DNA from: a virus
Taxonomy: Duplodnaviria > Caudoviricetes
Direction: 5' to 3' (one strand)
DNA length: 64,000 nt
IMG/VR virus record: IMGVR_UViG_3300028591_000103
Span: 1 to 64,000 of that record
Position numbers and translations under genes: made by a program. Numbering within the stretch: the stretch's first letter is position 1; each line of letters starts with the position of its first letter. Below the pieces are notes generated by a model. The model had not been told where the DNA came from. It was given only the letters and a program-made list of their open reading frames with translations, and made no database searches. This document shows, one piece after another, positions 1 through 64,000 of this stretch.

Positions 1-2376
1 GATTTTATCGATACGAACAAGCGTATCGTTATCAATGTTATATACAAATGAGAAATTGCTTGTTGTTGAAATATAAACGTAACTACCACAACCAAAGATA
101 CCATCCGATTCATAGTCTTCTGGTAAATCGAATGTTGTTTCTGTTCCATCAGACATATCGACAACATGCCAATGGTTTACCGCAGTCCCAATATCCATAT
201 ACAACAGATATGACGTGAATTCTTGAATGTGTAAGAATTTTACATTTGAGAACTTCATTACACCATCATTCGGAATATCCGCTTGATTCAGATCCAATAC
301 ATATCCTGTATTATTCACTGGATCAAATGCAGAGAAATATCCATCTTCAGAATGACTCCAATATGTACAATATCCGTCAGGAGAGTATTCTTTATTTGTT
401 GCTCGGAATTTTTCATTCTGCATGAATGGTTGCCCATTGTCTGTTCTGAAATCAAGATCAATGTATGTCGGTGCTTGTGATGAATTTGATATGTCATAAA
501 TTCTGATACATGATATCGGTCCCGGTCCCATACTCCATTTCAATAAATATTTTCCACAAATATATTGATCACGGAGATCGGCCCAATAGTTCGTTCCATC
601 AACCGCAAAGAGGATTGGATATATTGCGGAAATCGTGTTGGTGTTATTATCGATATAGATTAATTTATCCGCAAGAACGACGCAATTATATGTTTCTGAC
701 GTGATGAGCTTTCCTCCAAGATATTTTGCTGCATCAGGCAATGTGATAGGAAATTCTACATTTGCCGTACCATTGTAACTATGAACATCCTGAGCATATT
801 TGAATGTGTAATACTGGTTTACATTTTCACCAGACGTGTTGAATTGTAAATAGTATTTCTTCTTTCCGAGGTTTCTGGAATCATCCGGAATATTGGTGAT
901 GTCAGGAATATCAACATATGTCGTTGGATCCCAGTATTTGTCAGTACAATAAATCTGTTTTGTGTCTGTAGACACAATAGAACTGATTCTCAATGAACCC
1001 GCTTTGTTGTTACAATGGACCATGACGTCACCTTCTGATGATTTAAACTCAAATCCAAATCTTCCCATTTGTCCATAATATGCGTTTGGATAATTATTGT
1101 AATCATCAGCGATATTCCATCCTTTATGACCATTCGCACAGTTATACATATACGATGAGGAAATATTATAATCCAATATCGGTACTTGTCCATTCCATGT
1201 ATTAGAATTCCATGCTACACCACCAAATTGTTTATCGAATTCCAATGATTGACAATCATTTGTATACAGTGTTTGAATGCTCACGGTTTCTGTTCCATTA
1301 TTTGGTAACCACAATTCTTGGAATAAAGCAAAAGGCATTCCCGAATTGTTTATATATCCATAATCATTTTCTACTGATGTGTTTGACGTATACATCATGA
1401 AATGCATTTGTTGTTTTGGATCTGTTCTGATGGAAACATCTCCACTAAACGAACCGTTAGAAACACGTCCACCAATGTTATATAATGCGGTTCGTTTATA
1501 TGTGAATATCGGCTCTTGAGTTGCTGCCATGGTACCATAATACATGATATTTTTACTGACATCATATGTGCCTGTATCAATCGTCGTGCCATATATAACT
1601 TTATTATTGTCTAATCTATGCGTGTTCACCGCCGAACCAATGACCGTGTACACCAAACCAGAATAACCGCTATTGCGATTGTTGGTACTATAACTTCCTA
1701 AACAAGCAACTTTTGCAGGATTAATAATCAGATATTGTTTGCTTGTCCATAGATTACTGATGATGCTTGCTTTCATACCCGCAGCAAAAAAGACATGAAT
1801 CGTCATCTTTTCATTGGTATGTTTTGTGATTCCGAGATTATGATTCTCATCATACACCAACATATGTGCGGTCATAGCATTATTTCCACCATTCACCAGT
1901 GTAAACAAACCAATCTCGTTAATCGTAATATCTTCGGTTATTCCGGAAATATTATAATCAAATACAACATAACCCATATTTCTGTGTTGATAAATAATAT
2001 CCGTATTTGGGTCATATTGACAAGCATATGTTGTTAAATCGGCATATAATGTGCCGGATACATTCAATGGTTCTTCAAGAGCTCGATCAGAAACTGTTGG
2101 TGTTGTTGTACCGCTTCCCAATTGTATGTTTCCAATACAATAAACAGGATATGTATCACTATAACGACTATTAACACCACTCTTGTATATTTCCGACATA
2201 CCGGCATTCGTAATCACGTTTGTTGCATATGCTTCTCCTGTGATATTTCCATCACGATCTTCTGTCTGAATGACATACATATTACAGAAGTCTTTCGGTG
2301 TTAATTGTTTACCAGAAACAGGTTTATTTTCAATGAATCGTTTCAATCCAGGATACATCTCAAAGATTTGATTCAT
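1..2376 (-). CDS. Tail fibre/baseplate-associated structural protein (partial, >=792 aa, runs off left edge; absent from ORF track)
   Basis: AAGGAGTG RBS before ATG at 2376. Manual translation MNQIFEMYPG... appears open to position 1. N-terminal NVITNAG...LGSGTTTPTVSD...INEIGLF resembles tail-collar/fibre attachment domains. Confidence 0.75.
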   Translation of the reverse strand, partial: MNQIFEMYPGLKRFIENKPVSGKQLTPKDFCNMYVIQTEDRDGNITGEAYATNVITNAGMSEIYKSGVNSRYSDTYPVYCIGNIQLGSGTTTPTVSDRALEEPLNVSGTLYADLTTYACQYDPNTDIIYQHRNMGYVVFDYNISGITEDITINEIGLFTLVNGGNNAMTAHMLVYDENHNLGITKHTNEKMTIHVFFAAGMKASIISNLWTSKQYLIINPAKVACLGSYSTNNRNSGYSGLVYTVIGSAVNTHRLDNNKVIYGTTIDTGTYDVSKNIMYYGTMAATQEPIFTYKRTALYNIGGRVSNGSFSGDVSIRTDPKQQMHFMMYTSNTSVENDYGYINNSGMPFALFQELWLPNNGTETVSIQTLYTNDCQSLEFDKQFGGVAWNSNTWNGQVPILDYNISSSYMYNCANGHKGWNIADDYNNYPNAYYGQMGRFGFEFKSSEGDVMVHCNNKAGSLRISSIVSTDTKQIYCTDKYWDPTTYVDIPDITNIPDDSRNLGKKKYYLQFNTSGENVNQYYTFKYAQDVHSYNGTANVEFPITLPDAAKYLGGKLITSETYNCVVLADKLIYIDNNTNTISAIYPILFAVDGTNYWADLRDQYICGKYLLKWSMGPGPISCIRIYDISNSSQAPTYIDLDFRTDNGQPFMQNEKFRATNKEYSPDGYCTYWSHSEDGYFSAFDPVNNTGYVLDLNQADIPNDGVMKFSNVKFLHIQEFTSYLLYMDIGTAVNHWHVVDMSDGTETTFDLPEDYESDGIFGCGSYVYISTTSNFSFVYNIDNDTLVRIDKI

Positions 2377-2395
2377 TTTATTCACTCCTTTCAAA

Positions 2396-2908
2396 TTAAT
2401 GGTCATCCGTAATCGTAGGTCCGTTACTGGTGAAATTTTGTAGCGTGATCAACGGTTCGTTATTGGTGTAATTTGGTAGATCTTCATATAATACCAATGT
2501 AGAATCGTCGAATTCAAATTCGACGATATTGATATTATGATCTTCATCGAGATCATGTTCAATCGTTGTAAAGTTTACCAATACCGGATCACTGAAACCG
2601 AATTCAACAATATTGATATTGTGATCCGGTTCAAAATCTTTTTCAGTAGTCGTATAATTGACCACTGAGAAATCCCCAAACTCGAACCCTAAGATGTTTA
2701 TATTGTGATCCTCAACATTCTTTTCAGATACAGTATAATCAGCAATAGTTCCTGTTGAATCCCATTGTGTCAATGTAACGACATGATCAATATACCAAGC
2801 TTTTAACCATTCACCAGATACATATAATCCTCGGACAGGTTTAATTTGATATCCAGCTTGTGGGTGTAATGTTTTATAAAACTCTATGGTTTTTCGCAAT
2901 TTTGACAT
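2396..2908 (-). CDS. Hypothetical virion protein with three ~28-aa repeats
   Basis: 170 aa; AAGGTGA RBS; DHNINI(L/V)xFxFxD repeat three times. Confidence 0.75.
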   Translation of the reverse strand: MSKLRKTIEFYKTLHPQAGYQIKPVRGLYVSGEWLKAWYIDHVVTLTQWDSTGTIADYTVSEKNVEDHNINILGFEFGDFSVVNYTTTEKDFEPDHNINIVEFGFSDPVLVNFTTIEHDLDEDHNINIVEFEFDDSTLVLYEDLPNYTNNEPLITLQNFTSNGPTITDDH

Positions 2909-2940
2909 ATGCTATTCACCTTCTTTCATATAGCAAATGT

Positions 2941-2952
2941 TACTCATCCGTT
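2941..2952 (-). promoter_or_regulatory. Candidate late promoter AACG-N6-TA
   Basis: AACG GATGAG TA upstream of the gene starting at 2908; resembles the AR9 late consensus AACA-N6-TA. Confidence 0.45.
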
Positions 2953-2975
2953 TTCTTTTTCATAAAAATGGTATA

Positions 2976-2990
2976 TATATAATTAATATG
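2976..2990 (+). promoter_or_regulatory. Candidate phage promoter TATATA-N-TT-N3-ATG
   Basis: Same motif at 18254, 19283 and 63244 (-). Confidence 0.55.
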
Positions 2991-3204
2991 ATATCAGATC
3001 AAATGTGCTTTGTGGCAACTCGTTGTCTAATCCGAGTCCACATGTGTCTCCTCACAAATCCCTTGCATTCGGGTATTGTGTAGCACAAGATTGCTGAGAT
3101 CTGGTATCATATTCACGCAGGATGAGGTCATCAATCACGACAGAATGAAATTATCGAACGGATAATGGAATGATGTTATGGTTGTGACCTTCATCCTTTT
3201 TTTT
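2988..3204 (+). ncRNA. Candidate structured ncRNA (~217 nt), family unknown
   Basis: 13-bp closing stem 2988-3000/3098-3110 with internal helices, then a long hairpin 3119-3197 and a T8 tract; promoter motif directly upstream. Confidence 0.6.
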
Positions 3205-3216
3205 GATTAAAATGAG

Positions 3217-3241
3217 AATGGGGCGCAATGCGCCCCATTCC
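3217..3241 (-). terminator. Intrinsic terminator
   Basis: gaatggggcgc aat gcgccccattc, immediately after the baseplate gene stop. Confidence 0.8.
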
Positions 3242-3243
3242 AC

Positions 3244-6200
3244 TTACAGAATTTCGATCACGATATTGGCATCATCCAATACAAACATTTCCGGAACATA
3301 TCTCTCTAATTCTTTTCGAGGCATATCTTCCAATGTATCCCATTTCTGAACAATCGCTTGATAATCTGCATTCATGTAATTTCCACCCTTAACAGATTTC
3401 TCGTTGGTATACCATCCTTTGAATTTCAGGTAAGCAACATTTGAATGCTCTTCAAGTAATTTGATCAATTGGGAAATGTAGATATTATTGTCCATAGAAA
3501 TTGTATCCAATGGCGTATGGACTGTTGTCAAACGATTGAAGTATGATTTGATAATAGAACGGAGTTCGTTCAATGTATTTGTACGCAACGCAGGATTGTA
3601 CAATTTCACAGCAAACTCGATCTGTACATTCAAATCCGGCCAGAATGTATCCGTCTTCAGATTCTTATCAATGTCTGATACATAAGAATGTGGAAGACCA
3701 TATGTCGCAATTAATTTACAATCCAGATAGTTATTTCCTTCCAGACGTTTGAAGATGACTGGTTCGATTGCTTTGTGAACCTGTGTAAATGCAGACACAA
3801 ATGACTCAAAGAAATCAGATGTCATCAATGTGGATTGAATGAATGGAACCAGTTGAATTTCAATTCCACTATTGACGGATGTCCCTGCAAAACACTCATC
3901 GATCTGACCAGGATAATTCACAATCATATCATACAACGTTTCCCAGTTGACATCACCTTGATATGCCGTCTTGGAAACAATATTCAATTCTTGTGTAAAT
4001 GATTGAACCCATTCTGTATTGAAATCTGGAACATCATCTTGACCGGAATATTGTGAAATCAATGCTAAGAGAATATTGAATTCTGATGATGCTATGATCT
4101 TAATATCATCAAACTTCAATCCAGATTCATCTGTCGTTCCCGTGATGATATGATATGCATACTCTTTTATTGTATACAGATTTCTGACAGCTGGATCAAA
4201 TTTGATCAAATCCATCAATTGATCGTATACATAAATTTGTGTATCCGACGGTTCAACATATTCACCAAAGTCAACGACGCTTCTCATTTCTTTCAATTCT
4301 TGAACGAGTGATATGTCATCAACTTTCCATTGGTCTTGCATACGATATCCAACATAATTTTCTTCATCCTCAAATGATGATTGATGGAATATGTCTTCGG
4401 CAAATACTGGTGAATCTGATTTGAACAGAATCTGAATAATGAATTCTGGCTCCGTTGCATCAACACTGACAGTGCCATTTGGTATTGCAGGAACCCATGA
4501 GCCACCACCATTGTTGATAGAAGCAATATGGATACGATTATCCACATCCACCAGTTTATTCAGCGGATACATATTTGCTTCAAAGCGGATAGAACCATCT
4601 GATTCAATCTGTACAGGTTGCATTTCAACGCGTCCAGTTGACATACCATTCATACGGGATTCCAATACAACACGCAGCATATTTTCATCCAACGGAAGTT
4701 TATCCGATTCCAGATAGAAAATTGCTTCGCCGTTGTTGTCTCCCTGGAATAATGACAAAGGCATGCGATAATATGCAACTGCAGAATCCGATGCAGTCGG
4801 TTTCATATCTGCATACAGAATGATTCCATTATTGCCAACATCATCCAGATTGAAGAGGAACGTTCCATCCGGCTGTTCAACGGGTTCGTATGGTGTGTAA
4901 ACATTTGCAGCATTGAAAATCTTGTATGTAATGAATTCGCCATTATCCAAATAGATATTAAAGATAACGGGAGAATCATAACTTCTTCCAATACGATACA
5001 ACTTTGTTTCACCATATTTTGTCAGAGTCGTTTCGAATGCTTCATATGTGATCATATGCGTAATGCGAGTTGCTGTTTCTTCATTCAATCGCATCTCGTA
5101 ATAACTCTGCATTTCTCTTCTTCCGAATTTAAATGGGGAATCATCTGGTAATGCTGGGAACAGTGTGATGTCCGTGTCACCAGACACTTTTACTTCATAT
5201 CCATTCCATTTACCTTCATTACCCCATACATCATCCGAACCAAAGATGCTTTCGAATCCGGTAATCGGCAACATGACAGTCTTGTAGTCACCGGTTTCAG
5301 GATCAATGTTTGTATGATCTTCAATCCACAAATCCGTCAGAATCCATTTATTTGCACCAACCTGATTTCTAGTTCTAACGCACAGATATGTTTCTTCTGG
5401 ATTGAATGGGAGATATTGATCATCTTCGTTCAAGACAAGAATCGGAATCTGCCTGTTATACAAATCAGATGGTTTGTGGAAATAATTCCACATGACTTCT
5501 GGGAATTTCGGCGGCTCGATATTTGAACGAAGATACTTTACAAAATCAGATCCACCTAACGATTGATTGCTCTGGTTTGGAATAATAACTGTTGACAGGA
5601 CATAATAATCATCCTTGTATGTTCGTTTGATTTGAACATATGCCGGAGTACCATGATAGATGCGAGCAGAATCACGGTATACATCCTGATTATTTTCGTA
5701 TTCAAATTTTGCAGGTATCAATGAAGCGGTTGTCGTTTCATTAATCCATGGATTGAAGTATCCAATTGCAAATGGATCTTTCTGAATTCGAATACCGAAT
5801 GGATTTGCAAATAAATATTTTGCATCAACATTCACAGCAGTCTCCGCAGTTTCAACTTGATCAGAAGCAATCACAACCAACGGCTTTACGGTATATCGAT
5901 TCGCTTCCGGGTTATTATAGATCCAGGCCCAACCAGGAGGAATAATGATTTCATTTTTTGAAATGATATTGTCATTATTCTTGAACAGAATTCGATACGG
6001 GATCGTTGCATGTAATGTATTCGTGCGGAACACATCACCATTATCATCTGTCAATGCCAAGAATCCACTCCAGATTCTTCCCCATGGATCATCACGACGT
6101 TTGAAGAAGAATGGATAAAGAATTCTTTTGAAGAAGAATGTCTTGAACCATTCATAGATGTCATGGTCGGATGAAATCACATTCGCCGTATTGTATGCTT

Positions 6201-7275
6201 CAATGGTTTCTCGACGCGTCGTTTCTATGGTACCGATGTTTGTTCCGGCCATACTTCCAGACATAATAAATGCTGTCTTCTGGACATTTCCGTTATTGGA
6301 GTATTTGTTCGTTGAAGTAATGATCGAAACGGATTCGTCTGTCTTGAATGCGGAGAAATTCGCTGCTTCACCATGACATGTATACACAGTGATTTCAAAT
6401 GATGAATTCATTTGTGGAACAAAGTATCTGTTACCATTTCTCTGGAATACAAATCTGATTGTATTTGGAGAATCCATGATGTAATGTACATATGCTCCTT
6501 GATCCTTTACATCAGAATGCATTGGGAGAATATGATCTCTATCCAGATATTGTGAATTTCCAACACCGTCAATATATTTTACCTCGAATCCGGCAATATG
6601 ATTCTGGCATGTGATAACAGCGTCTGCATTCGGAATACCGTTTGTCATATTATTCACGACGATATGTTTCTGGCGTGTATATTCAGACATCTTCACAAAC
6701 AGGTGCAACCATGTACTGGATGTGCGATACAAAATATACGGATTCTTATTGACCGCAATGAAATTATGCTCATCCATATTTGTATACTGAACATTCCATG
6801 TTGGGTTATCTGTATCTGTGAATTGAATCAATACATCATAATCTAAAGAATAAACGCTGCCATTCTTCAGATTAATTTTCGTATCTTTATCCAGAATGAA
6901 TTCCATCAGATTGTTATCCGGATTTTCCACAGCATTCTTTTTGATATCATCTATCTTCAATTCAAGCATGAAGTTACATGCTGATGGTGTTGCAAAAGAA
7001 TATCCGAGATTGAATATTGCTGCTTCAGCATAAATTGAATCAGATAGTGCTGCTTTTGTGATGAATGATTCATTCAAATAAAATGAAGATGTGAATGCAA
7101 GATTTTCAATGACTTGTGACATGTATTCGCTTACAACAGAAAAGAATCCGCTATTCAATACATTGATCGGAATATCATGGAATACTCGCGGCATCAATAC
7201 GTCAGAAATATACGCTTTGATTTGTGAGTCATCCGAATAGTTATTCAGAATGACATTTGTATCATTTGACGCCAT
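3244..7275 (-). CDS. Baseplate wedge protein (T4 gp6/baseplate J-like)
   Basis: 1343 aa; ESFITKAALSDSIYAEAAIFNLGYSFATPS and GTNIGTIETTRRETIEAYNTANVISSDHD match gp6/J-type motifs; AAGGAGG RBS. Confidence 0.8.
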   Translation of the reverse strand: MASNDTNVILNNYSDDSQIKAYISDVLMPRVFHDIPINVLNSGFFSVVSEYMSQVIENLAFTSSFYLNESFITKAALSDSIYAEAAIFNLGYSFATPSACNFMLELKIDDIKKNAVENPDNNLMEFILDKDTKINLKNGSVYSLDYDVLIQFTDTDNPTWNVQYTNMDEHNFIAVNKNPYILYRTSSTWLHLFVKMSEYTRQKHIVVNNMTNGIPNADAVITCQNHIAGFEVKYIDGVGNSQYLDRDHILPMHSDVKDQGAYVHYIMDSPNTIRFVFQRNGNRYFVPQMNSSFEITVYTCHGEAANFSAFKTDESVSIITSTNKYSNNGNVQKTAFIMSGSMAGTNIGTIETTRRETIEAYNTANVISSDHDIYEWFKTFFFKRILYPFFFKRRDDPWGRIWSGFLALTDDNGDVFRTNTLHATIPYRILFKNNDNIISKNEIIIPPGWAWIYNNPEANRYTVKPLVVIASDQVETAETAVNVDAKYLFANPFGIRIQKDPFAIGYFNPWINETTTASLIPAKFEYENNQDVYRDSARIYHGTPAYVQIKRTYKDDYYVLSTVIIPNQSNQSLGGSDFVKYLRSNIEPPKFPEVMWNYFHKPSDLYNRQIPILVLNEDDQYLPFNPEETYLCVRTRNQVGANKWILTDLWIEDHTNIDPETGDYKTVMLPITGFESIFGSDDVWGNEGKWNGYEVKVSGDTDITLFPALPDDSPFKFGRREMQSYYEMRLNEETATRITHMITYEAFETTLTKYGETKLYRIGRSYDSPVIFNIYLDNGEFITYKIFNAANVYTPYEPVEQPDGTFLFNLDDVGNNGIILYADMKPTASDSAVAYYRMPLSLFQGDNNGEAIFYLESDKLPLDENMLRVVLESRMNGMSTGRVEMQPVQIESDGSIRFEANMYPLNKLVDVDNRIHIASINNGGGSWVPAIPNGTVSVDATEPEFIIQILFKSDSPVFAEDIFHQSSFEDEENYVGYRMQDQWKVDDISLVQELKEMRSVVDFGEYVEPSDTQIYVYDQLMDLIKFDPAVRNLYTIKEYAYHIITGTTDESGLKFDDIKIIASSEFNILLALISQYSGQDDVPDFNTEWVQSFTQELNIVSKTAYQGDVNWETLYDMIVNYPGQIDECFAGTSVNSGIEIQLVPFIQSTLMTSDFFESFVSAFTQVHKAIEPVIFKRLEGNNYLDCKLIATYGLPHSYVSDIDKNLKTDTFWPDLNVQIEFAVKLYNPALRTNTLNELRSIIKSYFNRLTTVHTPLDTISMDNNIYISQLIKLLEEHSNVAYLKFKGWYTNEKSVKGGNYMNADYQAIVQKWDTLEDMPRKELERYVPEMFVLDDANIVIEIL

Positions 7276-7298
7276 ATAATGACCTCCTTATTTTAATT

Positions 7299-7327
7299 TG
7301 AACAATGGGTTGAAAAACCCAAATGTA
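7299..7327. promoter_or_regulatory. Back-to-back candidate late promoters
   Basis: AACC CAAATG TA on + (7316-7327) and AACC CATTGT TC on - between divergent structural genes. Confidence 0.4.
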
Positions 7328-7421
7328 ATGTTCTGCACCTAATATATAGGTGTTCAGAATCATTACATCAACGTTTTATCTGTTGATGTACTATTTATAT
7401 ATTATGGAAGGAGCAAATAAC

Positions 7422-10400
7422 ATGAGCATGGATAATGTCCAATTGAAGCAGGAAGATATGCTGAATAATGATGTAGTGTTATCAGACATCAATCCTGTGA
7501 CGAATACTGCTTCCGTTGATGACTCTGCGACAGGTGAAAAACTCCAAACAACAATTGAGCTGATTTGGAATGCCATCAATAATAAATTGACACGTGTCGT
7601 AAATTCTGTGAATGGCAGAACCGGTGTTGTCATTCTGACATCTGAAGATGTTGGTCTCGGTAATGTCGACAACGTTTCGTTCACGGATATCAAACAATGG
7701 TTGATTGAAAGACTGGAACAAGCGTTCCGTGATAAGAAACTTTATCTGTTTAATACAATGGATGAAGTCAATGCAATTGTTGATCTGAATGATGAATCAT
7801 ATGCGTGGGCACCATTCTTTGTAGAAGCGCGTGATGGAAGATTAGGAGATGATCAGAAATCATGCATCGGTTTATTCACATGGGATACAACATCATCTCA
7901 ATTGAGCAAAGAATACATGGAAATCAATACGATTGGTTTTGGTGTATCTCAAGATGTAGGAGGAAGTCCGAGTATCATTTATGACCAGCAGGTTGATAAG
8001 AATGGTACCATTATCGATATGCGTGGTGGTGGTATTGCTGTCAACATTCATAAAGATGAAGATGCATTATATATCGATGATTCCGGTATGACCAAATCTT
8101 CTCAGGGTCTCCGTATCGATAAATCAAAAGTCACCCCAAGAACATTCCTCATCGATGGTGTATATGGTTATAATGAAACATATAAATGGGTAAAAGTTAT
8201 CGAAGGATACTTCAATCCAATTGATTCCCTTTTTTATAAAGAATATGATAAAAAGAAGGCTCAATACTCGGGCGTGTATGAAAACGGCGATCCGAATGCT
8301 ATATATCGAGATAAACGTAAACACACAGACGATTATCCAGATTTCGAACCGAACAAATATTATGCTTCTGAACAGGATGTGATAATTAACGAACCCTTTA
8401 CAACAGAACCGTTTGACTGGCGAGAAAATTACATGGATTATTATGAGATTGGAACAGATCCATCAAGTCCAACTTATAATCAGATATACCATGTACCTCC
8501 TGTTGGAGAAGTATATGCATATGGTTATAAGTATAATGAGAGCACTAATCCACCACGTTGGTCTTTCTATAGACAAATATCATATGATTCGTTATATGGT
8601 GAATGGAAAGGCGAACAAATGGCTGATTCTTTTCTTACATGGAATGCGCCAAGATTAACCGATCCGTTATGTGAAATTATAATCGATGGAAGGGTATTTC
8701 CTGAAGCACATATAAACAGAGACTGGATCAATGCACATGATGAATTCCGTAAAAACGATATCATTATTTGTGTATTTTCATATGATAAATATGTTAATGA
8801 ACAAGCATTATTTGGTGGAATCGCAGGATGGGTTGCTGAACATCCTTTGAATAATTTCGTTCCATACGGCATGAACTGGGAATACATGTCTCTTCAACCT
8901 GCTGTGGGTACTGTTACACAAATTCCGGTAAATGATGATCCGGCGATTCATTACCGGATAGAATTTAAATCATTGCGGACAAATATTGATGGGTATGGTG
9001 TAAAATATATACCAAATCATCAATCAGTATATGATAATCCTGCTGATGTAAACTCTTTTAAAGAAGCAACAAGCCAACTTAGTATAGACGTGACAACATC
9101 GCAAACAGATGATGAAACAAGCTTTACCGGTTATGGTAGTAGAAACGTGAGTGGTGTTCAAACAATGTCTAGCGTATTTTCTCCATTGAACGGAGTTCAT
9201 CCAGACACTGCGGATAATCCAATCAATCTGAACTCTCACACATTTAGTTTGTCAGGAGCGGATAGAGTACGTGATGCAAGAGGTGGTTTGTTTGTATCCA
9301 CAGACGGATCTATTGCGAATTTCGCTGAAGAATGCTATTCACCAAATAAAGGTAGAGACGGCTGTGAAGCATTTCCAACTTATTATGATCCATTTGCAGA
9401 AAAAATAGTGAATCAACCTGGTTATATCGGACATGATAAATATCTGGGTTCAACTTCTGTTCATAATTTTTCATGGTCATCGGTATCTTCGTCTGGTGGC
9501 AATTTCCGGTATCCTAATATTGCTGAATATGGATACGGAACGAGATTTCAAAATATGTGGTCTCGATTAACGGTCAATTTGAATAAGATCGTAGGGCATT
9601 CTCAATTAAACGCTGCTATTCCCGAAGATGAGGGCGGTCCTACAGTCACTGATATCACCAAAAATCACTTTAGGATTCGTTTTTATAATGCAGCTGGTCT
9701 CAAGTTTATACCAGTTAATTCTGCCACTGCAACGAGCACAATCAAAGATCACTTAATTACATCGGCAGAATTAAAGTCATTTGGTATGAATGATGGCCTT
9801 GATGCATATGGAAATGACCGAATGATTTTTATCAGAAAAGAATCCGGTGGTCTTTCCGTCAATGTTGGCCGATTCTTGGAGATCAATCCTGTTGTCACAT
9901 ACTCCGCGGAAGAGTATAATGATGGAGGAAAAGTAAACGTTCGTATCGGAAAAGGTTTGAAAGAGGATGTTTACTACAAGGCCGTGAAATTTGACACGTA
10001 TGAGTATCCAAACGCTTACGATGTTAGCGAAAAAGAATGGGAAGATGATTATGATAATTTTGCTTATCGTGATACATTGGATCCGTTAGATCCAGAAAAG
10101 ATTGTCGATCTCACAACTGACTGGGTTTCTTTCACGCGAGCAGATCAGAAACCAGACGATTGGGATACGGAATGGTGGAAATATTGGTTTAACCCATATC
10201 CATCAGAAAGTTCGATGTTAACAGACCCATATCGAGCTAGTTGGTTCCGTATACCTAAAAACAATCCTCCAGAATTCGTAGCGGGTACATACTATGAAAA
10301 GGTACATGATGCATCTCTGGATATTGATGTGTATAATCCATTGACCAAACAACCATATGACTGGGAGACTCGGTGTAATAATTATTATGTAAGCGATTCT

Positions 10401-11903
10401 CCAGGAGTGTATACTCCTGTCAAACCCGTAGCACCAAAATTTTTACCAGATGAGGCATCGCATCCCTATTTAACATCACCTCATTTTGCAAAACGTGATC
10501 GTTTATTTGAATTAAACTTTTTCAATTCTATGCATGATCGATACAAGTTATATCGAAAGGTGCATTCGAATCGCATTGTGACGAATATCGATGAAAAAAC
10601 ACTTCAATTCACAGAAGACGGTAAAGTCAGAGTTTCTGACGATGTAGGTGGTAAAAACATCCGCATTACAGATGCAAGAGGTTGCTATTTTGACACAGCT
10701 CCTTCGAAAGCAACCATTGATGATTTTGTTCAACTTGGGACTGGGTTGAAAGTTATTGGCGGAACTTGCCCGAAAGAATATTTCTCAAATAAAGCTTCAT
10801 TGAAAAATTATATATTGGATACACTTGGTGACAATAGTGGTGCAAACTTAACAATCGCTGATTGTATCGGTGTGTATATTCAAATGAGGTTACGTACAAC
10901 AGATCCGGATCCATCGTATTATACAGCTGATTTGAACAACGTGGGACCAAGGGGTGTTGGAGCTATTTATTCGCCATTATCAATGACCCCTTCTTCATCA
11001 TTAGAACTTTCATATGTGAATACATGTTATCATGACATGATGGAAGGTTTTGATCTGGGTAAAAATGCTATGATGGCAGTATATCCAAAACGACAATATC
11101 TCCAAGTGACAGGTTCGGCTCTAAAAGATAGGATAGCTGGTATACTTGACACAGCAACGTATAAAACAAATTATTTCGAATTATTCACTGCTGTAAAAAG
11201 CCACTATTCTCTCGGCATATCATTTGATGAATCTGATAGTGCTTCAATGATTCGTGCCAAATTCACCGCTTATTTTTCGAATCCAATTATACTGAAATAT
11301 TTCTCTGATGACGAATTTCCATTAGACTGGTTATTCAATGAATATGTTGCAATGTTGGCTGCTGCGCCAGAAGGTGGTGATACACCAACTCCTACACCAA
11401 CGCCAACAAGCTATGAACTTGTACATCCAGCTGCTCCGACGTTTGCAACGGGTACATACTATTTGTATGATGATCAAACACAAACGTATTCGTTGAGAGA
11501 TCCTGATGAAGAACCTTCTGATTGGGATACATCATATGTGAATTACTACACGAGAAGTGGCTCATCTGAACCGTACACATATACACAAGTCACAGGTGAA
11601 CCGAGTGATTGGAAGACTGACTTTGGCACATATTACACACAAGACACTGTTGACACAAGTGTGTATAATCCTGTCGAGGGCGTTGCTCCTGTGTTTGAAC
11701 AGAACAAATATTATTCGGAAGAAAGTTTTGATTCATTCCCTCCGACAGCATTGAGTACACAACCGGATGATTGGGAAACAAATTATATGGATTATTATAT
11801 TTTTAAACGTGTCGGACTTCTTCAATTTGATTTCGTTCATGTTGAAGGTGATGCACCAGCATTCGAGGATAACAAATATTATCGAGCAATTTATACGGGG
11901 TGA
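7422..11903 (+). CDS. Tail fibre protein with phage tail repeat and Trp/Tyr-rich repeats
   Basis: GAAGGAG RBS favours ATG 7422; VNSVNGRTGVVILTSEDVGLGNVDN tail repeat; repeated PxDWxxxYxxYY...APxFxxxxYY modules. Confidence 0.8.
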   Translation: MSMDNVQLKQEDMLNNDVVLSDINPVTNTASVDDSATGEKLQTTIELIWNAINNKLTRVVNSVNGRTGVVILTSEDVGLGNVDNVSFTDIKQWLIERLEQAFRDKKLYLFNTMDEVNAIVDLNDESYAWAPFFVEARDGRLGDDQKSCIGLFTWDTTSSQLSKEYMEINTIGFGVSQDVGGSPSIIYDQQVDKNGTIIDMRGGGIAVNIHKDEDALYIDDSGMTKSSQGLRIDKSKVTPRTFLIDGVYGYNETYKWVKVIEGYFNPIDSLFYKEYDKKKAQYSGVYENGDPNAIYRDKRKHTDDYPDFEPNKYYASEQDVIINEPFTTEPFDWRENYMDYYEIGTDPSSPTYNQIYHVPPVGEVYAYGYKYNESTNPPRWSFYRQISYDSLYGEWKGEQMADSFLTWNAPRLTDPLCEIIIDGRVFPEAHINRDWINAHDEFRKNDIIICVFSYDKYVNEQALFGGIAGWVAEHPLNNFVPYGMNWEYMSLQPAVGTVTQIPVNDDPAIHYRIEFKSLRTNIDGYGVKYIPNHQSVYDNPADVNSFKEATSQLSIDVTTSQTDDETSFTGYGSRNVSGVQTMSSVFSPLNGVHPDTADNPINLNSHTFSLSGADRVRDARGGLFVSTDGSIANFAEECYSPNKGRDGCEAFPTYYDPFAEKIVNQPGYIGHDKYLGSTSVHNFSWSSVSSSGGNFRYPNIAEYGYGTRFQNMWSRLTVNLNKIVGHSQLNAAIPEDEGGPTVTDITKNHFRIRFYNAAGLKFIPVNSATATSTIKDHLITSAELKSFGMNDGLDAYGNDRMIFIRKESGGLSVNVGRFLEINPVVTYSAEEYNDGGKVNVRIGKGLKEDVYYKAVKFDTYEYPNAYDVSEKEWEDDYDNFAYRDTLDPLDPEKIVDLTTDWVSFTRADQKPDDWDTEWWKYWFNPYPSESSMLTDPYRASWFRIPKNNPPEFVAGTYYEKVHDASLDIDVYNPLTKQPYDWETRCNNYYVSDSPGVYTPVKPVAPKFLPDEASHPYLTSPHFAKRDRLFELNFFNSMHDRYKLYRKVHSNRIVTNIDEKTLQFTEDGKVRVSDDVGGKNIRITDARGCYFDTAPSKATIDDFVQLGTGLKVIGGTCPKEYFSNKASLKNYILDTLGDNSGANLTIADCIGVYIQMRLRTTDPDPSYYTADLNNVGPRGVGAIYSPLSMTPSSSLELSYVNTCYHDMMEGFDLGKNAMMAVYPKRQYLQVTGSALKDRIAGILDTATYKTNYFELFTAVKSHYSLGISFDESDSASMIRAKFTAYFSNPIILKYFSDDEFPLDWLFNEYVAMLAAAPEGGDTPTPTPTPTSYELVHPAAPTFATGTYYLYDDQTQTYSLRDPDEEPSDWDTSYVNYYTRSGSSEPYTYTQVTGEPSDWKTDFGTYYTQDTVDTSVYNPVEGVAPVFEQNKYYSEESFDSFPPTALSTQPDDWETNYMDYYIFKRVGLLQFDFVHVEGDAPAFEDNKYYRAIYTG

Positions 11904-11909
11904 TATTAG

Positions 11910-12374
11910 ATGAATGAGATTACAGTCTCTTTGAATTCTGATCTGAGATTCAATGAAAACAAGATTTCGATCAATCGCAACAGTTCATCCGATAATGCTT
12001 TCGAAGTAAAGTCCGATGGTATTTACGTTAGCAAATCGGGTGGAGGAACCATGGACGGTTTCATTGACAAGGATTATGGTATGTTCCGTATCGGATATGG
12101 CAGTGGATATGTTAACCCAGGTACACCATTTGATCAACCTGGACGTGTTTCGGCGCATAATTGCGTTCACAAAACATTCACCATGAAAGAAAATAGTCAC
12201 GTACCAGCATACAGAGAAGAGATTGATTGTTATAAACCGGGGGATTTTGTCCGAATCCCCCGGGGAAACAATCAATACGAATATTTCATTATAACAGCAA
12301 CAACCCTTGGAAGCGAGGACAATGCTCGTTTAGGAAATTCAATAAGTCTCATGGCATCATTAGGAACTTGGTGA
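11910..12374 (+). CDS. Hypothetical tail-fibre-associated protein
   Basis: 154 aa; co-directional; NAFEVKSDGIYV fibre-shaft-like motif. Confidence 0.65.
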   Translation: MNEITVSLNSDLRFNENKISINRNSSSDNAFEVKSDGIYVSKSGGGTMDGFIDKDYGMFRIGYGSGYVNPGTPFDQPGRVSAHNCVHKTFTMKENSHVPAYREEIDCYKPGDFVRIPRGNNQYEYFIITATTLGSEDNARLGNSISLMASLGTW

Positions 12375-12383
12375 GGTGATGAT

Positions 12384-12707
12384 ATGGTTACGATAACATA
12401 TGATTTTGACCCGAGTTGTTTTATTCCGTCAACCATGACCGTTAGGGTTTCATCAGATTCTACCAATGCCGTATACATCGATGAACATGGACAAATTGCG
12501 CTAAGAGATATTTCTGGAAGCATCAATCAACGAAATACTCCGGGTGATGGATTCGATGGAGAATTCGGAAAACCACTCCCTGTATTGCGCTTCAATAGCA
12601 CAGTTTCCAGAAAAGTATCTGGTGATCCAACACCATCGAATGAAGGCGTTTGTATTCCTGACATGCTTGCTGGGTATTGGGCTTCCAAGGGTCTTGATCC
12701 GGATTGA
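12384..12707 (+). CDS. Hypothetical tail-fibre-associated protein
   Basis: 107 aa; GAGGTGA RBS. Confidence 0.65.
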   Translation: MVTITYDFDPSCFIPSTMTVRVSSDSTNAVYIDEHGQIALRDISGSINQRNTPGDGFDGEFGKPLPVLRFNSTVSRKVSGDPTPSNEGVCIPDMLAGYWASKGLDPD

Positions 12708-12723
12708 GAATGGTGGTGATATA

Positions 12724-13431
12724 ATGTTTACAATTAATATGTCACTCGGAAAGGGCTTGAAAACGACTGATGGTAAAATCACGTTGGATTTTGCAAACAG
12801 TGTTCCTGTGACAAAAACGAATGGAGTATTCATCGATAAGAGTCAGATCGGTAGTGAAGGTGTATCTGAGGGAATGGAAGGTTGCATTGATAATTATACC
12901 GTGAAAAAGATCGGTATTGATACAAATGGTCATGCAAATTTGGCGGCCAATCCGGATGTCATTCCAATGATATATACGATGGGTCGACAAAAACGGACAA
13001 CCATTCCTGCAACATCAGGTACATATTTCAATGGTATGGACAGTACACACAACAAAACCATTGAAGATATTATCGATGAATTGAATACCCTTTCAGACTA
13101 TCCGGCAAGTCAGGCATCAGGTACAACGATGTATCGACTTACACCAGGAGATCTGTTCCAACTTCGCGAAACATCACGGCCGGTTGACAGAAATAATTCA
13201 GTTTACGGGTGGTGGATTGCATTGGATGATTTGAACCGATATGAGAATGATGTGATAAAAGCGATGTTCCATGTCAATGAAGCCGAATACAATCATCCAT
13301 CTATATCAAATTATTTGATGAAGCTGTCATTGCGTTGTATATGGATTGCTGAAGATATTCCACAATCATTTACTGTAGGAACCATATATACCGGATATGG
13401 TAAACAGAATACAGCTCATCCTCGGACATAA
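12724..13431 (+). CDS. Hypothetical tail-fibre-associated protein
   Basis: GGTGGTGA RBS before ATG 12724; LGKGLKTTDGKITLD shaft-like repeat. Confidence 0.65.
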   Translation: MFTINMSLGKGLKTTDGKITLDFANSVPVTKTNGVFIDKSQIGSEGVSEGMEGCIDNYTVKKIGIDTNGHANLAANPDVIPMIYTMGRQKRTTIPATSGTYFNGMDSTHNKTIEDIIDELNTLSDYPASQASGTTMYRLTPGDLFQLRETSRPVDRNNSVYGWWIALDDLNRYENDVIKAMFHVNEAEYNHPSISNYLMKLSLRCIWIAEDIPQSFTVGTIYTGYGKQNTAHPRT

Positions 13432-13464
13432 TTTTTTTATTATAAAATGAAAGGAAGCGATTTT

Positions 13465-14778
13465 GTGAATCAGGAAATTAATCTGGTAGATCATGCTGGA
13501 TTCAAAGATGAAACACAATACACGGAACCCAAACACTATCTGAAAGGTGTTGTTGAAATTTCCAGACGAAATAAAACAACTGGCGAAACACAGTTTGTTC
13601 ATCGTGGAAATAACATCATTCCGATCTCCGGTTATCAATGGATTCTGATGAAGATGTTTGGTTTGTATCTTGATGCACCACATCACGTTTCATACGAACA
13701 GCTCGACCAAGATACGAATCTGGTGATTCCGGAATTAAACCAAACTTCTTCTACAAGAAACGGAATGGGAATCGGTGTTGATCCAAATAATTACTCATTG
13801 ATGGGTGAGAACATTTCGTCTGATCATATCTGTCAAGGATTCATGGTCGGTAATGGTGGCGCTGGAGAAGATCAGCTTACAACAAAGAATACGGACTATT
13901 CTTTCATCAATCTGAGAAATCCGATTCCATTCTTACAGACACAAGATCATCTGACTGGTGAAGATGCCGCAATGTATACCGGAAGACTTCGCACAGGTTC
14001 TTCTGGTTATACCTATTCTTATTATATCAAGAAATTCTCCGAAGTCCCTCACATCTATCACAGCTGGTGGAAAGATGGACAGAAGTGGGATTATGTTGAT
14101 CCTGTAACTCCATCTGATCTCGGACCGGATGCAACGGATGGTGCTCCAAAGACAAATCGTATCGAGACATATGTTGAATGCAAACTCGTATTGTCCGAAG
14201 ATGATTTCCAGGCATATTTCGCAAATGCAAACAATAGCCAAACACCAGCAATCAATGAGCTTGGTCTGGTTGCATTTGACACAACGCTGAACGGCGTTCG
14301 TTCCATCTACCTTGAGATGTATCGGATGTATGTAAAACCGCTTATTTCGATTCTTTTCAAGAGTGGCGAATTGACAGAAACCGATAAGGGATATCTGAGA
14401 ATCCTTGCAACGAATATCACATCGATCATTTCAAACCAAGATCAGGTATATCGTGAGCAAGAAAATATTGCATCACTGTATACATTGTGTGTGGCAATTC
14501 AGGCGGATCAAGCATTCCCTGTGGAGAATATTCAGGAATATCAGGCAACACTCGGAAGCGAAGAGTGTCTGAGCGTTATTGCATACTATAATCAGTATGG
14601 TGAATATTCGCATGAAGTCGATCAGTTCAAAACAATTGTTACGACTGATGAGACTTTCGACACATCTGAGCCGGATGAAGCACAGCGAATTAAGTTGGTT
14701 ACGTATTATACATTCAAATCAATTCCGATTGAAGAGAATTGGGAGACGTTAATCAATTACAGAATCTATGCAAACTAA
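13465..14778 (+). CDS. Tail/baseplate structural protein (tail-collar-like fold)
   Basis: AAGGAAG RBS before GTG; GNNII...GFMVGNGG...INELGL...INYRIY pattern. Confidence 0.6.
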   Translation: MNQEINLVDHAGFKDETQYTEPKHYLKGVVEISRRNKTTGETQFVHRGNNIIPISGYQWILMKMFGLYLDAPHHVSYEQLDQDTNLVIPELNQTSSTRNGMGIGVDPNNYSLMGENISSDHICQGFMVGNGGAGEDQLTTKNTDYSFINLRNPIPFLQTQDHLTGEDAAMYTGRLRTGSSGYTYSYYIKKFSEVPHIYHSWWKDGQKWDYVDPVTPSDLGPDATDGAPKTNRIETYVECKLVLSEDDFQAYFANANNSQTPAINELGLVAFDTTLNGVRSIYLEMYRMYVKPLISILFKSGELTETDKGYLRILATNITSIISNQDQVYREQENIASLYTLCVAIQADQAFPVENIQEYQATLGSEECLSVIAYYNQYGEYSHEVDQFKTIVTTDETFDTSEPDEAQRIKLVTYYTFKSIPIEENWETLINYRIYAN

Positions 14779-14790
14779 TGGAGGTCTGGG

Positions 14791-15366
14791 ATGGATACCA
14801 ATCAGAAAAATGTGACTGATATGTTACAGACAGCAAATGCACGATCAAAAGCAACAATCGCCTCTGTGATCAATACTGTACAAACAGTGAGATGGAAGCA
14901 TGTTGCTTTTGTCATCCCTGTCGTTCCGGAGCCATCCCATCGACCCAGATTGAATAAGAATCGTATTTATGTTCCTGGAGCTGCAAAGCATCAACGGTAT
15001 TTTGACCGTATGATTCGTCCAACGTTGAATGGATTATTCATTTCGACACCATGCAAGATTTCAACGGATATTTATATTCCGACCCCGAAATCATTTACGT
15101 TTGTACAACGTGTATTGGCCGAAATGAAGATCCTTCGACCTTGGGTGAACTGTGGAGATGTTGATAACTTCGAGAAAGCATTATATGATCAGATTCAACC
15201 AAATGAACATCGTGGTCATGTCGGGATTATGGCCAACGACTCATTGATTATTGATGCTGACACACATAAATACTATTCGCAAACACCTCGTTATGAAGTG
15301 AAGATTTCATATATGGGTAAAATGCCTCCGGAGTTGAAAAAGATTCTACGAATCAGAGATTTCTAA
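14791..15366 (+). CDS. rusA: RusA-family Holliday junction resolvase
   Basis: PEPSHRPR, GDVDNFEKALYD, NDSLIIDADTHKYYS..PRYEVKI motifs. Confidence 0.85.
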   Translation: MDTNQKNVTDMLQTANARSKATIASVINTVQTVRWKHVAFVIPVVPEPSHRPRLNKNRIYVPGAAKHQRYFDRMIRPTLNGLFISTPCKISTDIYIPTPKSFTFVQRVLAEMKILRPWVNCGDVDNFEKALYDQIQPNEHRGHVGIMANDSLIIDADTHKYYSQTPRYEVKISYMGKMPPELKKILRIRDF

Positions 15367-15390
15367 TATCATACGAAAGGGGTATGTCAT

Positions 15391-17061
15391 ATGCCTGATA
15401 AAAATCAGACAAAAACGACTGAGGAAAAAGAATCCGGTGGATTCTCGAAAAGCCTTAATGAACTGAATAAATCTGGAGAAGATTTCGGCAAAGCTTTTGG
15501 TGATCTCAGAAAAAATACCGGAGAGCTGGGTGGTAATGCCGGTGCTCTCGGTGGAACTGTTGGTGCTATTGCATCAGGAGCACTTCGCAAGACTTCCGCA
15601 AATGCTGGTGGCTATGATTATGCCAAAACAGTTATCGGACGTGCTTCAAAGAATACGTTCGAGTTCCCGGTATTCATGTCCTCATCCGTTCCGATGGATT
15701 ATGCGACTGCTGTTAATTCATTGCTCGAACAGATTTATGCTTCTTATCTGCAAATGGCGATTTCCATGCAGCCTGTCATCAGTTACAGAGAAGCGGAAAA
15801 TGGTCCGTTTGATGCAATGAAGACAAACGTAACAAAGTATCTGGAGTACACAACTTCTGAATGGGCTCATGATGCTTGTGAGAATCATATTGTTACAGAA
15901 GCTTCTGAAGCAGAGTTCCATATGATCAATATCACTGAAAAAGATGCAGCCATCATTCAGGAAGCTCTGGATTATGTGCCGTTGTCTGAATTCGATCATT
16001 TCTTCCAGGAAGCTGGTAATTATCGTAGACTTCGTGAACAGCAGATGCGCGATGAACATGACAAAGCGGAACGCGAAAAGCAAAAGGACCTTCGTCAGAA
16101 GTTGAAAGACAAGAAGGATGAAGAAGATCGCGACGCAAAAAGAACACGTGATGAAGCTGAAGAATCCCGCAAGGAAGCAAAAGAAAAACGTGAAGTCGAG
16201 AAAGCCACACGTGAAAAAGCGGAAGAATCTCGTAAGGCAGCAAAAGAAAAACGCGATATCGATCAATACGAACGTGATAAAAATTCTCAAGCGATTCTTG
16301 ATAAACAGCGTGTCGGACAATCCAATCGCGATTTCGAGAAGCATGCAATGGATATGAAGGTCAAAGCACCTCAGTTGATGGATGAAACCAAGATTCAGAA
16401 ACTGAATACCATGAAACCTTTGATGATGACAGCAAGTCTCAAAATCAAGGATAAGAATGGCGCAATATCCAATGCTGTTGATTACGTCGTTGGTGTTAAG
16501 ACACACTGTCGTGTTGTTCCTGCCGATATTCTTCCGGATGTTGTAAAGTATCCTCAAAAGGAAATGAATCGCCTTACACACAAAGCAAAATGGCGCGCAG
16601 GCGAAATCAAGTTCCTTGATTACTTCTTCAACCGCAATGCAAAGAAGCAGGCGGCATATGATTCCAAAGATCCAAACAGACGTTGGTATCATCGTCTCTA
16701 TACCCTTGCACATTCCAAGGGTTCTTCTGCTCTTGCAAGAAAAATCAGTGGTTCTAAATCACCTGATGGATTAATTCCGAATGTCACAATGGTTATGACA
16801 AAAGCCGATGTGGATATGATCGAATCCGAAACCAGTATTGATTTGCTCAAGGGCTCTGCAGCAAGAAGTTTCTGTAAAGAACTTTTCTTGATCTGTCTGA
16901 TCGTTCTGGATACTGATGCACAGTCTATCAAGATCCTTCTTCCGGATATCAATAACGATTATGAAGTACACTCGTTTGCTTCTGTCAATAAACAGCTTGC
17001 CACATTGGATACTGCCGGAGATGTATCTCGTGAAGTCAGTAAACTGATGCGTGGAAGATAA
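15391..17061 (+). CDS. Virion (probable internal head) protein
   Basis: 556 aa; FFQEA maturation-like motif followed by a charged coiled-coil insert. Confidence 0.7.
   Translation: MPDKNQTKTTEEKESGGFSKSLNELNKSGEDFGKAFGDLRKNTGELGGNAGALGGTVGAIASGALRKTSANAGGYDYAKTVIGRASKNTFEFPVFMSSSVPMDYATAVNSLLEQIYASYLQMAISMQPVISYREAENGPFDAMKTNVTKYLEYTTSEWAHDACENHIVTEASEAEFHMINITEKDAAIIQEALDYVPLSEFDHFFQEAGNYRRLREQQMRDEHDKAEREKQKDLRQKLKDKKDEEDRDAKRTRDEAEESRKEAKEKREVEKATREKAEESRKAAKEKRDIDQYERDKNSQAILDKQRVGQSNRDFEKHAMDMKVKAPQLMDETKIQKLNTMKPLMMTASLKIKDKNGAISNAVDYVVGVKTHCRVVPADILPDVVKYPQKEMNRLTHKAKWRAGEIKFLDYFFNRNAKKQAAYDSKDPNRRWYHRLYTLAHSKGSSALARKISGSKSPDGLIPNVTMVMTKADVDMIESETSIDLLKGSAARSFCKELFLICLIVLDTDAQSIKILLPDINNDYEVHSFASVNKQLATLDTAGDVSREVSKLMRGR
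16144..16269 (+). repeat. 63-nt (21-aa) tandem duplication
   Basis: TRDEAEESRKEAKEKREVEKA / TREKAEESRKAAKEKRDIDQY. Confidence 0.7.
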
Positions 17062-17079
17062 TAAGTGAGGTGATATAGA

Positions 17080-18195
17080 ATGTTGAAATCAAAGAAGCAA
17101 ACTCAAAAAGAATTGGATGCTGCGATGCTTTCGCTGAACACAGTTCTTCGTGAGTTGTATACCAATAAGAGCAGTGATGAATTCAAGATGAAAGGTGATA
17201 TCACGAAGTCATCATCTTATCATTCGATTGAAACAATGATTGCCGATCTTTCATCGTTAAAGGGTTACAATCAGAATGACGCTGCTGATCTCAAGCAGTT
17301 GTTCACGACACTTCATCGTCCGATCTTCAAGACCATGGTGAAGGAATACATCATGGAACCGAATGATCGAAACACTGTGTTCACTGCGACATTCACCATG
17401 GGTTATCGTCTTTTAACCGGTGAACTGGCAAGAATCTTCTCTTCTACGGAGTCTACTCCGAAGGGTATTGTTTACAAGCCCGATAAGAATTCTCGTAAGA
17501 AAGATGCTTCCAAGATGATCAAAATGTTCAATGCTGATCTGGAGAGGAAGCTTGACAGCTATGTCAAGAGTCAGTCGATCGGTAATGATGATAAGCCTGT
17601 GAATGAATCATACCTGACAGAAATCCTGAAAGGTCGTCCAGAAGAACCGTCTGATGAAACTGTTCAGGAGGGCGTTGGTGCAATCGTGGCAAAAGGAGCT
17701 TCAGGTATTGCTGGAGCACTCGCAAAAGGTGCAGCTGCAATTGCTCCGACTGCAACAAATATTGGCATCATCTCTGCATCTGTCGGAATGTTGGCCGGTT
17801 TGTTTGCAGGTATTCACAGTATCTTCAGAGGTTTGAACCCGGTTGCTGATGTCAACTATCTTTTCATGAATTCTTATGAAAAGAAAATCAGTAAACTGAG
17901 TGCTGTCGCAGCAATGTATGAAGAAACCAAGAAAGCTTATGAGGAATACATGAAGATTCCGGAAGCAAAACGTCAGAAGAAGGTTGAAAGCAAGTATATC
18001 CAGAATATGGAGAAATATAATATTACGATGCAAAACCTTGCTGCTGAAATCGAGCATTTCAATCAACGTGCGGAAAAAGAATCCCAGGAACATGCAAAAG
18101 ATGTTAAAGACAAGCTCCCTGACGATTCTTCAAATCCGCAGGGAGGTGATTCTGGAAACGGCTCCGATAATCCGGATGACGATTTCCAGTTCTAA
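17080..18195 (+). CDS. Virion protein with Gly/Ala-rich hydrophobic segment
   Basis: 371 aa; TVQE|GVGAIVAKGASGIAGAL... segment; GAGGTGA RBS. Confidence 0.7.
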   Translation: MLKSKKQTQKELDAAMLSLNTVLRELYTNKSSDEFKMKGDITKSSSYHSIETMIADLSSLKGYNQNDAADLKQLFTTLHRPIFKTMVKEYIMEPNDRNTVFTATFTMGYRLLTGELARIFSSTESTPKGIVYKPDKNSRKKDASKMIKMFNADLERKLDSYVKSQSIGNDDKPVNESYLTEILKGRPEEPSDETVQEGVGAIVAKGASGIAGALAKGAAAIAPTATNIGIISASVGMLAGLFAGIHSIFRGLNPVADVNYLFMNSYEKKISKLSAVAAMYEETKKAYEEYMKIPEAKRQKKVESKYIQNMEKYNITMQNLAAEIEHFNQRAEKESQEHAKDVKDKLPDDSSNPQGGDSGNGSDNPDDDFQF

Positions 18196-18207
18196 TGTGT
18201 AATATAG

Positions 18208-18232
18208 ATGGAGGGGCGAAAGCCCCTCCATC
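18208..18232 (+). terminator. Intrinsic terminator
   Basis: gatggaggggc gaaa gcccctccatc followed by atttt. Confidence 0.85.
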
Positions 18233-18253
18233 ATTTTATTACTTTTATACACA

Positions 18254-18268
18254 TATATATTTTATATG
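18254..18268 (+). promoter_or_regulatory. Candidate phage promoter TATATA-N-TT-N3-ATG
   Basis: TATATA T TT TAT ATG just after the terminator. Confidence 0.55.
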
Positions 18269-18573
18269 TAGAAAGGAGTTCGATATCGTTCAGAAATGAA
18301 GTGAATCACTTATGACGAATCAAACACAAATATTGGCCGCGTCGGATTACAGCGACGCGACCAACAATGTGTCGGTCATTATGACCGATCCGTATGAGAT
18401 GTTGCATTCGTACTTCGAGAGAGTATTGAATCCATCCATACATTCACAAAAGATCTTATGCGTGCCGATGATTCTGAACAGATGAGTCGGTTCGTACGAT
18501 AAGATCCACCTATGTATGTATCATTGATGATGGGCCCGAACCATCAATGGGTATCAATGATACATACATTTTT
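18266..18573 (+). ncRNA. Candidate structured ncRNA (~310 nt), family unknown
   Basis: Five consecutive hairpins, long-range pairings, and a terminal 17-bp stem followed by a T tract. Confidence 0.6.
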
Positions 18574-18619
18574 GTATTGGTTACACTACCAATTATATTA
18601 TGGAAAGGAGGTTACTTGT

Positions 18620-19048
18620 TTGAAAATACAATATATTGTAGATGATCTCGCAAATGTATTAACGGAATATTATATGAAACTCCGTAATATAAATGTGAAC
18701 GACACGAAACGTACGATTATGAAGCTTCATATGAAACAAGCAATCTCCGATACATACAAATACCTGTATGAACCTGTGGAAGAGGTATGGATGATCGACG
18801 TATTATACCATATGAATTTACACACATATGAACTAAATCATGATGTGGATTATGATCGTATTGAAATAGATACTATTATACAAGACATTCGTGAAAAGCT
18901 TGATATCATTCTAAATGAATTGGGCGATACTATAAATAATAGCGATGACATCATAATCATCCGTTGTGTACCATTTGATGGTTTCTCAATATCCACGCGA
19001 GACATTACACAATTATTGGATTTAGATTGTGATGTTATCAGAAAATGA
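18620..19048 (+). CDS. Hypothetical protein
   Basis: AAGGAGG RBS before TTG 18620; 142 aa. Confidence 0.65.
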   Translation: MKIQYIVDDLANVLTEYYMKLRNINVNDTKRTIMKLHMKQAISDTYKYLYEPVEEVWMIDVLYHMNLHTYELNHDVDYDRIEIDTIIQDIREKLDIILNELGDTINNSDDIIIIRCVPFDGFSISTRDITQLLDLDCDVIRK

Positions 19049-19063
19049 AAAGAGGTGAATCAT

Positions 19064-19261
19064 ATGTCACGTTCCATTCGAATCATGGATGACAATCAGC
19101 AACTGATTGGTGAGCTGATGACTGCGTCAAACACTGATATTCTTGCATACATTGCAAAGGGTTTAAAAGTGTATGATAAGAAAACTGGTGAGATGATCAC
19201 AGAATCGGCAATGACAGAAGAGCTCGGTGTTTCTGATGGTGGAATCATCATGGAAGCGTAA
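19064..19261 (+). CDS. Hypothetical protein
   Basis: GAGGTGA RBS; 65 aa. Confidence 0.7.
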   Translation: MSRSIRIMDDNQQLIGELMTASNTDILAYIAKGLKVYDKKTGEMITESAMTEELGVSDGGIIMEA

Positions 19262-19282
19262 TTTTTTTTTGTCATTCACACA

Positions 19283-19297
19283 TATATACTTACGATG
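19283..19297 (+). promoter_or_regulatory. Candidate phage promoter TATATA-N-TT-N3-ATG
   Basis: TATATA C TT ACG ATG upstream of the gene at 19358. Confidence 0.55.
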
Positions 19298-19357
19298 TAT
19301 AATCGGGAAAGACTCGGTTGTATATAAAATCTATTCTTTCATAAGGAGGAAAAAACT

Positions 19358-19774
19358 ATGGCAACCAACAAACCTAGTTCACTGTCTGCATTCCATGCAT
19401 ACTGCAAAGAAAAGGAGAACACTCTCTTTCAGAATGCTCTTCGTGAATCTTACAAAGTGAACGCCAAGAAGCTTGGTTATCCGAGCAAGGATGAAATCGG
19501 CATCGTCGATAATGCTGTCATGGATGGTTCTCACATCGCTGAGGTGATTCCGACGCTGATTTCGAACTACATGCATGATGAAAAGCGTGCATTCGATCTT
19601 CCGGCTCCGGATAAGAAGACTGCTCCGGCAACCATCAAAGTTGTTGCAGTTCCGGAAAAGACCAAGACAGGTACTGTCATGCTTGGTGACAAGAAGGGTC
19701 AGACCTATACCTCTACTGTCAAAGCGCATGAAGAGTACAAGGTCAAGTCTCGTACCAAGGATTTCAAGAAGTGA
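19358..19774 (+). CDS. Basic, probably highly expressed protein (possible DNA-binding, HU-arm-like)
   Basis: 138 aa; AAGGAGG RBS; biased codon usage; Lys-rich beta-arm-like C-terminus; own promoter and terminator. Confidence 0.6.
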   Translation: MATNKPSSLSAFHAYCKEKENTLFQNALRESYKVNAKKLGYPSKDEIGIVDNAVMDGSHIAEVIPTLISNYMHDEKRAFDLPAPDKKTAPATIKVVAVPEKTKTGTVMLGDKKGQTYTSTVKAHEEYKVKSRTKDFKK

Positions 19775-19816
19775 GTTAAGGGTTCCTCGCTTTTTGGATA
19801 AAGATCTGACATGTTG

Positions 19817-19846
19817 AATACAATGGGGCTTCGGCCCCATTGTATT
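19817..19846 (+). terminator. Intrinsic terminator
   Basis: aatacaatggggc ttcg gccccattgtatt. Confidence 0.8.
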
Positions 19847-19870
19847 CCACTCACTTTGGAGGTAATTGAA

Positions 19871-20428
19871 ATGGAAGAAACCAAAATCGTTTTCAAATCC
19901 CCATGTACAAATTGTTTATGCAAAAGATGTGTAGATTGTACACAAGAACATTGTGATGATTGTGAAGCATTGAGTCCAATTCATGAATGTGATGGATTCA
20001 AATCACACACGATCAATGATCTTCGTGATGAATTGTGGCAATTCATTCATGCGGTCATGGTTGATGAAGTTGAAGCAAGTAAAGAAAAGAGAGAACTGAA
20101 ATATCCGGAATATGCTGGTATGCGATCTATTTCTGTAAAATTCGAGAATTTGACTCAGTACGCGACTTCTATTAAACTTTACAGTGATTCTAGAATCCGA
20201 TTCTCTATTATCATAAATTCAAATGAAGACGGCAGTGAATGGTGGTTCACAAAGCCGAGAACAAACAAACGAAACATCGATGAAATACCAGATCTCGAAA
20301 CTCCACAGAAGCAACATTTTATGAATAAAATCATTGGCATCATCGAAAAGTATATTGGTTGCTCATATGATGAACGTATCAAACGTACAGAACTACAGAC
20401 GACATTCAAACAAACGAAGGGGAATTGA
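19871..20428 (+). CDS. Hypothetical protein with Cys-rich N-terminus
   Basis: GGAGG RBS; CTNCLCKRCVDCTQEHCDDC...C metal-binding-like segment. Confidence 0.65.
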   Translation: MEETKIVFKSPCTNCLCKRCVDCTQEHCDDCEALSPIHECDGFKSHTINDLRDELWQFIHAVMVDEVEASKEKRELKYPEYAGMRSISVKFENLTQYATSIKLYSDSRIRFSIIINSNEDGSEWWFTKPRTNKRNIDEIPDLETPQKQHFMNKIIGIIEKYIGCSYDERIKRTELQTTFKQTKGN

Positions 20429-20429
20429 T

Positions 20430-20858
20430 ATGATCTTCAATTTTCAAAATAAAGAATGTCTCACCGAGTTATTATATTACTCGATTATCAATAGAATCAT
20501 TGTTAAAATGATTCCGCCGAAAACATCAAACAATTTCAGATTAGCATCCATTAATGACATATATAATCATGACGACACATATGTCAAAAAAGGAATGCTT
20601 CTGTATAAGAATGAAACAAAAGATCCCAAAAATCTGCAACCAATTTTATCCATATGCATGGATGAAGAACGTGTTTGTGTTTCCATGACTGGTATCGCGG
20701 AAAATCTCGGAATTGTCATCGAGACTGTCGATGACGGAATTGGTGTTGACTTTAAGGGTATAGAAGATCCGGAGCTAAAAAGTGATGAAAGAAATGCTGC
20801 CGAATTCATATATGATATCGTCAAAGCCGCGTTGACAGAGCTTGCGGAACATTTCTAA
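20430..20858 (+). CDS. Hypothetical protein
   Basis: AAGGGGA RBS; 142 aa. Confidence 0.65.
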   Translation: MIFNFQNKECLTELLYYSIINRIIVKMIPPKTSNNFRLASINDIYNHDDTYVKKGMLLYKNETKDPKNLQPILSICMDEERVCVSMTGIAENLGIVIETVDDGIGVDFKGIEDPELKSDERNAAEFIYDIVKAALTELAEHF

Positions 20859-20915
20859 ACATATTACTCCGAGATAAGTCTCATAAGGGACTAATACATC
20901 AAAGGAGTGAAAAAT

Positions 20916-21869
20916 ATGTTAAAGAAATTCAAACCTCGGTTCACAAAACCGGAACGTGGAAACCCATTCTACAACACAATCACCAATGGAGGGTACTCAA
21001 CTGCCATTGTTGGTTGTCCAACCGATCCGGATTGTAATGTGCTCGCGAACTGTGTTGGGTATGCTTTCGGCAGATTCAACGAGATTTCCAACAATACAAA
21101 GATGACTTTGTTGGAACCTCGGAATGCTGAAAAGTTCTACGACATTGCACTTGCACAAGGTTTGACTGTTGACCAGAAACCGAGAATTGGTTCTGTTATG
21201 GTATGGCAGAAAGGACCGACACGTGATCCATCTGGAAAAGATGGTGCGGGACATGTTGCTGTTGTCGAGCAAGTCGTCAGTGAAACAGAAGTCATCACAT
21301 CCGAATCCGGTTATGGTTGTGCATCACCTTTCTGGACACAGACCAGAAAGAAAGCAGATGGAAACTGGGGAGCTGGTGGTGATTACAAGTTCCTTGGATT
21401 TATTCATCATCCGGAAATCGATGCAAATACGCAAATCGATACTGGTGGAGACACACCTGTACAACCGTATCTGGTAATGCTGACTGCAGGCACTCCGATT
21501 TATTCCATCAATGGAAAAGTTGTTGTTCAGGTTGGAACAATCACACAGACAACGAAATACACGATCGTTGACGAAACTGTTATCGACGATAAGAAGTATG
21601 GTAAGTTGAAGTCTGGAGCCGGATGGGTAATTCTCGGAGAAGAACCTGCACCCACACCTCCGTCTACTTTGAAAGAGGGAGACAGTGGCGATGATGTCAA
21701 GAAACTCCAAGAGAAATTGATATCACTCGGATTCATGTCCAAGGGTGAGAACGATGGTGTTTATGGAAAACTCACATTCTCCGGTGTTGCTGGATATCAG
21801 CTGAAGAGTGGTCTGAAAGCAGACGGTGTTGCTGGACCTGCAACATTGAAATCTCTGAATCTGATTTAA
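20916..21869 (+). CDS. Endolysin: CHAP domain + SH3-like module + peptidoglycan-binding domain
   Basis: NCVGYA...GHVAVVE...SES CHAP motifs; YGKLKSGAGW; LKEGDSGDDVKKLQ...DGVYG...DGVAGPAT PG_binding_1 pattern. Confidence 0.9.
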   Translation: MLKKFKPRFTKPERGNPFYNTITNGGYSTAIVGCPTDPDCNVLANCVGYAFGRFNEISNNTKMTLLEPRNAEKFYDIALAQGLTVDQKPRIGSVMVWQKGPTRDPSGKDGAGHVAVVEQVVSETEVITSESGYGCASPFWTQTRKKADGNWGAGGDYKFLGFIHHPEIDANTQIDTGGDTPVQPYLVMLTAGTPIYSINGKVVVQVGTITQTTKYTIVDETVIDDKKYGKLKSGAGWVILGEEPAPTPPSTLKEGDSGDDVKKLQEKLISLGFMSKGENDGVYGKLTFSGVAGYQLKSGLKADGVAGPATLKSLNLI

Positions 21870-21879
21870 TGAAAATGAT

Positions 21880-21903
21880 ATGTGGGGGCTTTCGCCCCCA
21901 CAT
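21880..21903. terminator. Bidirectional terminator
   Basis: atgtgggggc tttc gcccccacat between convergent genes. Confidence 0.85.
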
Positions 21904-21919
21904 TCATCTTTATTTTTTT

Positions 21920-24900
21920 TTATGTCAGTAATCCAGCAAGTTGTTGTATTACCAGATCATCCATATATGTGAATTCGTCATCGTCGTCTTCCAAATAATC
22001 GGGTAGTTCATCAAATATCTGACCAACCAATTCCTGAATATGTGGGACTTCAATGTTGTAATCATTCACAAGTAAATCATCAATATATTCCAATACAGAT
22101 GTCTCTGTGTATTGTGTATATTGATTAACGATTACTGGTGGTTGAGCATATTCATCATACATTGGATAATCGATAAGCGGATTTGCATCCAATGGAGGAA
22201 TATACATCGGAGAAACAAACTGAGAACCATTTGAATTATTCAATGAATTCATGAATGCATTCATAGGTGCGGGATCATAAAATTCAGGAACAAAACCAAC
22301 ATCTGGTGCATCACCACTACCACGGAGTTGTTTATAATAATTCTCTGCAGCGGTATGGCGATCATTGATACCGGACATTCCCATCCATGGGTATGCCCTT
22401 GCAACAGCTTCATCAGAATTATATCCTGTACCTGCTTCATATCTCCATAAGAACCATTGGTTTGCCTCTGTCGGTGTTCTTGAATTGGATATCTTCTGGA
22501 ACAAAGAAACATTGCCAACCTTAGACTTTTTCAATGTGTTTGTAACAGAGTCAAGTTGTGCACCAACGTCAGCAATTGATTTACCTTTCTCAACAGAATT
22601 CTCATACAATTCTTTCTTCAAATTCGAAGATGTGAATTGTGTCAAACCATAACCAACAGCTTCACCAGGAGTTTGTCCAGATCTACATGTTGCGTATCTA
22701 CCATAGATGAAGTTCTTCTTTGATTCTTGCTTGCTATCTACTTTCGATGTATATTGTTCATCGGTCAATCCGAATTGCGAGTTGTAGCTATCTTCCAAGT
22801 TATTCGGTTTCAATCCGGATTCGTATTTCATACATCCCATCATACCAGCAGCACCAGGACCAGACATGCCTTTGTTTTTGGTCATGTAATTGTAGATCTG
22901 TGCTTCAACGGTATTTCCTGATATCTTTGATGATGATGACTTTGTACTCTTTTTGGATTTACTACTACTCTTCTTCGTTGTAGTTTTCTTTTTGGTTTTC
23001 TTTTTTCCACTTGTAACTTTTACATTTGATCTGGTTCCTGTTGTCTTAACACTCTTGGCATTACCAACGAATCGGACACCAAATGCCATCGGAGCACCGG
23101 TAATAGCACCAGTCTGTTTGTCGTAATAATGTCCTTCTGATTGGATGGATGGTGAGCTGGCTGGAGGTACTTCATTATTCTCCAGATAATATTCTGCCAA
23201 ACGGACTGAATTCGCCATGGAGTCATTACGACCGCCATTGAATCCTAACCATTGTCCACTACCTTTGAATATTGGCTGATGTCCATGCACGTTTGTACCA
23301 CGACCTGCAAACCAAATATCACCAGGTTGGACGCCATCTGACGGATATATGATTTTCCAATCTTTAGATTTCTTTCCGTTTTTGTCAAAGATGTTTGGTC
23401 TTCCGTCACTGTTGTCCATACCCCATGATTCTGAACCACCACCGATTGTTGCACGCATGAAATCATTTCCTTGGTAGGTTGATGTATATGCTTTTCCACC
23501 GGAAGGAAGATAATAACCCATACGTTTTACAATTGCTGCCATCATAGACATACAAAATGTGCACGAGATTTTGTCAATTACAAAACCATCAGGGAATTTG
23601 ATTCCATTCAATAATGAAGTACCGTTCCACAATAACGGTTTCTTATTGTTTGCAATCCAGGAATAATAGAAGACTTCCGCACCTGCACGTATTGGATCCA
23701 TCTTTGCAGACGTATATTTTCCATTCTTCGCAGCTTTTGCTGTTACAGTTTTTCTCTTACCAGATGACTTCTTGGAAGATGATGATTTACCAGAAGACCT
23801 ACCAGAAGATTTGCCACCTTTACCGACATAACGGATTGTACGAACAGCACCGTCACTGACACCCATTGCCCAGTACCATGGAATATCCTTTTCTCCATTC
23901 AGATAAGCCTTTGCAGCTTTACCAGATTGAACAAGATTTCTAGTACCACCTGCATCAAGACCCTGTAAACTATTTGGATTTGATACAACAATTGGCAATG
24001 AGATATGACCGCCACTCGAAGTAATATCACCTGGCTGCATATCATTTGCACTTGTGGGTTTGACAATCCAGTCTTTGGAAAGTTTTGTACATTCTTTATC
24101 ATCATAAATGAAGTTGTTCTCCAATGGGCTTCTTGCAATTGTATTATGACAAACCCATGGTTCATCCTTCATGTGATATCCGAATGCAGTAATCGACGCT
24201 GTCACCATACCAGAACAGTCTGTACGAGCTGTAACAGATTGACCATCTCTGGTTGTGAATGTGGTGTATCCGGAGTTATTATAAGTCGGATATCCATTTT
24301 TTGCATCATAATAACCTTCGAACACTTTTGCTGCTGTTTCGATCCACGCATTTGTTCCACCCTTTGATGTCGTTCTTGTATTCGAAACTTTTCCTTTTCT
24401 GGTGTTGCCTGTTGAACGCAAAGTGGATGTTCTCGTACCGGCAGCGGTCCTCTTTGTTGAAACGCGTTTTCCTCCTGCACGTCTGTTGTTAGACGAAGAT
24501 CCACCCTTTCCTCCAAGGAATCTCCAGATCTTCCTCATGGCAGGCATGCCACCATTTGTAACCCATGGGATATTTTTGTCACCTTTTAAATATGCCACAG
24601 CGGCAGCTGGCGATTGTCCTATGCCACTACCACCATCAAGTCCCTTTGGACTTGTTGTCAAATCAACGATAGGCATTGTCAAGTGTCCACTTAATTGTCC
24701 AGGGGGAGGAGGAAATGCGGTAATATCACCAGGTTCCAATTTCGATTGCGCATAATCAAGAACCATCCAGTCTTTAGATGGTGTTGTAGCATTCTCAGAA
24801 TCGTAGATCAATGTATTCTTTGTCTGTATACCCCATGTACCAGAACGAATACCTTCATCACCAGGATTGACTCCATTTACTTTCAAAACGTATCCGAGTT

Positions 24901-27900
24901 CTTGAATCGCTGCAGACATTGTACCAGAACAGTCCGGACGAATCTTTCTTGTATGACCAGATCGTGTTGTGATTGGTTTATCCCACACCAAGTTGCTGTA
25001 TGTCAATGCAGGATTTGTCTTTTGATACGCTTCAAAGATTTCTGCCGCAGAACGAATCAGATCTTCTTTTCCACCAGTAGCGTTGCGTAAACGAGATTTA
25101 CTCGATTTTACTCTTCGACGACCACCCTTTGGACCAACATAACGGATGACAATACCTTGATTGTAACCGTCTGCCGACATCGTTGCGACTTCAGAATCAG
25201 TCATGGATGGATCTTCATCCGGCATACATCCATGCGATAAATAATATTTAGCAAGTTTAAGGCTACGTGCTTCCTGTTGATTATCTCCGAGCGGGTTACT
25301 ACCATTGAAACCATACCAGTTACCATTCCAACAATATGCTGCCATGTGGGCATGCCATGCCAGAGTATCATCATGACAGTTTATTGCCTGAGATGGTAAT
25401 GAAATATCACCTGGTTGATAGTCACTTGGGTTCTTAAGAATAACCCAATCTTCAGATTTTGTTCCATCTCGATTAAAAATATTCGGATGTCCATCGGCGT
25501 TTTCAAGACCCCAACCGTTGTTCTTTCCGTTTGCAGAAATCATTCCGACATCACCTTGATACGTGTCGGTATATGGCTTACCACCAGACGGAAGATAATA
25601 ACCCATACGTTTCACGATTGCTGCCTGTGTACCAGTACACATCATAGAAACTTGGTCGATTGTAAAGCCATCATCAAATGTAACATTACTGATCCATGCA
25701 CCATGTGCTGAACTGGTAGCATGATCCTTAGCAGCTTTTTCGATTGCAACGAATGTTTCTGCGGCTGCTGTCAGAATGTCACCAGCTTCTCCAGTGTAAT
25801 AGTATCCGTCTTCATCATAGTATTCATCATCACCATAATCAAGTGAATCAAACCAGTTACCCATGATTTGTTCGAAGTCACCATACTTGACCTCATCTGC
25901 AGCAGATGATGAAGATTTCATGAAGGATGACATAATACCGTCTTCATTCATCGCATCATTGATAACAGATGTTGCACCAGCGTCTGAACCATCAGCAATT
26001 GATTTTACTTTGGTTAATACTTCTTCTTTTGCTGCTTGTGCCCAATACTTCATCTTTTCCTTCTCATATCTTTGACGATATGATTGATCAGATTCTTCAT
26101 GGAACTGACTTTTTCCTTGGGCATTCTTGAATAATTCGAAAGCTCTATCATCGATTTTCTTCTGTTCCTCTTCTGTCAAACCAGAAGCATCGATTACAGC
26201 TTGATTGAAATCTTCTTTTCCTTTCGCTTTCTCGAGTTTTGTTTCCAGGTCATCCGATCCTGCTGAAGTAAACATGGAGATGATACCAGTTCCAATACTC
26301 TTCAAACGGGACAACGATTCCTGAACATCCTCGTCAAATTTGTATGGTGCCTTCTCATCACCGGAACCAATTATACCCTCCATCGGTGAACCATGATATT
26401 CTTCCGGTTGTGCAACCTTTTTGTTCAATTCCTTTTCTGCGGAATCAGGATTTCCTTCAGCTTCAGCAACTGTTGTAAGTGTTCCTATCATATGTCCAGC
26501 CAATTCGACACTCTTCTGCATACCGGACTTTATGTTCTGAGCACCCGACGTGGTCATGTTCTTGCCCATATCAAATAATTTCTTACCTGTCTCAATTGTA
26601 CTGTCACTATGAGCAAACCATTTTACCAGAACACCGACAGCAATTAAATTTGCTCCAATTCCAGTAATGATAACACCCATGCCTACTTGAACAATTCCCA
26701 TGATAATCTCGAGCGTATTTCCGATTACTTGCAAGATAGGTACGATGACTGTTTGAAGAACTGCTGTGAGAGGAACGATCAGAATGTCAACCAATCCTGT
26801 TATCATTTCTAAGATTGGTTCAAGGACCTTCATAATCTGTTCAAGCAACGGACCGATCGTCTCTAGTATCGGTTTTATAAATTCGATAACAGTTTCTGCG
26901 ATTTGAACGATATAATCCATAATTTGTCTTAATACATTTGCCACTGTTTTCATGAGTGGTTTAATTGCCTTATACAAACTCTGGAAAGCTTTGTTCAAAG
27001 GCTGTAAAGCTGTTTTCAAAACTTTCATTCCGAGATCCATGATTTTCTTGACAGCGGTCAATGACATTACAACCGTCAAAACAGCCTTTGCAATTCCTGC
27101 AAGAATACTCGTAATTCCTCCAAGAATCTTACCAAGATCAAATCCCAAACCCTTTGTCTTTTTTGTTGCTTTTTTCTTCTTTGCAGCTTCTTGTTTTTGG
27201 CGTTCATCCGCTTCAGCTTCAGCAACACCGCCAAACCATTTCGAGATCGATGAAGCCAGATCATCGAGAGCTTTCACAAATGAAGCAAACACTGATGTTG
27301 CATACGGCTGCTTCAATAAATCATTAACAGCATCAGACTTTTGATCAGCCAATGATGATGCAACGATTTTTGAATGTGAACCGATCTTCTTATCAAACGC
27401 ATCAACAAATCCTTGGCCGAATTCAGTCTTTGATAATGATTCTTTCAATTTATCAAATGCTTTCGACGATTTCTTTGTTGATGATTGTCTTGATTGTAAT
27501 GCGGACTCATCCAATGATTCCATTGTAGGTGTATCAGAAGACTCTTTCGATTTACCAAATCGATCTTTGATTCTTTCTCCAATACCTTTGAATCCTTCCA
27601 TCATGACTTCTTTTCCACGTTTGATTTGATTCAAAGATTCTTTCAATTGATTTGTGACGATATTCACTTTTGATGTCAAGAAAGATTTAATACCGGAGAT
27701 TGCTCCAGAGAGAAATGTCTTTGCAAGACCGAAAACAAATAGGAGAGATTTTCCTAATAATGATTGTGGTTGTTTCTTTCGTTTTCCTCTAGAAATAACA
27801 CCATCAACGGTTTTCTTCAGTCTTGCTTTTTGTTTTGGATCATGGACGTCTTCAATTCGTGCTTGAAGTTTCACTTCATCTTCTTCTGAAGCTCCTTCAA

Positions 27901-29872
27901 CTTGTTCACTTGCTTTCAGACTTGCCATGACCTCATTTGTTTTTTCTGAATCTTCTTCTTTGTCAGATAACATGTCTTTCACGCCATCTGTCATAGAATC
28001 GACAAGCATTTTTGCATCTGTCTTTAATTTTGCTTTTTCTTTGTTTACCAACGTTTTTACAGGATTATTTATCAATGGACTTGATGCAGGAAGTGACATT
28101 GTTCCGGATGCGATATCAATGATTGGAATATCCATGACACCAACATCAGGCATTGGTGTCTGTGCTTTTGGTTCTTTTGGTTTATCCAAGGTCATGTTAT
28201 AAACATTAATGCCTTTATTCAAACGCGTAAAGATATCATTGATAATCACCTGTATATCGACAGAACGAGAAAGAATCGATGTACCCATTGATTCTGTATT
28301 GGCTCGTTCTAATTGTGCATAGAAGTCTTCATATCCATTAATCTTCTTATCGTAATTCTTCAGATCATCTATAGAAAGAGAAGCTTTATCGATAACACCT
28401 TCATTGACCAATTGACGTAAAGTCTTTCCATCGTATTCGAAGCGTTTGGAATCTTGTGATAAACGTAATCTCAAACGTCTATCAAATGCTTCTTGTGTCA
28501 GAACCATTCGTTCCGTTCCATCCATAACACCAGCTTGCTTAATTCCCGCCACATCCAATTTATGTAAACAAGAATTAACTGAAGTCACGAATTGTTCACG
28601 ATAGGCTTTATTCAATTGAAGCTTTGTGGATATAATGTCAATGATATTTTCCCAATATTCTTTGTTATGACCTTTTTCTTCACAGAGAATTTTGACAACG
28701 TGATCATATATAACAGGATCACCACCGTTTGCAATATCACTTGCTTTCAGATTGTTATCTGTACTGCGATACATGATATACACATATTGTGATATAATTG
28801 CACGTTGGACTTCCTTTACATCTGCAGAACGAAGTTCGGGTTCTTTTTGTTTTGATTGATTTGTGATATCATTGATATGAACATCTCTGATATTTGAGAT
28901 ATTGAATGTCACATCAATCACACGCTCGAATTTATTTGACGTATCTGTCGTCAAATTACCATGTCCATTGATTGCAAGGTTCTTTCCTGTCAATGCCGTT
29001 GTGATTGCACGTAAATACCCAGGAATTATATTCACAATTGTTTTTCGTGTCATTCCATCGAATATAGCTGGGTCTTTTGTATATTCATTATTGATGTATC
29101 TGGAATAATCTGTATTTCCCCGATCATTCAGATTAAAGAACTTTTTCACAGCAGGAATATTAAGAAACTTTGTCAAGATATTGTTTTGAAAAGCTTGGAT
29201 CTTGTCCGAAATCATCCGGTCTAGTTCACCAAGTTTCGTACTTTGTAAAATGCTTCTCGCAGTGTGCTTTGCAACACCAGACTGATTCTGTTTGAAATAA
29301 TTCATCAAACTATTCACAGATAATTGGCCTTGATTATTGTAGATACTGTTATTTGCAATCTGTCTTAATCTGTCATTTTCACTTTTATTATATTCAATCA
29401 ATACATCCAAACGTTTTGAAATTTGATTCACCAAATCATTTGTTGTTTGTAATCTGGTGATAATCTCGGATGTACGGATATTGATATTCGTTATAATTTC
29501 AGATGAGGTTATGAGCTTTGCGTCTAATTTCTTCTTCTCAATGTCATATCGTGCTTTAGACTTTTCAGCTTCCAATTCCGCAAAATCATCTGCACTGATA
29601 ATGGAAGCTTGATATCCATCGGAATGCACACCGTCATCAAATTCATCATCATCAAAAGCACTATGATCTCCATAATCCTCATCACCATGTTTGAAATAAT
29701 CCATCGTCTTTCTGATTAAAACGTTATTGCGTTTCAATTCAGATACACGAGACGATGTTGTCTGGTAGCTATTCATTAATACATTGCGAATATTTTTGGA
29801 CTCTTGTTTCAATTTTACGATGGAATTGTACGTATTAGAACCGGACAAAAAATCTTGCAGGAGATTCGGCAT
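21920..29872 (-). CDS. Giant tail protein A (tape-measure-like) with four NlpC/P60-like domains and a phage tail lysozyme
   Basis: GAGAGGTGA RBS before ATG 29872. Amphipathic TMP-like helices; four Cys...PGDI...H domains; IYNYM...GAAGMMGCMKYESGL...GYGLTQFT lysozyme motif. Confidence 0.8.
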   Translation of the reverse strand: MPNLLQDFLSGSNTYNSIVKLKQESKNIRNVLMNSYQTTSSRVSELKRNNVLIRKTMDYFKHGDEDYGDHSAFDDDEFDDGVHSDGYQASIISADDFAELEAEKSKARYDIEKKKLDAKLITSSEIITNINIRTSEIITRLQTTNDLVNQISKRLDVLIEYNKSENDRLRQIANNSIYNNQGQLSVNSLMNYFKQNQSGVAKHTARSILQSTKLGELDRMISDKIQAFQNNILTKFLNIPAVKKFFNLNDRGNTDYSRYINNEYTKDPAIFDGMTRKTIVNIIPGYLRAITTALTGKNLAINGHGNLTTDTSNKFERVIDVTFNISNIRDVHINDITNQSKQKEPELRSADVKEVQRAIISQYVYIMYRSTDNNLKASDIANGGDPVIYDHVVKILCEEKGHNKEYWENIIDIISTKLQLNKAYREQFVTSVNSCLHKLDVAGIKQAGVMDGTERMVLTQEAFDRRLRLRLSQDSKRFEYDGKTLRQLVNEGVIDKASLSIDDLKNYDKKINGYEDFYAQLERANTESMGTSILSRSVDIQVIINDIFTRLNKGINVYNMTLDKPKEPKAQTPMPDVGVMDIPIIDIASGTMSLPASSPLINNPVKTLVNKEKAKLKTDAKMLVDSMTDGVKDMLSDKEEDSEKTNEVMASLKASEQVEGASEEDEVKLQARIEDVHDPKQKARLKKTVDGVISRGKRKKQPQSLLGKSLLFVFGLAKTFLSGAISGIKSFLTSKVNIVTNQLKESLNQIKRGKEVMMEGFKGIGERIKDRFGKSKESSDTPTMESLDESALQSRQSSTKKSSKAFDKLKESLSKTEFGQGFVDAFDKKIGSHSKIVASSLADQKSDAVNDLLKQPYATSVFASFVKALDDLASSISKWFGGVAEAEADERQKQEAAKKKKATKKTKGLGFDLGKILGGITSILAGIAKAVLTVVMSLTAVKKIMDLGMKVLKTALQPLNKAFQSLYKAIKPLMKTVANVLRQIMDYIVQIAETVIEFIKPILETIGPLLEQIMKVLEPILEMITGLVDILIVPLTAVLQTVIVPILQVIGNTLEIIMGIVQVGMGVIITGIGANLIAVGVLVKWFAHSDSTIETGKKLFDMGKNMTTSGAQNIKSGMQKSVELAGHMIGTLTTVAEAEGNPDSAEKELNKKVAQPEEYHGSPMEGIIGSGDEKAPYKFDEDVQESLSRLKSIGTGIISMFTSAGSDDLETKLEKAKGKEDFNQAVIDASGLTEEEQKKIDDRAFELFKNAQGKSQFHEESDQSYRQRYEKEKMKYWAQAAKEEVLTKVKSIADGSDAGATSVINDAMNEDGIMSSFMKSSSSAADEVKYGDFEQIMGNWFDSLDYGDDEYYDEDGYYYTGEAGDILTAAAETFVAIEKAAKDHATSSAHGAWISNVTFDDGFTIDQVSMMCTGTQAAIVKRMGYYLPSGGKPYTDTYQGDVGMISANGKNNGWGLENADGHPNIFNRDGTKSEDWVILKNPSDYQPGDISLPSQAINCHDDTLAWHAHMAAYCWNGNWYGFNGSNPLGDNQQEARSLKLAKYYLSHGCMPDEDPSMTDSEVATMSADGYNQGIVIRYVGPKGGRRRVKSSKSRLRNATGGKEDLIRSAAEIFEAYQKTNPALTYSNLVWDKPITTRSGHTRKIRPDCSGTMSAAIQELGYVLKVNGVNPGDEGIRSGTWGIQTKNTLIYDSENATTPSKDWMVLDYAQSKLEPGDITAFPPPPGQLSGHLTMPIVDLTTSPKGLDGGSGIGQSPAAAVAYLKGDKNIPWVTNGGMPAMRKIWRFLGGKGGSSSNNRRAGGKRVSTKRTAAGTRTSTLRSTGNTRKGKVSNTRTTSKGGTNAWIETAAKVFEGYYDAKNGYPTYNNSGYTTFTTRDGQSVTARTDCSGMVTASITAFGYHMKDEPWVCHNTIARSPLENNFIYDDKECTKLSKDWIVKPTSANDMQPGDITSSGGHISLPIVVSNPNSLQGLDAGGTRNLVQSGKAAKAYLNGEKDIPWYWAMGVSDGAVRTIRYVGKGGKSSGRSSGKSSSSKKSSGKRKTVTAKAAKNGKYTSAKMDPIRAGAEVFYYSWIANNKKPLLWNGTSLLNGIKFPDGFVIDKISCTFCMSMMAAIVKRMGYYLPSGGKAYTSTYQGNDFMRATIGGGSESWGMDNSDGRPNIFDKNGKKSKDWKIIYPSDGVQPGDIWFAGRGTNVHGHQPIFKGSGQWLGFNGGRNDSMANSVRLAEYYLENNEVPPASSPSIQSEGHYYDKQTGAITGAPMAFGVRFVGNAKSVKTTGTRSNVKVTSGKKKTKKKTTTKKSSSKSKKSTKSSSSKISGNTVEAQIYNYMTKNKGMSGPGAAGMMGCMKYESGLKPNNLEDSYNSQFGLTDEQYTSKVDSKQESKKNFIYGRYATCRSGQTPGEAVGYGLTQFTSSNLKKELYENSVEKGKSIADVGAQLDSVTNTLKKSKVGNVSLFQKISNSRTPTEANQWFLWRYEAGTGYNSDEAVARAYPWMGMSGINDRHTAAENYYKQLRGSGDAPDVGFVPEFYDPAPMNAFMNSLNNSNGSQFVSPMYIPPLDANPLIDYPMYDEYAQPPVIVNQYTQYTETSVLEYIDDLLVNDYNIEVPHIQELVGQIFDELPDYLEDDDDEFTYMDDLVIQQLAGLLT

Positions 29873-29906
29873 AGAAATCACCTCTCTTTCAATCATAATA
29901 GAATCG

Positions 29907-29930
29907 GTTGGGCTCATATGAGCCCAACCT
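29907..29930 (-). terminator. Palindromic hairpin/terminator between the giant genes
   Basis: ggttgggctc atat gagcccaacc. Confidence 0.6.
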
Positions 29931-29948
29931 CATCTACGTTATATTCAG

Positions 29949-32900
29949 TCATCCCACAGATAAGCGTTCAACTTGTTGTGGGATTCCTTTATCGGAGAAT
30001 TGGTCATTTGCAGATTGATTGGATTTCGTCTGCATTCTTTGTCTTCTTTGCTGATTTTTCTCCCTCATCAGCTTTAACATTTCTTCCAATTTGTTTTCAA
30101 TTTGTACTGATCTCACATTATACGTGTTCGTCAGAATTGCATTAATTCGAGAATCAGCACTGGTAGATGTTGCTTGAGATGAATACTGATTCACAATTAC
30201 AGGCTGACCGTAACCATATCCTGTATCATATGCTTGTGGAATCACATCAGCTGTTGATGACATTGTTGTATTCATCACAAACGCAGGACCCGATGGAACA
30301 TCACCAGAAGCCATGCCTGCTTCATTCATCATCGAATGAACTGTATCCCAGTCATATTCTGGAGGTGTCGTATATCTCGTGAGACTATCCATGTATTCCT
30401 GGTTCTTACGGTTCTCTTCCTGGTCCTTCACGTATTGTTGATAAACAGGACTTTGATCCATGTTGTAATTATATCCAGTCGGTTGTGTTGGTACATACAA
30501 TGATCCATTCGGTTTTACCCAAACTTCTCCCCAACTATTACGACCTCTTAGATATACTTTGAGTGTAGATTTATCTACCCAAGTCTGATATGTTTCTCCC
30601 GCAGCATTTGTGACATATCCGCTATTACCCATATCGATCAATTCGCTTACCGATAGACCATTGATATAGCTTTTTGTATATGCACCGTCATATATTCTAT
30701 AGATCGTCTTTCTAAGAGTTTTAACAGCATCTTCGGAATACTTTGAATTCTTTACGGGAGTATTCGCTGTAACTGTGATCGGAGTTGAATATGATTCCGG
30801 AATCTTGATCTTAGGTTCATTTCCAGTCACCTTCTGACGGAACAACTGTCCTGCGATTGTTAAAGGATAATCAGCAACAAGATATGTTGTTTTCGTTCCA
30901 GTACCAGGTGCTGTGTAGATCCATTCCGAAACTTCGCTTTTATTGGCTCTCCATGTATTGTCTCCAGGTGTGTTTGTCTTTTTCCAACAACTTGCAAGAA
31001 CCTCACCGGCAGCATTATACATCTTGCCATTTTCGATTTTTGCGATTGTCATTGATGTCTTATCTTTTGCCACTGTTCCAGCAGCTGCTGCGGATGTTGC
31101 GTTTATGGATTTTCCACCCGTTTCTGAACCAGACCAATCATATGATGAATCAATAGAAGCTGAACTTGATCCGCGGGTTCTGTTCACACGGTTCAATCCA
31201 GTGATACCACTTGCCTCAGGATCAATCCATCCTTCATCCAGTAACCAGTTATACACACCGACCGCTGTACCGATATATTTACGAGGTCCTTCTACAGTAT
31301 GGATGACTTCAGGCACAAGAGCTCCACGATACCAGTGTTCAGAACCTTCGATCAAGTCGTCTGAATTCATGTAAGGACCATATCTATCACCAAAATCAAG
31401 AGCCCATCCAGATCGTCCGGTCGCTTGGTTGTAAGCTTCTAAATCAGCCTCATCATAATCATTATGTCTCACAAGAGCATATTGGTTGTCACTACCCTCA
31501 TCGAAGTATGTTCTTTGTACATATTGAAGCTGTTCTTCGATAGTATCACCGTAATCAATACTTGTGTCTTGCCAGTTCATGATACCCATTGCTTGTTGAC
31601 CATTCTTATCATGTGTAACATTAAGAAGAGATTTATCACCCCATAGTTTTTCACCACGGTCTTCCCAGATACCCATTGATGTAATAGCAGCGACTTCAGG
31701 GCCAGTCAATCCTGCAGAGAATGCTGTATCGATAAAGTCTTCGACACCAGCTTGATCTTGATAATTTGGCCAAGCGTTACCGGATTCAAGATCTCCTTCG
31801 AATGGGACTTCGCCATATGGTGCATAACCATAGTCACTTCCCTCTTCCCAATGGAAGAATGAGTGCGGGTTCATGATCTCACCGGTTTCACCATCTCGAA
31901 TTTCATAGTGCAAATGTTGTCCGTAAGATTTACCGGTGTCTCCCATGATACCGAGTTGGTCACCACCATAAACGTAGTCACCTTCCTCAACCATCGGACC
32001 AGGATCCTCACGCATATGTGCATACAGGTGAATATCTCCACCTTCGTCCTTTATCTTGACAAATGTTCCATATCCGTCGCCATATGATGTCTTTGCAGTT
32101 CCTATAACTTCACCATCGGTTGTTGCAAGTATTGGAATCTCACCACCTAAAGTGAAGTCAACACCTGCGTGTACACGTCCATCATTCGTACCTTCTGCGT
32201 CCTTATCGACAGGACGTCCACGCCATCTGAACGGACTTGACATCATTGTTCCTAATAACATCTTATCCATCCACTCACCCATGACGGTGTTTGGAACAGC
32301 CGTATCAGTCCATCCAGTAGCATCGTTTTCAAACACTGTCGGATCATACTCATCGGTGTACAAACGAGCACCCTTATCGGAATAGAAACCACTGTCAAAG
32401 TATTCATCATCATCCCAATATCCACCAGACAATTCTTCCATCATTGATTGGAAACCACCTGCTTCAACATCATCAGCAGCCTTGGTCATTGATTCGGCAA
32501 AATTGTCCATGAATCCAGGATTCTCTTCACTACCCAATGTGTAGTTGATTAACTTCGTTGCACCTTCATCAGAACCGTCAGCAACGGATTTGACCTTTGT
32601 ACGAACAGCTTCTGTTGCAGCCATTGTCCAGTATCTCTTCTTATTTCTCTCGAAACGTTTGTTATATTCAGCATCCGTTTCGCCTTCAAAACGAGGAGAT
32701 TCTTTCTCAAATAACTCACGAGCTTTCGCATCAAGTTCCGATCTTTCTTCATCAGACAGACCGGATGCATCGATTTCAGCCTGTTTGTATTTCTCTTCAT
32801 TGGTTGCTTTATCCAAGCTCTCATTGATTCTATCTGTTTCAGATCCACCGGTGAACATCGAAATGATATTACCGACAATGCTCTTCAGATTCGAGAGTGC

Positions 32901-35900
32901 ATCTTGGACTTCGTCACTGAACTTGTATGGTGCATTATCATCACCGGCACCAATGATGTTATTGAATCCAAATGCCGGTGCTGCATTACCAGAACCATAC
33001 AGACCAAGAACAGAACTAGAAGCGAGAGAAGACATCGAGCGTCTTTCAACACGTCCTGTCATCGGATTCGATACAAATGCCGTACCACCAGAAGAACCGA
33101 CAACGTTCATGAAGTGATTATTTCCACGGCGTGTTGTATAATCTGTGCCACTACCAATGACTGTGATAGGATTGTCAGGCGTTGCTTGTCTCAAAGATCC
33201 AACCGTGACTCCGCCAGGTGTCAAATTCATACCCATACTTCTAGAAGCATTGATATAACCCTGAACAGATGTGCCTGCAGAAGGATTGTATGCACCCGCA
33301 GAACTCATAGCTGTTGCCAATCCGCGAGGATCAACAGCACTACCAGAACGTCTGGAATATGCATCTGCTAATGCAACAGGACCACAACCACGTTGAGCCA
33401 TATTAAGATAATTTCCATATCTCGATTGTGCTCCATATCCCCCATAGATGGAACTGTAATCAGCATCACCCGCACCGACCAAACCTTCCATCGGAGAAGT
33501 GTTTAATGATTCTGGTATCGGTGTCCTCTTTTCACGTGTTTCTTCTTCTTTGTCCTCTTCAGTATTTACACCAAGGACATTTGCCCAAGTTTCACCAGCA
33601 AGTGTGACACTTTTCTTCATACCGTCAACAACATTATGCGCACCGGATTTTGTCATGTTCGTACCCATATCAAATAACTTCTTACCGGTTTCAGCTGTAC
33701 TATCACTTGATGTCAACCATTTTACGATTGTTCCAACTGCCATCAATACACCACCGATAGCAGTAATGATGATACCGAGACCGACTTGTACGATACCGAG
33801 CAATATTTCAAGCGTATTTCCTATCGCTCTTAATACAGGTACAACAACTGTCTGAAGAATTGCTGTTAATGGAACAAGAAGTATTTCGACCAATCCTGTT
33901 ATCATTTCCAGAATCGGACTTAATATATCCATGATTTGTTCGAGAAGCGGTCCGATTGCTTCCAACAGAGGTTTGATGAATTCAACAACAGCTTCTACAA
34001 TCTGAACAACATACTCGATGATTTGTTTCAGAACTTTCGCAACTGTTGCCATCAGAGGTTTCAAAGCGGTATACAGTTTCTGGAATGCTTTGTTCAAAGG
34101 TTGTAAAGCTGTCTTCAAGACCTTCATACCAAGATCCATAATCTTTTTAACCGCAGCCATAGAAAGAACCACAGTCAACACAGCTTTCGCGATACCCATC
34201 AGGATACCGCTCATACCACCAAGAATTTTACCAAGATCGAAACCAATACCTTTCTTACCAGCAGATGCAGCTGCTCCTGCTGCAGCACCAGAAGTTGCGG
34301 CCGACGTTGCTTTTGCTGCGGTTATATCAGTTGCTGATATTCCTGGCATTGTCGTAGCGGAATCAATAGATGGCATTGATGGAGTTACACCTGCTGGAGT
34401 TGTAGGCATTGTACTACCATATCCTGCAGGAATATTTCGTGCAGTCAGATCCGTTCCGCCTGCACTTTCACCACCACCACCAATAGACTGCATTTCGGTA
34501 CTACCACCACTTGCTGTGGTACTTGTACCTCCACTGCTACTACCAGCAGATTTCGTTTCCAGTGATTTCACACCATTTTCGAAAACAGTCTTTAGATTCA
34601 TGATGCCTGATAACATTCTTGAGAGAACCGTTTCACCTGCACCAGATTTACCGTCTTTACTCTTTAACAGATCAAAGATTCCTTTCGTGGATTGATCTGC
34701 AAGAGTCTGTGGTTTCATTTCCCTCTTACTTTCGAAAGCTGACATGAAACCTTGACCGAATTCTGTTTGTTTGAACTTGTCTCCTAATTTGGAGAAACTG
34801 TCCATAAATCCAGAACGTCGAGCACCCTGTTGTCCAGGAACCTCAATCGATTCCATTGTTGGATTTGCTACAGTTCCGCCTTGTCCTTGTTGCGGAACAG
34901 TGATACTATCCATCGTCGGAGATGTACCTTTGCGAGCACCAATATTATGTGCAGCATTGCTTGCTTTTGCTTTCATAATATCTGCTTTTCCGATGGATTC
35001 CATATCATTCTCTCCAGCAGGTTCTCCGAACATATAATTCCGGAATCTACCGAAGAGACCTGCAGATTCATCAGAACCCATGAAACCTTCTTTGATCGAT
35101 TGTCCGCCACGAACAATCATATTTCCAGAAGATTTCAAACTATTGATGATAGGTGCCAACAAGGTCTTTCCGAGAGATGTAACAAACGTTTTAGCTTTAC
35201 CGATAAATCCACCAAACGCAGTCTTTACAATTCCCCAACCCCACGTCAGAATCTTACCGAGTTTTGATGAAGCCGGTTTCTTGGAATCGCTACGCTTCAA
35301 AGTTCCTTCCACAATTGCATTCAATCGTGCTTTTAACTTTGGATTCTTGATTTCGGAAATCTGTGTGGATAATGCAGCCATGTCTTCTTTCGTGTCACCA
35401 TCTGCTGCGGACGCTGTCATTGCTTGAAGAACAGCATTTGCAATGTCACGATCTTCTTGATCTGTGTCTGCACTATTCATCTCATTCTGTGCAAGAGCTT
35501 TGTTGACTTCGATGGAGGCTGTTGCTTTTCCACGATCAGCGACATTTCCAAGATCATCAAATGTTTTATTGATTTCTCCACTGATAATATCAGAAACTTT
35601 GCCCAATGGATTTGTTACCCAGTCTTTGATTTGCTGACCGGTATCAGATTGGCCCTGTCCGCCTTGTTGTCCACCACCAGTACCACCGTCATTACCACCA
35701 CCGTCATCTCCACCAGTTCCAGCAGGTGGTGTGTTGACAGTTGCACCTTTCGTGACAGTAGCAGTTGCAGATGGTTTTGATGTTCCCGTGGAAGAAATGT
35801 GTTTAACATGCATTTTGCTGAATGCTTTCTTTCGAGAACCATTCACAGCAAATACATTGATACCGCGATTCAATATCTCAAAGATTGACGCAACATAATC

Positions 35901-37658
35901 CAATGTCGTATCAGTAGACTTCTTGAAAGTATCACCAATGGATCCAAGAACTTCAGACTGACGCATTCTCTCCAGATCTGCTTTTCGTTCAGCTTCAGCA
36001 GAAGCACTGTCAGTTTTCTTAAATCCTTTTGGTATATCTTCTTCTTTGATGAGACCCTGCTCAATCAACTCACCATATGTGAGTGTAGATTTTCCACTCA
36101 CGTTCTTGAGATATTTATTAGCAACATCATCAATCATTTGATCCGTAATTGGACCGATGTCATGTGTATCGTGTGCATTCTGTGCATATTTTTTCAGATT
36201 GTTGTGTGATTTATCAATCTGCTGTTGTAATGTTATGACAAACGAAGTTCTCATAGACTTATCTGTCAATAATTTTGATGTAATAAAATCAACAGCTTCT
36301 TGCCATTCAGCACGAGACTTTCCATCAGTATGATTGCGAGCTAAAGCATCAACAACACGATCATTTATTTCTTGGATACCACCATCTTCAAATGTCTCTT
36401 GAGGTATTGTGACGTTGCCTTTTCTACGGAAGTGATTTATATAATAATACGTGAAAATACGTTGTGCTTTGTTAATCATCGATGAGTCAAGTTTCGTACC
36501 GGACGAAACACGTTTGCCTTCAACATACCGGGTATTGAATCCAGATGTTATAGAACCTCTCAACACATTCGCAAATCCGGATTCTCGTTCTGTGGTAAGA
36601 GTTCCTTCAGATGATACCCATAATGTTTGACCAGTAACAGCTTCGGTGATACGTCTCAAATATCCAGGGATGATATCAATGATTGTTTTTCGTGTCATTC
36701 CATCAAACACGGCTTTATCGCGATTATATTGATTTTCAATGAATAAACTATAATCTTGATTTGCTCGTCTAGATGTATGATCACCGAATAATTTCTTGAA
36801 TAGTTTATTGTTCAATAACTTCGTCAAGAAATTATTTTGTGCATTGGCTATCTTGGTATCAATATCCTCTTGGAGTTGTTCGTATGTTTTGCCACCGATT
36901 TTGATTTTATCGCCGAACATTCCAGGAATCATACCTGCTAATGAACCAAGCATCTGTGCATTTGATTCTCCACCCATAGAACCCATAGACAGAAAACTTT
37001 TGAGCATGGATATGGGCATTGCAATCATCTGTAATTTATCGCTGGCTGTGCTCTTAGCAAAATTAAATACAGATCCAAATGTCAGATTACCACTGGCATC
37101 AAATGGTCCATTGTTTCGACTTTGTTGCTTTTTCGATATTGTCGTCAGTTCAATCAACTTATCGAGTTTTGAACCAATGCTTGTCAAAGATGAATTGATA
37201 TTGCCTAAAGATGCAATAATTTCGGATGAACGAGTATTCATCGTTGAGATGATTTCAGATGCAGTCATTGCAGAAGCTTCAGTCTGTTTTCCAGCAATCT
37301 CATACATGGAACTGACTTGACTTTTTGCAATATCTTTCATGGACTCATAATCCAATACTTTCGCTTTTGGCTCATCTTCTTTTTCATCAGCACCAAATTG
37401 GAAACCTGCATCAAAATCATCATCGTCATTATCAAATGCAGAATTTTGTCCAAGCTCATCACTACGATGGAACAACGAATCTGTGACTTTCTTGAATTGT
37501 GCACTATTGCGAATTTCACGATACTTTTCGACAGCGGTTCTTCCACCAGTCATCAATGTATCTTTGATATTTTCTGCATCTGATTTCAATTCACTGATTG
37601 ATTGCGGTACCAACGATGATCCGAAACCCTTTGCAAAATCCAATAAAAGATTCGGCAT
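29949..37658 (-). CDS. Giant tail protein B (paralog of A) with C39-like peptidase, M23 peptidase and lysozyme-like domains
   Basis: Shared MPNLL.DF start and colinear blocks with protein A; RGCGPVALA...HFMNVVG...VSNP; HAGVDF...YAHM...HLHYEIR; AAITSMGIWE...MGIMNW. Confidence 0.8.
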   Translation of the reverse strand: MPNLLLDFAKGFGSSLVPQSISELKSDAENIKDTLMTGGRTAVEKYREIRNSAQFKKVTDSLFHRSDELGQNSAFDNDDDDFDAGFQFGADEKEDEPKAKVLDYESMKDIAKSQVSSMYEIAGKQTEASAMTASEIISTMNTRSSEIIASLGNINSSLTSIGSKLDKLIELTTISKKQQSRNNGPFDASGNLTFGSVFNFAKSTASDKLQMIAMPISMLKSFLSMGSMGGESNAQMLGSLAGMIPGMFGDKIKIGGKTYEQLQEDIDTKIANAQNNFLTKLLNNKLFKKLFGDHTSRRANQDYSLFIENQYNRDKAVFDGMTRKTIIDIIPGYLRRITEAVTGQTLWVSSEGTLTTERESGFANVLRGSITSGFNTRYVEGKRVSSGTKLDSSMINKAQRIFTYYYINHFRRKGNVTIPQETFEDGGIQEINDRVVDALARNHTDGKSRAEWQEAVDFITSKLLTDKSMRTSFVITLQQQIDKSHNNLKKYAQNAHDTHDIGPITDQMIDDVANKYLKNVSGKSTLTYGELIEQGLIKEEDIPKGFKKTDSASAEAERKADLERMRQSEVLGSIGDTFKKSTDTTLDYVASIFEILNRGINVFAVNGSRKKAFSKMHVKHISSTGTSKPSATATVTKGATVNTPPAGTGGDDGGGNDGGTGGGQQGGQGQSDTGQQIKDWVTNPLGKVSDIISGEINKTFDDLGNVADRGKATASIEVNKALAQNEMNSADTDQEDRDIANAVLQAMTASAADGDTKEDMAALSTQISEIKNPKLKARLNAIVEGTLKRSDSKKPASSKLGKILTWGWGIVKTAFGGFIGKAKTFVTSLGKTLLAPIINSLKSSGNMIVRGGQSIKEGFMGSDESAGLFGRFRNYMFGEPAGENDMESIGKADIMKAKASNAAHNIGARKGTSPTMDSITVPQQGQGGTVANPTMESIEVPGQQGARRSGFMDSFSKLGDKFKQTEFGQGFMSAFESKREMKPQTLADQSTKGIFDLLKSKDGKSGAGETVLSRMLSGIMNLKTVFENGVKSLETKSAGSSSGGTSTTASGGSTEMQSIGGGGESAGGTDLTARNIPAGYGSTMPTTPAGVTPSMPSIDSATTMPGISATDITAAKATSAATSGAAAGAAASAGKKGIGFDLGKILGGMSGILMGIAKAVLTVVLSMAAVKKIMDLGMKVLKTALQPLNKAFQKLYTALKPLMATVAKVLKQIIEYVVQIVEAVVEFIKPLLEAIGPLLEQIMDILSPILEMITGLVEILLVPLTAILQTVVVPVLRAIGNTLEILLGIVQVGLGIIITAIGGVLMAVGTIVKWLTSSDSTAETGKKLFDMGTNMTKSGAHNVVDGMKKSVTLAGETWANVLGVNTEEDKEEETREKRTPIPESLNTSPMEGLVGAGDADYSSIYGGYGAQSRYGNYLNMAQRGCGPVALADAYSRRSGSAVDPRGLATAMSSAGAYNPSAGTSVQGYINASRSMGMNLTPGGVTVGSLRQATPDNPITVIGSGTDYTTRRGNNHFMNVVGSSGGTAFVSNPMTGRVERRSMSSLASSSVLGLYGSGNAAPAFGFNNIIGAGDDNAPYKFSDEVQDALSNLKSIVGNIISMFTGGSETDRINESLDKATNEEKYKQAEIDASGLSDEERSELDAKARELFEKESPRFEGETDAEYNKRFERNKKRYWTMAATEAVRTKVKSVADGSDEGATKLINYTLGSEENPGFMDNFAESMTKAADDVEAGGFQSMMEELSGGYWDDDEYFDSGFYSDKGARLYTDEYDPTVFENDATGWTDTAVPNTVMGEWMDKMLLGTMMSSPFRWRGRPVDKDAEGTNDGRVHAGVDFTLGGEIPILATTDGEVIGTAKTSYGDGYGTFVKIKDEGGDIHLYAHMREDPGPMVEEGDYVYGGDQLGIMGDTGKSYGQHLHYEIRDGETGEIMNPHSFFHWEEGSDYGYAPYGEVPFEGDLESGNAWPNYQDQAGVEDFIDTAFSAGLTGPEVAAITSMGIWEDRGEKLWGDKSLLNVTHDKNGQQAMGIMNWQDTSIDYGDTIEEQLQYVQRTYFDEGSDNQYALVRHNDYDEADLEAYNQATGRSGWALDFGDRYGPYMNSDDLIEGSEHWYRGALVPEVIHTVEGPRKYIGTAVGVYNWLLDEGWIDPEASGITGLNRVNRTRGSSSASIDSSYDWSGSETGGKSINATSAAAAGTVAKDKTSMTIAKIENGKMYNAAGEVLASCWKKTNTPGDNTWRANKSEVSEWIYTAPGTGTKTTYLVADYPLTIAGQLFRQKVTGNEPKIKIPESYSTPITVTANTPVKNSKYSEDAVKTLRKTIYRIYDGAYTKSYINGLSVSELIDMGNSGYVTNAAGETYQTWVDKSTLKVYLRGRNSWGEVWVKPNGSLYVPTQPTGYNYNMDQSPVYQQYVKDQEENRKNQEYMDSLTRYTTPPEYDWDTVHSMMNEAGMASGDVPSGPAFVMNTTMSSTADVIPQAYDTGYGYGQPVIVNQYSSQATSTSADSRINAILTNTYNVRSVQIENKLEEMLKLMREKNQQRRQRMQTKSNQSANDQFSDKGIPQQVERLSVG

Positions 37659-37709
37659 ATCATTCATCTCCTTTCATGAGAATTTGAGGTATATAAATTA
37701 ACATAGAGA

Positions 37710-37734
37710 ATGCGTGGGCCGAGAGCCCACGCAT
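37710..37734 (-). terminator. Intrinsic terminator
   Basis: atgcgtgggc cgaga gcccacgcat. Confidence 0.75.
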
Positions 37735-37761
37735 CATCTCTCTGTGTTGTTTTCATTGTGA

Positions 37762-38529
37762 TTAGAAGAATTGGATCAAATCTATTTCATCGAGATGGAA
37801 TGTATTTGTCCATTTTTCAACCAATGCATTTCGCGCATCTTCAGCTCCAGACCAGTCATCAATACGCAATTGAATTTCTTTGAATGCCGATCCAACATTG
37901 TTCATATTCTTCAACGTATTATAGAGAACACGTTTCACATCCAATGTCGCTAACTCCATAAAAGATTCACGACACGAGATAGGAATTGTTTCCAATGATG
38001 GATCATGATCACACTTTGCAACGAATTTCACGTATGCTTCTTTTGGGAAATCAAACAGTTGAATCTTGTTGAATCCCAACCACTTTGATGTTTGTGGACG
38101 AGATGTCACACCTGCATATTTATTAATAGCAGCTCCTGTTGCATTTGCATTCAAAATATCCTGAGGATAATATGAACCAAATCCAACAAAAGGTGTTCCA
38201 ACTGTAAATGCATTGATAGCAGCTTCTTCATCTTGGTATTTGGAATTTGCCAAATAGGCATCTGCATATTGCACCGGAGTCCTTGTCAAAGTTTCTGGAA
38301 GAATATAAATCCCCATACTCTTTGAGAAGTCATCCGGTGAACGCAGATTTTTTATGGAATCGAAAGCTTCGCGAATCCATGGTTTATATTGAGAGAAGGT
38401 GCGAACAGATGTTTGAATAATCTCCTGTAACACGATCTCGGTCGGTTTGTTGAATGGAAGCGCAATGGTTTCCAAACCCAATGACAATTTGATGTCATTG
38501 ATAACATCCGAAATATTCAATGAATTCAC
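37762..38529 (-). CDS. Probable neck/head-tail connector protein
   Basis: 255 aa; GAGGAGG RBS; size, context and C-terminal IQLRIDDWSGAEDARNALVEKW resemble T4 gp13-type neck proteins. Confidence 0.55.
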   Translation of the reverse strand: MNSLNISDVINDIKLSLGLETIALPFNKPTEIVLQEIIQTSVRTFSQYKPWIREAFDSIKNLRSPDDFSKSMGIYILPETLTRTPVQYADAYLANSKYQDEEAAINAFTVGTPFVGFGSYYPQDILNANATGAAINKYAGVTSRPQTSKWLGFNKIQLFDFPKEAYVKFVAKCDHDPSLETIPISCRESFMELATLDVKRVLYNTLKNMNNVGSAFKEIQLRIDDWSGAEDARNALVEKWTNTFHLDEIDLIQFF

Positions 38530-38544
38530 ACCTCCTCACAACAA

Positions 38545-38730
38545 TCAATCCTTTGAAGGATCGGCCATAATACTTGCCAATGTTGGCATCGGTGGGTTAT
38601 TCTCTTGAACGGATTCGATATTACCCGAACCACGTTCTGACAGAGATTTTCCACACCAATCATCAAAAAGACAACCTGTCTCTTTGACGAATGTTGTGCA
38701 TGCTTCACATGCTTCTTGACTGAAGAGCAT
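38545..38730 (-). CDS. Small hypothetical protein
   Basis: 61 aa; AAGGG RBS; FSQEA/VQEN motifs. Confidence 0.55.
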   Translation of the reverse strand: MLFSQEACEACTTFVKETGCLFDDWCGKSLSERGSGNIESVQENNPPMPTLASIMADPSKD

Positions 38731-38758
38731 TTATCAACCCTTCTTTCAATCTTATTTC

Positions 38759-39823
38759 TTACGCATTATCAGCGGTAAGCTTGTCCTGATCTGCCTTGAT
38801 CTGGTCACGGAACTGCGCACGCTTGTCCATGTTCTTCATGCCCTTGTTCTTGGCATAGAACTTTTCCTCGGCAGTATCAACACGCGTGTCAACTTCCTTC
38901 CACATCTCATCAGTCTTCTTACGAAGCTCTTCGATGCGAGCAGTCTGCTTGTTGTTTGCTTCAGTGAGATCCTGAAGAATCGACTTTGATAACTGGACCA
39001 TTGTGTTGAGAACCGAAGAATTACCTGACTTCTTCAGATCATCATAACCTTCTCCTTCGGCCGCAGAATCAGCGTTTTCCTTAAGGCCTGCACACATTTT
39101 CTTGATGCGTTCTGCATTCTTGATGGCATTATCAAAAGCAAAAGAAGCCTTTCTGGTATTTGCTTCAAATTCACCGGCCTTAACAAATGATGTCTTCTCA
39201 AGAGCCTTGGACATTTTCTTTGCAGGATCATTCATGATACGCATGATTTTTCTGAGAACATCAAGTGATTCCTTTTCACGACCGTTGTTCAGCTTCTCAA
39301 CGCAATCCTCAACCATTGTTGCATACTGCTCGTATGAATCAACAGCATCGATCAGAGCTTCGAAATCAAACCACGGAATCAGAGCGGTCCAGGTGTCGTC
39401 ATCGTTACGCTCAACCTTGAAACCGGCCTTCTTGCAAGCTTTGACAACTTCAGAGTTGTTGAATCTATTCAGCTTTGCAATGTTATCCTTGCTGAACTTG
39501 GAGAAGAAACCGACAATCTTCTCTTTGATTGCTCTGAAGAATTTGCAGATAGCTGTCCAGATTGTCTGAAGAAGTTTGCCAGGCTTGGAGTTCTTAAACC
39601 GCTCACCGAGAGACGGCTTCTTTTCACCTTCGCCGCCATCTGTCAGATCTGCTGCTTCCATAATGGAATATGCAACGTCAGGATCTTCAACAGATTCCTG
39701 AATCATCACAGACTTCAGATACACGTCAGCAAGTGAAATAAGCACATTAGCTTCTGATTCAAGCACAACGTCATCAATGGCGTCGATTCTTTCGAGGATA
39801 CTTTCCTGAATCATTTCATTCAT
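38759..39823 (-). CDS. Internal head protein (paralog family with 59440-60684)
   Basis: 354 aa; MIQES twice and IMEA; shared N-terminal propeptide. Confidence 0.7.
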   Translation of the reverse strand: MNEMIQESILERIDAIDDVVLESEANVLISLADVYLKSVMIQESVEDPDVAYSIMEAADLTDGGEGEKKPSLGERFKNSKPGKLLQTIWTAICKFFRAIKEKIVGFFSKFSKDNIAKLNRFNNSEVVKACKKAGFKVERNDDDTWTALIPWFDFEALIDAVDSYEQYATMVEDCVEKLNNGREKESLDVLRKIMRIMNDPAKKMSKALEKTSFVKAGEFEANTRKASFAFDNAIKNAERIKKMCAGLKENADSAAEGEGYDDLKKSGNSSVLNTMVQLSKSILQDLTEANNKQTARIEELRKKTDEMWKEVDTRVDTAEEKFYAKNKGMKNMDKRAQFRDQIKADQDKLTADNA

Positions 39824-39841
39824 GATGTAACACTCCTTTTA

Positions 39842-40438
39842 TTATTTTGAATATGAATCGATAGCATGCATGACAGGTGTTTTCGTGTCATAGAATGCCA
39901 TTCGATTTTCGATAGATGCGATCTTTGGATTGGTCTTCGAATTACGAGTTGCCAACCAAAGATACAGAGACATATCGTCGCGATATACTCTTGCCAATTT
40001 GTTGTATTGGTTACGAGTCATTGCAACGAGCTGCTGTGATTCAATGTCAGAAAGATTTTCATTGATAGATTCCATGGTATTTTTCAATGCCAGAGATCCT
40101 TCCAGAAAAGTCTGATTCACATTCTTCATGTCTTCCAATGTATGTCGGACACGGTATGGAGACTTTTCTGACATATCAGAAAACATTCCGTCATAGTATT
40201 TCTTTGTGATTGGGATTACCTTACCGTCGTATTTTGAGGTCTGATCATCCCCGTTACGATAAGAAACATATCCTTCCAGAAATGTATTCATTTCATTCAG
40301 GATCTTACCGTAATCAAGTGATGAATACATCACATCGTCTTTCGGTCGGATGTTCGGAACGGTTTTGGCAACGTCTTCGAACATTGTCCGATATTCACAA
40401 ACGATTTGTCCAATCTCTTTTGCCATAACTTTCATCAT
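39842..40438 (-). CDS. Hypothetical virion protein
   Basis: ~198 aa; coupled to the upstream stop; start uncertain. Confidence 0.65.
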   Translation of the reverse strand: MMKVMAKEIGQIVCEYRTMFEDVAKTVPNIRPKDDVMYSSLDYGKILNEMNTFLEGYVSYRNGDDQTSKYDGKVIPITKKYYDGMFSDMSEKSPYRVRHTLEDMKNVNQTFLEGSLALKNTMESINENLSDIESQQLVAMTRNQYNKLARVYRDDMSLYLWLATRNSKTNPKIASIENRMAFYDTKTPVMHAIDSYSK

Positions 40439-41475
40439 CACCCTTCCGGAAGTGTAGCATTGCATCCCAACGGTACCAACGGAATTCTGACTTTCAGTAT
40501 CTGTGATAACATACGACCGAGTTCCGTTTGTAACTGCACAAGATGTTCACGAGTGTGAGGTACAATATACCGACAATCTTGTGTATCAATACATGTTAAA
40601 TAGAAATTCACAAGTTCCAATTTGGAACAAGTGTATCCAGCTATCATGGATTGATCGTTGACATCTTGAATGGCTCTGGATTCCATCTCAATATAAGCGA
40701 TAATATCATCAGGAATCGGTTTAAGACGTTTCGGTTTCTTTGAGAAGAATGCTTCCTCATATGTTTCATCATCACCGTAAGAATGACGATACTCTTCGTG
40801 TTCAGTATCGCCATCACCCATATCCATGTATTCATAGTCATCGTCATCAATGACTTCTTCATCATCCAGATCATGAATCTGTTTGAGTTCTTCTTTTGAA
40901 TCACGGACTTCGGCTTTCAGATCCTTGGGTAATGACTCGTGATCTCTGGCACCGAGATAATGATCAACCAGGTCATCAACTTCCTTGTCGTCTTCTGATT
41001 TACAACATTTCAGTTGATCCATGAATTGTTGACCATTCTGGATACCAGTCAAAGATATTTCAATCGTACCATCATCAGACATTCGTCCAATGATCCCTGA
41101 CAAGATGATTTTCAGATGTTTTGGTCCTTCAATACCATGACGAGTCATTGCATTGATCGGAACATTTGTCATTGTCAAACATTCCGCTTGGCGTTCAACA
41201 TCATCCGCATCATCGAATATGGTACCTTTTGCAATTGCTTCAGCAACGCTTTCCATCTGAATCTCCGAAACATCTTTCGGATATAACAAATGAATTTCAT
41301 CGTTGTTAGAATACACACGGACATCTGACCCAGTATAGGTCGATGCAACGACACGTTTATTCTTTGACGGATGTTTGATTTTCGCATATTCAGAAATCGC
41401 TTCAACTTTTCCACTCTTCAGAAATGCTTTAACCATATCACGTTCAAAACCATTCGTTAGCACACACTTCACCAT
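40438..41475 (-). CDS. Hypothetical virion protein
   Basis: 345 aa; acidic tract followed by YEEAF. Confidence 0.7.
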   Translation of the reverse strand: MVKCVLTNGFERDMVKAFLKSGKVEAISEYAKIKHPSKNKRVVASTYTGSDVRVYSNNDEIHLLYPKDVSEIQMESVAEAIAKGTIFDDADDVERQAECLTMTNVPINAMTRHGIEGPKHLKIILSGIIGRMSDDGTIEISLTGIQNGQQFMDQLKCCKSEDDKEVDDLVDHYLGARDHESLPKDLKAEVRDSKEELKQIHDLDDEEVIDDDDYEYMDMGDGDTEHEEYRHSYGDDETYEEAFFSKKPKRLKPIPDDIIAYIEMESRAIQDVNDQSMIAGYTCSKLELVNFYLTCIDTQDCRYIVPHTREHLVQLQTELGRMLSQILKVRIPLVPLGCNATLPEG

Positions 41476-41510
41476 CCTTTCTTGTAAATTTAATTTGGAG
41501 GTAATTTAAA

Positions 41511-42032
41511 ATGACTATTCAGATCAATAATCCGGCAATATGTATCGTGATCATCACGTTACTCGCATTATCCACAATCGTATGTGGAATCATACTATTT
41601 GTAGTATGTCGATCCATGAAACGAATTCGTCGACAATTAGACGAAACAAATCGTTTGTTGTATTTCAATCATATTGGATATCGAAATACATCACAAGCAA
41701 TCGTTGATACACAATATCAGATGGAACTGATTTATGATCAATTGGAAACATTGTCAACGAATCTTCATATACATATTGAGACCGAAGAGAATAAATCTAA
41801 TAGAAAGATTTATCCAAGACCTGATATGGTCAAACAAATCACTTCGACAATTCTCGAACAGTTCGATACATTTTGGACATTGTCCAGGAATTTGAAAGCT
41901 CCGTCGAATGATTATCTAGATACAATCACATTGAATGTGATGAATACATATCCAGAAATAGAACCTCAATACATTATAAACAAATGCATTGCAATCACGC
42001 AACAAAAGCTTGATCAAATCGGATCGGAATGA
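41511..42032 (+). CDS. Membrane-anchored hypothetical protein
   Basis: 173 aa; GGAGG RBS; N-terminal hydrophobic helix followed by basic residues. Confidence 0.7.
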   Translation: MTIQINNPAICIVIITLLALSTIVCGIILFVVCRSMKRIRRQLDETNRLLYFNHIGYRNTSQAIVDTQYQMELIYDQLETLSTNLHIHIETEENKSNRKIYPRPDMVKQITSTILEQFDTFWTLSRNLKAPSNDYLDTITLNVMNTYPEIEPQYIINKCIAITQQKLDQIGSE

Positions 42033-42041
42033 TAAATGATT

Positions 42042-42068
42042 GATGGCGGGGGATATCCCCCGCCATCA
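42042..42068. terminator. Bidirectional terminator
   Basis: tgatggcgggg gatat ccccCgccatca between convergent genes, downstream of the capsid gene. Confidence 0.8.
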
Positions 42069-42100
42069 TCACTTCAGGCGTTTGTTTGCCGGAGATTATA

Positions 42101-44362
42101 TTAGTCCTTGCTGTAATACTTGTTAGCAGCCCATGCCGGAGCAACACCAGTAACTGCAGTACGCTCACCTTCCTCGGTGTCAGCGACGAAGTAGGTGCTG
42201 TACGTGGTTGCCCAGTCAGCCGGCTGAGTCTGGATTGCAGTACCACCGGTTGCAGCGGTGAAGTAGAACTTGGAGGTATCGAACTGAGGAGCAACCGCAG
42301 TCACAGCCTCCATTGCAGTGCCACCAGCGTTCAGCTGATAGTAGTTGCCATAGGTGGTTGCCCAGTTATCCGGCTCAGAAGTGGTAACGGTGTAACCCTC
42401 AGTCGGATCGACCGGAGTATCACCACCAGCGACCGGACCAGCGTTGGAATCCGGAACCAGAACAGTGTTCTTGCAGATGACGCGACCCTGGATACCCTGG
42501 ATAGCGATCGTTCTGTACTGGCTGGAAGTGGTGACGATAACTGCTGCGCCGCCAGGATTCTGAGCATCAGCATATGCTGCGTTCTCCGGAGAATTGGTGA
42601 GGTGACGAGCGAAGCGGAGGTGCTTGTAGGAGATGTGGAACTTGTCCATCGGATATGCCACGATCTTGAAGAAGTATTCGCGGGACACATCACCCTCCTG
42701 ATGCTTCTCCTGATATGCCGGAATGGTGATGTATGCATCAACACGGTTGGAGGATACAACACGGATCGGAACATCAGTATCAGTGAGCACACCGAATGCG
42801 TGGTTCATCATGACACCGCCGATTTCGGTAGACTTCTGAACAGTCCATGTGGTGAACTTCTGGAGCAGACGAGCTGCCTTCGGGTTCGCATAGATAACGA
42901 AGCCGAGGTTGTCCAGCTTGCCCTTGTCGCAGAGCTCGTAGATAACAGAAGCGATTGCGTTGTGAATTGCATTCGTTCTGTACTCCCACGGATCGCCGGC
43001 GAAGTTCGGAGAAATCGCAGTCGGATCGAGATCGACATACTCGGTAGCAGTATAGGACTCGAGAGCCCAGATGTCGGTCTCAGTGCCGTCGTACTTTGCG
43101 AACTCCTCATCGAGGTACTGGAGAATGTACTCGTCTTCGAACATTTCCTGAGCAGTTACGAGCTCCTGAACGAGACGATTGTAGAGGTTGAAGTTCAGAG
43201 AAGAATTCGCTTCAGCAAAGTCCTCAACAGTAAACGGAAGCTGGAAGCGAACGCCGTCTGCGATTGTGAACTTGCGGATTTCCGGATACTCGCGGAAACC
43301 GATGGTTCTGAGGTTGGTCTCATTGGAGACGTGACCAGATACATAGATACCGGTAATAGTACCACAGGAAGTAGCGGTAATGGTACCCTTGATGAAGTCG
43401 ATGACACCAGAGAGACGATCTGCAACGCCGGTAACAGTTTCGCCGGTAGGCTTGTTGTTTGCATCAACAACAGTCAGCTTCATATCAGCTGTGATACCAC
43501 CGTTCAGGAACACACCACCGGTCTGGATATCAATCTGGATACCACCGTGCGGCAGGCGAACCTTCTTGCCGTCGATCTCAACATACTGAATGCCGAAGTC
43601 ATAGGACAGACGAGTACGAACGTTCGGAGTGATGGTGGTCGGATCACCATTGTCATCCAGCAGCCAGTTGAAGAGAGAATACTTCTTGTTGGTTGCAGCC
43701 TGGATGGTAGAAAGCGGGAGGACAGTGTTCTCATTGAGACGCAGGCCCTTACCAGCATTCCACAGCTTCTTCCACAGCGGCTGACCATCGTCATCCTTCT
43801 GGAAGTAGATTGCCGGGGTCTCATACTCCTCACCAGTCTGGTTGTTGACCAGATACTTGATGAAGATTCTCTGCTCAATGTTCACAGAGGAAGCGGTCTG
43901 GACCGGAATGATGTCCTTACCGAGGAAACGGATGTACTGCTTGATCAGCGCCGGGAAGTCCAGGGTGGACAGCGGCAGATAGTTAGCAACGTTGTAAGAC
44001 TCCTGGATCAGGAATGACTGCTTAGAAGCATCCCATGCGTTCTCCAGCTGATCTGCAACCTGCTCGAGGTGAACGCGCATTGCCGGCTCATTGGTCGGAT
44101 AAGAACGGAGCTCTTCGAGAACCGGCTCGAGCAGAAGGGTCTTATACTCGGTCATGATCTCATCAGAATCCATCATGCGCTTTGCTTCCTTCATAACGTC
44201 GACACCCATCTTGGATCTCATTGTGCCGACGACCTGCTCGAAGTGATCATCGAATCCATCGCGAAGACCGCGGAGCTCAGACTCAGAAGCATTGTTGACA
44301 AGGCTTTGCTGTTCCTGGAACCAGCTATCGTGGGTACCAGCACCATTACGTCTGAATGCCAT
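42101..44362 (-). CDS. Major capsid protein precursor with C-terminal repeat extension
   Basis: 753 aa from ATG 44362 (AAAGGAG RBS); most biased codon usage in the window; LIQE|S propeptide site; near the prohead protease; size typical of phiKZ/AR9-type MCPs. Confidence 0.8.
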   Translation of the reverse strand: MAFRRNGAGTHDSWFQEQQSLVNNASESELRGLRDGFDDHFEQVVGTMRSKMGVDVMKEAKRMMDSDEIMTEYKTLLLEPVLEELRSYPTNEPAMRVHLEQVADQLENAWDASKQSFLIQESYNVANYLPLSTLDFPALIKQYIRFLGKDIIPVQTASSVNIEQRIFIKYLVNNQTGEEYETPAIYFQKDDDGQPLWKKLWNAGKGLRLNENTVLPLSTIQAATNKKYSLFNWLLDDNGDPTTITPNVRTRLSYDFGIQYVEIDGKKVRLPHGGIQIDIQTGGVFLNGGITADMKLTVVDANNKPTGETVTGVADRLSGVIDFIKGTITATSCGTITGIYVSGHVSNETNLRTIGFREYPEIRKFTIADGVRFQLPFTVEDFAEANSSLNFNLYNRLVQELVTAQEMFEDEYILQYLDEEFAKYDGTETDIWALESYTATEYVDLDPTAISPNFAGDPWEYRTNAIHNAIASVIYELCDKGKLDNLGFVIYANPKAARLLQKFTTWTVQKSTEIGGVMMNHAFGVLTDTDVPIRVVSSNRVDAYITIPAYQEKHQEGDVSREYFFKIVAYPMDKFHISYKHLRFARHLTNSPENAAYADAQNPGGAAVIVTTSSQYRTIAIQGIQGRVICKNTVLVPDSNAGPVAGGDTPVDPTEGYTVTTSEPDNWATTYGNYYQLNAGGTAMEAVTAVAPQFDTSKFYFTAATGGTAIQTQPADWATTYSTYFVADTEEGERTAVTGVAPAWAANKYYSKD

Positions 44363-44430
44363 AATTGATACAACTCCTTTATTATTATTTGATTTTGGTG
44401 TTGAGTAACTCAACAAAAGTTTTGGGCTTG

Positions 44431-45018
44431 TTATTCAGAATCTTTCTGAAACTTCTTCAAAACCGAATCGATTTCATTCTGCAACAAGGTGTACAGACTA
44501 TCGAGTTTCTGATAGAAAAGCAGATTCTCGCCGTAGCCCATGTTCACAAATTTATTCAGTGCATATTCCTGACCATTTGTGAGTGCTCGTTTCAATCGAT
44601 TGATTGATTTGTCGTTCTGAACAACGACATCGTTCGGGAGTACGGGCATAATAGCTTGCAGGTTATTCAAAGTCTCCTCGATTTCAGAGTTTCGTGTCAA
44701 CAACTGTTGATACAATTGCTGATTCAATACATCATTCACTTTCTTTGTGATATGATGATTGGTCGGATCCTCTTGATCTTGTTGACCTTCATCACCTGTA
44801 GCTTCATCCTCACCCCCGGTTTCATCGAAGCTAAGATCTTCCATTTCACCACCTGCATCAGGTGGTAGATCCGTCGCCTCCATGTCTGCCGGTGGTTGTT
44901 CACCTGTTGGACCTTGTTGCTGTTCTGGCATATCAGCAGCAGGCTCATCCGGTGGTGTGAATGGTTCCAGCAAATCTCCTTCTGCCTCCATGACAGTATA
45001 GAACAAGTTCATTCCCAT
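44431..45018 (-). CDS. Head/scaffold-like protein
   Basis: 195 aa; VMEAE motif, acidic N-half and helical C-half; directly upstream of the MCP. Confidence 0.65.
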   Translation of the reverse strand: MGMNLFYTVMEAEGDLLEPFTPPDEPAADMPEQQQGPTGEQPPADMEATDLPPDAGGEMEDLSFDETGGEDEATGDEGQQDQEDPTNHHITKKVNDVLNQQLYQQLLTRNSEIEETLNNLQAIMPVLPNDVVVQNDKSINRLKRALTNGQEYALNKFVNMGYGENLLFYQKLDSLYTLLQNEIDSVLKKFQKDSE

Positions 45019-45039
45019 TTAGAACAATCACCTCTCTTG

Positions 45040-48000
45040 TTAGTAAACCGTCGACGCCAAAGAGAACTTGCGTCTCTGATTATCCGTTCCCATCTGAACG
45101 AGCTTTTGACGCATACGCATCAGCTTGTAAATTTCCTCTTGTGCAGAATCGTCATCACCATAACGACTTTTCGCTTTCAGGTTCTCGATTTTATCATCGA
45201 TGATCCGAATCTCGGTTGCGATCTCAGCGTCAGCTTCCTTGCGGAGGCGTTCTTTGTCTCCATGTCTCAGCGCTAGATGTGCGCCATATGCAATACCGAG
45301 ATATGGTGAAATATACGTAAAGATTGCAAGCTTACCAGTTTTCAATGCAATACGTGCGACTTTGTACAATGCGGAACGATAAGAAGGATTCTCGGTGAGC
45401 TCTTTCTTGACTTGGTTCTCATCTCTCTTAATGAGAGAATCAATGAACTTTGTCAACCAGTTCTTTGTACGTGATACCGGTTTAGCAATTTCTCTGCCGG
45501 TGTTCGTAAGTTTCTGTACACCGCGTTCCAGTTTCTGCTTAGTAGAAACAGTGGATTGATTGTCAGACATCGCGTCTGTCAATACATCATTACCAGCAGC
45601 CGATTCGACAAATAGGGGCTCTTCAGATGTAAGAAGTGCGAACACTTCTTGGACAGATTTTCCAGTGGAAAAAGTGTTTTCATCCTTAGAATTTGAAGAA
45701 GGTCTGGTATTATCATAATTGTTTGTTGGTGTTATTTTAGCACCACTGTTTGTCCGCTTATTTGTGGACAAATCATTGCTGGTCGATGATACTTGTGAAG
45801 TATTGTTCTTAACGTCAGACTTACCAGTTGAATGATCGTCAGTGGTGACATTCGATGTATTGTGGGAATTCGTATAGTTGTTCGTAATATTGTAAACAAC
45901 CGTTCCCTTTCCACCATTGCTCGAATTATCGATATTACCATTATAACCGGCACCAAGCATATCTCCAAGAGAATCTGCATTCGGATCATTCAGACGAGTA
46001 TCAATCGAATCTGCGAGATCATCAGGATCGTTCATCGGAACATCCGGAGGAAGTTGTGCATCGGTTACTGTCGGCTTCTTCTTTTTATCACCTTTTGCAT
46101 TATCCGCTTTGATTCTGTCTTTCAGGTACGCTGGCATATCACCAGTTTCCTGTTCTGTAACAGATTCAACATCTGTATCAGATGTATCATCAGCATCGGC
46201 ATCGGATAATTCTGAATCAGTAGGAGGATCCATGTCAACACCGTCTTCGGTTTTGAAGGTTGGTGTATCTCCACATTCCTCAACATCGTCGACTTTCTCG
46301 GTTTCTTCTTCCGGTTCATCTTCTTCAGTCGAAGGTTTGCCCTCCCAATCATCGAGATGTTCCAGAAGTGTATTTGTATCCGGTTCGAATGGTTTCAAAT
46401 CAGACATAAAGAGATTATCCATATTGAATGGATTATCAGAAACGAGAATCGTGCCATCCGCCGCATTCAGCCAAAGAACGTTGATTGAATCAGGATCGGA
46501 ATCATCATATGACTTTCCGTCAGGCATATATTCTGCAAACATCAAGACTTTGTTCTGCATGGAGAACTTACCGACATCCTCGGTATATTTGATACAGGCC
46601 AGAATATCGCCCCATCCAAATACATGACCGAGGCATCCACCCTTATCATATCCGATCGAAGTTAGCTTCTTCGGTACAGAATTAATGAACTGGATGAATT
46701 CCTTCGGGAGATGTTCTTGCATGTAACGTTCAATCTGAATGATCTTCTTCTTGGAAGATTTTTCCTTCAGTTTTGAAATAACACCTTCCTGAACAAATTC
46801 CTCATCATCATCCTTGAACAGATCATGGGATTCGCCGATATATCTGTCAATCAGGATTGGTGATATACCTTTATTATACAATGCATCGCCGAGAGTTGCG
46901 ATATCATTGTATACAGCGTCTTGCAACTGTTCACAGTACATCAGATCCGAAATTGATACATCCCCGAATTCCTTCAGGGTTTCAATCACAGATTCAGCCA
47001 CCTGATCAGAGCCCTCGACCGTTTCTTTTACTTCTTTCTTCTTCTGATATGGATTTGATGCACGGGAATTCTTGTTGACTCTTGCACGAATCGCTTTCAC
47101 GAATTCATCCTCGGAAGAATATTCTTTCGAAATCGGAGAGTCCTGTGAATTCGTGGCCAAACCATACATGAGATCGAAATAAATTCTGGAATCAAAGATA
47201 TTGAATACAGTGAGAAGTGTGTTGTTCATGATCACAGCATTCTCATCATTGATCAGATTCAGTTTCAAGAAGTCTTCGATAAATTTGATTGTGCCTTCCT
47301 TATCCGTCTTGAATGTGGAGAACAAATCGATTCTTTCGAAACGCTTTGCTCCATTATTCTTCGTCGAGATTGATCTGTATGATGCCAGATAATCACTCAT
47401 TGCTTCTGTACCGAGAACTCGCTTTGGATATTTCTTGGGGTTATCGAATACACGAAGAAGAATGCACGGAATCACATTATTCGCAAGCATGTCGACATTG
47501 TAGTCTGCTTTTGAGAATAATTCCATGAGATCATCTGTTGTATCACATTTCCGAAGATCCGAGATGATCTTATTGACAAGGCTTTCGAATTTCTTGGAGA
47601 TCTTCCATTTGCAAGAACCGTTTTTCGAATGACATTCAAACTGAATTTCATTCGGGGTTCTGTTCTGGAAATAGTTTGCAGTTGCAGCTTCCTGAACAGT
47701 TTCATCCACAACAACTTCCGCATCCGGAATATCAGTGAATGTCTGGAATCTCTGCACTTCGGTTTCCTGCTGAAGATCTTCGGGAAGTTTGATCTGATCA
47801 TTATCGAAAATGCTTCCGATATAATCAGCTGCATCAAACAACTTATACTCTCCAGGGAATTTCTCAATCTGATCAAGCTCCGGAAGCGGGATCGGAGATG
47901 TGAAGAGTTGAATTGCATCACGATACTGACTCGGTTTGGTGAACAGCTCGAATGAATAAACACCATTCAGCAGCTGATCAAACTTGTCAAAGTGATCTGC

Positions 48001-49041
48001 AATGAATTGAAGGACTTTGAATCCAACAAATGCATGGAACATATCCGTTGCAACTTTGTTTTCATCAGAGAAAATCTTGGACCAAGCAGAATCTTGGTTG
48101 ACTTGTTCAACAGGCTGAATTTCTTCAGCAGCTTCTGTAGTGACTTTCTCTTCACCTTTTTCCTTCGGAGCAGAATCCTTAATCACAAGCATAAATGCAC
48201 GAGTATCTTCCTCGAACTTATCACAATACTTCTTGATGTTCTCAATTTCTTCTTTTGTGATAAATTTCTGAGTATCGTTATTCACTTCCGGAATCTCGAT
48301 CGTTTCATTGAGCTCTTTAATAGAATCAATGTACTTATCGTATTCCTGAGTGAAGGCCTCGTACACAGCAGTCTTTGCTGATTTAGATTCCTCGAGGATA
48401 TCTTTCAATTCACCGATCAGTTTCTTAAACTTTTCGATGTAACCAGTCAGATCCACCTGGTTCCAGAACCAATCATGAGATTTATCAGAATCTTCTGGTT
48501 CATCAAAACTCCATGATGATTGAAGTACCGGGCAGTTCTTAATAGTATCAACAGTTCTGGTTATCAGCTTAGCTTTTGTGAACATTCTCTTGTCGAGGTC
48601 CTTCACATGCTTTTTCTTGGAAATAGATTTTCCAATACCAGCAACAATTGCTGAACCGGCTCCGATAATAGCACATGTTGCAATCAGTTCAATCAATGTG
48701 AATTCCTGAACAACATCTTCGTCTCCACCATCATCAGAATCATCCTCTTCTTTGACAGCTTCGATAGGCTTCTCGACAGCTTCATTTCCTTTGATAAACG
48801 CTTTGAGATTCTCCAGAGTCTCAACCGCTTTTTGTGGATTTTCAACCCATTCGGGTTCCACGTTGTTCAACCACGACAATGTCCGAGAAACAATGCGATC
48901 CAATTGGAAATCATCATTCACAACCGGAAACGCCTTTGTCTTGAAACTGGATGCAAAGAAATTGTTCATTGCATCAATTGCGACACGGATATTGTCGAAG
49001 TATGTCTTTTTAATGACAATCTGCATGTTTATCATCACCAT
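45040..49041 (-). CDS. Large multidomain internal head protein (probably processed; start may be 49035 or 49026)
   Basis: 1333 aa; multiple VQE/VES motifs separating domains, including a pilin-like segment and a SUKH-like segment. Confidence 0.75.
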   Translation of the reverse strand: MVMINMQIVIKKTYFDNIRVAIDAMNNFFASSFKTKAFPVVNDDFQLDRIVSRTLSWLNNVEPEWVENPQKAVETLENLKAFIKGNEAVEKPIEAVKEEDDSDDGGDEDVVQEFTLIELIATCAIIGAGSAIVAGIGKSISKKKHVKDLDKRMFTKAKLITRTVDTIKNCPVLQSSWSFDEPEDSDKSHDWFWNQVDLTGYIEKFKKLIGELKDILEESKSAKTAVYEAFTQEYDKYIDSIKELNETIEIPEVNNDTQKFITKEEIENIKKYCDKFEEDTRAFMLVIKDSAPKEKGEEKVTTEAAEEIQPVEQVNQDSAWSKIFSDENKVATDMFHAFVGFKVLQFIADHFDKFDQLLNGVYSFELFTKPSQYRDAIQLFTSPIPLPELDQIEKFPGEYKLFDAADYIGSIFDNDQIKLPEDLQQETEVQRFQTFTDIPDAEVVVDETVQEAATANYFQNRTPNEIQFECHSKNGSCKWKISKKFESLVNKIISDLRKCDTTDDLMELFSKADYNVDMLANNVIPCILLRVFDNPKKYPKRVLGTEAMSDYLASYRSISTKNNGAKRFERIDLFSTFKTDKEGTIKFIEDFLKLNLINDENAVIMNNTLLTVFNIFDSRIYFDLMYGLATNSQDSPISKEYSSEDEFVKAIRARVNKNSRASNPYQKKKEVKETVEGSDQVAESVIETLKEFGDVSISDLMYCEQLQDAVYNDIATLGDALYNKGISPILIDRYIGESHDLFKDDDEEFVQEGVISKLKEKSSKKKIIQIERYMQEHLPKEFIQFINSVPKKLTSIGYDKGGCLGHVFGWGDILACIKYTEDVGKFSMQNKVLMFAEYMPDGKSYDDSDPDSINVLWLNAADGTILVSDNPFNMDNLFMSDLKPFEPDTNTLLEHLDDWEGKPSTEEDEPEEETEKVDDVEECGDTPTFKTEDGVDMDPPTDSELSDADADDTSDTDVESVTEQETGDMPAYLKDRIKADNAKGDKKKKPTVTDAQLPPDVPMNDPDDLADSIDTRLNDPNADSLGDMLGAGYNGNIDNSSNGGKGTVVYNITNNYTNSHNTSNVTTDDHSTGKSDVKNNTSQVSSTSNDLSTNKRTNSGAKITPTNNYDNTRPSSNSKDENTFSTGKSVQEVFALLTSEEPLFVESAAGNDVLTDAMSDNQSTVSTKQKLERGVQKLTNTGREIAKPVSRTKNWLTKFIDSLIKRDENQVKKELTENPSYRSALYKVARIALKTGKLAIFTYISPYLGIAYGAHLALRHGDKERLRKEADAEIATEIRIIDDKIENLKAKSRYGDDDSAQEEIYKLMRMRQKLVQMGTDNQRRKFSLASTVY

Positions 49042-49065
49042 CCTCTTCGTGATTTTAGAATGTCA

Positions 49066-49557
49066 TTAATCGTATTCATACTTGTATCTGATACGAGTAT
49101 ACAATTTTCCAAGTTGATCATAAGTGATGCCTATGATAACTGGAGACATGTCCATGTGATATTCAAGCGTTTCTGTTCCTTCCACACGGATAATCATCGC
49201 CTGTTGTCCATCTGCGGTAATATCATGAAAAACTTGAATATCGATTCCGGTATAATTTAACCGATTCAATTGATCCGTTAATTTTGACTTGATTGTCATT
49301 GGAATATTTGGATCATCTGAATACTCGTGCAAATACTGTTCAACATCGATCCCCAGTTCGGGGATCGAAGGAAATTGTCCAGGTTTCATTTTCAACAATG
49401 TAAGAATCGCGTTAATACACATTTCAAATGTGGACAATACTTTTGGTTTGTACATCTCATCAACATCGAAGGATACATCATACCCGAGGGTCTGGAAACT
49501 CCTCGGGTATTTGTATGAAACTTCTGCCAATGTGATGCCACGCGGATCTAACGCCAT
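49066..49557 (-). CDS. Baseplate protein, gp25/GPW-like
   Basis: NAILTLLKMKPGQFPSIPELGIDVEQYLHE motif. Confidence 0.75.
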   Translation of the reverse strand: MALDPRGITLAEVSYKYPRSFQTLGYDVSFDVDEMYKPKVLSTFEMCINAILTLLKMKPGQFPSIPELGIDVEQYLHEYSDDPNIPMTIKSKLTDQLNRLNYTGIDIQVFHDITADGQQAMIIRVEGTETLEYHMDMSPVIIGITYDQLGKLYTRIRYKYEYD

Positions 49558-49578
49558 GATATCACCCCAATGGTAGAA

Positions 49579-50442
49579 TTAGCCAAGAAGGATGTTCAAT
49601 GCTTCACGACGAACATCACCACGAAGCGGAATCATCATTCTGCATCCATCAGATTGCTCAACAACAATCGATTCATTCTGAATACCCATCAGCTCTTCTG
49701 TAGAAATCTGGAAAGATTCACAAACAACCTTCAAGTCTTCAGATTGATCCTTGCAGTATTTTGCAAGCTCTTTCAGGAATACAACACGTCCTTCATCCAC
49801 TGCAGATTCCTGATGGATAATCGGAGCAATATCTCCGTCCGCATTCTCATGTGACGGGAAATCAACCATGTCGTATGTGATAACTTTCGTTACACGCATA
49901 TTCGGCTGATTCATTGGTGCATTCGGTATCATGGTTCCCAACAATCTTACCGAGAATGATGGGACCGAACCAAGATCCACAATTTCTTCAGTTGCACCAC
50001 GTCCACATTCAAATCCCGGATCGGTTGTGATGATTGCTTTGTAACGATCACCCACAAGACGATTTCCGCGAATCATATGTGAAGTACGAGTTTGTTCAGG
50101 AATTGTCATTCTGATATCAGAATATCGTTGTCCAGCAATATCCGGATTCGGATGATTCAATTCTCCACGCCATTTATTTTGACGCTTCAGCGTTGTGATA
50201 CGCTCATCATTGTCGATGACACTACAGAGATTGACGGGATCATATCTACGTCTCATTCTGTTATAGCAGTTGAACGTTTGCAGAGTTGCATCAAATTCAA
50301 CATACGCATGTCCGTTGACAGAACGGAATAACTTGAAACCGCGCGGATCAACCTTATAGCTTACAAGTTCACAATCCTGAGGAGACTCCTGAACAAAACA
50401 AGCAGTTTCGTACTTGTTCGTTTGTGTACTCTTCAAAGGCAT
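49579..50442 (-). CDS. Prohead maturation protease (T4 gp21-type serine protease)
   Basis: WRGELNHP, SHMI, PSFSVRLLG, ITYDMVDFPSHENA motifs. Confidence 0.9.
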   Translation of the reverse strand: MPLKSTQTNKYETACFVQESPQDCELVSYKVDPRGFKLFRSVNGHAYVEFDATLQTFNCYNRMRRRYDPVNLCSVIDNDERITTLKRQNKWRGELNHPNPDIAGQRYSDIRMTIPEQTRTSHMIRGNRLVGDRYKAIITTDPGFECGRGATEEIVDLGSVPSFSVRLLGTMIPNAPMNQPNMRVTKVITYDMVDFPSHENADGDIAPIIHQESAVDEGRVVFLKELAKYCKDQSEDLKVVCESFQISTEELMGIQNESIVVEQSDGCRMMIPLRGDVRREALNILLG

Positions 50443-50461
50443 ATTCAAACACTCTCCTTTC

Positions 50462-51694
50462 TTAATCATCTCTTACATCATTAATTCGCTGCATGATATA
50501 TGTTGCGATATAACAAATGTAAGCTTTTACAAGTTTATCTTGTACTTCATATTTTTCACACATTGGAAGAATAATTGGTTTCCCTGCAATTGCGCGATCA
50601 ATTGCTGTTGGAAATTTGGTAATTCTTCCAATGTATTTTGAGGAGTTAATGTCATCCAATGTATTGCCTTCTTTAACAATGAATACATATAGTATGACAT
50701 CAATGATGTTTCCAATATCTCTCTTATCAACCCTTTGAGCAAATTCATATAATGCTTCTGGTGGTTTGATTACTTTCAATTCAGCAATCGCTTTGTATGT
50801 TTGATTCATACGATGATACAAATCATCTCCACCGGAAATCTTACGAACCAGATTATTCCGAATCTTTGTCAGCTCATTGGTAGTGATATTAGAAGCGTCT
50901 TCTGTGTCGGGAGCCATCTCATTACCAGCATCCAAATCGGCATAATATCGATTTGCAATCGTTTGTAAATTTTGACGGAATGTGTTCCAAACACGATTCA
51001 TGAAATCGACAAACACTTTTGGTGTTAAATCGACTGCGAGTTTTGTTCTGTGGAACGCATAACTCGTTTCCACAGATTCACCAATCCAGTTGATCATGTT
51101 TTCATCTTTGACAAGATTCCATGATCGATCCAAATGCTGGTAAGTATATTCCATGATGGATTCTTTTGGATGTGGTGATGGGAAGAACTTATTGAATGCG
51201 GATTGATATACCGTCAACCCCATCTGTTGTCGTGCGGAATCACGAATCAGATTTCGTCCATCCTTAACATGTGCAGGATCTGTTACCATGTCAGAATAGA
51301 TCAATACCATCGCATGTATAACATTTGATGGATAAGAAACAATCGTATTGAAATCAGCTTCACTCACGTGAGTCTTCAAAATCTCTTTGATTGTTTTCTT
51401 TAATTCAGGAACGGTAAAACCGAAAATGGATAAGACTTCATCAACATATTTCCGAGGAAACACAACGCGTTTTGTTGGATATTGTTTCGCCAACATTTCT
51501 GCGTTTGCATCAATGAAGTCATTACCGGCTTTCAAATATTTTTTCATTCCTGACGGTGTTTTCATTACACGAATTACAGGATCAAGAAGTTTTTCTCGCA
51601 TCATGACTTTTCCGGGATCATCGAATGATGATTCCTGAATCAGATTCCATGCTTCTTGTTCTGAAAGAATTGGTTGTTCACACATGAAGAACAT
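50462..51694 (-). CDS. Hypothetical helical virion protein
   Basis: 410 aa; N-terminal LIQES motif. Confidence 0.7.
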   Translation of the reverse strand: MFFMCEQPILSEQEAWNLIQESSFDDPGKVMMREKLLDPVIRVMKTPSGMKKYLKAGNDFIDANAEMLAKQYPTKRVVFPRKYVDEVLSIFGFTVPELKKTIKEILKTHVSEADFNTIVSYPSNVIHAMVLIYSDMVTDPAHVKDGRNLIRDSARQQMGLTVYQSAFNKFFPSPHPKESIMEYTYQHLDRSWNLVKDENMINWIGESVETSYAFHRTKLAVDLTPKVFVDFMNRVWNTFRQNLQTIANRYYADLDAGNEMAPDTEDASNITTNELTKIRNNLVRKISGGDDLYHRMNQTYKAIAELKVIKPPEALYEFAQRVDKRDIGNIIDVILYVFIVKEGNTLDDINSSKYIGRITKFPTAIDRAIAGKPIILPMCEKYEVQDKLVKAYICYIATYIMQRINDVRDD

Positions 51695-51711
51695 GTTCAA
51701 CACCCCAATTC

Positions 51712-52218
51712 TTATTCAGCATCTGTATTGTTGTAATTCCGATTCTTCTTGTTCTTCTTCTTGTAGTTGCGATATTGCTGCTGGGTTTCTTCTGCAGGCT
51801 TTTCTTCCTCAGTCTTCTCCTCAACAACTTCTTCAGTCGTTTCTTCGACAGTGACAACAGGATCCAGCTCAACTGCCGGTTCCACATATGCTTCCTTCGG
51901 AACTTCCGGAAGAGGTTCTTCTTTCAGAGCTGTCTCGGTGAAAGCCGATTCAACAAACGGCTTTTCTTCGATTTCAATCGTAACCGGTTTCGGTTGTTCA
52001 ACGACAGGAGCCGGTGCAGCTGCTTTCTTTTCAGCAGCTTTCTTCTGCTTATCCAGAATCGTCTTCTTTGAAATGAAAACGCCTGTTGCAGCATCGTACA
52101 CTCTGACATTCTTGAAGTTTGTCAGACGAATGATTTCATCGTCAGACAGTTCAACATTTCTTGCCGGGAGGAGACCGATACCCGGAAATGCTCCTCTACC
52201 ATCAATATTGACGCGCAT
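51712..52218 (-). CDS. Hypothetical protein with acidic Pro/Glu-rich tail
   Basis: GGAGGG RBS before ATG 52218; 168 aa. Confidence 0.7.
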   Translation of the reverse strand: MRVNIDGRGAFPGIGLLPARNVELSDDEIIRLTNFKNVRVYDAATGVFISKKTILDKQKKAAEKKAAAPAPVVEQPKPVTIEIEEKPFVESAFTETALKEEPLPEVPKEAYVEPAVELDPVVTVEETTEEVVEEKTEEEKPAEETQQQYRNYKKKNKKNRNYNNTDAE

Positions 52219-52238
52219 AAAATTCCCTCCTATTGGAT

Positions 52239-52982
52239 TCATCGATTGATTTCCTTCATAGAATTATGAAGTTTTTCAATGCTGTAATAAGATTCTGAGA
52301 TCAGATCTGTTTTAACGCCCATTGCTTTTAAAAACAAATCTGTTTGAAGCAATGTGGGTTTATCATATACACCAGTTTTGATGTCTTCCAGTTTGACAGA
52401 ACCAGAACGAGAAATCTCATCCAGCATATTGTCATATTCTGTGACATTGTCACCACGTGCACCAGATATCTCAGAAAGAACCGCATCTGCACCAACACCA
52501 GCAAGCAACTCGTTTTCAACACCTGTTGTAGTACCACCTTTGGATTCACCTTTGACAGCACCGGTGTTTTCATCACGATTGGTATCACTCAAAGCCAGAC
52601 CCGTCTTTTTCATGACCATTTGCTGAGGACGTTTGATGTTCAAATATCCAACAAGTACAGGTTCCTTGGTTCTTACGGGTCTGTTCGGGTCTGATGATAG
52701 ATGAGGCATGTAAACGTACTCGAATAACTTGATTCCGAGCAAGTTTGCAGCTTTTTCCAGATTCTCATATTTCAGTTTTCTGGATTCATCTCCAAACTCT
52801 TCAATGTCAACACGAATGTTTGATTTCGGATCTGCCAAGAATTTTGTGATCCAATCATTGAATTGTTGATCGGACATGACTTGAAACATCTTGCGATATT
52901 TCTCAGCATTCACTCCAGAAAGATCCATTGTTTTCAAGACATTATCGATGAGCGTTTGGACTTGTTTTCGTTTCTCATTCAA
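52239..52982 (-). CDS. Split multisubunit RNA polymerase, beta C-terminal subunit (probably virion RNAP)
   Basis: VLVGYLNIKRPQQMVMKK...GGTTTGVENELL..VGADAVLSEI..ARGDN...FLKAMGV aligns with RpoB C-terminal VGYMYMLKL...GGQRFGEMEVWAL.AYGAAYTLQE..KSDD. Confidence 0.8.
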   Translation of the reverse strand: MNEKRKQVQTLIDNVLKTMDLSGVNAEKYRKMFQVMSDQQFNDWITKFLADPKSNIRVDIEEFGDESRKLKYENLEKAANLLGIKLFEYVYMPHLSSDPNRPVRTKEPVLVGYLNIKRPQQMVMKKTGLALSDTNRDENTGAVKGESKGGTTTGVENELLAGVGADAVLSEISGARGDNVTEYDNMLDEISRSGSVKLEDIKTGVYDKPTLLQTDLFLKAMGVKTDLISESYYSIEKLHNSMKEINR

Positions 52983-53010
52983 TGACTGACACTCCTTTCG
53001 GTATAAAAGT

Positions 53011-53022
53011 TACAAAAGCGTT
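53011..53022 (-). promoter_or_regulatory. Candidate late promoter AACG-N6-TA
   Basis: AACG CTTTTG TA between a terminator and the RNAP gene RBS. Confidence 0.5.
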
Positions 53023-53036
53023 TGAGACTATAAATA

Positions 53037-53060
53037 GGAGGAGGGCCGAAGCCCTCCTCT
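53037..53060 (-). terminator. Intrinsic terminator
   Basis: ggaggagggc cgaa gccctcctct (UUCG loop on the - strand). Confidence 0.8.
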
Positions 53061-53072
53061 GTTTTGATCATA

Positions 53073-55223
53073 TTACCAACGTCTTGGGCGAGAAATCTTT
53101 GATACAAGTTTAGCAGATTCCGTGACGGTAACTCCACCGCCCTTTGCAATCTTCTGGAGATGCTCATCCAGATTTTCAGCTTCCTTTGGATCAAAGAGTT
53201 GATCGGAGAATATCTCTTTGACATTGGTCTGTTCCAATGACGAGTAATTTTCGACAATCCACTCACAATATTTCTTGACTGATGGATCGAGTTTCTCTTT
53301 ACTTTCAAGAAGAGCTTTTGCAATCTTCATTCCTGCATAAGAACGTTCTGTAGCAGATGGGTGTGGATCCATAACCAATGTGCCGAGTTCACGTTCCAAT
53401 TTTGCAAGACGATTCAAACGTTCTGTATCAACCTGATTTGGTGTTAGTTTTGAGCCCAAACCACCGACGGCGAATGCTTGAGGGAGATTATACATACCTG
53501 CAAACAAGTCTGCATAATATTCTTCCTTATTGGTTCTATTGAGATATGCTTCAACCTGTTTTGCATATTCACCACCATCGTTCGCTTTTACTAAAGCGCC
53601 TATGCATAATATGAGTCCGATTGGAGCTAATATGCCTGTACATGTCAATACGATTCCAATGATAAACATTGCTTTCGATTTAGAACCTTGACTTCTTGAT
53701 TTTTCAGAAGCTTTCTTCTTTTCATTCAATTGACTCACATAAGACTGGAGACGTTCCATATATCGATCCAGATGTTCCAGATCTTCAGGACCCGCTTTCT
53801 CCACTTCACGCTTTAATTCTTCGATAGCGTTTTCATTGTACTTTGTTGCGGCGATTGACATCAATTGTTTTACGAGTTTGCGTTTCACAAAACGACCAAT
53901 CTTCTGTTGTCCAGTAGCAGTAATCGCGTTGATTGCATTAGTCAGAACAGCACGACGGGATTTGATATTGTCTGTACTGGATGCAAGCATAACTGCGGAA
54001 GCCATGACTGCGATATATCCATCTGTCTCTTTTCTGATGGCCGCGGAGATATTATGCCAAATCTCATGAAGGATAATCGACATGATTGCTTGACCATACA
54101 TCTCACGGTCATTCTGTGCAGGATTGATTTTAACGATATCACCAGCCAGAATCACATCAATCGGAAGTCCATGCAACTGGAATCCTTTTGCTTTTGAAAT
54201 GGAAACTGGTTGTGGAACGTCGCTGTATGTCGGTGTGTAACCATCGGTGACTTTCCGACCATTCTTATCTCGGACATCAAAGAATCGAACTGCAAGATGG
54301 CAATCAAACTGAGATTCAATCAGTTTAATCGCTGATTGGAATTTCGGTTTTCTGATCAACTCTTTGAAATCAAAATCTTTTGTTTCAATTTCACTTCTCG
54401 CTTCATTGATCAACTTGACAGCACGGAAGATATTCTTGTTGTCAAACTTCATGTATCGAAGATCTTCAGCCTTTGCGGCTTTGGGCTGTTTTGCAGCTTC
54501 TTGAATCATCGTATGTGTTTTATCCACATAATCAAATCCAAGAGATTGCATTTCTTCATAACCCATGTATGTAGAACCATGATGTTTATCAAACAAATCA
54601 ACATGGAATGCACACTCATGAATGTTTTCTGAGATATCATGTGCTGCTTTCTCCAGATCAATCTTCGAATCAGATGCTGTTGGAAGATTATTCATGATAT
54701 CATCTTCATCTGTGAAGTACGACTTCGGTTTCGATGGTTCTGAAACATAATCCGGAATCAACTTTTGTGAACGGAGTTCAGCAACCTTTGCATTTGCTGC
54801 AGGTGTATTCTCCATGTCAACAAGACCGGAAGAATATACAATGATTTCATTTCCATCGGAATCAAAATGACGACTGATAACTTCACCCTTCGAAGGATCG
54901 GGTGTCTTCTGAGAAGCATTCAATTTATTCTTCTCAATCTGATCTGCCTGATAATTATCAAGCTTTTCATTTACGCGTTGAGAAATGTTATCGAGAACAG
55001 CACCAATCGCACAAACAATTGCCTTTGTATTTGCAGACGGATTTGGACGATCCGGTGCAAGGATTGTATCTCCTTGCACCTGAATCGAATTTGCTCGATC
55101 ATCAACGACAATATTCTCAGCAGGAATCTGATACATCGCAGCAACAGCTTCCAATGCAGTAATCAGCGAATCAGAATTCTTTATCGCCTTTTCTACGGCT
55201 TCTTTTGTGATTTCAGATGTCAT
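53073..55223 (-). CDS. Virion protein with M48-like zinc metalloprotease domain and TM hairpin
   Basis: AAAGGAGG RBS before ATG 55223; ILHEIWH, EEYYADLFA and HPSATER motifs; MIQE|A site. Confidence 0.75.
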   Translation of the reverse strand: MTSEITKEAVEKAIKNSDSLITALEAVAAMYQIPAENIVVDDRANSIQVQGDTILAPDRPNPSANTKAIVCAIGAVLDNISQRVNEKLDNYQADQIEKNKLNASQKTPDPSKGEVISRHFDSDGNEIIVYSSGLVDMENTPAANAKVAELRSQKLIPDYVSEPSKPKSYFTDEDDIMNNLPTASDSKIDLEKAAHDISENIHECAFHVDLFDKHHGSTYMGYEEMQSLGFDYVDKTHTMIQEAAKQPKAAKAEDLRYMKFDNKNIFRAVKLINEARSEIETKDFDFKELIRKPKFQSAIKLIESQFDCHLAVRFFDVRDKNGRKVTDGYTPTYSDVPQPVSISKAKGFQLHGLPIDVILAGDIVKINPAQNDREMYGQAIMSIILHEIWHNISAAIRKETDGYIAVMASAVMLASSTDNIKSRRAVLTNAINAITATGQQKIGRFVKRKLVKQLMSIAATKYNENAIEELKREVEKAGPEDLEHLDRYMERLQSYVSQLNEKKKASEKSRSQGSKSKAMFIIGIVLTCTGILAPIGLILCIGALVKANDGGEYAKQVEAYLNRTNKEEYYADLFAGMYNLPQAFAVGGLGSKLTPNQVDTERLNRLAKLERELGTLVMDPHPSATERSYAGMKIAKALLESKEKLDPSVKKYCEWIVENYSSLEQTNVKEIFSDQLFDPKEAENLDEHLQKIAKGGGVTVTESAKLVSKISRPRRW

Positions 55224-55242
55224 ATAAATTCCTCCTTTCATA

Positions 55243-58200
55243 TTATGTGTTTGATGGATTTTCTGCCGGAGTTTCTGGATTAACTGCCTGATCCGCTGTC
55301 GGAGTCCCAGCTTTCTCTGCACCATTTTCTTGAGGATTAACCGTATTCACAGCATTTTCCTTTGCAGCCTTTCCAGATGTTTGTGCCTGGTATGCATCAA
55401 CAATCTTCTTATACGCTTCATAATACGTATTGAAGAATTCTTTGGTGATGGTGTTGATTGTGTTCATCTGATAATTCGCAGCAACTTCCTGAAGCATATC
55501 GAACATCTTTTGAGCATTGGACTTTCCACCCTGAGTATTGGTGTCTTCACCGCCGTTTTGTTGAGCTTTATTGGCAGCAGCTTCATCAGATTTCATCTGT
55601 GATTCAACAGCCTTCAATGATGTTTGAAGAGCCTTTGTCATACTGCGAGAAACTTCTTCAATGAGCTTCTGAGAATTCAGCAGATCAGATACGATTGAAT
55701 TCCAGATGTCTGCAGTCATCGCACCAGTGTAACTTGTTTGCTGTTCATTTGGTTCTGTTGTGCTGAAAAGAATATAATTCTTTATCAGTTTCACAGCATC
55801 TTCCTTCTGAGCCTGAGCAATCTTCGTAGCTGTTGCATCATCACCCGGATAAAGATCAGCTTTATAATTCTGAAGCTCTTCATCCGTAATTGGATTATCT
55901 TTATTCGCGCCAAGGAATTTCGCGGTCACATTTTGAACATTCGCTTCCTTGGATAACACATCCTTTGCAGGAATCTTGTACATTGGGAAATACTTCAAAT
56001 TCGGTTTGAAGTTTCCGTTTGCAATCGCCTGACCAATGCTCTTGTTAACTTTGTCATGAGTCTTGATCCAAGCGGTCTTTGCAGCATTCAATGCATTAAA
56101 CGAATTCGGAACATTCGCAAACTTTGTCTGGATCCATTTACCGAAGCTTCTGATTAATCCAGTCAATTTCGAAAGAACACCATTCTTCGGTGCTGTGTTG
56201 ACAGGTTGTCCACCGATCTCAACTTGTGGACCGCCATTATTTTCTTTACCTTCATCTGCTTCAGTAAATACGAACTGTTCGCAATATGTGAATCCGGGAA
56301 TCATTGTATCACACATATTATCATCGTATGTAATGACGGTATGTGTATTATGATACAGCTTCAGAACATTCTTTGTGAAGCATTCACCGAGCACACAGAG
56401 AATATCCGTAACAAGTTGACGATTACATGTTAATCCGACAGAATCGATTATGTGATGCATCACACCAGAAATACGAATAATATTATCTGCAATATCCGAA
56501 TTATCTTTTAATGTGCATCCACAATACATTCTATGAAGCATCTTCATTGTTTCAACAAGAGGATGACGTTCATCATTGCCGACTGCATCCAGACGATAAT
56601 TGGAATCATAGAATTGGTTACCATAAGAAATCTTATCTAACCAATTCACATCCGTGAAGAATGAACATCTGTCAGCAAGGAATCCACGACCATTGTCATT
56701 CAATCCAAAGTCTTCTTCACATTTATGGAAGTATGGGCGGAACATTTCAATGGTAGGTGCACACATTGCATATGTCGGTAATGAATCCATTGTAGAATAC
56801 TTGACAAGCATTGTGCGAATAGGCGAACGTTCCGACTTCAACATGAAATGAATTGCACTCTTTGTATCCTTGAAATTCGGGGTGCAATCTTGTAATACAA
56901 CATTTCTCATGTTGCAATCAAACGGCATCCGTGTGCTGAGATTCACATCATTGGTTTTGATAATCGCACATTCCATGACACATTCTTGCCAAGGTTTTGC
57001 AACTTTCGTACGTGCAAATGATTTCATTTTCTTGTCGACATCTTCGCCATTGTAATCCTTGGCATTTCCGTCGAATACAAGTTTGCATTGATCCGGTGTC
57101 ATTTCCGCAGCATCACGCATCTGTTGTGGAGAAGGAACGGCCTTATCAGAAAACGCCTTTCCACACATCTTAATCAGGTCATTCGTAAATGTTGTACAGA
57201 TCTTCTTGGTATCATCCTTGGAACCAGTTGTATCATCATTGAATGCCTTCTTGATCAATAATCCAATATCGAACTTGGAATTGTCCTTATCATCATAACG
57301 ACGCAATGCTTCTTGATGGATTGCTTCATGAGCATCTTTCGGAATATAGAATCCGAATACACAGATGTCTTTATCCGCAAGATTGGATGCTTGTAATGAT
57401 TCACGTTTCATACCCATCTTCTTAGGATGATCCGGATCATCTTGCAATCTTGCTCCATAAGAGAACATCTCCTTCAGACCGGCATCAAATGCAAGAGAGC
57501 AATGGGACCATTTTGATTTTGTAATCTTTTGGATCTGATGGCTCAATGGTGCAGTGCCTGACGAAAGAACGATGAACAACGGAGCATACTCTCTTCTGCT
57601 GAAAGATTCCTGGGTAATGATTTCTCCACGTCTATCTTTGGAATCAAATGTAGAACGCGGAATTGCATAAGCGATCATCTGTTCCAGAGTACATGTATTC
57701 AGAGAGCAAACAAACAGAATGAATGTCTCGATGTATTTCATAACGAGACCGCAGTCACAACAAACGATTCCATCTCTGAGAGAATCCTTCATTGTATCTT
57801 TAATAGTATTCGGAAGCGCATTGACAACTGCTTTCATTGCAGCAGGGAAATGCATACCATTAATAGTATCATAATCCTTCTTCATATCTTTTGCACGTTC
57901 CGTCAGCTCATACTTTGAATATACAGCTCTGTCAAAGAATGTGTTCTGTGCTTGTACCAGAAGATCGAGCAATGTTTCTGTACGAGGATCCATATAAGAA
58001 TCGAATCCAAGCAGATTATCTCGACACATCTTCACACCACTGTTATCAACGACAAATTGTTTCGCCAGTTCAACTGATAATTTCTCCAGATCAGGAACAT
58101 TGCATGCAACCAGTCTTTTTGATATTGCTTTGAAAAGATATGAGATGTAAGATGCAATATCTTTTGGAGTGATGTAGATCATCTGATAACGTGTATTACA

Positions 58201-58377
58201 GATACCATATGATTCCGTGAACTTTGATCCTTTTACAATGGATTCGAGTTGATCCAATGTATCATCATAGACTTTCAGAGATTCTGAAAAAGCAGTCAAG
58301 AAATCCGAACCAAACTCAAGCTTCGGCTTTCCGTCTGTCTTATTCACATCAATGATATCCATTACTTTATCGGACAT
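55243..58377 (-). CDS. Large virion protein containing a permuted papain-like NlpC/P60 (YiiX-type) domain
   Basis: 1044 aa; LSHQIQKITKSKWSHCSLAFD ... FDIGLL ... ICTTFT ... SPQQM (His before Cys). Confidence 0.75.
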   Translation of the reverse strand: MSDKVMDIIDVNKTDGKPKLEFGSDFLTAFSESLKVYDDTLDQLESIVKGSKFTESYGICNTRYQMIYITPKDIASYISYLFKAISKRLVACNVPDLEKLSVELAKQFVVDNSGVKMCRDNLLGFDSYMDPRTETLLDLLVQAQNTFFDRAVYSKYELTERAKDMKKDYDTINGMHFPAAMKAVVNALPNTIKDTMKDSLRDGIVCCDCGLVMKYIETFILFVCSLNTCTLEQMIAYAIPRSTFDSKDRRGEIITQESFSRREYAPLFIVLSSGTAPLSHQIQKITKSKWSHCSLAFDAGLKEMFSYGARLQDDPDHPKKMGMKRESLQASNLADKDICVFGFYIPKDAHEAIHQEALRRYDDKDNSKFDIGLLIKKAFNDDTTGSKDDTKKICTTFTNDLIKMCGKAFSDKAVPSPQQMRDAAEMTPDQCKLVFDGNAKDYNGEDVDKKMKSFARTKVAKPWQECVMECAIIKTNDVNLSTRMPFDCNMRNVVLQDCTPNFKDTKSAIHFMLKSERSPIRTMLVKYSTMDSLPTYAMCAPTIEMFRPYFHKCEEDFGLNDNGRGFLADRCSFFTDVNWLDKISYGNQFYDSNYRLDAVGNDERHPLVETMKMLHRMYCGCTLKDNSDIADNIIRISGVMHHIIDSVGLTCNRQLVTDILCVLGECFTKNVLKLYHNTHTVITYDDNMCDTMIPGFTYCEQFVFTEADEGKENNGGPQVEIGGQPVNTAPKNGVLSKLTGLIRSFGKWIQTKFANVPNSFNALNAAKTAWIKTHDKVNKSIGQAIANGNFKPNLKYFPMYKIPAKDVLSKEANVQNVTAKFLGANKDNPITDEELQNYKADLYPGDDATATKIAQAQKEDAVKLIKNYILFSTTEPNEQQTSYTGAMTADIWNSIVSDLLNSQKLIEEVSRSMTKALQTSLKAVESQMKSDEAAANKAQQNGGEDTNTQGGKSNAQKMFDMLQEVAANYQMNTINTITKEFFNTYYEAYKKIVDAYQAQTSGKAAKENAVNTVNPQENGAEKAGTPTADQAVNPETPAENPSNT

Positions 58378-58435
58378 AAGACAAATCTCCTTTTCATAAA
58401 ATTTGAAATAACAAAACCCTCTACAAGCAGAGGTT

Positions 58436-58447
58436 TAACAACTCGTT
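58436..58447 (-). promoter_or_regulatory. Candidate late promoter AACG-N6-TA
   Basis: AACG AGTTGT TA heading the head-gene operon. Confidence 0.5.
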
Positions 58448-58688
58448 TTCCACATTATAATACTTCGCTTTTTAAAATGAAAAAAAAAATAAAATTTCGT
58501 ATATATTTCATTTCCATGAAATGAAATCTCATTTCATATTCATTACAAAACACTGCCAATCAACATTCCAATTATCATTGGGGATATTTTTGAAAAAATC
58601 ATAATAGAAAATTATCATGCTGATTGGACATTATATATTATCTTTTGACAAAATTTTAATCACTTGAGAAAGGAGGATACTATATATC

Positions 58689-59435
58689 ATGCGTAATACT
58701 CGTTGTCCTTTTTGTATCAAAATTTTTAATGACAAACATCAATTCTGTCATCACATAGCCAACGTTCATAATGATCAAACTCCAGAGGACGCTGATCCTC
58801 TGGAGTTTGCTTATTCTTTATTGGTTCATAAACCGATTGGAAGAATCTGTGTCATGTGTCGCAATAACAAAGTGAATTTCAATCAACAGAGTTTGAAGTA
58901 TGACAGAATTTGTTCAGATCCAAAGTGCAAAGAAGCTTATGTCAAAATGATGAAAGCTAGAATGGTGAAAGTCCATGGACAGGAGCATCTTTTAAATGAT
59001 GCCGATATGCAACGAAAAATGATTTATAATCATCCAAACGCACGGGATTTCGTTTGGGATGAAGATCACAAATTTCGGGTGATCGGTACTTATGAAGAAG
59101 ATTTCTTGAAGAAATTGAGATCTATTGGATGGAGTCCAAACGATGTAATTGCACCGTCTCCAAATAATTATTGGTACAAATGGAAAGATGGTACATTGCA
59201 TCTATATATTCCCGATTTCTATATCCCTTCTTTGTCTCTTGAGGTTGAAATCAAAGAATCAGATAATCATCATCCGAGAATGGAACATGCTCGGGAAATT
59301 GAACATCTGAAAGATCAACGTTTAAGAGATGAAGAAAAGAAAACCCATATCCATTATATCAAGATCGTTGATAAAAACTATGACGAATTCATGCGGGATT
59401 ATGTTAAATCCGATGAAAATAAACCGGAGGATTAA
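58689..59435 (+). CDS. Zinc-finger + TnsA-like PD-(D/E)XK endonuclease
   Basis: CPFC...H...H and CVMC...C...C fingers; YIPDFYIPSLSLEVEIK. Confidence 0.8.
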   Translation: MRNTRCPFCIKIFNDKHQFCHHIANVHNDQTPEDADPLEFAYSLLVHKPIGRICVMCRNNKVNFNQQSLKYDRICSDPKCKEAYVKMMKARMVKVHGQEHLLNDADMQRKMIYNHPNARDFVWDEDHKFRVIGTYEEDFLKKLRSIGWSPNDVIAPSPNNYWYKWKDGTLHLYIPDFYIPSLSLEVEIKESDNHHPRMEHAREIEHLKDQRLRDEEKKTHIHYIKIVDKNYDEFMRDYVKSDENKPED

Positions 59436-59439
59436 TTAT

Positions 59440-60684
59440 ATGAATGAACTTTTGCAATGCATTGATCAAATCGATCAATCTGTGAATGATGCTGAAATCA
59501 ATGTTCTCGAAGCTCTTATCGGATCATATGATAAAGCATTAATGATACTTCAAGAATGTGAAGTCTCTGATTATTCCGCCTTCGAAATTTTCCAGGAAGG
59601 TGAAAAGTGGGATAAGTTTAAGGAAGATACCAAAGCTCCCATTCTTGGAAATAAGGGTGAGAGTCTCATCAAACGTATTCTTATGATTATACCACGTTTG
59701 ATCCAAAAGATCGCTGCGCTTATAGCAAAAGCGTTTACAAGAAACAAAGCATCGAAACAAAAAATGGAAAACGATGTTCAAACATTGAAACAAGCGGTAC
59801 AAACTTCTGAACCGTTTGAAAAATTTGAACCAAATGAGTTTGAACCGAACAAATTTGAAGCTGAACCACAACAACAACCACAACAACAACCACAGCAACA
59901 ACCACAGATGCAAACAATCGAACCCCCGAAAAGAGATGAATCAGAACCACAAGCTTCTGGGAATGAAGAAACGAATTTAGAAGATGTTATTCTTCATGTC
60001 AAAGGTGCGACATTTTTCGGTCAAAAATTATGGGATCTTTCGAAGATTTTTGATAAGGATTCTGATTTAGAATCGCCAGCGATAAAAGTATCATTTTCAA
60101 TCCCAATGGAGTTATACGGCAAACAGGAAGCGAATGATAAAGTAAGGGAAGCACTTCATCAAGTTGATCAAACTATTAAACGTTTAGAGTATGAATATAA
60201 ACTTTTAGAACAGGGAAGGAAAGAAAGTCGCGAATTTCGTGTAAGAATCGGTGATGCTGTTGAAGTTTTTGAAAAAATGAAAGCGGTCTTTAATGAGAGA
60301 CATGACAAAAGAAACCAAACAATCAACACACTCAATAGTATCATTAAAGATCTTGACAAAGCAAATGCTGAATTCAAAAAGAAATACGACGCTAATGCTA
60401 TGAATTTCCTTCGTGGATTTCAAGCTAGTTCAATGGTCATGTCAGAAGAACAATGGGACGAATATAATCGTAAAGAAAATGCGTGTCTTCAGCTTTGGTT
60501 AAATTATACACAAGGAGTGTCCGAAATCGTATCATTGATGTCGAATATAACAGCTACTGAGATGAGAGTGTGGGATAATAACTACAAAGTCGTCATGGAT
60601 GCTGTCAATGAGATTAAAAATAATAATCAATCGGATTTGGGCAAAACCAAAACCATTAATTTGTCCAAACGTAATACCAACTAA
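59440..60684 (+). CDS. Internal head protein (paralog family with 38759-39823)
   Basis: GGAGG RBS before ATG 59440; ILQEC and IFQEG motifs; FEP and PQQQ repeats. Confidence 0.7.
   Translation: MNELLQCIDQIDQSVNDAEINVLEALIGSYDKALMILQECEVSDYSAFEIFQEGEKWDKFKEDTKAPILGNKGESLIKRILMIIPRLIQKIAALIAKAFTRNKASKQKMENDVQTLKQAVQTSEPFEKFEPNEFEPNKFEAEPQQQPQQQPQQQPQMQTIEPPKRDESEPQASGNEETNLEDVILHVKGATFFGQKLWDLSKIFDKDSDLESPAIKVSFSIPMELYGKQEANDKVREALHQVDQTIKRLEYEYKLLEQGRKESREFRVRIGDAVEVFEKMKAVFNERHDKRNQTINTLNSIIKDLDKANAEFKKKYDANAMNFLRGFQASSMVMSEEQWDEYNRKENACLQLWLNYTQGVSEIVSLMSNITATEMRVWDNNYKVVMDAVNEIKNNNQSDLGKTKTINLSKRNTN
59806..59910 (+). repeat. Short coding tandem repeats (FEPNK-like, PQQQ x3)
   Basis: EPFEKFEPNEFEPNKFEAEPQQQPQQQPQQQPQ. 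Confidence 0.7.
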
Positions 60685-60711
60685 ATACTATTTAAAAGGA
60701 GCTGAATGATT

Positions 60712-60837
60712 ATGGCAAGACCACGTAAAACGGAAAGACCGGAAACAGTGCTTGATGCAATGGGTCCGGACATGAATGAAGAAACCTCCAACGGCAGAGG
60801 TGAAGATGAAGTAGAAGAGGAGGAAACCAAAACATGA
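60712..60837 (+). CDS. 41-aa acidic peptide coupled to the amidase
   Basis: AAAAGGAG RBS; stop overlaps the amidase start (ATGA). Confidence 0.6.
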   Translation: MARPRKTERPETVLDAMGPDMNEETSNGRGEDEVEEEETKT

Positions 60838-62867
60838 GCAACTTCACAAATTCTCCACTCGTGTCATACACACGAATTTCACCGAACAGAAACTCCCCCA
60901 GAACAGAGGACAAGATCACAAAGATTATTGTCCATCATATGGCAGGTGTTGGTTCTGTTGAATCATTTGGAGAAATCGTAGCATCAGAAGCAAGACAGAT
61001 GTCTGCAAACTATGCAATCGGAAATGACGGTCGCATCGGTCTTTATTGTGAAGAGAAAGACCGTTGCTGGTGTTCTTCTTCCAGATGGGCAGACAACCGC
61101 GGTATCGCGATCGAAGTATCCAATTCGAAACTCGGTGAACCATGGCCAATTTCTGACAAAGCTTGGAAATCATTGGTCGAACTCTGCGCAGATATCTGCA
61201 AGAGAAATGGTATTCCAAAAATGACATATACAGGAGATACCAACGGTGTACTGATGTTTCACCGTTGGTTTGCTCCAACAGGCTGTGTTCCAATTAACAC
61301 GACTGAAGTATTGACTCGTGAAGGTTGGGTTCCTGTCAGAGATATTCAAATCGGTGAAATCATCGCAACTGTATCTCCAAAGGATTTCTCAATTCATTTT
61401 GATCGGGTTGAGAATCTGGTTCCTGTTCATAAGGACACAGTATTCACAACAAATGACATGAGTGTCACAAAAGAACACAGAGTTTTGTTCTCTGACATGA
61501 CAGGATGTGGATATCGTCTGGATGAATATCAAAAGATTTGTGATCGTTCATTCACGATTCCATCAGCAGGTTCATATGGTGCAAAAGGAATGGATATCAC
61601 TTCATCTGAAATGATATTCTTACTTGAGATGCAACGTGTCGGTGTGTATGATGAAAATAAGAAGTCTCTTGAATTCACATACATCATGGAATCCAAAGAA
61701 CAATACTTCTATGGATTACTCCAGAATCTCGGATATGAATTTACGAAACATCAGGATGATTTGGGACCGGTCAGATTTTGTGTCACCGACCCAAGAGCAT
61801 GGGAGCTTTGTAAATATTATCTTTCCGGAAAAGACTTCAACTGGAAATGGTTGGAAATGAATCCAACACAATTCTCCTATTTCATTTATAAAGCAACATC
61901 TCATGTTGATACTGGATGGAGTAGAAAATACACATCGGATTCCATGGTGAATGTCGATATCGTTCAAGCACTGTGCGCACTTAATGAACGTGGAACAAAA
62001 TTCATCTCTTCTGAGAAGACATTATATATTGATAAAGCTTTCCGTATTATCGAACCTGGTAAGAAAACATCTACAGAAGATGATGTCGATGTTGCATGTG
62101 TTACCGTGAAATCCGGATGCTTCCTGATGAGACAAAACAATGTCACAACCATAACTGGAAATTGTCCCGGTGAGTATATCTTCTCACGTGCACAACAGCT
62201 CTGTGATGAAGTCAACGCATTACTCCCCGAAGTGGATCCTCCGGTTATTCCGACAGATTTTGTTCCTGGTGCATTGGTGAGCATTGCACCTGACGCAGTG
62301 TATTACAATGGTGCGGCGATTCCGGATTGGGTGAAAGCTCAAAGATGGTATATCGATAGTATCTCCGGAGATCGAGCAGTTCTCGGAAAGAATGAAACTG
62401 GTAATTCAGATATTCATTCCGCTGTCAGTACAAAGTATCTGACACTGATTCAGAATGCTGCAGCACACGAATCTGTCCGAACCGTGTCATATCTCACAAG
62501 ACTCCAGAAGGGTGAACCGATTTACTCTATTTCTCAGAACAAAGTAAAACGGATTTCGATTATCACTGTTGGAAGTATTTATACTATTATTGAAGAAAAT
62601 ACAATCGATGGTGTTAAATATGGAAAACTGAAATCTGGCGCAGGTTGGGTCAAACGCGGTGTTGACGAAAAGGTTGTTGATAAAACGATCAATGTCGGTG
62701 ATACTGTCGTACCAATCACGAACAGATTATATGGTGACGAAGGAACCTTTATAATTCTTGAGAATTCGTATAAGGTACTCCGCGTGGATGGAAACCGTGT
62801 TGTGATTTCTTCAGATGGAAAGAATGCCACGGCAGCAGTCAATGCAATGAATCTTAAGAAAATTTAA
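60834..62867 (+). CDS. N-acetylmuramoyl-L-alanine amidase endolysin (Amidase_2) with intein and C-terminal cell-wall-binding modules
   Basis: IIVHHMAG, SANYAIG, AIEVSN, HRWFAPTG|CPG motifs; YGKLKSGAGW module. Confidence 0.9.
   Translation: MSNFTNSPLVSYTRISPNRNSPRTEDKITKIIVHHMAGVGSVESFGEIVASEARQMSANYAIGNDGRIGLYCEEKDRCWCSSSRWADNRGIAIEVSNSKLGEPWPISDKAWKSLVELCADICKRNGIPKMTYTGDTNGVLMFHRWFAPTGCVPINTTEVLTREGWVPVRDIQIGEIIATVSPKDFSIHFDRVENLVPVHKDTVFTTNDMSVTKEHRVLFSDMTGCGYRLDEYQKICDRSFTIPSAGSYGAKGMDITSSEMIFLLEMQRVGVYDENKKSLEFTYIMESKEQYFYGLLQNLGYEFTKHQDDLGPVRFCVTDPRAWELCKYYLSGKDFNWKWLEMNPTQFSYFIYKATSHVDTGWSRKYTSDSMVNVDIVQALCALNERGTKFISSEKTLYIDKAFRIIEPGKKTSTEDDVDVACVTVKSGCFLMRQNNVTTITGNCPGEYIFSRAQQLCDEVNALLPEVDPPVIPTDFVPGALVSIAPDAVYYNGAAIPDWVKAQRWYIDSISGDRAVLGKNETGNSDIHSAVSTKYLTLIQNAAAHESVRTVSYLTRLQKGEPIYSISQNKVKRISIITVGSIYTIIEENTIDGVKYGKLKSGAGWVKRGVDEKVVDKTINVGDTVVPITNRLYGDEGTFIILENSYKVLRVDGNRVVISSDGKNATAAVNAMNLKKI
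61284..62162 (+). mobile_element. Intein (293 aa) with degenerate LAGLIDADG-like insert
   Basis: Starts CVPINTTEVLTREGW; block B VTKEHRV; ends VACVTVKSGCFLMRQNNVTTITGN followed by Cys+1. Confidence 0.9.
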
Positions 62868-62879
62868 AAAAAAATAAGG

Positions 62880-62901
62880 ATGGGGGCGAAAAGCCCCCAT
62901 C
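62880..62901. terminator. Bidirectional terminator
   Basis: gatgggggc gaaaa gcccccatc between convergent genes. Confidence 0.8.
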
Positions 62902-62903
62902 TC

Positions 62904-63191
62904 TTATGATCGATATGTTATCGTCGATGATGACGTGATTACCGTCATCACGCATAAACCATGATCGGATGTATCGAATACTTTCGACCATCCAATCATG
63001 ATATGATCGAAATCATCGTGGTTTATCAATACACGATGATTCGGAGAATCTGCAAAGACCCAACCTTTTTCTGTCAGAGTCATCTGCTCTTGAATTCTTC
63101 CATACTTGATATGGACGATTTTCACGTCCGAGATTGTGAACGCGATCCCATGAATAAACATTGGGATCGTTTCCGATAATTTCTTTTGCAT
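62904..63191 (-). CDS. Hypothetical protein
   Basis: 95 aa; AAAGGAG RBS; upstream promoter motif. Confidence 0.6.
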   Translation of the reverse strand: MQKKLSETIPMFIHGIAFTISDVKIVHIKYGRIQEQMTLTEKGWVFADSPNHRVLINHDDFDHIMIGWSKVFDTSDHGLCVMTVITSSSTITYRS

Positions 63192-63243
63192 AATTTTTGT
63201 CTCCTTTGTTTTTTAATATTTGAATACTTCTATATCTTGTATT

Positions 63244-63258
63244 CATATTAATTATATA
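63244..63258 (-). promoter_or_regulatory. Candidate phage promoter TATATA-N-TT-N3-ATG
   Basis: TATATAATTAATATG, identical 15-mer to 2976-2990. Confidence 0.55.
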
Positions 63259-63351
63259 CATATGAAATTAAGCTTTTTGCCATATATACATTATTTTTTC
63301 GGATGACGGAGAACGATTGGTCAACCAATTTTGTGTCAGGAGGATTTAATA

Positions 63352-64000
63352 ATGGATGATAGAAAAATGAATTCCAGACCACCGAAACCTCTGAAGTATT
63401 CGGAGGATACTGTACTATTCGATGTACGATATTCTCGTAGTCCGGAATCTTTTGAGGTTATCACATGGAATCCAATTACAAGACAATTGGAAGTCACTTA
63501 TGAAGAACCGATTATTGATATCTGGTTTTTGAAGGAAGAATTTCGCACAAACGATTATCAGATATCCCAAGTAGAAATGGATAAATGTTATCCGTTCTAT
63601 TGTAAACCGTCCCAAGTTTCAAAAGTAATTGCACAAGAGGTTGGTGGGAAATGGGCTGATATATATGAAGAAAATAAAGAGGTAATGAGCAAAAATGATT
63701 TATCCAGAAAGATGTGCGAATGTCCATGGGTATTTAAAGCGGATTTTGATCCACCGGTATATTTCAGAATGCGGTGGTTTGAACAATACGGCAGTAAGAT
63801 TGATATGACGAAAGTCTCTGAGTCATATCTTGATATTGAGGTTGATTCCATTGATAGAATCGTCAATGCCAGAGATATCAATGATTCATCGAATCCAATC
63901 AATGCAGTTTCTTTGATTTTACCACACGTCAATATTTGCGCATTGTTAGTATTGGCTCCGCGTCCCAGACATAAACTTGATAAAAAATTCTGGGGATTGT
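63352..64000 (+). CDS. Family B DNA polymerase, N-terminal/3'-5' exonuclease region (partial; absent from ORF track)
   Basis: AGGAGG RBS; open frame to the window edge; YLDIEVDS ExoI motif followed by NPINAVSLI. Confidence 0.75.
   Translation, partial: MDDRKMNSRPPKPLKYSEDTVLFDVRYSRSPESFEVITWNPITRQLEVTYEEPIIDIWFLKEEFRTNDYQISQVEMDKCYPFYCKPSQVSKVIAQEVGGKWADIYEENKEVMSKNDLSRKMCECPWVFKADFDPPVYFRMRWFEQYGSKIDMTKVSESYLDIEVDSIDRIVNARDINDSSNPINAVSLILPHVNICALLVLAPRPRHKLDKKFWGL

Follow-up and report, generated by a model that had tools for sequence, protein, structure and literature searches.

Positions 2990–3204 on the plus strand of the window (the opening 64 kb of an IMG/VR record that is 151.6 kb long, comes from an uncultured jumbo phage and has an estimated completeness of ∼56%) are, with a probability that we put at about 0.9, a real and conserved non-coding RNA gene. 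As judged from its sequence signals, on which the start, the end and the term 'early' are all predictions, the element is a promoter-to-terminator unit and thus a putative stand-alone gene for an RNA of ∼215 nt. A first-pass annotation had proposed an independent early transcription unit at this place, and the AR9-type promoter, the RNA polymerase genes of the phage, the unit's own terminator and compensatory changes among relatives all argue for that proposal.

A predicted early unit between two tail-region genes

The unit occupies a 335-nt gap (2909–3243) between two tail-region genes on the minus strand and, as originally annotated, runs opposite to both: a 170-aa ORF upstream (2396–2908), which found no relatives when used as bait, and a 1343-aa ORF downstream (3244–7275; phrog_18960, no Pfam domain), which converges on the RNA. 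The GC-rich hairpin at 3215–3241, outside the RNA, is the minus-strand terminator of the convergent 1343-aa gene and forms the downstream edge of the cassette; relatives keep it whether or not they have the RNA. Cultured relatives of the 1343-aa protein, at 23–25% identity, are confined to phages AR9, PBS1, Goe21, Internexus and phiR1-37 and Staphylococcus phage AH12, with AR9, PBS1 and phiR1-37 the nearest. RNA polymerase beta- and beta′-like genes are encoded in the record, and the phage is an uncultured AR9-like giant (jumbo) phage of the rumen group.

In public data, a contig of 246,039 bp encodes a protein 99% identical to the 1343-aa one (P0001); this contig is probably a near-complete genome of the window phage. 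Also there, beyond the loci compared below, are ∼25 further close homologs (P0002–P0027) and homologs of about 1470 aa. One copy of the locus, RNA included (L111, CAMJFV010000006.1), comes from a contig of 23.6 kb assigned to a MAG labelled 'uncultured Bacteroidales'; the phage's ribosome-binding sites, strong and of the GGAGG type, are more in keeping with a Firmicutes-type host, so the bin is probably not host evidence. Elsewhere in the group, a block of small genes at ∼204,900–217,400 of genome G005 (loci L067) has protein identities of 88–100% to G007 and 75–92% to G000, compared with only ∼55–65% for the remainder of these genomes. The block is absent from G001 and looks like a recently exchanged module.

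The early promoters of AR9, which are used by its virion RNA polymerase, have the consensus AAATATATATTAT-(6N)-G+1 (Lavysh et al. 2017, PMC5312081), an annotated example being TTTTCAAATATATATTAT-aagaat-G. At the RNA gene, core and start together span 2971–2990 (+), with GTATATATATAAT at 2971–2983, the 6-nt spacer TAATAT and G2990, so that the core agrees with AR9 at 10 of 13 positions, with exact spacing and a G at +1. The virion polymerase of AR9 has been reported to be sensitive to single deviations from the consensus (PMC5312081); the T-to-A change at core position 11 is common to all five copies of the promoter word in the window phage. An upstream CTTTTTCATA element at 2955–2964 (+), comparable to TTTTCAAATATATATTAT of AR9, directly adjoins the core in the other early promoters of the phage and is displaced, by ∼9 nt, only at the RNA gene. 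Relative to the phage's own strict consensus, the RNA promoter therefore has its upstream TTTTCATA displaced, and its initial transcribed bases differ as well. The AR9 rule (13-mer, 6 N, G+1) places the predicted start at G2990 and not at A2988, which moves the start of the unit first drawn at 2988–3204 and leaves its end standing.

The promoter word itself, TATATAATTAATATG at 2976–2990, had been recognized in the first-pass annotation. This 15-mer occurs in five exact copies in the 151.6-kb record, the 20-mer at 2972–2991 is identical at three other sites there, and allowing up to two mismatches gives four matches in the window against 0.29 expected. The other exact copies (G000 103659 (+), 143708 (−) and 145289 (−), and window 63258 (−)) each have TTTTTCATATA and a terminator upstream, and Shine–Dalgarno-led genes follow all four at a distance. 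The frame from the ATG of the word stops after 4–14 codons at three of these four copies; at 63258 it runs for 77 codons, a Shine–Dalgarno-led ORF further down being the likelier gene. Because frames from its ATG do not open the downstream genes, we read the word as a promoter rather than a start codon. Behind the copies at 103659 and 145289 come first micro-ORFs of 18 residues, paralogous to each other (MTNVVIITVPVDTEIICE and MSEIVRIPIPVDVEIICE), and then a structured leader. Relatives have CATATATATTAT-TACTAT-G and similar promoters at their RNA genes, and no sigma-70-like promoter was found at the RNA gene. These signals suggest that the RNA is probably transcribed by the phage virion RNA polymerase at the very start of infection.

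A family of related RNAs and their common fold

Related loci were fetched from IMG/VR, JGI metagenomes and GTDB genomes with the 1343-aa protein as anchor. The RNA cassette (promoter, structured RNA and U-run) is present in six of them (L007, L008, L019, L009, L030 and L111), whereas some twenty other related loci are without it; L031 holds a fragment of the RNA that is cut by the contig end. Besides this fragment, the full homologs comprise five distinct sequences and one 98% copy. The cassette sits just before the GC hairpin ending the 1343-aa gene in every locus that has it. With the window included, the seven full sequences are 56–98% identical in pairwise comparison and the RNAs ∼215–275 nt long; the window copy, only 56–64% identical to its homologs, is the most divergent member. 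Over the RNA-carrying range the neighbouring protein is 53–67% identical.

The covariance model R1, which describes the 5′ domain, was trained on six rows, the window copy among them, and gives that copy 62.6 bits (E ∼1e-13). A second model (R2), too narrow in being built only from the two close sequences L008 and L019, finds the window copy weakly but at the right coordinates (17.9 bits, E 0.07). All three family words are present in the window copy: AGAUUGC after helix P2, RUCU(A/G)A in loop L3b and GUGU after P3. Whole-record model searches returned exactly one copy per RNA-carrying genome and none in G001, G002 and G004, which are related and 96–100% complete. An exact scan of IMG/VR for the core pattern returned only three known contigs, and neither the window copy nor L008 showed DNA similarity to any of 50,697 phage records. 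The 'first' orphan RNA of the earlier annotation, at 18254–18573 of the window behind a promoter word with two mismatches (TATATATTTTATATG at 18254), was not matched by R1 and is therefore not a paralog of the 2990–3204 RNA.

In a tree of the neighbouring protein, all RNA-carrying loci fall within one nine-member clade (support 100) that also contains an RNA-less sister pair (L006 and L038), for which the simplest history would be one gain and one loss of the RNA. From this distribution it follows that the RNA gene is accessory or optional, moron-like, yet vertically inherited across substantial divergence. In L007, L008, L019 and L009 the RNA directly follows a co-directional gene of ∼1180–1200 aa, with no terminator between the two. 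The window copy is the only member without a co-directional gene upstream; its upstream neighbour differs and the junction with the 1343-aa gene is unchanged. L041, which is without the RNA, has a different structured cassette of 132 nt at the same site (L041:10394–10525, minus strand of the locus), which folds into three hairpins (MFE −40.7; z ∼ −6.5 relative to mono-shuffles). Identical C-GGACAA-G loops cap two of these and resemble the GGACA/GUACA tips of the RNA family; small RNA cassettes may have a hot spot here.

The plus strand of the unit has a minimum free energy of −74.7 kcal/mol, compared with −51.9 ± 4.2 for 200 dinucleotide shuffles (z = −5.46, 0/200 as good), the reverse strand being weaker (−65.4, z = −4.29). 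The sense strand is 10–28 kcal/mol more stable than its complement and has 5–21 G-U pairs. Stability, G-U pairs and U-run together place the RNA on the plus strand.

The fold consists of a 5′ domain of 119 nt, a linker of 10 nt and a 3′ domain of 78 nt, and each helix drawn in the first-pass annotation is present in it. The 5′ domain is made up of P1, an internal loop with AGAUUGC on its 3′ side, P2, and a three-way junction of P3/P3b and P4. P1 is the closing stem, in which 2988/2990–3000 pairs with 3098–3108/3110. Its 5′ strand (GAUAUCAGAUC, 2990–3000) begins at the predicted first transcribed base, as P1 does at +1 in all homologs, and 9 of the 11 positions compared covary; its 3′ strand (GAUCUGGUAUC, 3098–3108) includes one U-G wobble, which would be an A-C mismatch on the other strand. 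P2 pairs UGUGCU (3004–3009) with AGCACA (3082–3087) and shows changes on both sides at five of its six positions across homologs, the outermost pair being UA, AU or CG. P3 (3011–3015 with 3038–3042) and P3b (3018–3022 with 3033–3037), the tgtgg..ctcg/cgag..ccaca pairing of the annotation, have 5′ strands spanning 3011–3022 with a CA(A) bulge and 3′ strands spanning 3033–3042. They enclose loop L3b (UUGUCUAAUC, 3023–3032), in which the family word reads GUCUAA (3025–3030). Junction J3/4 (UGUGUCUCCU, 3043–3052) contains the invariant GUGU at 3044–3047. An anti-Shine–Dalgarno word in this junction, CCUCC, was considered and rejected, as it is not conserved (CCAAC in L008, CUCAC in L019). P4 (3053–3080; CACAA..CCC/GGG..UUGUG, 3053–3057 and 3060–3062 with 3071–3073 and 3076–3080) is the variable arm, longest in the window copy and 3–5 bp in relatives. 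Junction J2/1 (AGAUUGCUGA, 3088–3097) carries AGAUUGC at 3088–3094, directly after P2 and invariant in all homologs.

The single-stranded linker (AUAUUCACGC, 3109–3118), whose AUUCA is kept in five of six homologs, leads to the 3′ domain, the long bulged hairpin already described at 3119–3196. Its tip is a C-GAACG-G pentaloop hairpin at 3150–3166 (attatcGAACGgataat), and its base doubles as the terminator stem. The U8 tract at 3197–3204 is the intrinsic terminator tail and marks the predicted 3′ end of the RNA; U6–U10 stands at the matching place in all homologs.

Folded individually, each of the seven full sequences, window included, gives the same architecture of P1, P2, P3–P3b, P4 and 3′ hairpin. 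When the helices of the six distinct full sequences, the window copy among them, were registered by hand from each sequence's own fold, every one of the 160 pair cells proved canonical, with no broken pair. This figure is partly true by construction, the helices having been chosen as helices. Compensatory changes on both sides were found at 21 of 30 helix positions. In controls, column shuffles averaged 115 paired cells (maximum 131 in 1000) and slid partners gave 57–79. The covariation evidence is that different sequences form the same helices at the same places, in a sample of only three independent lineages. MAFFT mis-registers P1 and the 3′ strand of P2, which leaves the R1 alignment with 74.6% paired cells, but even so this alignment beats all 500 shuffles on both paired cells and covariation score. 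In the 3′ domain, six compensatory pairs lie inside the L007 group and one in the L009 group, and the apical parts are conserved in relatives, where stems of 5–6 bp closed by C-G carry the pentaloops GUACA, GUACG, GGACA or GCACA (GAACG in the window). The helices covary freely, and what is invariant is unpaired: AGAUUGC, RUCU(A/G)A, GUGU and the C-GNACR-G tips, all in junctions or loops. Comparison across related phages, which the annotation had suggested as a check, thus finds the fold kept through compensatory changes.

The RNA had been called an orphan, and a search of the whole window against Rfam 15 (4227 models) at gathering thresholds indeed gave no match. At E values up to 10, region 2850–3300 returned mainly terminator-like sRNA models over the 3215–3241 hairpin and a few unrelated low scorers, all far below gathering thresholds, and three relatives gave chance matches only. 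The family fits no catalogued (Rfam) RNA family. ARAGORN found no tRNA or tmRNA in the window. A template-repeat RNA of a DGR, considered for the tail-fibre context, was rejected, since of 2909–3243 only the promoter word recurs in the whole record. A literature search found descriptions of orphan jumbo-phage RNAs and none of the 2990–3204 family.

The annotation had also named a rival conserved feature, a 31-codon leaderless ORF from 2988, and a small-protein gene using this or another short ORF would account for the ATG that overlaps the start, for the 31 open codons behind it and for frames that are open in L008, L019 and L111. However, the frame from the NUG overlapping +1 has 31, 13, 41, 45, 16, 26 and 44 codons in the seven copies and encodes unrelated peptides; it begins with ACG and stops after 13 codons in L007 and stops after 16 in L009. 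Moreover, a frame shift within the region separates L008 from L019, a Shine–Dalgarno sequence is lacking, and the A and U of the ATG would not be transcribed under the AR9 rule. The ORF is not conserved, and we regard a protein product as barely credible.

Possible roles of the RNA

Our preferred reading, which we hold tentatively and at somewhat less than even odds, is a stable early RNA that acts in trans by binding protein. The RNA should be long-lived, since helices close off both of its ends, P1 from +1 and the 3′ hairpin, with its U-tract, at the other. It would act in trans as a folded object that binds a host or phage protein, and its role would be that of a decoy, as the annotation had supposed for a host protein or defence system, or of a sponge or scaffold during host take-over, rather than of an antisense RNA or mRNA. 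The basis for this reading is the combination of freely varying helices, fixed junction and loop letters, locked ends and an optional gene. L3b (RUCU) probably docks on J2/1 (AGAU), which would compact the 5′ domain; the two words form the only loop–loop complementarity found in all six distinct full copies, window included. This pairing is a plausible tertiary contact resting on invariant letters and one G-to-A change, and as both words are otherwise invariant, covariation cannot probe it. A presence/absence screen for a partner protein returned 28 candidate genes and was not discriminating; ten of these, scanned against Pfam, had no RNA-binding or informative domain. GNACR hairpins are not enriched elsewhere in the genomes and do not form a genome-wide operator motif.

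It would be just as possible for the invariant 7-mer of the internal loop to act as a base-pairing seed, or to make a tertiary contact only. Were it a seed, the RNA would be a base-pairing sRNA in which AGAUUGC(A), or perhaps GUCUAA or AUAUUCA, pairs with host mRNA, rRNA or tRNA or with phage mRNA and the rest is scaffold, a possibility that we consider unlikely, if the least so of the alternatives. An invariant, unpaired word of 7–8 nt in a stable, terminator-ended RNA is the usual anatomy of a trans-acting sRNA, and a host-mRNA target has been suggested for misc_4 of the AR9 relative phiR1-37 (PMC4848604). The complement, GCAAUCU, also occurs inside early-type leaders in two genomes (G000 76026 and G007 48521), ∼10 and 28 nt downstream of the promoter starts; these sites precede unrelated genes, however, and may be due to chance. 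Phage gene starts show no enrichment of sites complementary to AGAUUGC: genomes have 0–1 such sites each near them, much as an RNA-less genome does (2). Furthermore, the seed would lie in an internal loop between long helices, probably paired with L3b, and a seed carrier needs neither an elaborate covarying three-way junction nor a 3′ domain.

Slightly less likely still is a narrower version of protein binding, in which the RNA is an early, RNA-only effector of host take-over or counter-defence that titrates a host RNA-binding protein or a component of an RNA-sensing defence. Its compact, nuclease-resistant fold would offer the C-GNACR-G hairpins and the AGAUUGC/RUCUAA core as bait in the first minutes of infection, and the unrelated twin-GGACAA-loop cassette of L041, if so, would solve the same problem in a second way.

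We give similarly low credence to a cis-acting element, either an elaborate terminator or 3′ UTR of the upstream tail gene or an early insulator against antisense transcription into the late 1343-aa gene. In every case the RNA adjoins the 1343-aa gene at that gene's 3′ end, the 3′ hairpin of the RNA acts as a terminator, late read-through from the ∼1180–1200-aa gene of L007, L008, L019 and L009 would carry it as a 3′ UTR, and L041 has an unrelated structured cassette at the same site. However, the window phage has lost the co-directional upstream gene and yet keeps the promoter, the fold and the terminator, which disfavours a role purely as 3′ UTR or terminator; where relatives are without the cassette, the shared GC hairpin suffices, and a terminator needs no covarying three-way junction with invariant junction letters. 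Divergent and without the upstream gene, the window copy sets the RNA gene apart from a simple 3′ UTR or terminator and makes clearer which of its features are core.

A sensor or catalytic RNA is improbable. Such an RNA might be an aptamer that controls the terminator, and hence antisense read-through to the late gene, or an undescribed self-cleaving ribozyme, for which the layout, a terminator placed behind a compact junction whose unpaired letters are invariant, and a precise fold backed by covariation would be appropriate. Against this, no Rfam riboswitch or ribozyme was found at E up to 10 in the window copy and three relatives, inspection of the folds by eye gave no anti-terminator pairing of the P1 3′ strand or linker with the terminator stem, a further hairpin follows immediately, and the conserved apical 3′ domain is unlike an expression platform.

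The least likely readings are the micro-protein and an assembly or packaging RNA that multimerizes on a virion structure as the phi29 pRNA does. The latter is very improbable despite similar gross proportions, a location among tail and baseplate genes and palindromic loops in L009 (GUAC) and L030 (GAUC), since RF00044 gives no match, GAACG in the window loop is no palindrome, loop complementarity shared by all homologs is limited to L3b with J2/1, and complete close relatives without the RNA must still assemble and package, so that it is not essential.

Comparison with known phage RNAs

The window unit and the early units of AR9 have the same promoter architecture (TTTTCA, an AT-rich 13-mer, 6 N and G+1), and both phages have split multisubunit RNA polymerase genes. 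The AR9 units drive protein genes, however, whereas the window unit encodes an RNA from a promoter whose use is predicted; the syntenic place in AR9 holds g211 and no RNA, and the family model finds nothing there.

In phi29 pRNA, a domain I of ∼117 nt closed by its own ends and containing a three-way junction is joined by a 13-nt linker to a 3′ hairpin domain. The window RNA resembles pRNA (RF00044) in being a two-domain early RNA of similar sizes, but it is without conserved complementary ring loops, is optional, and belongs to a jumbo AR9-like phage rather than a phi29-like podophage. The boxB hairpins of lambdoid phages carry GNR(N)A-type pentaloops that bind N proteins. The family tips GUACA, GGACA and GCACA fit G-N-R-N-A, whereas GUACG, seen twice, and GAACG of the window end in G and do not fit; there is moreover no boxA, no N-like gene is known, and the polymerase is phage-encoded. 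GOLLD (RF01998) and ROOL (RF03087), which phages and prophages often carry, are, like the window RNA, intricately folded, phage-borne and recognized by covariation only. They differ in being 500–800 nt long and in having Rfam models, whereas the window family, at ∼215–275 nt, matches none.

Jumbo phages with their own RNA polymerases are known to make a few orphan RNAs, but almost none of these has a supported structure or a known job. The present family offers a defined start and end, a two-domain fold backed by covariation, a few invariant unpaired letters open to mutation and natural relatives that either have or lack the RNA, which makes the function of an RNA in early jumbo-phage infection directly testable. 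Its nearest counterparts are misc_4 of phiR1-37, a stand-alone orphan RNA of ∼297 nt identified by RNA-seq, with function unassigned (PMC4848604), and ncRNA001–004 of PA5oct, orphan jumbo-phage RNAs also identified by RNA-seq (PMC7318152). The family model gives no match in the misc_4 region. All are ORF-free intergenic RNAs of giant phages a few hundred bases in length, and phiR1-37 is the closest relative of AR9. Whereas misc_4 and ncRNA001–004 are known from their expression and without comparative structure, the window RNA, known from sequence alone, has a structure supported by covariation.

What the first reader, a model, noticed from the sequence alone, without database searches (positions are those of the whole stretch)
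18266..18573. Unannotated ~310-nt highly structured RNA with possible pseudoknot
Seen between a terminator plus promoter motif and a T tract: hairpins ttggccgcgtcg/cgacgcgaccaa (18333-18364), tcggtca/tgaccga (18372-18388), gtatg-agatg...catc-catac (18392-18441), gatcttat...ataagatc (18452-18506) and a 17-bp stem atgtatgtatcattgat/atcaatgatacatacat (18512-18569). gtgaat (18301) can pair with attcac (18442). gttcagaa (18288-95) is complementary to ttctgaac (18472-79). Only a 56-codon ORF without a well-placed RBS lies inside. I do not recognise a known family. Inference: a phage-encoded ncRNA.
Basis: partly seen in the sequence, partly recalled or inferred. Interest (0 to 1): 0.75.

Follow-up and report, generated by a model that had tools for sequence, protein, structure and literature searches.

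The report
Strain-specific small-gene cassette with structured RNA
The flagged stretch is a short self-contained unit (likely promoter, ribosome site, a 63-codon orphan reading frame broken here by a one-base deletion, then a terminator) found only in one narrow lineage of an uncultured giant phage; its RNA folds unusually tightly, but nothing shows it is a non-coding RNA and not an ordinary accessory mini-gene.

Summary
The region folds far better than shuffles (z -5.2). It lies in the top 0.4-1% of 192-nt coding windows of this genome. The two "pseudoknot" complementarities are no more than chance, and their base-pairing probability is 0.02. Rfam gives nothing.

Six near-identical metagenomic strains carry the same element. 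Five have an intact 63-codon ORF (P0001). All six have GAGGTGA 7 nt before the ATG. The stop lies 9 nt before the 17-bp terminator stem. This window has a private 1-nt deletion (57 codons) and a G-to-A change in that ribosome site. One other strain has a second frameshift.

Relatives at 40-63% protein identity lack the element. In them the two flanking genes are 85-150 nt apart. Three near-complete relative genomes have no copy by DNA, protein or covariance model. The insertion sits between two copies of the ancestral terminator-promoter-SD module.

The ORF has no credible homologue among 1.84 billion proteins. Variation is too shallow for covariation or Ka/Ks.

Best reading: a lineage-specific accessory small-gene cassette with an unusually structured mRNA, decaying in this genome (about 0.45). 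A true ncRNA remains possible (about 0.3).

The parts
18207..18240 (+). Intrinsic terminator of the upstream 371-aa gene (11-bp GC-rich stem, GAAA loop, T-rich tail)
   Evidence: An equivalent hairpin follows the homologous gene in all relatives.
18246..18268 (+). Promoter-like motif, copy 1 (TACA-N6-TA; CACATATATA at 18250-18259; TATATG at 18263-18268). This is the ancestral promoter position of the downstream gene.
   Evidence: CA[CT]ATAT[AG]TA occurs 10 times in the 151.6-kb genome against 1.75 expected, about half of the copies right after a terminator hairpin or T run. It aligns with the promoter-SD module of relatives. Function is inferred; there is no transcript data.
18272..18278 (+). 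Orphan Shine-Dalgarno AAAGGAG with no start codon at a usable distance; a relic of the ancestral SD of the downstream gene
   Evidence: all three frames downstream hit stops (read).
18298..18304 (+). SD of the small ORF. It reads GAAGTGA here (A at 18300 is private to this window) and GAGGTGA in all six relatives, 7 nt before ATG 18312.
18312..18485 (+). 57-codon ORF of this window. It is the frameshifted form of the 63-codon ORF P0001. One G is missing after 18441. The ancestral frame runs on to TAA at 18500-18502.
18333..18364 (+). Hairpin 1: 12-bp GC-rich stem with an 8-nt loop. The C.A mismatch at 18337 becomes U-A in strains L011/L012.
   Evidence: pair probability 0.98
18372..18388 (+). 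Hairpin 2: perfect 7+3+7 palindrome
   Evidence: 0.91-0.93
18392..18441 (+). Hairpin 3: long bulged hairpin. It is stable in relatives (about 1.0) and weakened in this window (0.34).
18452..18506 (+). Hairpin 4: 8-bp outer stem plus an inner stem with G-U pairs on the + strand. It contains the ancestral stop codon.
   Evidence: 0.95
18512..18578 (+). Intrinsic terminator of the cassette: perfect 17-bp stem, an inner 6-bp stem, then TTTTGTATT
   Evidence: longest complementary stretch in 500 shuffles was 12. There is no T run after it on the minus strand (read).
18583..18622 (+). Promoter-like motif and SD, copy 2 (ACACTACCAATTATATTATGGAAAGGAGG), followed by the TTG start (18620) of the conserved 142-aa gene

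Best explanation
The element is a lineage-specific accessory gene cassette. It was inserted by recombination at, or duplication of, the standard terminator-promoter-SD module that separates two conserved genes of this jumbo phage. It is probably transcribed from the promoter-like motif at about 18250-18268 and stopped at the 17-bp hairpin and T run at 18512-18578, giving an RNA of about 300 nt. In most strains this RNA is an mRNA for a 63-residue acidic orphan protein (P0001), predicted to have a disordered N-terminal part and one long helix. The mRNA body is wrapped in four stable local hairpins, while the ribosome-binding region stays open. That structure may serve stability or regulation. 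In this window the gene is damaged: the SD is weakened (G to A at 18300) and one base is deleted after 18441, so the last 20 residues are replaced. The cassette is therefore dispensable and decaying here. Shown: the anatomy, absence from relatives, the intact ORF and SD in sister strains, and the excess structure. Inferred: the promoter, the transcript ends, translation, and the role of the structure.
For: ORF and signals: a 63-codon ORF is intact in 5 of 6 sister strains, all six have GAGGTGA 7 nt before the ATG, and TAA lies 9 nt before the terminator stem. The initiation region (-35..+35) has an MFE of -11.4 and an unpaired probability of 0.50, in the middle of 187 SD-led ORFs. The ORF frame is the best of six by codon usage. 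The language-model recognition score is 2707, above the 2300 mark reached by 91% of real proteins and 9% of shuffled ones. Insertion: in six relatives at 40-63% identity the two flanking genes are 85-150 nt apart, with one terminator-promoter-SD module. There is no copy anywhere in three relatives that are 96-100% complete, by protein, DNA or covariance model. The module is duplicated on both sides of the insert. The promoter-like motif is enriched, 10 copies against 1.75 expected. Both private changes of this window hit coding signals. The same genome is reported to hold another micro-gene wrapped in RNA structure (a lead only).
Against: Two independent 1-nt deletions break the frame in 2 of 7 copies. 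No uncompensated frameshift occurs in about 8.5 kb of flanking coding DNA in the same strains. The codon score of -0.005 is below 90% of the SD-led small ORFs and only above 86% of spurious ORFs. There is no credible homologue among 1.84 billion representatives; the two hits are repeat-rich proteins. The AF2 single-sequence model is one helix with mean pLDDT 70. The structure is in the top 0.4-1% of coding windows, and a 12-bp GC-rich hairpin inside a coding frame is unexpected.
Confidence: 0.45

Rival explanations
1. It is a stand-alone structured non-coding RNA of about 250-300 nt: a chain of four or five hairpins ending in the terminator. It would act as RNA (decoy, sponge, scaffold or antisense partner), and the ORF would be fortuitous or vestigial.
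For: Structure is far above the coding background: the 0.36-0.95th percentile of 844 windows and z -3.4 to -4.8 against codon-aware shuffles. Both frameshifting deletions fall in an unpaired position or at a helix end, and the 18337 change turns a mismatch into a pair. Indels accumulate at an intergenic-like rate. The ORF has no homologues and a weak codon score. Jumbo phages do make short intergenic and prematurely terminated 5'UTR RNAs (201phi2-1: 11 sRNAs, PMC11512511).
Against: A 63-codon open frame that has a good SD at the right distance and stops just before the terminator is unlikely by chance; my rough estimate is about 1%. The initiation region is left open while the rest is folded. 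There is no Rfam match even at E of 10, no covariation, no paralogue or distant copy, and no stable long-range fold. In this window the private changes also weaken hairpin 3.
Confidence: 0.3
2. It is a non-functional remnant: DNA captured during recombination between promoter-terminator modules and carried neutrally. The hairpins would be inherited from its source (old terminators or protein-binding palindromes).
For: The element is confined to one near-clonal lineage. It shows frameshifts and an SD mutation. It has no homologues. Hairpin 1 looks like a minus-strand terminator, with a G-U pair and a T-rich tail on that strand.
Against: The ORF, SD and terminator are intact in 5 of 7 copies. 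All four hairpins are retained in every strain.
Confidence: 0.15
3. It is a translation-coupled leader (attenuator) for the downstream 142-aa gene. A ribosome finishing the leader ORF 9 nt before the terminator stem would hinder hairpin formation and allow read-through.
For: The ancestral promoter now lies upstream of the cassette, and the stop codon is 9 nt from the terminator stem. The CATTGAT segment in the 5' arm of the terminator can pair with either of two ATCAATG copies in the 3' half, which offers alternative folds (read).
Against: A second promoter-like module lies between the terminator and the downstream SD. Relatives express the same gene without any leader. The stop-codon position differs in three variants. 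Rfam finds no T-box or riboswitch.
Confidence: 0.1

Closest known systems
PeSL cassettes (promoter-early stem-loop) and their ORFan cargo in T4-type phages (Arbiol et al. 2010, PMC2839356; Comeau et al. 2014, PMC4122927)
   Same: A small orphan gene is bracketed by composite terminator stem-loop plus promoter modules. It is present or absent between related phages at a fixed place between conserved genes. The regulatory module is duplicated on both sides of the insert.
   Different: The promoter here is not sigma-70-like. The two modules are only about 70% alike by eye. The phage is a phiKZ/AR9-like jumbo phage, not a T4-type phage. No mini-circles or recombination events were observed. The cargo mRNA is unusually structured.
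Intergenic and 5'UTR-derived sRNAs of jumbo phages (201phi2-1 and phiKZ, ONT-cappable-seq; PMC11512511)
   Same: A short unit with a start site followed closely by a terminator, upstream of a structural-region gene in a giant phage with its own RNA polymerases.
   Different: Those RNAs were defined from transcript ends, and one is conserved across genera. Here there is no transcript evidence, no conservation beyond one near-clonal lineage, and an SD-led ORF fills most of the unit.
Phage morons (independently transcribed accessory genes with their own promoter and terminator)
   Same: A self-contained promoter-gene-terminator unit inserted between two conserved genes. It is dispensable and has an atypical codon score.
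   Different: Classical morons are in temperate phages and usually encode recognisable host-interaction proteins. Here the product is an orphan and the gene is broken in some strains.
AR9 late promoters AACA-N6-TA/G and early promoters AAATATATATTAT-N6-G (Lavysh et al. 2017, PMC5312081)
   Same: TACA-N6-TA lies directly after the terminator at 18248-18259. A separate long AT-rich motif elsewhere in the genome resembles the early type.
   Different: [AT]ACA-N6-TA and AACA-N6-T[AG] are not clearly enriched upstream of genes in this genome, so the likeness is a lead only.

Membership tests
Any Rfam 15 family (riboswitches, T-box, ribozymes, tmRNA, known phage RNAs) | Covariance-model score at or above the family's gathering score | tested here: not met
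   There were 0 matches in the whole window. At E up to 10 there were only terminator-hairpin noise hits of 12-24 bits against gathering scores of 40-100. ARAGORN found no tRNA or tmRNA.
Structured ncRNA (generic) | Base pairs kept through compensatory changes in homologues | tested here: inconclusive
   Seven copies are 97-100% identical. Of 104 predicted pairs, 0 show a double change and the covariation term is -0.02 kcal/mol. No more distant copies were found.
Structured ncRNA (generic) | Folding energy beyond that of comparable sequence | tested here: met
   z -5.2; z -3.4 to -4.8 against codon-aware shuffles; 0.36-0.95th percentile of 844 coding windows.
Protein-coding small gene | Start codon with SD at 5-10 nt, an open frame, and a stop before the terminator | tested here: met
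   Met in 5 of 6 sister strains. In this window the SD is weakened and the frame is shifted.
Protein-coding small gene | Protein-level conservation (homologues, excess of synonymous change, no frameshifts) | tested here: not met
   There are no credible homologues. The ORF has only 2 substitutions, 1 synonymous and 1 not. There are two independent frameshifts in 7 copies.
PeSL-type mobile regulatory cassette (T4-type phages) | Terminator stem-loop plus promoter modules flanking variable ORFan cargo, with presence/absence between relatives | tested here: met
PeSL-type mobile regulatory cassette (T4-type phages) | Strong sigma-70-like early promoter in the module; many near-identical modules in hyperplastic regions | tested here: not met
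   The consensus scan finds no sigma-70-type site at 18233-18270. The shared 10-nt motif occurs 10 times, but the modules are not near-identical.
Type I toxin-antitoxin (structured toxin mRNA plus antisense RNA) | Small hydrophobic, membrane-spanning peptide and an antisense RNA gene | tested here: not met
   P0001 is acidic and has no long hydrophobic stretch. AF2 gives one amphipathic-type helix. No convincing minus-strand promoter was found.
CRISPR-repeat mimic (RNA anti-CRISPR type) | The hairpin matches a CRISPR repeat present in arrays of bacterial genomes | tested here: not met
   The 20-mer core of hairpin 1 gives 2 single matches in 596 Gb of genomes, which is the chance level, and none is in an array.
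Jumbo-phage sRNA defined by start site and premature terminator (PMC11512511) | Mapped 5' and 3' transcript ends with an enriched short RNA | not testable with these tools
   The phage is uncultured and no transcript data are on hand.

The most novel reading that the evidence does not exclude
The unit makes a new, lineage-specific structured phage RNA of about 250-300 nt (four hairpins plus a terminator) that acts as RNA, possibly while also encoding a 63-residue peptide. It would have been acquired as a mobile cassette between promoter-terminator modules of an uncultured jumbo phage that carries its own RNA polymerases.
Probability: 0.3. Interest if true: 0.5.

Novelty: new member of a known kind. 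Interest (0 to 1): 0.27.

Why it matters
If the main reading holds, this is one more orphan accessory mini-gene. Its modest value is as a clean example of how giant phages gain and lose small cassettes at duplicated terminator-promoter modules, much as PeSLs do in T4-type phages. If the RNA reading holds, it would add a new structured RNA to the few known in jumbo phages. Its restriction to one near-clonal lineage and the lack of any functional clue limit its reach in either case.

Tried and rejected
- Rfam at gathering score and at E of 10: nothing. tRNA/tmRNA: none.
- Pseudoknot or closing helix: chance-level complementarity and pairing probability 0.02 or less.
- Repeats or paralogues in the 151.6-kb genome: none. 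The covariance model R1 found only itself, its own reverse strand (hairpin self-complementarity), and a 15-bit hit on an unrelated terminator-like hairpin.
- Copies in GenBank phages (DNA and tblastn), IMG/VR, or GTDB genomes: none.
- The HMMER hits P0004 and P0005: rejected as summed matches to repeat-rich proteins.
- Codon usage: falls between true small genes and spurious ORFs, so uninformative.
- Substitution density: the whole neighbourhood 17900-19800 is low in divergence, so 0-2 changes in the ORF mean nothing.
- AR9-type late-promoter motifs: not clearly enriched upstream of genes.
- Minus-strand gene: poor codon scores and no SD.
The one intermediate relative (P0007, 76% identity in the flanking gene, a 6.4-kb Logan contig) could not be fetched, and IMG/VR holds nothing close to it.

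Full report
**Setting.** The window is the first 64 kb of a 151.6-kb IMG/VR virus record that CheckV rates 56% complete. Its relatives are jumbo phages of 258-278 kb. Notes from this scan on the same genome describe split RNA-polymerase genes of the phiKZ/AR9 kind; I did not test that. The finding lies in a + strand gene block, between a 371-aa gene (17080-18195) and a 142-aa gene. The 142-aa gene most likely starts at TTG 18620, behind AAAGGAGG. Neither flanking gene matches Pfam or PHROGs. Nearby genes include RusA, a virion structural protein and a CHAP/PG-binding lysin.

**Observation.**
- The + strand folds to -104.6 kcal/mol, z -5.2. The minus strand gives z -7.2.
- The excess is not just the terminator. 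The 192-nt ORF region alone is more stable than synonymous-codon permutations (z -3.4), resampled synonymous codons (z -4.3) and codon-order shuffles (z -4.8). Twenty-six neighbouring coding chunks average z -1.26 with sd 1.19.
- Among 844 windows of 192 nt inside long ORFs of this genome, the region ranks at the 0.95th percentile, or the 0.36th after GC adjustment.
- The stable elements are local hairpins, with pair probabilities of about 0.8-1.0 in the sister strains. Hairpin 3 drops to 0.34 in this window.
- The long-range pairings proposed as a pseudoknot are not supported. Of the shuffles, 68% contain a complementary 8-mer pair, and about 21 complementary 6-mer pairs are expected. The GTGAAT/ATTCAC helix has a probability of 0.02 or less.
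- Rfam gives nothing at gathering scores and only hairpin noise at E of 10. There is no tRNA or tmRNA.

**Sister strains.** The 57-aa ORF matched a 63-aa protein cluster (P0001-P0003). That cluster led to six metagenomic contigs carrying the same locus at 97-99.5% DNA identity over the aligned 425-nt stretch 18196-18620.
- Five of the six carry an intact 63-codon ORF.
- All six have GAGGTGA 7 nt before the ATG.
- TAA lies 9 nt before the 17-bp terminator stem.
- This window differs from all six at two places: G to A at 18300, inside that SD, and loss of one G after 18441, which shifts the frame and replaces the last 20 residues.
- Strain L010 has a different 1-nt deletion near the end of the ORF, which gives 71 aa.
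- About 8.5 kb of flanking coding DNA in the same contigs shows no uncompensated frameshift. The other indels are intergenic, in-frame within a hypervariable patch, or a compensated pair.

So the last third of the ORF takes indels at an intergenic-like rate. Substitutions say nothing: the ORF has only two (one A-to-V, one synonymous), and the whole neighbourhood is low in divergence.

**Origin.** In six relatives at 40-63% identity in the flanking genes, the two genes are only 85-150 nt apart. The gap there holds one terminator hairpin, a T run, an ACA...TATATG-type motif, an SD and the start codon. Three of those genomes are 96-100% complete. None has a copy of the ORF (protein search), of the DNA, or of the fold (covariance model R1).

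In this window the ancestral module occurs twice:
- Copy 1 (18246-18278) ends in an SD with no usable start codon.
- Copy 2 (18583-18612) sits before the 142-aa gene.

The element is therefore an insertion bracketed by duplicated terminator-promoter-SD modules. The 10-nt core of copy 1, CA[CT]ATAT[AG]TA, occurs 10 times in the genome against 1.75 expected, about half of the copies directly after a terminator hairpin or T run. This supports a promoter role but does not prove it. The AR9-type late-promoter motif (PMC5312081) fits copy 1 (TACA-N6-TA) but is not clearly enriched upstream of genes.

**Coding or not.**

For coding:
- An SD-led 63-codon frame ends just before the terminator. I estimate the chance of this in non-coding DNA of this composition at roughly 1%.
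- The initiation region is as unstructured as in ordinary genes: MFE -11.4 and unpaired probability 0.50, mid-range among 187 SD-led ORFs.
- It is the best of the six frames by codon usage.
- Its language-model recognition score of 2707 lies above the 2300 mark that 91% of real and 9% of shuffled proteins reach.

Against coding:
- Two frameshifts in seven copies.
- A codon score (-0.005) that lies between SD-led small ORFs (0.10 +/- 0.09) and spurious ORFs (-0.13 +/- 0.11).
- No credible homologue in 5.8 billion clustered proteins or 1.84 billion representatives. The two HMMER hits are repeat-rich proteins whose score is summed over repeats. tblastn against GenBank phages and a scan of GTDB genomes also found nothing credible.
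- A single-sequence AlphaFold model with one helix (residues 27-62) and mean pLDDT 70.

For an RNA role:
- The outlying fold energy.
- Both deletions fall in an internal loop or at a helix end.
- The 18337 C-to-T change turns the only mismatch of hairpin 1 into a pair.

These are few events, and no pair shows a double change. In this window the private changes also weaken hairpin 3. This copy therefore looks damaged under either model.

**Other ideas tested.**
- The core of hairpin 1 is not a CRISPR repeat: 2 single matches in 596 Gb, about the chance level.
- The peptide is acidic and not membrane-like, so a type I toxin is unlikely.
- There are no direct repeats of the ToxI kind.
- There are no paralogues in the genome.

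**Conclusion.**
- Most likely (0.45): a lineage-specific accessory small-gene cassette acquired at a duplicated promoter-terminator module. It has an unusually structured mRNA and is decaying in this genome. The closest analogues are PeSL-flanked ORFans of T4-type phages (PMC2839356, PMC4122927) and morons.
- Main rival (0.3): a true structured ncRNA. Known jumbo-phage short RNAs arise from just such start-then-terminator units (PMC11512511).
- Lesser alternatives: a neutral remnant (0.15) and a translation-coupled leader for the downstream gene (0.1).

The decisive data are more distant copies and transcript or peptide evidence, and I could not obtain them.

Noticed in passing
window 16015-16400 (inside the 556-aa virion structural protein gene 15391-17061): Hypervariable patch between near-identical strains. 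There are 58 and 22 mismatches per 192 nt against about 5 on average, plus 18 gap positions against L007 (I did not check whether these keep the frame). Changes fall on all three codon positions (32/30/58). It may be a diversifying surface region.
   Followed up: no
window 2909-3243 (element on the + strand, opposite to both neighbouring genes); genome 103653, 143714, 145295: A strongly conserved 34-nt AT-rich motif (TTTTTCATATATATATAATTAATATGAATAGA[AG]G) resembles AR9-type early promoters. Two copies outside the window are followed by related 18-codon ORFs. The copy in the window heads a ~217-nt structured stretch that ends in T8. Other agents of this scan have already followed up the 18-residue micro-gene.
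   Followed up: partly
window 19055-19270: A 68-codon ORF has a high codon score (0.33), so it is probably a real small gene. The T9 run right after its stop varies in length between strains.
   Followed up: no
window 20334-20858: Against strain L011 this ORF shows paired 1-nt indels at 20653 and 20662 (a compensated frameshift) and up to 26 mismatches per 192 nt. The gene is fast-evolving or mis-called, and gene calls differ between strains (116, 142 and 185 aa).
   Followed up: no
L005:3995-6343 (also L020), genome G003: The homologue of the 371-aa gene is 782 aa there. About 1 kb is inserted between the conserved N- and C-terminal parts.
   Followed up: no
window 18331-18366, minus strand: On the minus strand, hairpin 1 forms a 14-bp stem with a G-U pair and is followed by a T-rich tail (TTTGTGTTTG), so it reads like an intrinsic terminator for antisense transcription. 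No convincing minus-strand promoter was found.
   Followed up: partly

Follow-up and report, generated by a model that had tools for sequence, protein, structure and literature searches.

Two adjoining genes in the window, by which we mean the whole 64,000-nucleotide stretch of viral DNA analysed here, encode giant proteins, A and B, the second of which contains a C39-like cysteine peptidase domain bordered by copies of a short G-x-G-D motif. Because this motif frames the protease and is found at further domain borders of A and B, both are probably cut into pieces in the manner of a viral polyprotein. Taken as a whole, the explanation that we favor is moderately probable: A and B would be tandem paralogs from the virion of an uncultured jumbo phage, both giant and tape-measure-like, and both would be polyproteins processed by the C39 peptidase of B, in cis and, on A, in trans. 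The broader proposal is more tentative and falls a little short of probable. It holds that widespread uncultured jumbo phages make the apparatus of their tail or of ejection out of giant polyproteins with their own C39-type maturation protease and a dedicated Y-G-S-G-D tag, and process a protease-less paralog in trans, thereby freeing a tape-measure scaffold, the protease, variable wall hydrolases and a C-terminal plug.

Two giant paralogs and the segment that sets them apart

The genes and main domains of A and B are as follows.

29949-37667, minus strand: gene B (P0002), a tape-measure-like protein of 2572 aa (ORF list and translation)
33465-34253, minus strand: hydrophobic helical tape-measure-like core of B, residues 1139-1401, with SPMEGLVGAGD as its last residues
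31887-32174, minus strand: M23 metallopeptidase domain of B, cargo (Pfam PF01551, residues 1832-1927, E 1.4e-19)
21920-29917, minus strand: gene A (P0001), a 2665-aa paralog of B without the protease (ORF list and translation)
22328-22906, minus strand: Phage_lysozyme2 (phage tail lysozyme) domain of A, cargo (PF18013, residues 2338-2530, E 2.3e-17)

The hydrophobic cores of A and B are 68% identical by BLASTP, and the BLASTP alignment of the two proteins is interrupted precisely at the motif, with A 1177-1187 matched to B 1391-1401 and A from residue 1182 onward matched to B from residue 1571 onward. At this central site A reads straight through as SPMEGIIGSGD-EKAPYKF, whereas B has 171 extra residues (32952-33464) with GAGD on both sides, so that its sequence runs SPMEGLVGAGD, then the 171 residues, then IIGAGD-DNAPYKF. 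An earlier note on this DNA had described the extra segment as an insert flanked by two copies of GAGD. Both copies are present with the 171 residues between them, but the motif that the family keeps at the C border of the domain is a third copy, GSGN. The positions and sequences that the note had given for the sites of A and B, the Cys, the His and VSNP were all correct on re-reading. Wall-hydrolase domains are abundant in both A and B. Upstream of the giant genes lies a gene that is conserved across loci and encodes a 252-255-aa DUF7484 or 'virion structural' protein.

The name tape-measure-like comes from the hydrophobic core. PHROG tape-measure families match A 820-1224 (E 9e-9) as well as B, and a tblastn search with A 923-1185 finds genes annotated as tape measure in 146 cultured phages, with a best E of 1e-6 and 25-30% identity, a weak similarity that spans only ~260 aa. 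The tail assignment made in the earlier note agrees with the tape-measure matches of the core, but similarity this weak is not proof of a tail protein, and A and B may instead be head-packaged ejection proteins. Among 50,697 phage records, neither megablast with gene B nor tblastn with the C39 domain found a cultured relative.

The C39-like peptidase domain of B

The extra segment of B is a C39-clan cysteine peptidase by its predicted fold, its profile matches and its invariant Cys, His and Asn-Pro, as the earlier note had proposed on the basis of motifs. Its predicted active-site features are listed here.

32985-33434, minus strand: C39-like cysteine peptidase core, B 1412-1561, with Asn1422, Cys1428, His1518 and Asn1534 (AF2 model and structural matches)
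33384-33386, minus strand: predicted catalytic Cys1428, in RGCGPVALA (151/151 domains; aligned to ComA Cys17)
33114-33116, minus strand: predicted catalytic His1518, in NHFMNVVG (151/151 domains)
33066-33068, minus strand: Asn1534, in VSNP, predicted third triad residue (151/151 domains)

Structure prediction with AF2 gave a model of the domain with a mean pLDDT of 84 and a core above 90, and a Foldseek search with this model returned a C39 fold, the best matches being ComA PEP, PCAT1 and LahT150 (first match 5xe8, E 5.9e-5, TM 0.73 by target). With VIA-align, the model superimposes on ComA PEP with Z 14.6 and an rmsd of 2.1 A over 126 residues at 22% identity, on PCAT1 with Z 14.2 and on LahT150 with Z 13.1. 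PeiR has the same Z as ComA, 14.6, over 136 residues with an rmsd of 2.5 A and 14-15% identity. Papain-like toxins score lower, namely 9l5u (Z 13.1) and a CdiA-CT domain (8ssk, Z 12.1), and the BFVD structural matches include phage endolysins, Lysin A and entries named 'Peptidase'. The best structural matches are all papain-like, and no MARTX or Tcd CPD structure is among the matches listed. A single-sequence PDB search matched only a 'Pizza' repeat protein, which we regard as spurious. The best match of the profile search, the CV39L lectin, is a propeller with a repeated GNxHYLQVVG-like motif, and we judge its likeness to the His strand to be due to chance.

In sequence profiles, the B domain scores 15.4-16.4 bits on PF13529, under the curated cut-off of 24 bits, while 67 of 149 family members match PF13529 at E<=0.1 (best 1.2e-6) and 20 of the 149 match PF03412. 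A protein atlas points to C39_2 clusters, and one atlas cluster is named murein hydrolase. When the family profile is compared with the PDB, GCGP aligns to ComA Cys17 and Asn1422 to ComA Gln11. On these sequence grounds the B domain is a divergent C39 subfamily. Outside the peptidase, the Pfam scan found no ABC domains, so that the architecture differs from that of PCAT-type transporters.

Across 151 domains of only 40-60% overall identity, GCGP, His1518, Asn1521 and Asn1534-Pro1535 are invariant, and Asn1422, which occupies the oxyanion position six residues ahead of the Cys, is kept in 127. To judge from these invariant residues, the peptidase of B is under selection. The third triad residue is Asn rather than Asp in all 151 domains, and the oxyanion residue is Asn rather than Gln; papain itself has Asn as its third triad residue. 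Asn1534 sits 16 residues after His1518, the same spacing as that from His96 to Asp112 in the catalytic triad of ComA (PMC5481443).

The G-x-G-D motif across the family

The copies of the motif and its variants in A and B are listed here.

33465-33476, minus strand: motif copy 1, GAGD, predicted to be cut, on the N side of the protease domain (B 1398-1401)
32985-32996, minus strand: GSGN, where the last strand (LGLY) ends; the C-border motif across the family, which most homologs have as GSGD (B 1558-1561)
32940-32951, minus strand: motif copy 2, GAGD, just before DNAPYKF, in a disordered extension of 14-15 residues (B 1573-1576)
30300-30311, minus strand: late site of B, ASGD, residues 2453-2456, 119 aa before the C-terminus
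26357-26368, minus strand: central site of A, GSGD, residues 1184-1187, where B has the protease
22310-22321, minus strand: late site of A, GSGD, residues 2533-2536, 3 residues past the lysozyme domain, 132 aa from the C-terminus

The C-border motif of B, LGLYGSGN (residues 1554-1561), is thus a third copy beyond the two GAGD. In the 151 domains, columns 1555-1561 read G150, L120, Y146, G149, S131, G151 and D133. Because LGLY is a strand of the predicted fold, part of this conservation is structural. The extension that carries the second GAGD is found in only a few close relatives (its columns are gapped in ~140 of 151 sequences), and in the AF2 model it has low confidence, with pLDDT <50 at model residues 191-204. 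The late sites described in the earlier note are present in both proteins, as GSGD in A and as ASGD in B. In the latter the first Gly is replaced, a variant that two A-like homologs also have at their central site, and the position is equivalent to YGAGD in the closest homolog of B. Ala appears at several motif sites at once in the lineage of B (B and P0003).

We found the C39 domain in ~145 metagenome clusters, nearly always within proteins of 2200-3700 aa. One homolog lies in a Paludibacteraceae bin, which makes Bacteroidota candidate hosts. The motif G[SAG]GD occurs 351 times in 118 homologs, far more than the 56.6 occurrences expected from shuffles. The looser form G.G[DN] has a background of 1.08 per 1000 aa, which corresponds to ~0.06 expected per border window, and yet it is present at the N border of the domain in 118 of the 130 full-length homologs and at the C border in 127; it also falls within the last 220 aa in 119 and stands at all three places in 110. 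The co-occurrence of GxGD and C39, which the earlier note had suggested checking, is seen at both borders, and the motif lies at other domain borders too in ~130 homologs, protease-less paralogs included. At the C-terminal site, conservation is limited to the motif and the hydrophobic residues directly ahead of it. Where a protein contains the protease twice, LGLYGSGD follows each of the two copies. This distribution suggests, from sequence comparison, that the motif behaves like a recognition site. Covariation between the second motif residue (S/A/N/G) and the protease was looked for, but independent lineages with variants were too few. Some shorter proteins have the domain near their N-terminus; these were considered as products of gene fission at the motif and rejected, as most start inside the hydrophobic core and look truncated (short contigs).

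The position of the protease domain is fixed, directly after the tape-measure-like core, whereas the lytic cargo is variable. M23 is found in 90 of the 130 protease-bearing proteins and lysozyme in about half. Among the 40 that lack M23, the C-border motif is kept in 38 and the C-terminal motif in 31.

The motif is also kept in protease-less paralogs. At the central site 17 of 19 have G[SAG]GD and the other two ASGD, and in an alignment of the 19 the residues G, S, G, G, G and D are invariant within GS(P/A)(M/L)(D/E)GxxGSGD. In 13 of these 19, G[SAG]GD also falls within the last 220 aa. In all five loci that were read (the window, L003, L004, L008 and L009), the protease-less paralog adjoins a protease-bearing one. 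Protease-bearing proteins occur throughout the family tree, and the 19 protease-less ones all fall within one clade of 41 rows. Since the protease-less proteins are confined to one clade of a protease-bearing tree, the domain is probably ancestral, and A is probably a copy from which it was lost rather than B a copy into which it was inserted, the reverse of the direction implied by the earlier term 'insert'.

Proposed processing by the peptidase and its alternatives

Under the processing model, A and B would share a layout in which an N-terminal scaffold ending in the core is followed by the wall-hydrolase domains and then, at the C-terminus, by a module of ~120-130 aa. In B, the C39-clan, papain-fold peptidase directly after the core would be active and would recognize a hydrophobic residue, often Tyr, followed by G-(S/A/N/G)-G-(D/N). 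Cleavage would fall inside this motif or right beside it, at both borders of the peptidase, at the border ahead of the C-terminal module and, in trans, at the same sites of A. The scaffold, the protease, the lytic cargo and a small C-terminal part would thereby become separate pieces. We infer from the sequences the role of the motif as cut site and of the C39 domain as enzyme, together with the bond that would be cut and the timing of the cut, which may fall during assembly or after ejection. Known C39 leader peptidases cleave after G-G/A/S with a specificity set by the residues preceding the cut; their canonical leader consensus is L(-12)xxxE(-8)L(-7)xxxxG(-2)G(-1), and known C39 substrates have no counterpart of an Asp after the glycines (PMC6959990). 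The G-x-G-D motif, in which an invariant Asp follows the glycines, does not fit this consensus. Also counted against processing are the structural share in the conservation of LGLY, the degenerate ASGD at the late site of B, Asn in place of the triad Asp and Asn in place of the oxyanion Gln. A predicted complex of the C39 core (model residues 34-186) with the alignment of the A-site peptide gave a score of 0.01; it was run without controls and is counted neither way.

The fold alone does not tell a leader-type protease from a wall endoisopeptidase. A reading that we consider rather unlikely makes the C39-like domain one more cell-wall endopeptidase, directed at the stem peptide or cross-bridge, and makes the G-x-G-D motifs uncut structural caps or linker starts. 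The tie at Z 14.6 between ComA and PeiR, a pseudomurein endoisopeptidase, is consistent with it, as are the endolysin, Lysin A and 'Peptidase' entries among the BFVD matches, the atlas cluster named murein hydrolase and the wealth of wall hydrolases in A and B. In actinophage endolysins and in the lysins of gut phages, C39-like domains are likewise described as lysin domains (PMC12821328, PMC3314691; bioRxiv 10.64898/2026.04.25.720813). That LGLY belongs to the fold would suit a cap at the C border, but a structural cap leaves the conservation in variable, low-confidence linkers unexplained. The motif is, moreover, equally kept where a C39 domain is absent, at the central and late sites of protease-less paralogs and after lysozyme or CHAP-type domains; the position of the C39 domain is fixed while the lytic cargo varies; and identity is highest to ComA (22%, against 14-15% to PeiR).

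The motifs could also be functional without being cut by the C39 domain, either as targets of M23, the prohead protease or a host enzyme or as signals in docking or assembly, with tail chaperones or the baseplate hub as possible partners, which we regard as improbable. An Asp that is invariant would be unusual in a C39 substrate, B does contain an M23 domain, and the Tal protein of lactococcal phages, with its C-terminal M23, is processed proteolytically to release that M23 (PMC6115969). However, M23 is absent from 40 of the 130 motif-bearing proteins, and M23 as a general processing enzyme was rejected on the ground that the motifs are kept in proteins without it; the motif brackets the C39 domain in >90% of proteins, and every genome read with motif-bearing proteins has an adjoining C39 domain. 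In our estimate it is very improbable that the C39-like domain serves as an effector or toxin, injected to cleave a host protein and either released from the ejected giant protein or carried by it. Tape-measure-like proteins leave the virion during infection, and papain-like toxins are among the structural matches (9l5u, Z 13.1; CdiA-CT 8ssk, Z 12.1), but these score below ComA and PCAT1, no immunity-like partner gene was noticed beside the giant genes in the loci read, and an effector would leave unexplained a motif that occurs far from the domain and in protease-less paralogs.

Processing of A and B by the peptidase of B, the reading that we prefer, has partial counterparts in known systems. 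In phage lambda (gpH to H*) and in T5 (pb2), the tape measure protein sheds a C-terminal piece during tail assembly. These proteins are not known to have an embedded protease, and no dedicated enzyme is known for tape measure trimming in classic phages. A conserved candidate site likewise lies ~117-150 aa before the C-terminus here, but in this case a candidate enzyme is part of the protein itself or of its paralog. Tal is reportedly cut in a glycine-rich stretch, and we know of no dedicated cysteine protease domain in it. Both Tal2009 and TP901-1 Tal are virion tail proteins cut to release a C-terminal wall hydrolase (PMC6115969), and the cutting proposed for A and B would be similar, although Tal has ~900 aa rather than ~2600 aa, and A and B have several sites per protein and a protease-less paralog. 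In our literature searches, on C39 with tape measure or jumbo phage and on tape measure proteins that are autoproteolytic, no account of such an arrangement came up.

If the broader proposal is true, it would describe a second, tail-specific maturation protease system beside the prohead protease, from which the earlier note had also set it apart and whose gene lies elsewhere in the window (49579-50469); the phage maturation proteases known to us act on head proteins. The C-terminal trimming of tape measure proteins, which has long been observed, would then have a concrete enzyme. With a conserved tag of four residues, an embedded protease would make the maturation of tail or ejection proteins open to a mechanistic test and would show how variable lytic cargo swaps between fixed cut sites. 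The role of C39 peptidases would also widen from the removal of leader peptides to the processing of polyproteins. In catalogues of gut and rumen phages these domains are counted as lytic 'endolysin' domains (bioRxiv 10.64898/2026.04.25.720813), a label that may be wrong.

Among peptidases, the closest comparison is with the C39 peptidases of the PCAT/AMS type (ComA PEP 3K8U/5XE8, PCAT1 and LahT150 6MPZ), which share with B a papain-like fold (Z 13-14.6, rmsd 2.1-2.5 A, ~126-130 residues), a Cys in a CGP context and a spacing of 16 from the His to the third residue. Their substrates, like the candidate motif here, are small-residue and Gly-rich with hydrophobics just upstream. They differ in being fused to an ABC transporter, whereas the B domain is embedded in a family of phage proteins of 2200-3700 aa; in a leader motif with an L(-12)/E(-8)/L(-7) helix signature, whereas the candidate G-(S/A)-G-D lacks that signature and has an invariant Asp; and in cutting a secreted peptide, whereas the presumed substrates of B are its own polyprotein and the paralog. 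The CPDs of MARTX and Tcd have a caspase-like (clan CD) fold and are activated by inositol hexakisphosphate, whereas the B domain has a papain-like C39 fold and no known activator. MARTX and TcdA/TcdB are, according to PMC3153235, giant multidomain toxins with an internal cysteine protease that releases cargo, and their likeness to B would be one of logic, not of descent.

Two groups of wall-cutting enzymes also resemble the B domain. Phage lysin C39-like domains (PF13529-type, for instance at the N-terminus of actinophage Lysin A) belong to the same superfamily and likewise occur in a hydrolase-rich phage protein, but they are taken to cut peptidoglycan and have no reported flanking repeated motif, whereas the position of the B domain is fixed and its motif recurs. 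PeiR and PeiW are phage-derived, and PeiR equals ComA in structural score against B, but identity is lower (14-15%), the profiles give no match to that family, and the pseudomurein target is archaeal.

Two giant genes and their junction

The window comprises bases 1-64000 of a single 151,638-base contig from a large phage, for which we found no cultured relatives. This copy of the genome may be incomplete, since the longest contig in the protein-cluster record for A has 217,986 bases. Genes A and B are adjoining giant paralogs, and genes for virion proteins lie upstream of them.

Giant genes and upstream virion genes
21920-29917, minus: gene A, 2665 aa, adjoining B; tail lysozyme domain (PF18013) downstream of the core
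29949-37667, minus: gene B, 2572 aa, adjoining A; M23 peptidase (PF01551) downstream of the core
26357-27154, minus: tape-measure-like core of A
33465-34253, minus: tape-measure-like core of B
37762-38529, minus: 255-aa conserved virion protein (weak DUF7484 match; PHROG 'virion structural protein')
42101-44416, minus: major head protein
49579-50469, minus: head maturation protease

By BLASTP, A and B are 68% identical over a hydrophobic helical core and far more diverged in the parts that flank it (29-46% identity, with 29% in the N-terminal region and 46% after the junction). In sequence, the core resembles tape measure proteins: it matches PHROG tape-measure families with E-values down to 9e-9 and annotated tape measure genes in 146 cultured phages (best E 1e-6). 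B, but not A, has a low-complexity stretch rich in Gly, Asp and Gln, GGDDGGGNDGGTGGGQQGGQGQ, at residues about 637-672 (window 35650-35760). In all related loci that were read, the giant gene or gene pair is immediately preceded by this 252-255-aa gene (window 37762-38529), whose product might serve the giant proteins as a chaperone or partner.

At the junction, A reads SPMEGIIGSGD-EKAPYKF, whereas in B 171 residues separate SPMEGLVGAGD from IIGAGD-DNAPYKF. Every element of these junctions as described in an earlier note was confirmed in the sequence at the coordinates given, and the BLASTP alignment of A with B breaks right at the motif, which places the extra segment of B exactly at the GxGD site, as the note had claimed. 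The late (G/A)SGD sites that it reported after the lytic domains of both proteins were also found.

Late sites
22310-22321, minus: GSGD of A, 132 residues before the C-terminus
30300-30311, minus: ASGD of B, 119 residues before the C-terminus

A third copy of the motif in B, LGLYGSGN (residues 1554-1561), corresponds to the family-wide motif at the C border of the C39 domain, and the second GAGD lies within a short extension that the domain alignment reveals in few close relatives only. Past the C-border motif, many C39-bearing relatives of B (B-like proteins) carry on just as the protease-less, A-like partner from the same phage does after its junction motif; locus L004 is one example (SPIEFSDT versus TPIEFSDT). 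Thus, the domain is framed exactly by two copies of a single site.

The C39-like domain of B

When B residues 1385-1595 were searched with HMMER against 1.84 billion representative proteins, 145 clusters matched, 138 of them at E<=1e-30. Nearly all matches lie at a similar position inside proteins of 2200-3700 aa, and beyond this family the list falls steeply to unrelated small proteins. Across an alignment of 151 domains (40-60% overall identity), GCGP (Cys1428), His1518, Asn1521 and Asn1534-Pro1535 are invariant, as are several Gly and Thr residues. In the family profile alignment, GCGP falls on Cys17, the catalytic residue of the ComA peptidase domain, and Asn1422 on Gln11 of ComA. The ComA triad is Cys17/His96/Asp112 (PMC5481443), and the spacing from the His to the third triad residue is 16 in both domains. 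An AF2 model built from the domain alignment has a core pLDDT above 90, and the top Foldseek ranks are ComA, PCAT1 and LahT150. With VIA-align, ComA gave a Z of 14.6 (rmsd 2.1 A over 126 residues, 22% identity) and the pseudomurein endoisopeptidase PeiR tied with it at 14-15% identity. The domain is only a divergent relative of PF13529, which is matched by 67/149 relatives (PF03412 by 20/149), and the window's copy scores 15-16 bits on Peptidase_C39_2 against a Pfam cut-off of 24.

Judged by its conserved residues and predicted fold, the domain is a C39-clan cysteine peptidase that is intact and under selection; the invariant Cys/His/Asn-Pro, the AF2 model, Foldseek and the profile matches agree on the C39-like identity proposed earlier. 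The fold by itself leaves its substrate unspecified. Among 133 full-length relatives, ten have the domain twice. A two-copy subgroup (P0004-P0008, P0011, P0012, P0015, P0018, P0019, P0022 and P0023) consists of single-gene relatives of 2500-3070 aa that lack M23, with C39 copies near residues 600-840 and 1600-2000.

The G-x-G-D motif and possible self-processing

We observed 351 occurrences of G[SAG]GD in 118 full-length homologs, compared with 56.6 expected from shuffles.

Positions of G.G[DN] among 130 C39-bearing homologs
N border of the domain: 118/130
C border of the domain: 127/130
Last 220 residues: 119/130
All three positions: 110/130

The remainder of the same proteins has a background of 1.08 per 1000 residues, at which about 0.06 motifs would be expected in each border window and 0.24 in the final 220 residues. 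At the C border the consensus is G-L-Y-G-S-G-D (G150, Y146, G149, G151 and D133 of 151), and in two-copy proteins LGLYGSGD follows both copies of the protease. The C-terminal site, at a median distance of 117 residues from the C-terminus, is conserved only in the motif and in the -1 and -2 residues, which are hydrophobic or aromatic. Within the motif, G (rarely A) comes first, S>N>A>G second and an invariant Gly third. All 19 A-like paralogs keep GS(P/A)(M/L)(D/E)GxxGSGD at the junction, with the motif as G[SAG]GD in 17 and ASGD in 2, and in most of them GSGD recurs 80-156 residues before the C-terminus, immediately behind the last lytic domain. The motif pattern as a whole is the strongest new evidence in the analysis.

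Because the active site is fully conserved and the same tag stands at both borders of the domain and at other domain borders, self-processing is the simplest reading, and we lean towards A and B forming a self-processing polyprotein system. The earlier proposal of such a system is thereby supported in part, through the C39 fold and active site and the motif at the borders. Cleavage by the C39 domain at the tag or inside it, during assembly or after ejection, would set free the scaffold (or tape-measure) part, the protease, the lytic cargo and a C-terminal module of about 120-130 aa, and the domain of B would also process A in trans. The C39 domain may instead be one more wall endopeptidase, with the motif as a domain cap. 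The PeiR tie with ComA (Z 14.6), phage lysin matches in BFVD and a literature that takes the C39_2 domains of such proteins as lytic favor this explanation, but the motif is conserved far from any C39 domain, and the position of the domain is fixed while the lytic cargo varies. It is improbable that the motif serves another protease or as a docking signal, and we likewise give little weight to the domain being an injected effector. M23 is unlikely as the cutting enzyme, since 40/130 proteins lack it but still carry the motifs.

C39 leader peptidases cut after G-G/A/S, reading residues before the cut (PMC6959990), and the motif variation fits this specificity in spirit; however, the motif differs in its invariant Asp and lacks the L(-12)/E(-8)/L(-7) signature. 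The B domain would work like these leader peptidases. It is no PCAT-type enzyme, as ABC domains are absent. The logic resembles that of autoprocessing MARTX and Tcd toxins (PMC3153235) and of processed lactococcal Tal proteins (PMC6115969). In the literature we found no tape-measure-like protein described as carrying both an embedded protease and a tag for that protease to cut.

Gene pairs, ancestry and other wall hydrolases

At all five loci where the neighbor of an A-like gene was read (the window, L003, L004, L008 and L009), the upstream gene is B-like, with GCGP and flanking motifs. That a protease-less paralog stands beside a protease-bearing one each time fits self-processing. Three further A-like/B-like pairs occur on contigs of equal size, and the more distant loci L006 and L007 have a single, protease-bearing giant gene. 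A quick IQ-TREE search on the tape-measure-like core put all 19 protease-less proteins in one 41-row clade (SH-aLRT 97) nested among protease-bearing ones. The protease therefore appears to be ancestral and A to be a duplicate from which it was lost; contrary to the earlier note, the segment in B is probably not an insertion. Inside this clade the cores group by phage, each A with its own B, rather than A with A or B with B, which suggests gene conversion between the tandem paralogs or repeated independent duplication.

Separate lysin-type genes indicate that the phage has many wall hydrolases besides those of A and B.

Lysin-type genes
20907-21869, plus: CHAP and PG_binding_1
60834-62867, plus: 677 aa, N-terminal amidase/endolysin-type domain

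Two more giant ORFs outside the window, at 78307-84318 and 96410-103576 of the same contig (G000:C1; L001 and L002), have one motif each: one encodes a 2003-aa tail-fibre-like protein (Gp34_trimer) with LIYGGGD 78 aa before its end, and the other a 2388-aa protein with VYIGSGD. These motifs may be meaningless, as the rough chance expectation is about two per genome. Residues about 1380-2330 of A (window about 22927-25780) hold four papain-like (NlpC/P60- or CHAP-like) repeats, which received no Pfam call. At the end of each repeat stands (I/W)R(Y/F)(V/L)G, and next comes a basic linker rich in Gly, Lys and Ser (RYVGPKGG, RFLGGKGG, RYVGKGGK) that might be a degenerate or additional site; in homologs, the same repeat strand end leads directly into the tag (IRYVGSGD, WRYTGSGD).

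What the first reader, a model, noticed from the sequence alone, without database searches (positions are those of the whole stretch)
61284..62165. Intein inserted at the zinc-ligand cysteine of an endolysin
Seen: a 293-aa intein splits HRWFAPTG|CPG; splicing restores the T7-lysozyme-like H...CP motif, whose Cys is a zinc ligand in Amidase_2 enzymes. The penultimate residue is Gly (TGN) rather than the usual His. The LAGLIDADG-position helices (FLLEMQRVG; FIYKATSHVDTG) look degenerate. Known: inteins mostly occupy replication, nucleotide-metabolism and terminase proteins, so a lysin host is uncommon. Inference: lysin activity depends on splicing, and a retained, non-homing intein could act as a timing or redox/metal switch for lysis.
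Basis: partly seen in the sequence, partly recalled or inferred. Interest (0 to 1): 0.8.

Follow-up and report, generated by a model that had tools for sequence, protein, structure and literature searches.

The report
Stranded intein inside a phage endolysin
The cell-wall-cutting enzyme of this uncultured large phage is interrupted, just before its zinc-binding cysteine, by a genuine self-splicing intein that has lost its mobility enzyme and is inherited vertically; nothing found here shows that it times lysis.

Summary
ORF 60834-62867 (677 aa) is an Amidase_2 lysin. A 293-aa insert (61284-62162) sits between zinc ligand His143 and Cys444.

- **It is an intein.** With a 103-sequence alignment the insert folds as Hint plus LAGLIDADG at pLDDT 97. 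The best structural match is TliVMA (Z 21). Cys1, TxxH, Gly-Asn and Cys+1 are conserved.
- **Excision restores the enzyme.** Removing the insert in silico gives a colinear match to intein-less relatives and restores the H-x7-CPG motif.
- **The site is a hotspot.** The insert belongs to a family of at least 247 clusters. 150 of 175 members with clear junctions occupy this same site.
- **Relatives still move.** Copies with intact LAGLIDADG aspartates are scattered, next to intein-less alleles 97-99% identical in the extein.
- **The window's clade is stranded.** It has Val at both catalytic positions, forms one vertically inherited clade with a single loss, and its endonuclease domain is still under purifying selection.
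- **The active site is unusual.** It matches the AceL NrdHF class 3 intein (Arg B:11, Cys F:4, Thr-Gly-Asn) but keeps Cys1.

The timing, redox or metal switch is unsupported. I found no lysin intein in the papers or deposited phage genomes searched. This scan had already found the same thing on other genomes.

The parts
60834..62867 (+). Lysin precursor ORF, 677 aa (P0001): N-extein + intein + C-extein
   Evidence: ORF list and translation. Pfam Amidase_2 E 1.3e-15, residues 26-131 = profile 3-114 of 131. It is the only Amidase_2 in the 151.6-kb record.
60834..61283 (+). N-extein, residues 1-150: most of the Amidase_2 domain, with zinc ligands His34 (60933-60935) and His143 (61260-61262)
   Evidence: The family profile aligns to PlyG 2L47, PlyL 1YB0, XlyA 3HMB and T7 lysozyme 1LBA, ending at H-x7-C. 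The zinc ligands of T7 lysozyme are His17/His122/Cys130 (PMC4573324).
61284..62162 (+). Intein, 293 aa (P0002)
   Evidence: AlphaFold2 with alignment A2: pLDDT 97.1, pTM 0.93. Foldseek E 4.6e-12 to TliVMA intein 7qsu. VIA Z 21.0 over 284 of 293 residues.
61284..61568 (+). Hint N-lobe (intein 1-95). Carries Cys1 (61284-61286) and block B: Thr62 (61467-61469), His65 (61476-61478), Arg66 (61479-61481), Val67.
   Evidence: Conservation across 199 family inteins: C1 196, T62 198, H65 199, R66 180. Block B aligns to S-P-N-H-R-M of AceL NrdHF 6zgq.
61581..62048 (+). LAGLIDADG-fold domain (intein about 100-255) with both catalytic Asp replaced: Val119 (61638-61640) and Val208 (61905-61907)
   Evidence: Fold matches I-DmoI, I-SceI, I-Tsp061I and the endonuclease domains of PI-SceI and PI-PfuI. 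Asp at these two columns in 131 and 132 of 199 relatives; Val, Ile, His or Glu in the window's clade. Purifying selection.
62067..62162 (+). Hint C-lobe (intein 262-293). Carries block F Cys272 (62097-62099), Arg283-Gln284, and block G Thr291-Gly292-Asn293 (62154-62162).
   Evidence: C272 in 197 of 199, R283 197, G292 198, N293 192. The same C / T-G-N pattern occurs in AceL NrdHF (C124, T144, G145, N146; PMC7891396).
62163..62165 (+). Cys444: the +1 splicing nucleophile and, after splicing, the third zinc ligand (H-x7-C-P-G)
   Evidence: +1 is Cys in 185 of 199 family inteins. CP follows in 149 of 150 inteins at this site. It aligns to Cys137 of PlyL.
62163..62864 (+). C-extein, residues 444-677: end of the amidase domain, a linker and two repeated putative wall-binding modules
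   Evidence: 228 homologues of this part, both intein-bearing (about 675-745 aa) and intein-less (about 377-441 aa). The in-silico spliced 384-aa product matches the intein-less profile as one colinear domain, hmm 2-384, E 2.6e-157.
60706..60837 (+). 43-aa acidic upstream ORF whose stop overlaps the lysin ATG (ATGA). It is homologous to an N-terminal extension that is fused in frame to the lysin in many relatives.
   Evidence: translation; P0006, P0012, P0020 and others start MAKPRKTE...; L005 and L007 fused; L004, L008 and L010 not.

Best explanation
This is a splicing-competent intein stranded in a phage endolysin. It carries a LAGLIDADG domain whose endonuclease is dead.

The gene is translated as a 677-aa precursor. 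In it, 293 intein residues separate zinc ligand His143 from Cys444, so the amidase site cannot form (inferred).

The intein then removes itself autocatalytically:
1. The Gly150-Cys151 bond is activated by block B Thr212/His215 and attacked by Cys151 (intein Cys1). It could instead be attacked by the block F Cys422; which of the two acts is undecided.
2. The N-extein is passed to Cys444.
3. Asn443 cyclises. This is probably helped by Arg216 (block B:11) in place of the missing penultimate His, as shown for the AceL NrdHF intein.
4. An S-to-N shift makes the Gly150-Cys444 peptide bond. This restores H-x7-C-P-G and yields a 384-aa mature lysin.

The ancestors of this intein were mobile elements that home specifically into this codon of Amidase_2 lysin genes, and relatives still do so. 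In the window's phage lineage the element became fixed and lost both catalytic aspartates. It has since been inherited vertically. It can only be lost by exact deletion, because the site is indispensable. Selection therefore keeps the whole intein, dead domain included, folded and splicing. Splicing is most likely constitutive.
For: - **Intein fold at high confidence:**
- **Exact in-frame insertion relative to intein-less homologues:** in-silico excision gives one colinear match to their profile. Intein-less P0210 covers the Amidase_2 profile 2-131 of 131, whereas the window stops at position 114.
- **Splicing residues nearly invariant in 199 family inteins:**
- **Insertion site equals the zinc-ligand Cys:**
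- **Mobile relatives:** 17 inteins with intact D-G motifs need 17 changes on the extein tree, no better than shuffled labels. They pair with intein-less alleles 97-98.7% identical in the extein, and the differences cluster at the junction.
- **Window clade is vertical:** 58 of 59 degenerate inteins form one clade (SH-aLRT 100) with a single intein-less member. Intein and extein identities correlate, r 0.68.
- **Both LAGLIDADG Asp are Val:**
- **The dead domain is still constrained:** mean pairwise identity is 0.58 against 0.51 for the Hint N-lobe and 0.53 for the wall-binding part, and intein lengths stay within 290-298 aa. pN is 0.17-0.20 against pS about 0.7 in window-versus-relative comparisons at 67-70% overall identity, with omega about 0.1 where it can be estimated.
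- **Gly-penultimate inteins splice fast:** PMC5050341; PMC7891396.
Against: - Splicing itself was not observed. Everything rests on sequence, a predicted structure and phylogeny.
- Pfam and NCBIfam intein models do not recognise the insert.
- Block F:4 is Cys, not the Asp of standard class 1 inteins, so the first chemical step is uncertain.
- Purifying selection on a catalytically dead endonuclease domain, as strong as on the working domains, is more than the classical homing-cycle model predicts. It could mean the domain has a function.
- Synonymous sites are saturated, so omega values are rough.
- The record is only about 56% complete, so a second lysin cannot be excluded.
Confidence: 0.72

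Rival explanations
1. Conditional protein splicing. The retained intein has been co-opted as a post-translational gate. The precursor accumulates inactive, and splicing is triggered or blocked by redox state, zinc or temperature, which sets when active lysin appears.
For: - The intein separates two zinc ligands, so splicing is needed for activity.
- Three conserved cysteines (Cys1, Cys F:4, Cys+1) could form a disulphide trap or bind zinc.
- The N-extein plus intein Cys1 reproduces the H-x7-C spacing. The profile's intein Cys1 aligns to the zinc Cys of PlyL, so zinc could in principle hold Cys1 in the precursor.
- The intein has been kept intact under purifying selection for a long time, with only one loss among 59.
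- Redox- and stress-sensitive inteins exist, for example in mycobacterial DnaB (PMC6195587, listed).
Against: - No result here shows any condition-dependence.
- Retention is equally explained by the need for an exact deletion in an indispensable codon.
- The two characterised inteins with penultimate Gly splice efficiently. [quoted passage not shown]
- Mobile relatives with live-looking endonucleases carry the same catalytic residues, so these residues are family traits, not adaptations of the fixed clade.
- Intein-less alleles are common in sister lineages, so lysis does not need the gate.
- No holin or lysis cassette lies next to the gene.
Confidence: 0.12
2. The LAGLIDADG domain is not dead weight. 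Either it still cuts or nicks DNA with non-canonical residues, or it has been exapted, for example as a DNA-binding or regulatory module or as a chaperone for the lysin. That would be why it is conserved.
For: - In the type A clade the domain is conserved as well as or better than the Hint N-lobe and the wall-binding modules, and has no length decay.
- The stretch 185-240 is very strongly conserved (W187, W189, TQFSYF, W212, R214, Y216, N223, QA).
- Peripheral residues shared with the intact relatives (Q117, K183, Q196, N223, D225) are kept.
- Some type A members read H-E-D-G in the second motif, which could keep one acidic residue.
Against: - The first motif has a hydrophobic residue (Val or Ile) at the catalytic position in almost all of the clade.
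- Conservation is highest in helices (core packing) and lowest in the beta strands that would contact DNA. That fits selection for fold only.
- The phylogenetic pattern shows no homing.
Confidence: 0.1
3. The insert does not splice. It is either a permanent inserted domain in a lysin that works around it, or the gene is an inactive relic.
For: Curated intein HMMs do not reach threshold. No experiment is available.
Against: - Cys1, Thr/His of block B, Cys F:4, Gly-Asn and Cys+1 are invariant in the 29 aligned relatives and nearly so in 199 family members.
- There are no stops or frameshifts in any of 59 diverged copies, and omega is about 0.1.
- A 293-aa insert between two zinc ligands eight residues apart is hard to reconcile with an active site.
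Confidence: 0.03

Closest known systems
Endonuclease-bearing inteins with solved structures: TliVMA and PhoVMA (PDB 7qsu, 7qss, 7qst), PI-PfuI (1dq3), PI-SceI (1vde, 1ef0)
   Same: Same two-domain architecture: a Hint splicing domain with a LAGLIDADG domain inserted between its lobes. VIA Z 21.0-17.8 over 273-284 of 293 residues; Foldseek E 4.6e-12 to 1e-6.
   Different: Only 10-14% sequence identity. It is smaller, with no extra DNA-recognition region. The host is a phage lysin, not an ATPase, polymerase or reductase. Both catalytic Asp of the endonuclease are Val. Block F:4 is Cys and the penultimate residue is Gly.
AceL NrdHF naturally split class 3 intein (PDB 6zgq; Hoffmann et al. 2020, PMC7891396)
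   Same: It is the best solved mini-intein match (Z 17.7, rmsd 2.3 over 140 residues). It is also the best PDB sequence hit of the family profile (E 2.5e-5; E 1.7e-3). The non-canonical active-site signature is the same: His-Arg-(Met/Val) in block B, Cys at F:4, Thr-Gly-Asn at the C-terminus, and no block F or penultimate His. It probably also comes from a phage.
   Different: AceL NrdHF starts with Ala and uses the block F Cys as an obligate nucleophile. It is split, with a GIY-YIG gene between the halves, and sits in a ribonucleotide reductase. The window's intein is contiguous, has a LAGLIDADG domain and keeps Cys1 (196 of 199 in the family).
Mycobacteriophage Bethlehem gp51 (RDF) intein and other phage class 1 inteins without penultimate His (Kelley et al. 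2016, PMC5050341)
   Same: A phage intein with Cys1 and penultimate Gly. The Gly form splices completely and Gly-to-His slows it.
   Different: Different host protein. The paper describes an endonuclease-inactivating mutation that had to be recovered because of toxicity, so that endonuclease appears active. No sequence relationship was tested here.
Amidase_2 / PGRP-type N-acetylmuramoyl-L-alanine amidases: PlyG (2L47), PlyL (1YB0), XlyA (3HMB), T7 lysozyme (1LBA)
   Same: The extein is a member. Pfam PF01510 is above its cut-off and the profile matches at E 7e-24 to 5e-7 (range). The His...His-x7-Cys zinc site is present after in-silico splicing.
   Different: None of the solved or deposited enzymes carries an intein. 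The C-terminal wall-binding modules match no Pfam family at E up to 1.
CD27L / CTP1L clostridial endolysins with built-in autoproteolytic 'trigger and release' (PMC4110038)
   Same: A precedent for a self-processing step built into a Gram-positive phage endolysin.
   Different: That is cleavage between domains of an Amidase_3 lysin, not protein splicing, and no intein is involved. It is cited only as an analogy and I did not examine it beyond the abstract.

Membership tests
Intein (Hint-fold protein-splicing element) | Hint fold | tested here: met
   Model pLDDT 97. Matches solved inteins and the Hedgehog Hint domain at Z 14-21.
Intein (Hint-fold protein-splicing element) | Exact in-frame insertion into a conserved host protein, with intein-less homologues that are colinear across the site | tested here: met
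   The in-silico spliced product gives one colinear match, hmm 2-384, while the precursor splits into hmm 2-149 and hmm 146-384.
Intein (Hint-fold protein-splicing element) | Nucleophile at position 1, block B Thr-x-x-His, C-terminal Asn, nucleophile at +1 | tested here: met
   Cys151, Thr212-x-x-His215, Asn443 and Cys444 are present. They are invariant in 29 relatives and near-invariant in 199.
Intein (Hint-fold protein-splicing element) | Penultimate His (block G:6), which is usual but not obligatory | tested here: not met
   Gly442, and Gly in 198 of 199 family members. Functional exceptions are documented.
Intein (Hint-fold protein-splicing element) | Demonstrated excision and extein ligation | not testable with these tools
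   Needs expression followed by SDS-PAGE and mass spectrometry.
Class 1 (standard) intein | Cys/Ser at position 1 starts splicing; block F:4 is usually Asp | tested here: inconclusive
   Cys1 is present and conserved in 196 of 199. F:4 is Cys in 197 of 199, not Asp. The usual residue is stated in PMC2807308.
Class 3 intein | No Cys/Ser/Thr at position 1 | tested here: not met
   Cys151 is present. Only 3 of 199 family members start with Pro (P0121, P0125, P0135).
Class 3 intein | WCT triplet: Trp B:12, Cys F:4, Thr G:5 | tested here: inconclusive
   The window has Val217 / Cys422 / Thr441. Cys and Thr are met and Trp is not. AceL NrdHF is a proven class 3 intein with Met-Cys-Thr, so Trp is not absolute.
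LAGLIDADG homing endonuclease (active) | LAGLIDADG alpha-beta fold with two motif helices | tested here: met
   Foldseek matches to I-DmoI, I-SceI, I-Tsp061I and WhiA for the central domain. Model helices 107-119 and 194-204.
LAGLIDADG homing endonuclease (active) | An acidic catalytic residue at the end of each LAGLIDADG helix | tested here: not met
   Val119 and Val208 sit where 131 and 132 of 199 relatives have Asp.
LAGLIDADG homing endonuclease (active) | Sporadic distribution produced by homing | tested here: not met
   The window's type forms one clade with one loss, while the intact type is scattered.
Amidase_2 endolysin | Match to PF01510 above the curated cut-off | tested here: met
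   58.3 bits against a cut-off of 26.
Amidase_2 endolysin | Zinc ligands His, His-x7-Cys | tested here: met
   His34, His143 and Cys444 are contiguous only after excision.
Amidase_2 endolysin | Role in host lysis (adjacent holin, lytic activity) | tested here: inconclusive
   The closest annotated relative is an endolysin next to a holin. In the window the neighbours are an endonuclease-like gene, an unknown 451-aa ORF and a DNA polymerase fragment.

The most novel reading that the evidence does not exclude
This very large family of phage lysin inteins may be a mechanistic hybrid. It has the active site of the unusual AceL NrdHF type of class 3 intein (His-Arg in block B, an obligate block F cysteine, Thr-Gly-Asn) yet keeps Cys1. 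The block F cysteine would then be a required nucleophile or relay, with two or three thiols acting in series. If so, the fixed, endonuclease-dead copies such as this one could be sensitive to thiol oxidation or zinc, and would make lysin maturation conditional.
Probability: 0.2. Interest if true: 0.8.

Novelty: new member of a known kind. Interest (0 to 1): 0.55.

Why it matters
- **A new kind of intein host.** Inteins are mainly known from replication, repair, nucleotide-metabolism and packaging proteins. Here a large, partly still mobile family targets the zinc-ligand codon of phage cell-wall amidases. This enzyme class is widely mined as antibacterial 'enzybiotics', and annotation pipelines would list these genes as odd 680-aa amidases with an unexplained middle.
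- **Practical consequence.** Anyone expressing such a lysin needs to know it must splice, or should clone the excised form.
- **A natural series of the homing cycle.** The family contains mobile copies next to empty alleles, one lineage where the element is fixed and its endonuclease is dead but still conserved, and one precise loss.
- **A test system for splicing chemistry.** Its catalytic signature lies between class 1 and class 3, with natural Pro1 variants. That makes it suitable for asking how the two mechanisms interconvert.

Tried and rejected
- **Curated models miss the intein.** Pfam and NCBIfam scans of the precursor and of the insert alone gave only Hint_2 at E 0.18. The negative searches of the phage record with PF14890 and PF14528 therefore say little about other inteins in the genome.
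- **Single-sequence searches and folds failed.** phmmer of the insert against PDB sequences found nothing real.
- **Intein-less relatives against PDB.** phmmer of P0210 found nothing. A profile of intein-less relatives matched only AmpDh2 over residues 53-126. The broader profile A2 was needed to reach PlyL and T7 lysozyme.
- I used IMG/VR loci instead, where pS is 0.6-0.8.
- **Group I intron or other RNA element in the region:** none found.
- **Recent acquisition judged by composition:** rejected. Intein GC is 38.2%, against 39.9% for the window.
- **A second Amidase_2 gene in the record:** none found.
- **Membership in class 3:** rejected on Cys1.
- **Literature.** Six full-text searches for intein with endolysin, amidase, peptidoglycan hydrolase or lysin found no lysin intein (and reads 22-24, 30, 31, 79, 80). 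One paper states that none of 224 mycobacteriophage lysin A genes has an intein.
- **Not possible here.** Model coordinates are not exposed, so I could not measure distances between Cys1, His65, Cys272 and Cys+1.
Full report
**What is there**

Window 60834-62867 (+) is one open frame of 677 codons.
- Residues 26-131 match Pfam Amidase_2 (E 1.3e-15), but only up to profile position 114 of 131.
- Codon 151 (TGT, 61284) starts a 293-residue segment that ends ...Thr-Gly-Asn at 62162. It is followed by Cys-Pro-Gly.
- Two intein-less homologues from deposited phage records read straight through this point as H-x7-C-P-G.
His description of the junction, the penultimate Gly and the two degenerate motif helices is correct.

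**The insert is an intein**

Curated HMMs do not recognise it, and a single-sequence fold of the precursor failed. With an alignment of 103 database relatives, the insert alone folds at pLDDT 97.1.
- The model matches endonuclease-bearing inteins over its whole length: TliVMA Z 21.0 with 284 of 293 residues aligned, PhoVMA 19.6, PI-PfuI 18.4, PI-SceI about 18.
- Its central domain matches free LAGLIDADG enzymes (I-DmoI, I-SceI).
- A profile of intein-less relatives matches the in-silico excised 384-aa product as one colinear domain (hmm 2-384, E 2.6e-157). On the precursor the match splits into hmm 2-149 and hmm 146-384.
- Intein-less P0210 covers the Amidase_2 profile from 2 to 131.

**The site**

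The family profile aligns to PlyG, PlyL, XlyA and T7 lysozyme, ending at H-x7-C.
- In T7 lysozyme the zinc ligands are His17, His122 and Cys130. In the Ts2631 lysin the equivalent H30N, H131N and C139S variants lose activity (PMC4573324).
- In the window these ligands are His34, His143 and Cys444.
- The intein therefore lies between two zinc ligands that are eight residues apart in the mature enzyme. That the precursor is inactive is an inference, but a strong one.
- Because the intein also starts with Cys, the N-extein plus Cys1 mimics the H-x7-C spacing. I note this without drawing a conclusion.

**The family**

- A word-indexed search found 57 clusters with the same insert, all in Amidase_2 proteins, at 97-33% identity and on contigs up to 277 kb.
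- An exhaustive HMMER search of 1.84 billion representatives found 247 clusters at E up to 1e-3.
- Of 175 members with cleanly defined junctions, 150 sit at H-x7-|C, and 149 of these are followed by Pro.
- Others sit at two further amidase sites, sometimes with two inteins in one lysin (P0061, P0062). Others are in an Amidase_5 lysin (P0146) and in family A DNA polymerases.
- Across 199 inteins the catalytic columns are: Cys1 196 (Pro 3), Thr B:7 198, His B:10 199, Arg B:11 180, Val/Met/Ile B:12 (never Trp), Cys F:4 197, Thr or Val G:5, Gly G:6 198, Asn G:7 192 (Gln 7), Cys+1 185.

**Mobile relatives and a stranded clade**

In most of the family the two LAGLIDADG helices end in Asp-Gly (QADG, YDG). 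In the window both Asp are Val (Q-R-V-G and H-V-D-T), and the whole close clade lacks them.

I built a tree of exteins only: 138 lysins sharing the window's C-terminal part, with the inteins cut out.
- The 17 inteins with intact motifs need 17 gains or losses, no better than shuffled labels.
- These 17 sit next to intein-less alleles whose exteins are 97-98.7% identical. The few differences are concentrated in the residues just before the insertion point. That is what co-conversion during homing, or target-site resistance, looks like.
- By contrast, 58 of 59 degenerate inteins form one clade (SH-aLRT 100) that contains a single intein-less member, P0210.
- Within that clade, intein and extein identities correlate (r 0.68).
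- The window's intein is therefore fixed, vertically inherited and non-homing.

**The dead domain is not decaying**

- In 55 clade members the LAGLIDADG domain has mean pairwise identity 0.58. The Hint N-lobe has 0.51 and the wall-binding modules about 0.53. Intein lengths stay within 290-298 residues.
- At the DNA level I compared the window with seven IMG/VR loci, five of them distinct. In comparisons with relatives at 67-70% overall identity the domain shows pN 0.17-0.20 against pS about 0.7. Omega is about 0.1 where it can be estimated, no higher than for the exteins. Synonymous sites are saturated, so the ratios are rough, but pN is clearly far below pS.
- Conservation is strongest in helices and weakest in the beta strands that would face DNA. 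This fits selection for a stable fold rather than for DNA recognition, but does not prove it.
- My reading: any mutation that unfolds the domain would block splicing of the only amidase in the record, so the passenger is kept in shape. An acquired function is the main alternative.

**Chemistry**

The active-site signature is not that of a textbook class 1 intein.
- It equals that of the AceL NrdHF intein (His68-Arg69-Met70, Cys124, Thr144-Gly145-Asn146). For that intein, Arg69 helps Asn cyclisation in place of the missing histidines, G145H abolishes activity, and splicing finishes within minutes under many conditions (PMC7891396).
- AceL NrdHF is also the closest solved mini-intein by structure (Z 17.7, rmsd 2.3 over 140 residues) and the best PDB hit by sequence.
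- AceL NrdHF is class 3: it starts with Ala and its block F Cys is the first nucleophile. The window's intein keeps Cys1, as do 98% of its family, so it fails the defining feature of class 3.
- Three natural members start with Pro and have everything else intact. This shows the block F route is probably available in this family.
- Inteins with both an N-terminal nucleophile and the block F Cys were noted as unresolved cases in the paper that defined class 3 (PMC2807308).
- Which cysteine attacks first here is open.

**The switch idea**

Nothing I could compute supports it, and three things speak against it.
- The 'unusual' residues are family traits shared with mobile copies.
- The two characterised Gly-penultimate inteins are efficient splicers.
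- Sister lineages lyse without the intein.

It is not excluded. Three conserved thiols and a zinc site next to the splice junction make a redox or zinc effect chemically plausible. Only an experiment can tell.

**Context**

The window belongs to a 151.6-kb IMG/VR virus record estimated at 56% complete. Relatives lie on 220-280-kb contigs. The lysin's neighbours are an endonuclease-like gene, an unknown 451-aa ORF and the start of a DNA polymerase gene, not a holin. Intein GC content is ordinary for the window, and no RNA family is present in the region.

**Novelty**

- None of 50,697 deposited phage genomes has this intein in a lysin. The only hits there are 24-27% identical inteins in reductase, primase-helicase and methylase genes.
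- Six full-text searches found no lysin intein.
- Earlier agents of this scan reported the same kind of element on other genomes. One of those notes (a Pro1 member read as class 3) led me to PMC7891396. I checked the claims that I reuse.

Noticed in passing
window 60706-60837 (+), overlapping the lysin start at 60834: A 43-aa acidic ORF (starts MIMARPRKTE...) ends in ATGA, overlapping the lysin ATG. Its homologue is fused in frame as an N-terminal extension of the lysin in many relatives (P0006, P0012, P0020, L005, L007). In the window's subclade it is a separate, translationally coupled ORF, or is joined by a frameshift. Its function is unknown.
   Followed up: partly
database relatives P0061 (1037 aa) and P0062 (983 aa): Single Amidase_2 lysins that carry two inteins of this family. 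One follows an earlier conserved His (junctions ...ISIH| and ...TAWH|). The other is at the H-x7-|C site.
   Followed up: partly
database relatives P0121, P0125, P0135: Family members at the same lysin site that start with Pro instead of Cys. They keep block F Cys, Gly-Asn and Cys+1, so they are candidate natural class 3 versions of this intein.
   Followed up: partly
database relatives P0146, P0177, P0188: Related inteins (24-31% identity) in an Amidase_5 lysin and in family A DNA polymerases fused to uracil-DNA glycosylase. Several polymerase copies end in Gly-Gln instead of Gly-Asn.
   Followed up: partly
pairs P0218/P0217, P0235/P0225, P0220/P0223: Intein-bearing and intein-less alleles are 97-99% identical overall. 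They differ at four to six of the eight residues just upstream of the insertion point (HQMFTATS against HCFFSFTS or HYFYTSTG). These are either co-conversion tracts or endonuclease-resistant target variants.
   Followed up: partly
window 21920-29917 (-) and 29949-37667 (-): Two adjacent giant ORFs of 2665 and 2572 aa. The first matches tape-measure PHROGs and has an endolysin-like segment near residues 2333-2494, so it is probably a virion-associated wall hydrolase.
   Followed up: no
window 59329-60684 (+): A 451-aa ORF with no PHROG match that contains a Gln/Pro repeat (QQQP four times, around 59840-59900). It lies immediately upstream of the lysin.
   Followed up: no
window 63331-63999 (+), runs off the window: The start of a DNA polymerase gene (phrog_3011), directly downstream of the lysin. 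This is an unusual neighbourhood for an endolysin.
   Followed up: no
database proteins P0065 and P0144 (297 aa each): Predicted proteins that consist of the intein alone, lacking Cys1 and/or the terminal Asn. They may be free-standing derivatives or gene-calling fragments.
   Followed up: no
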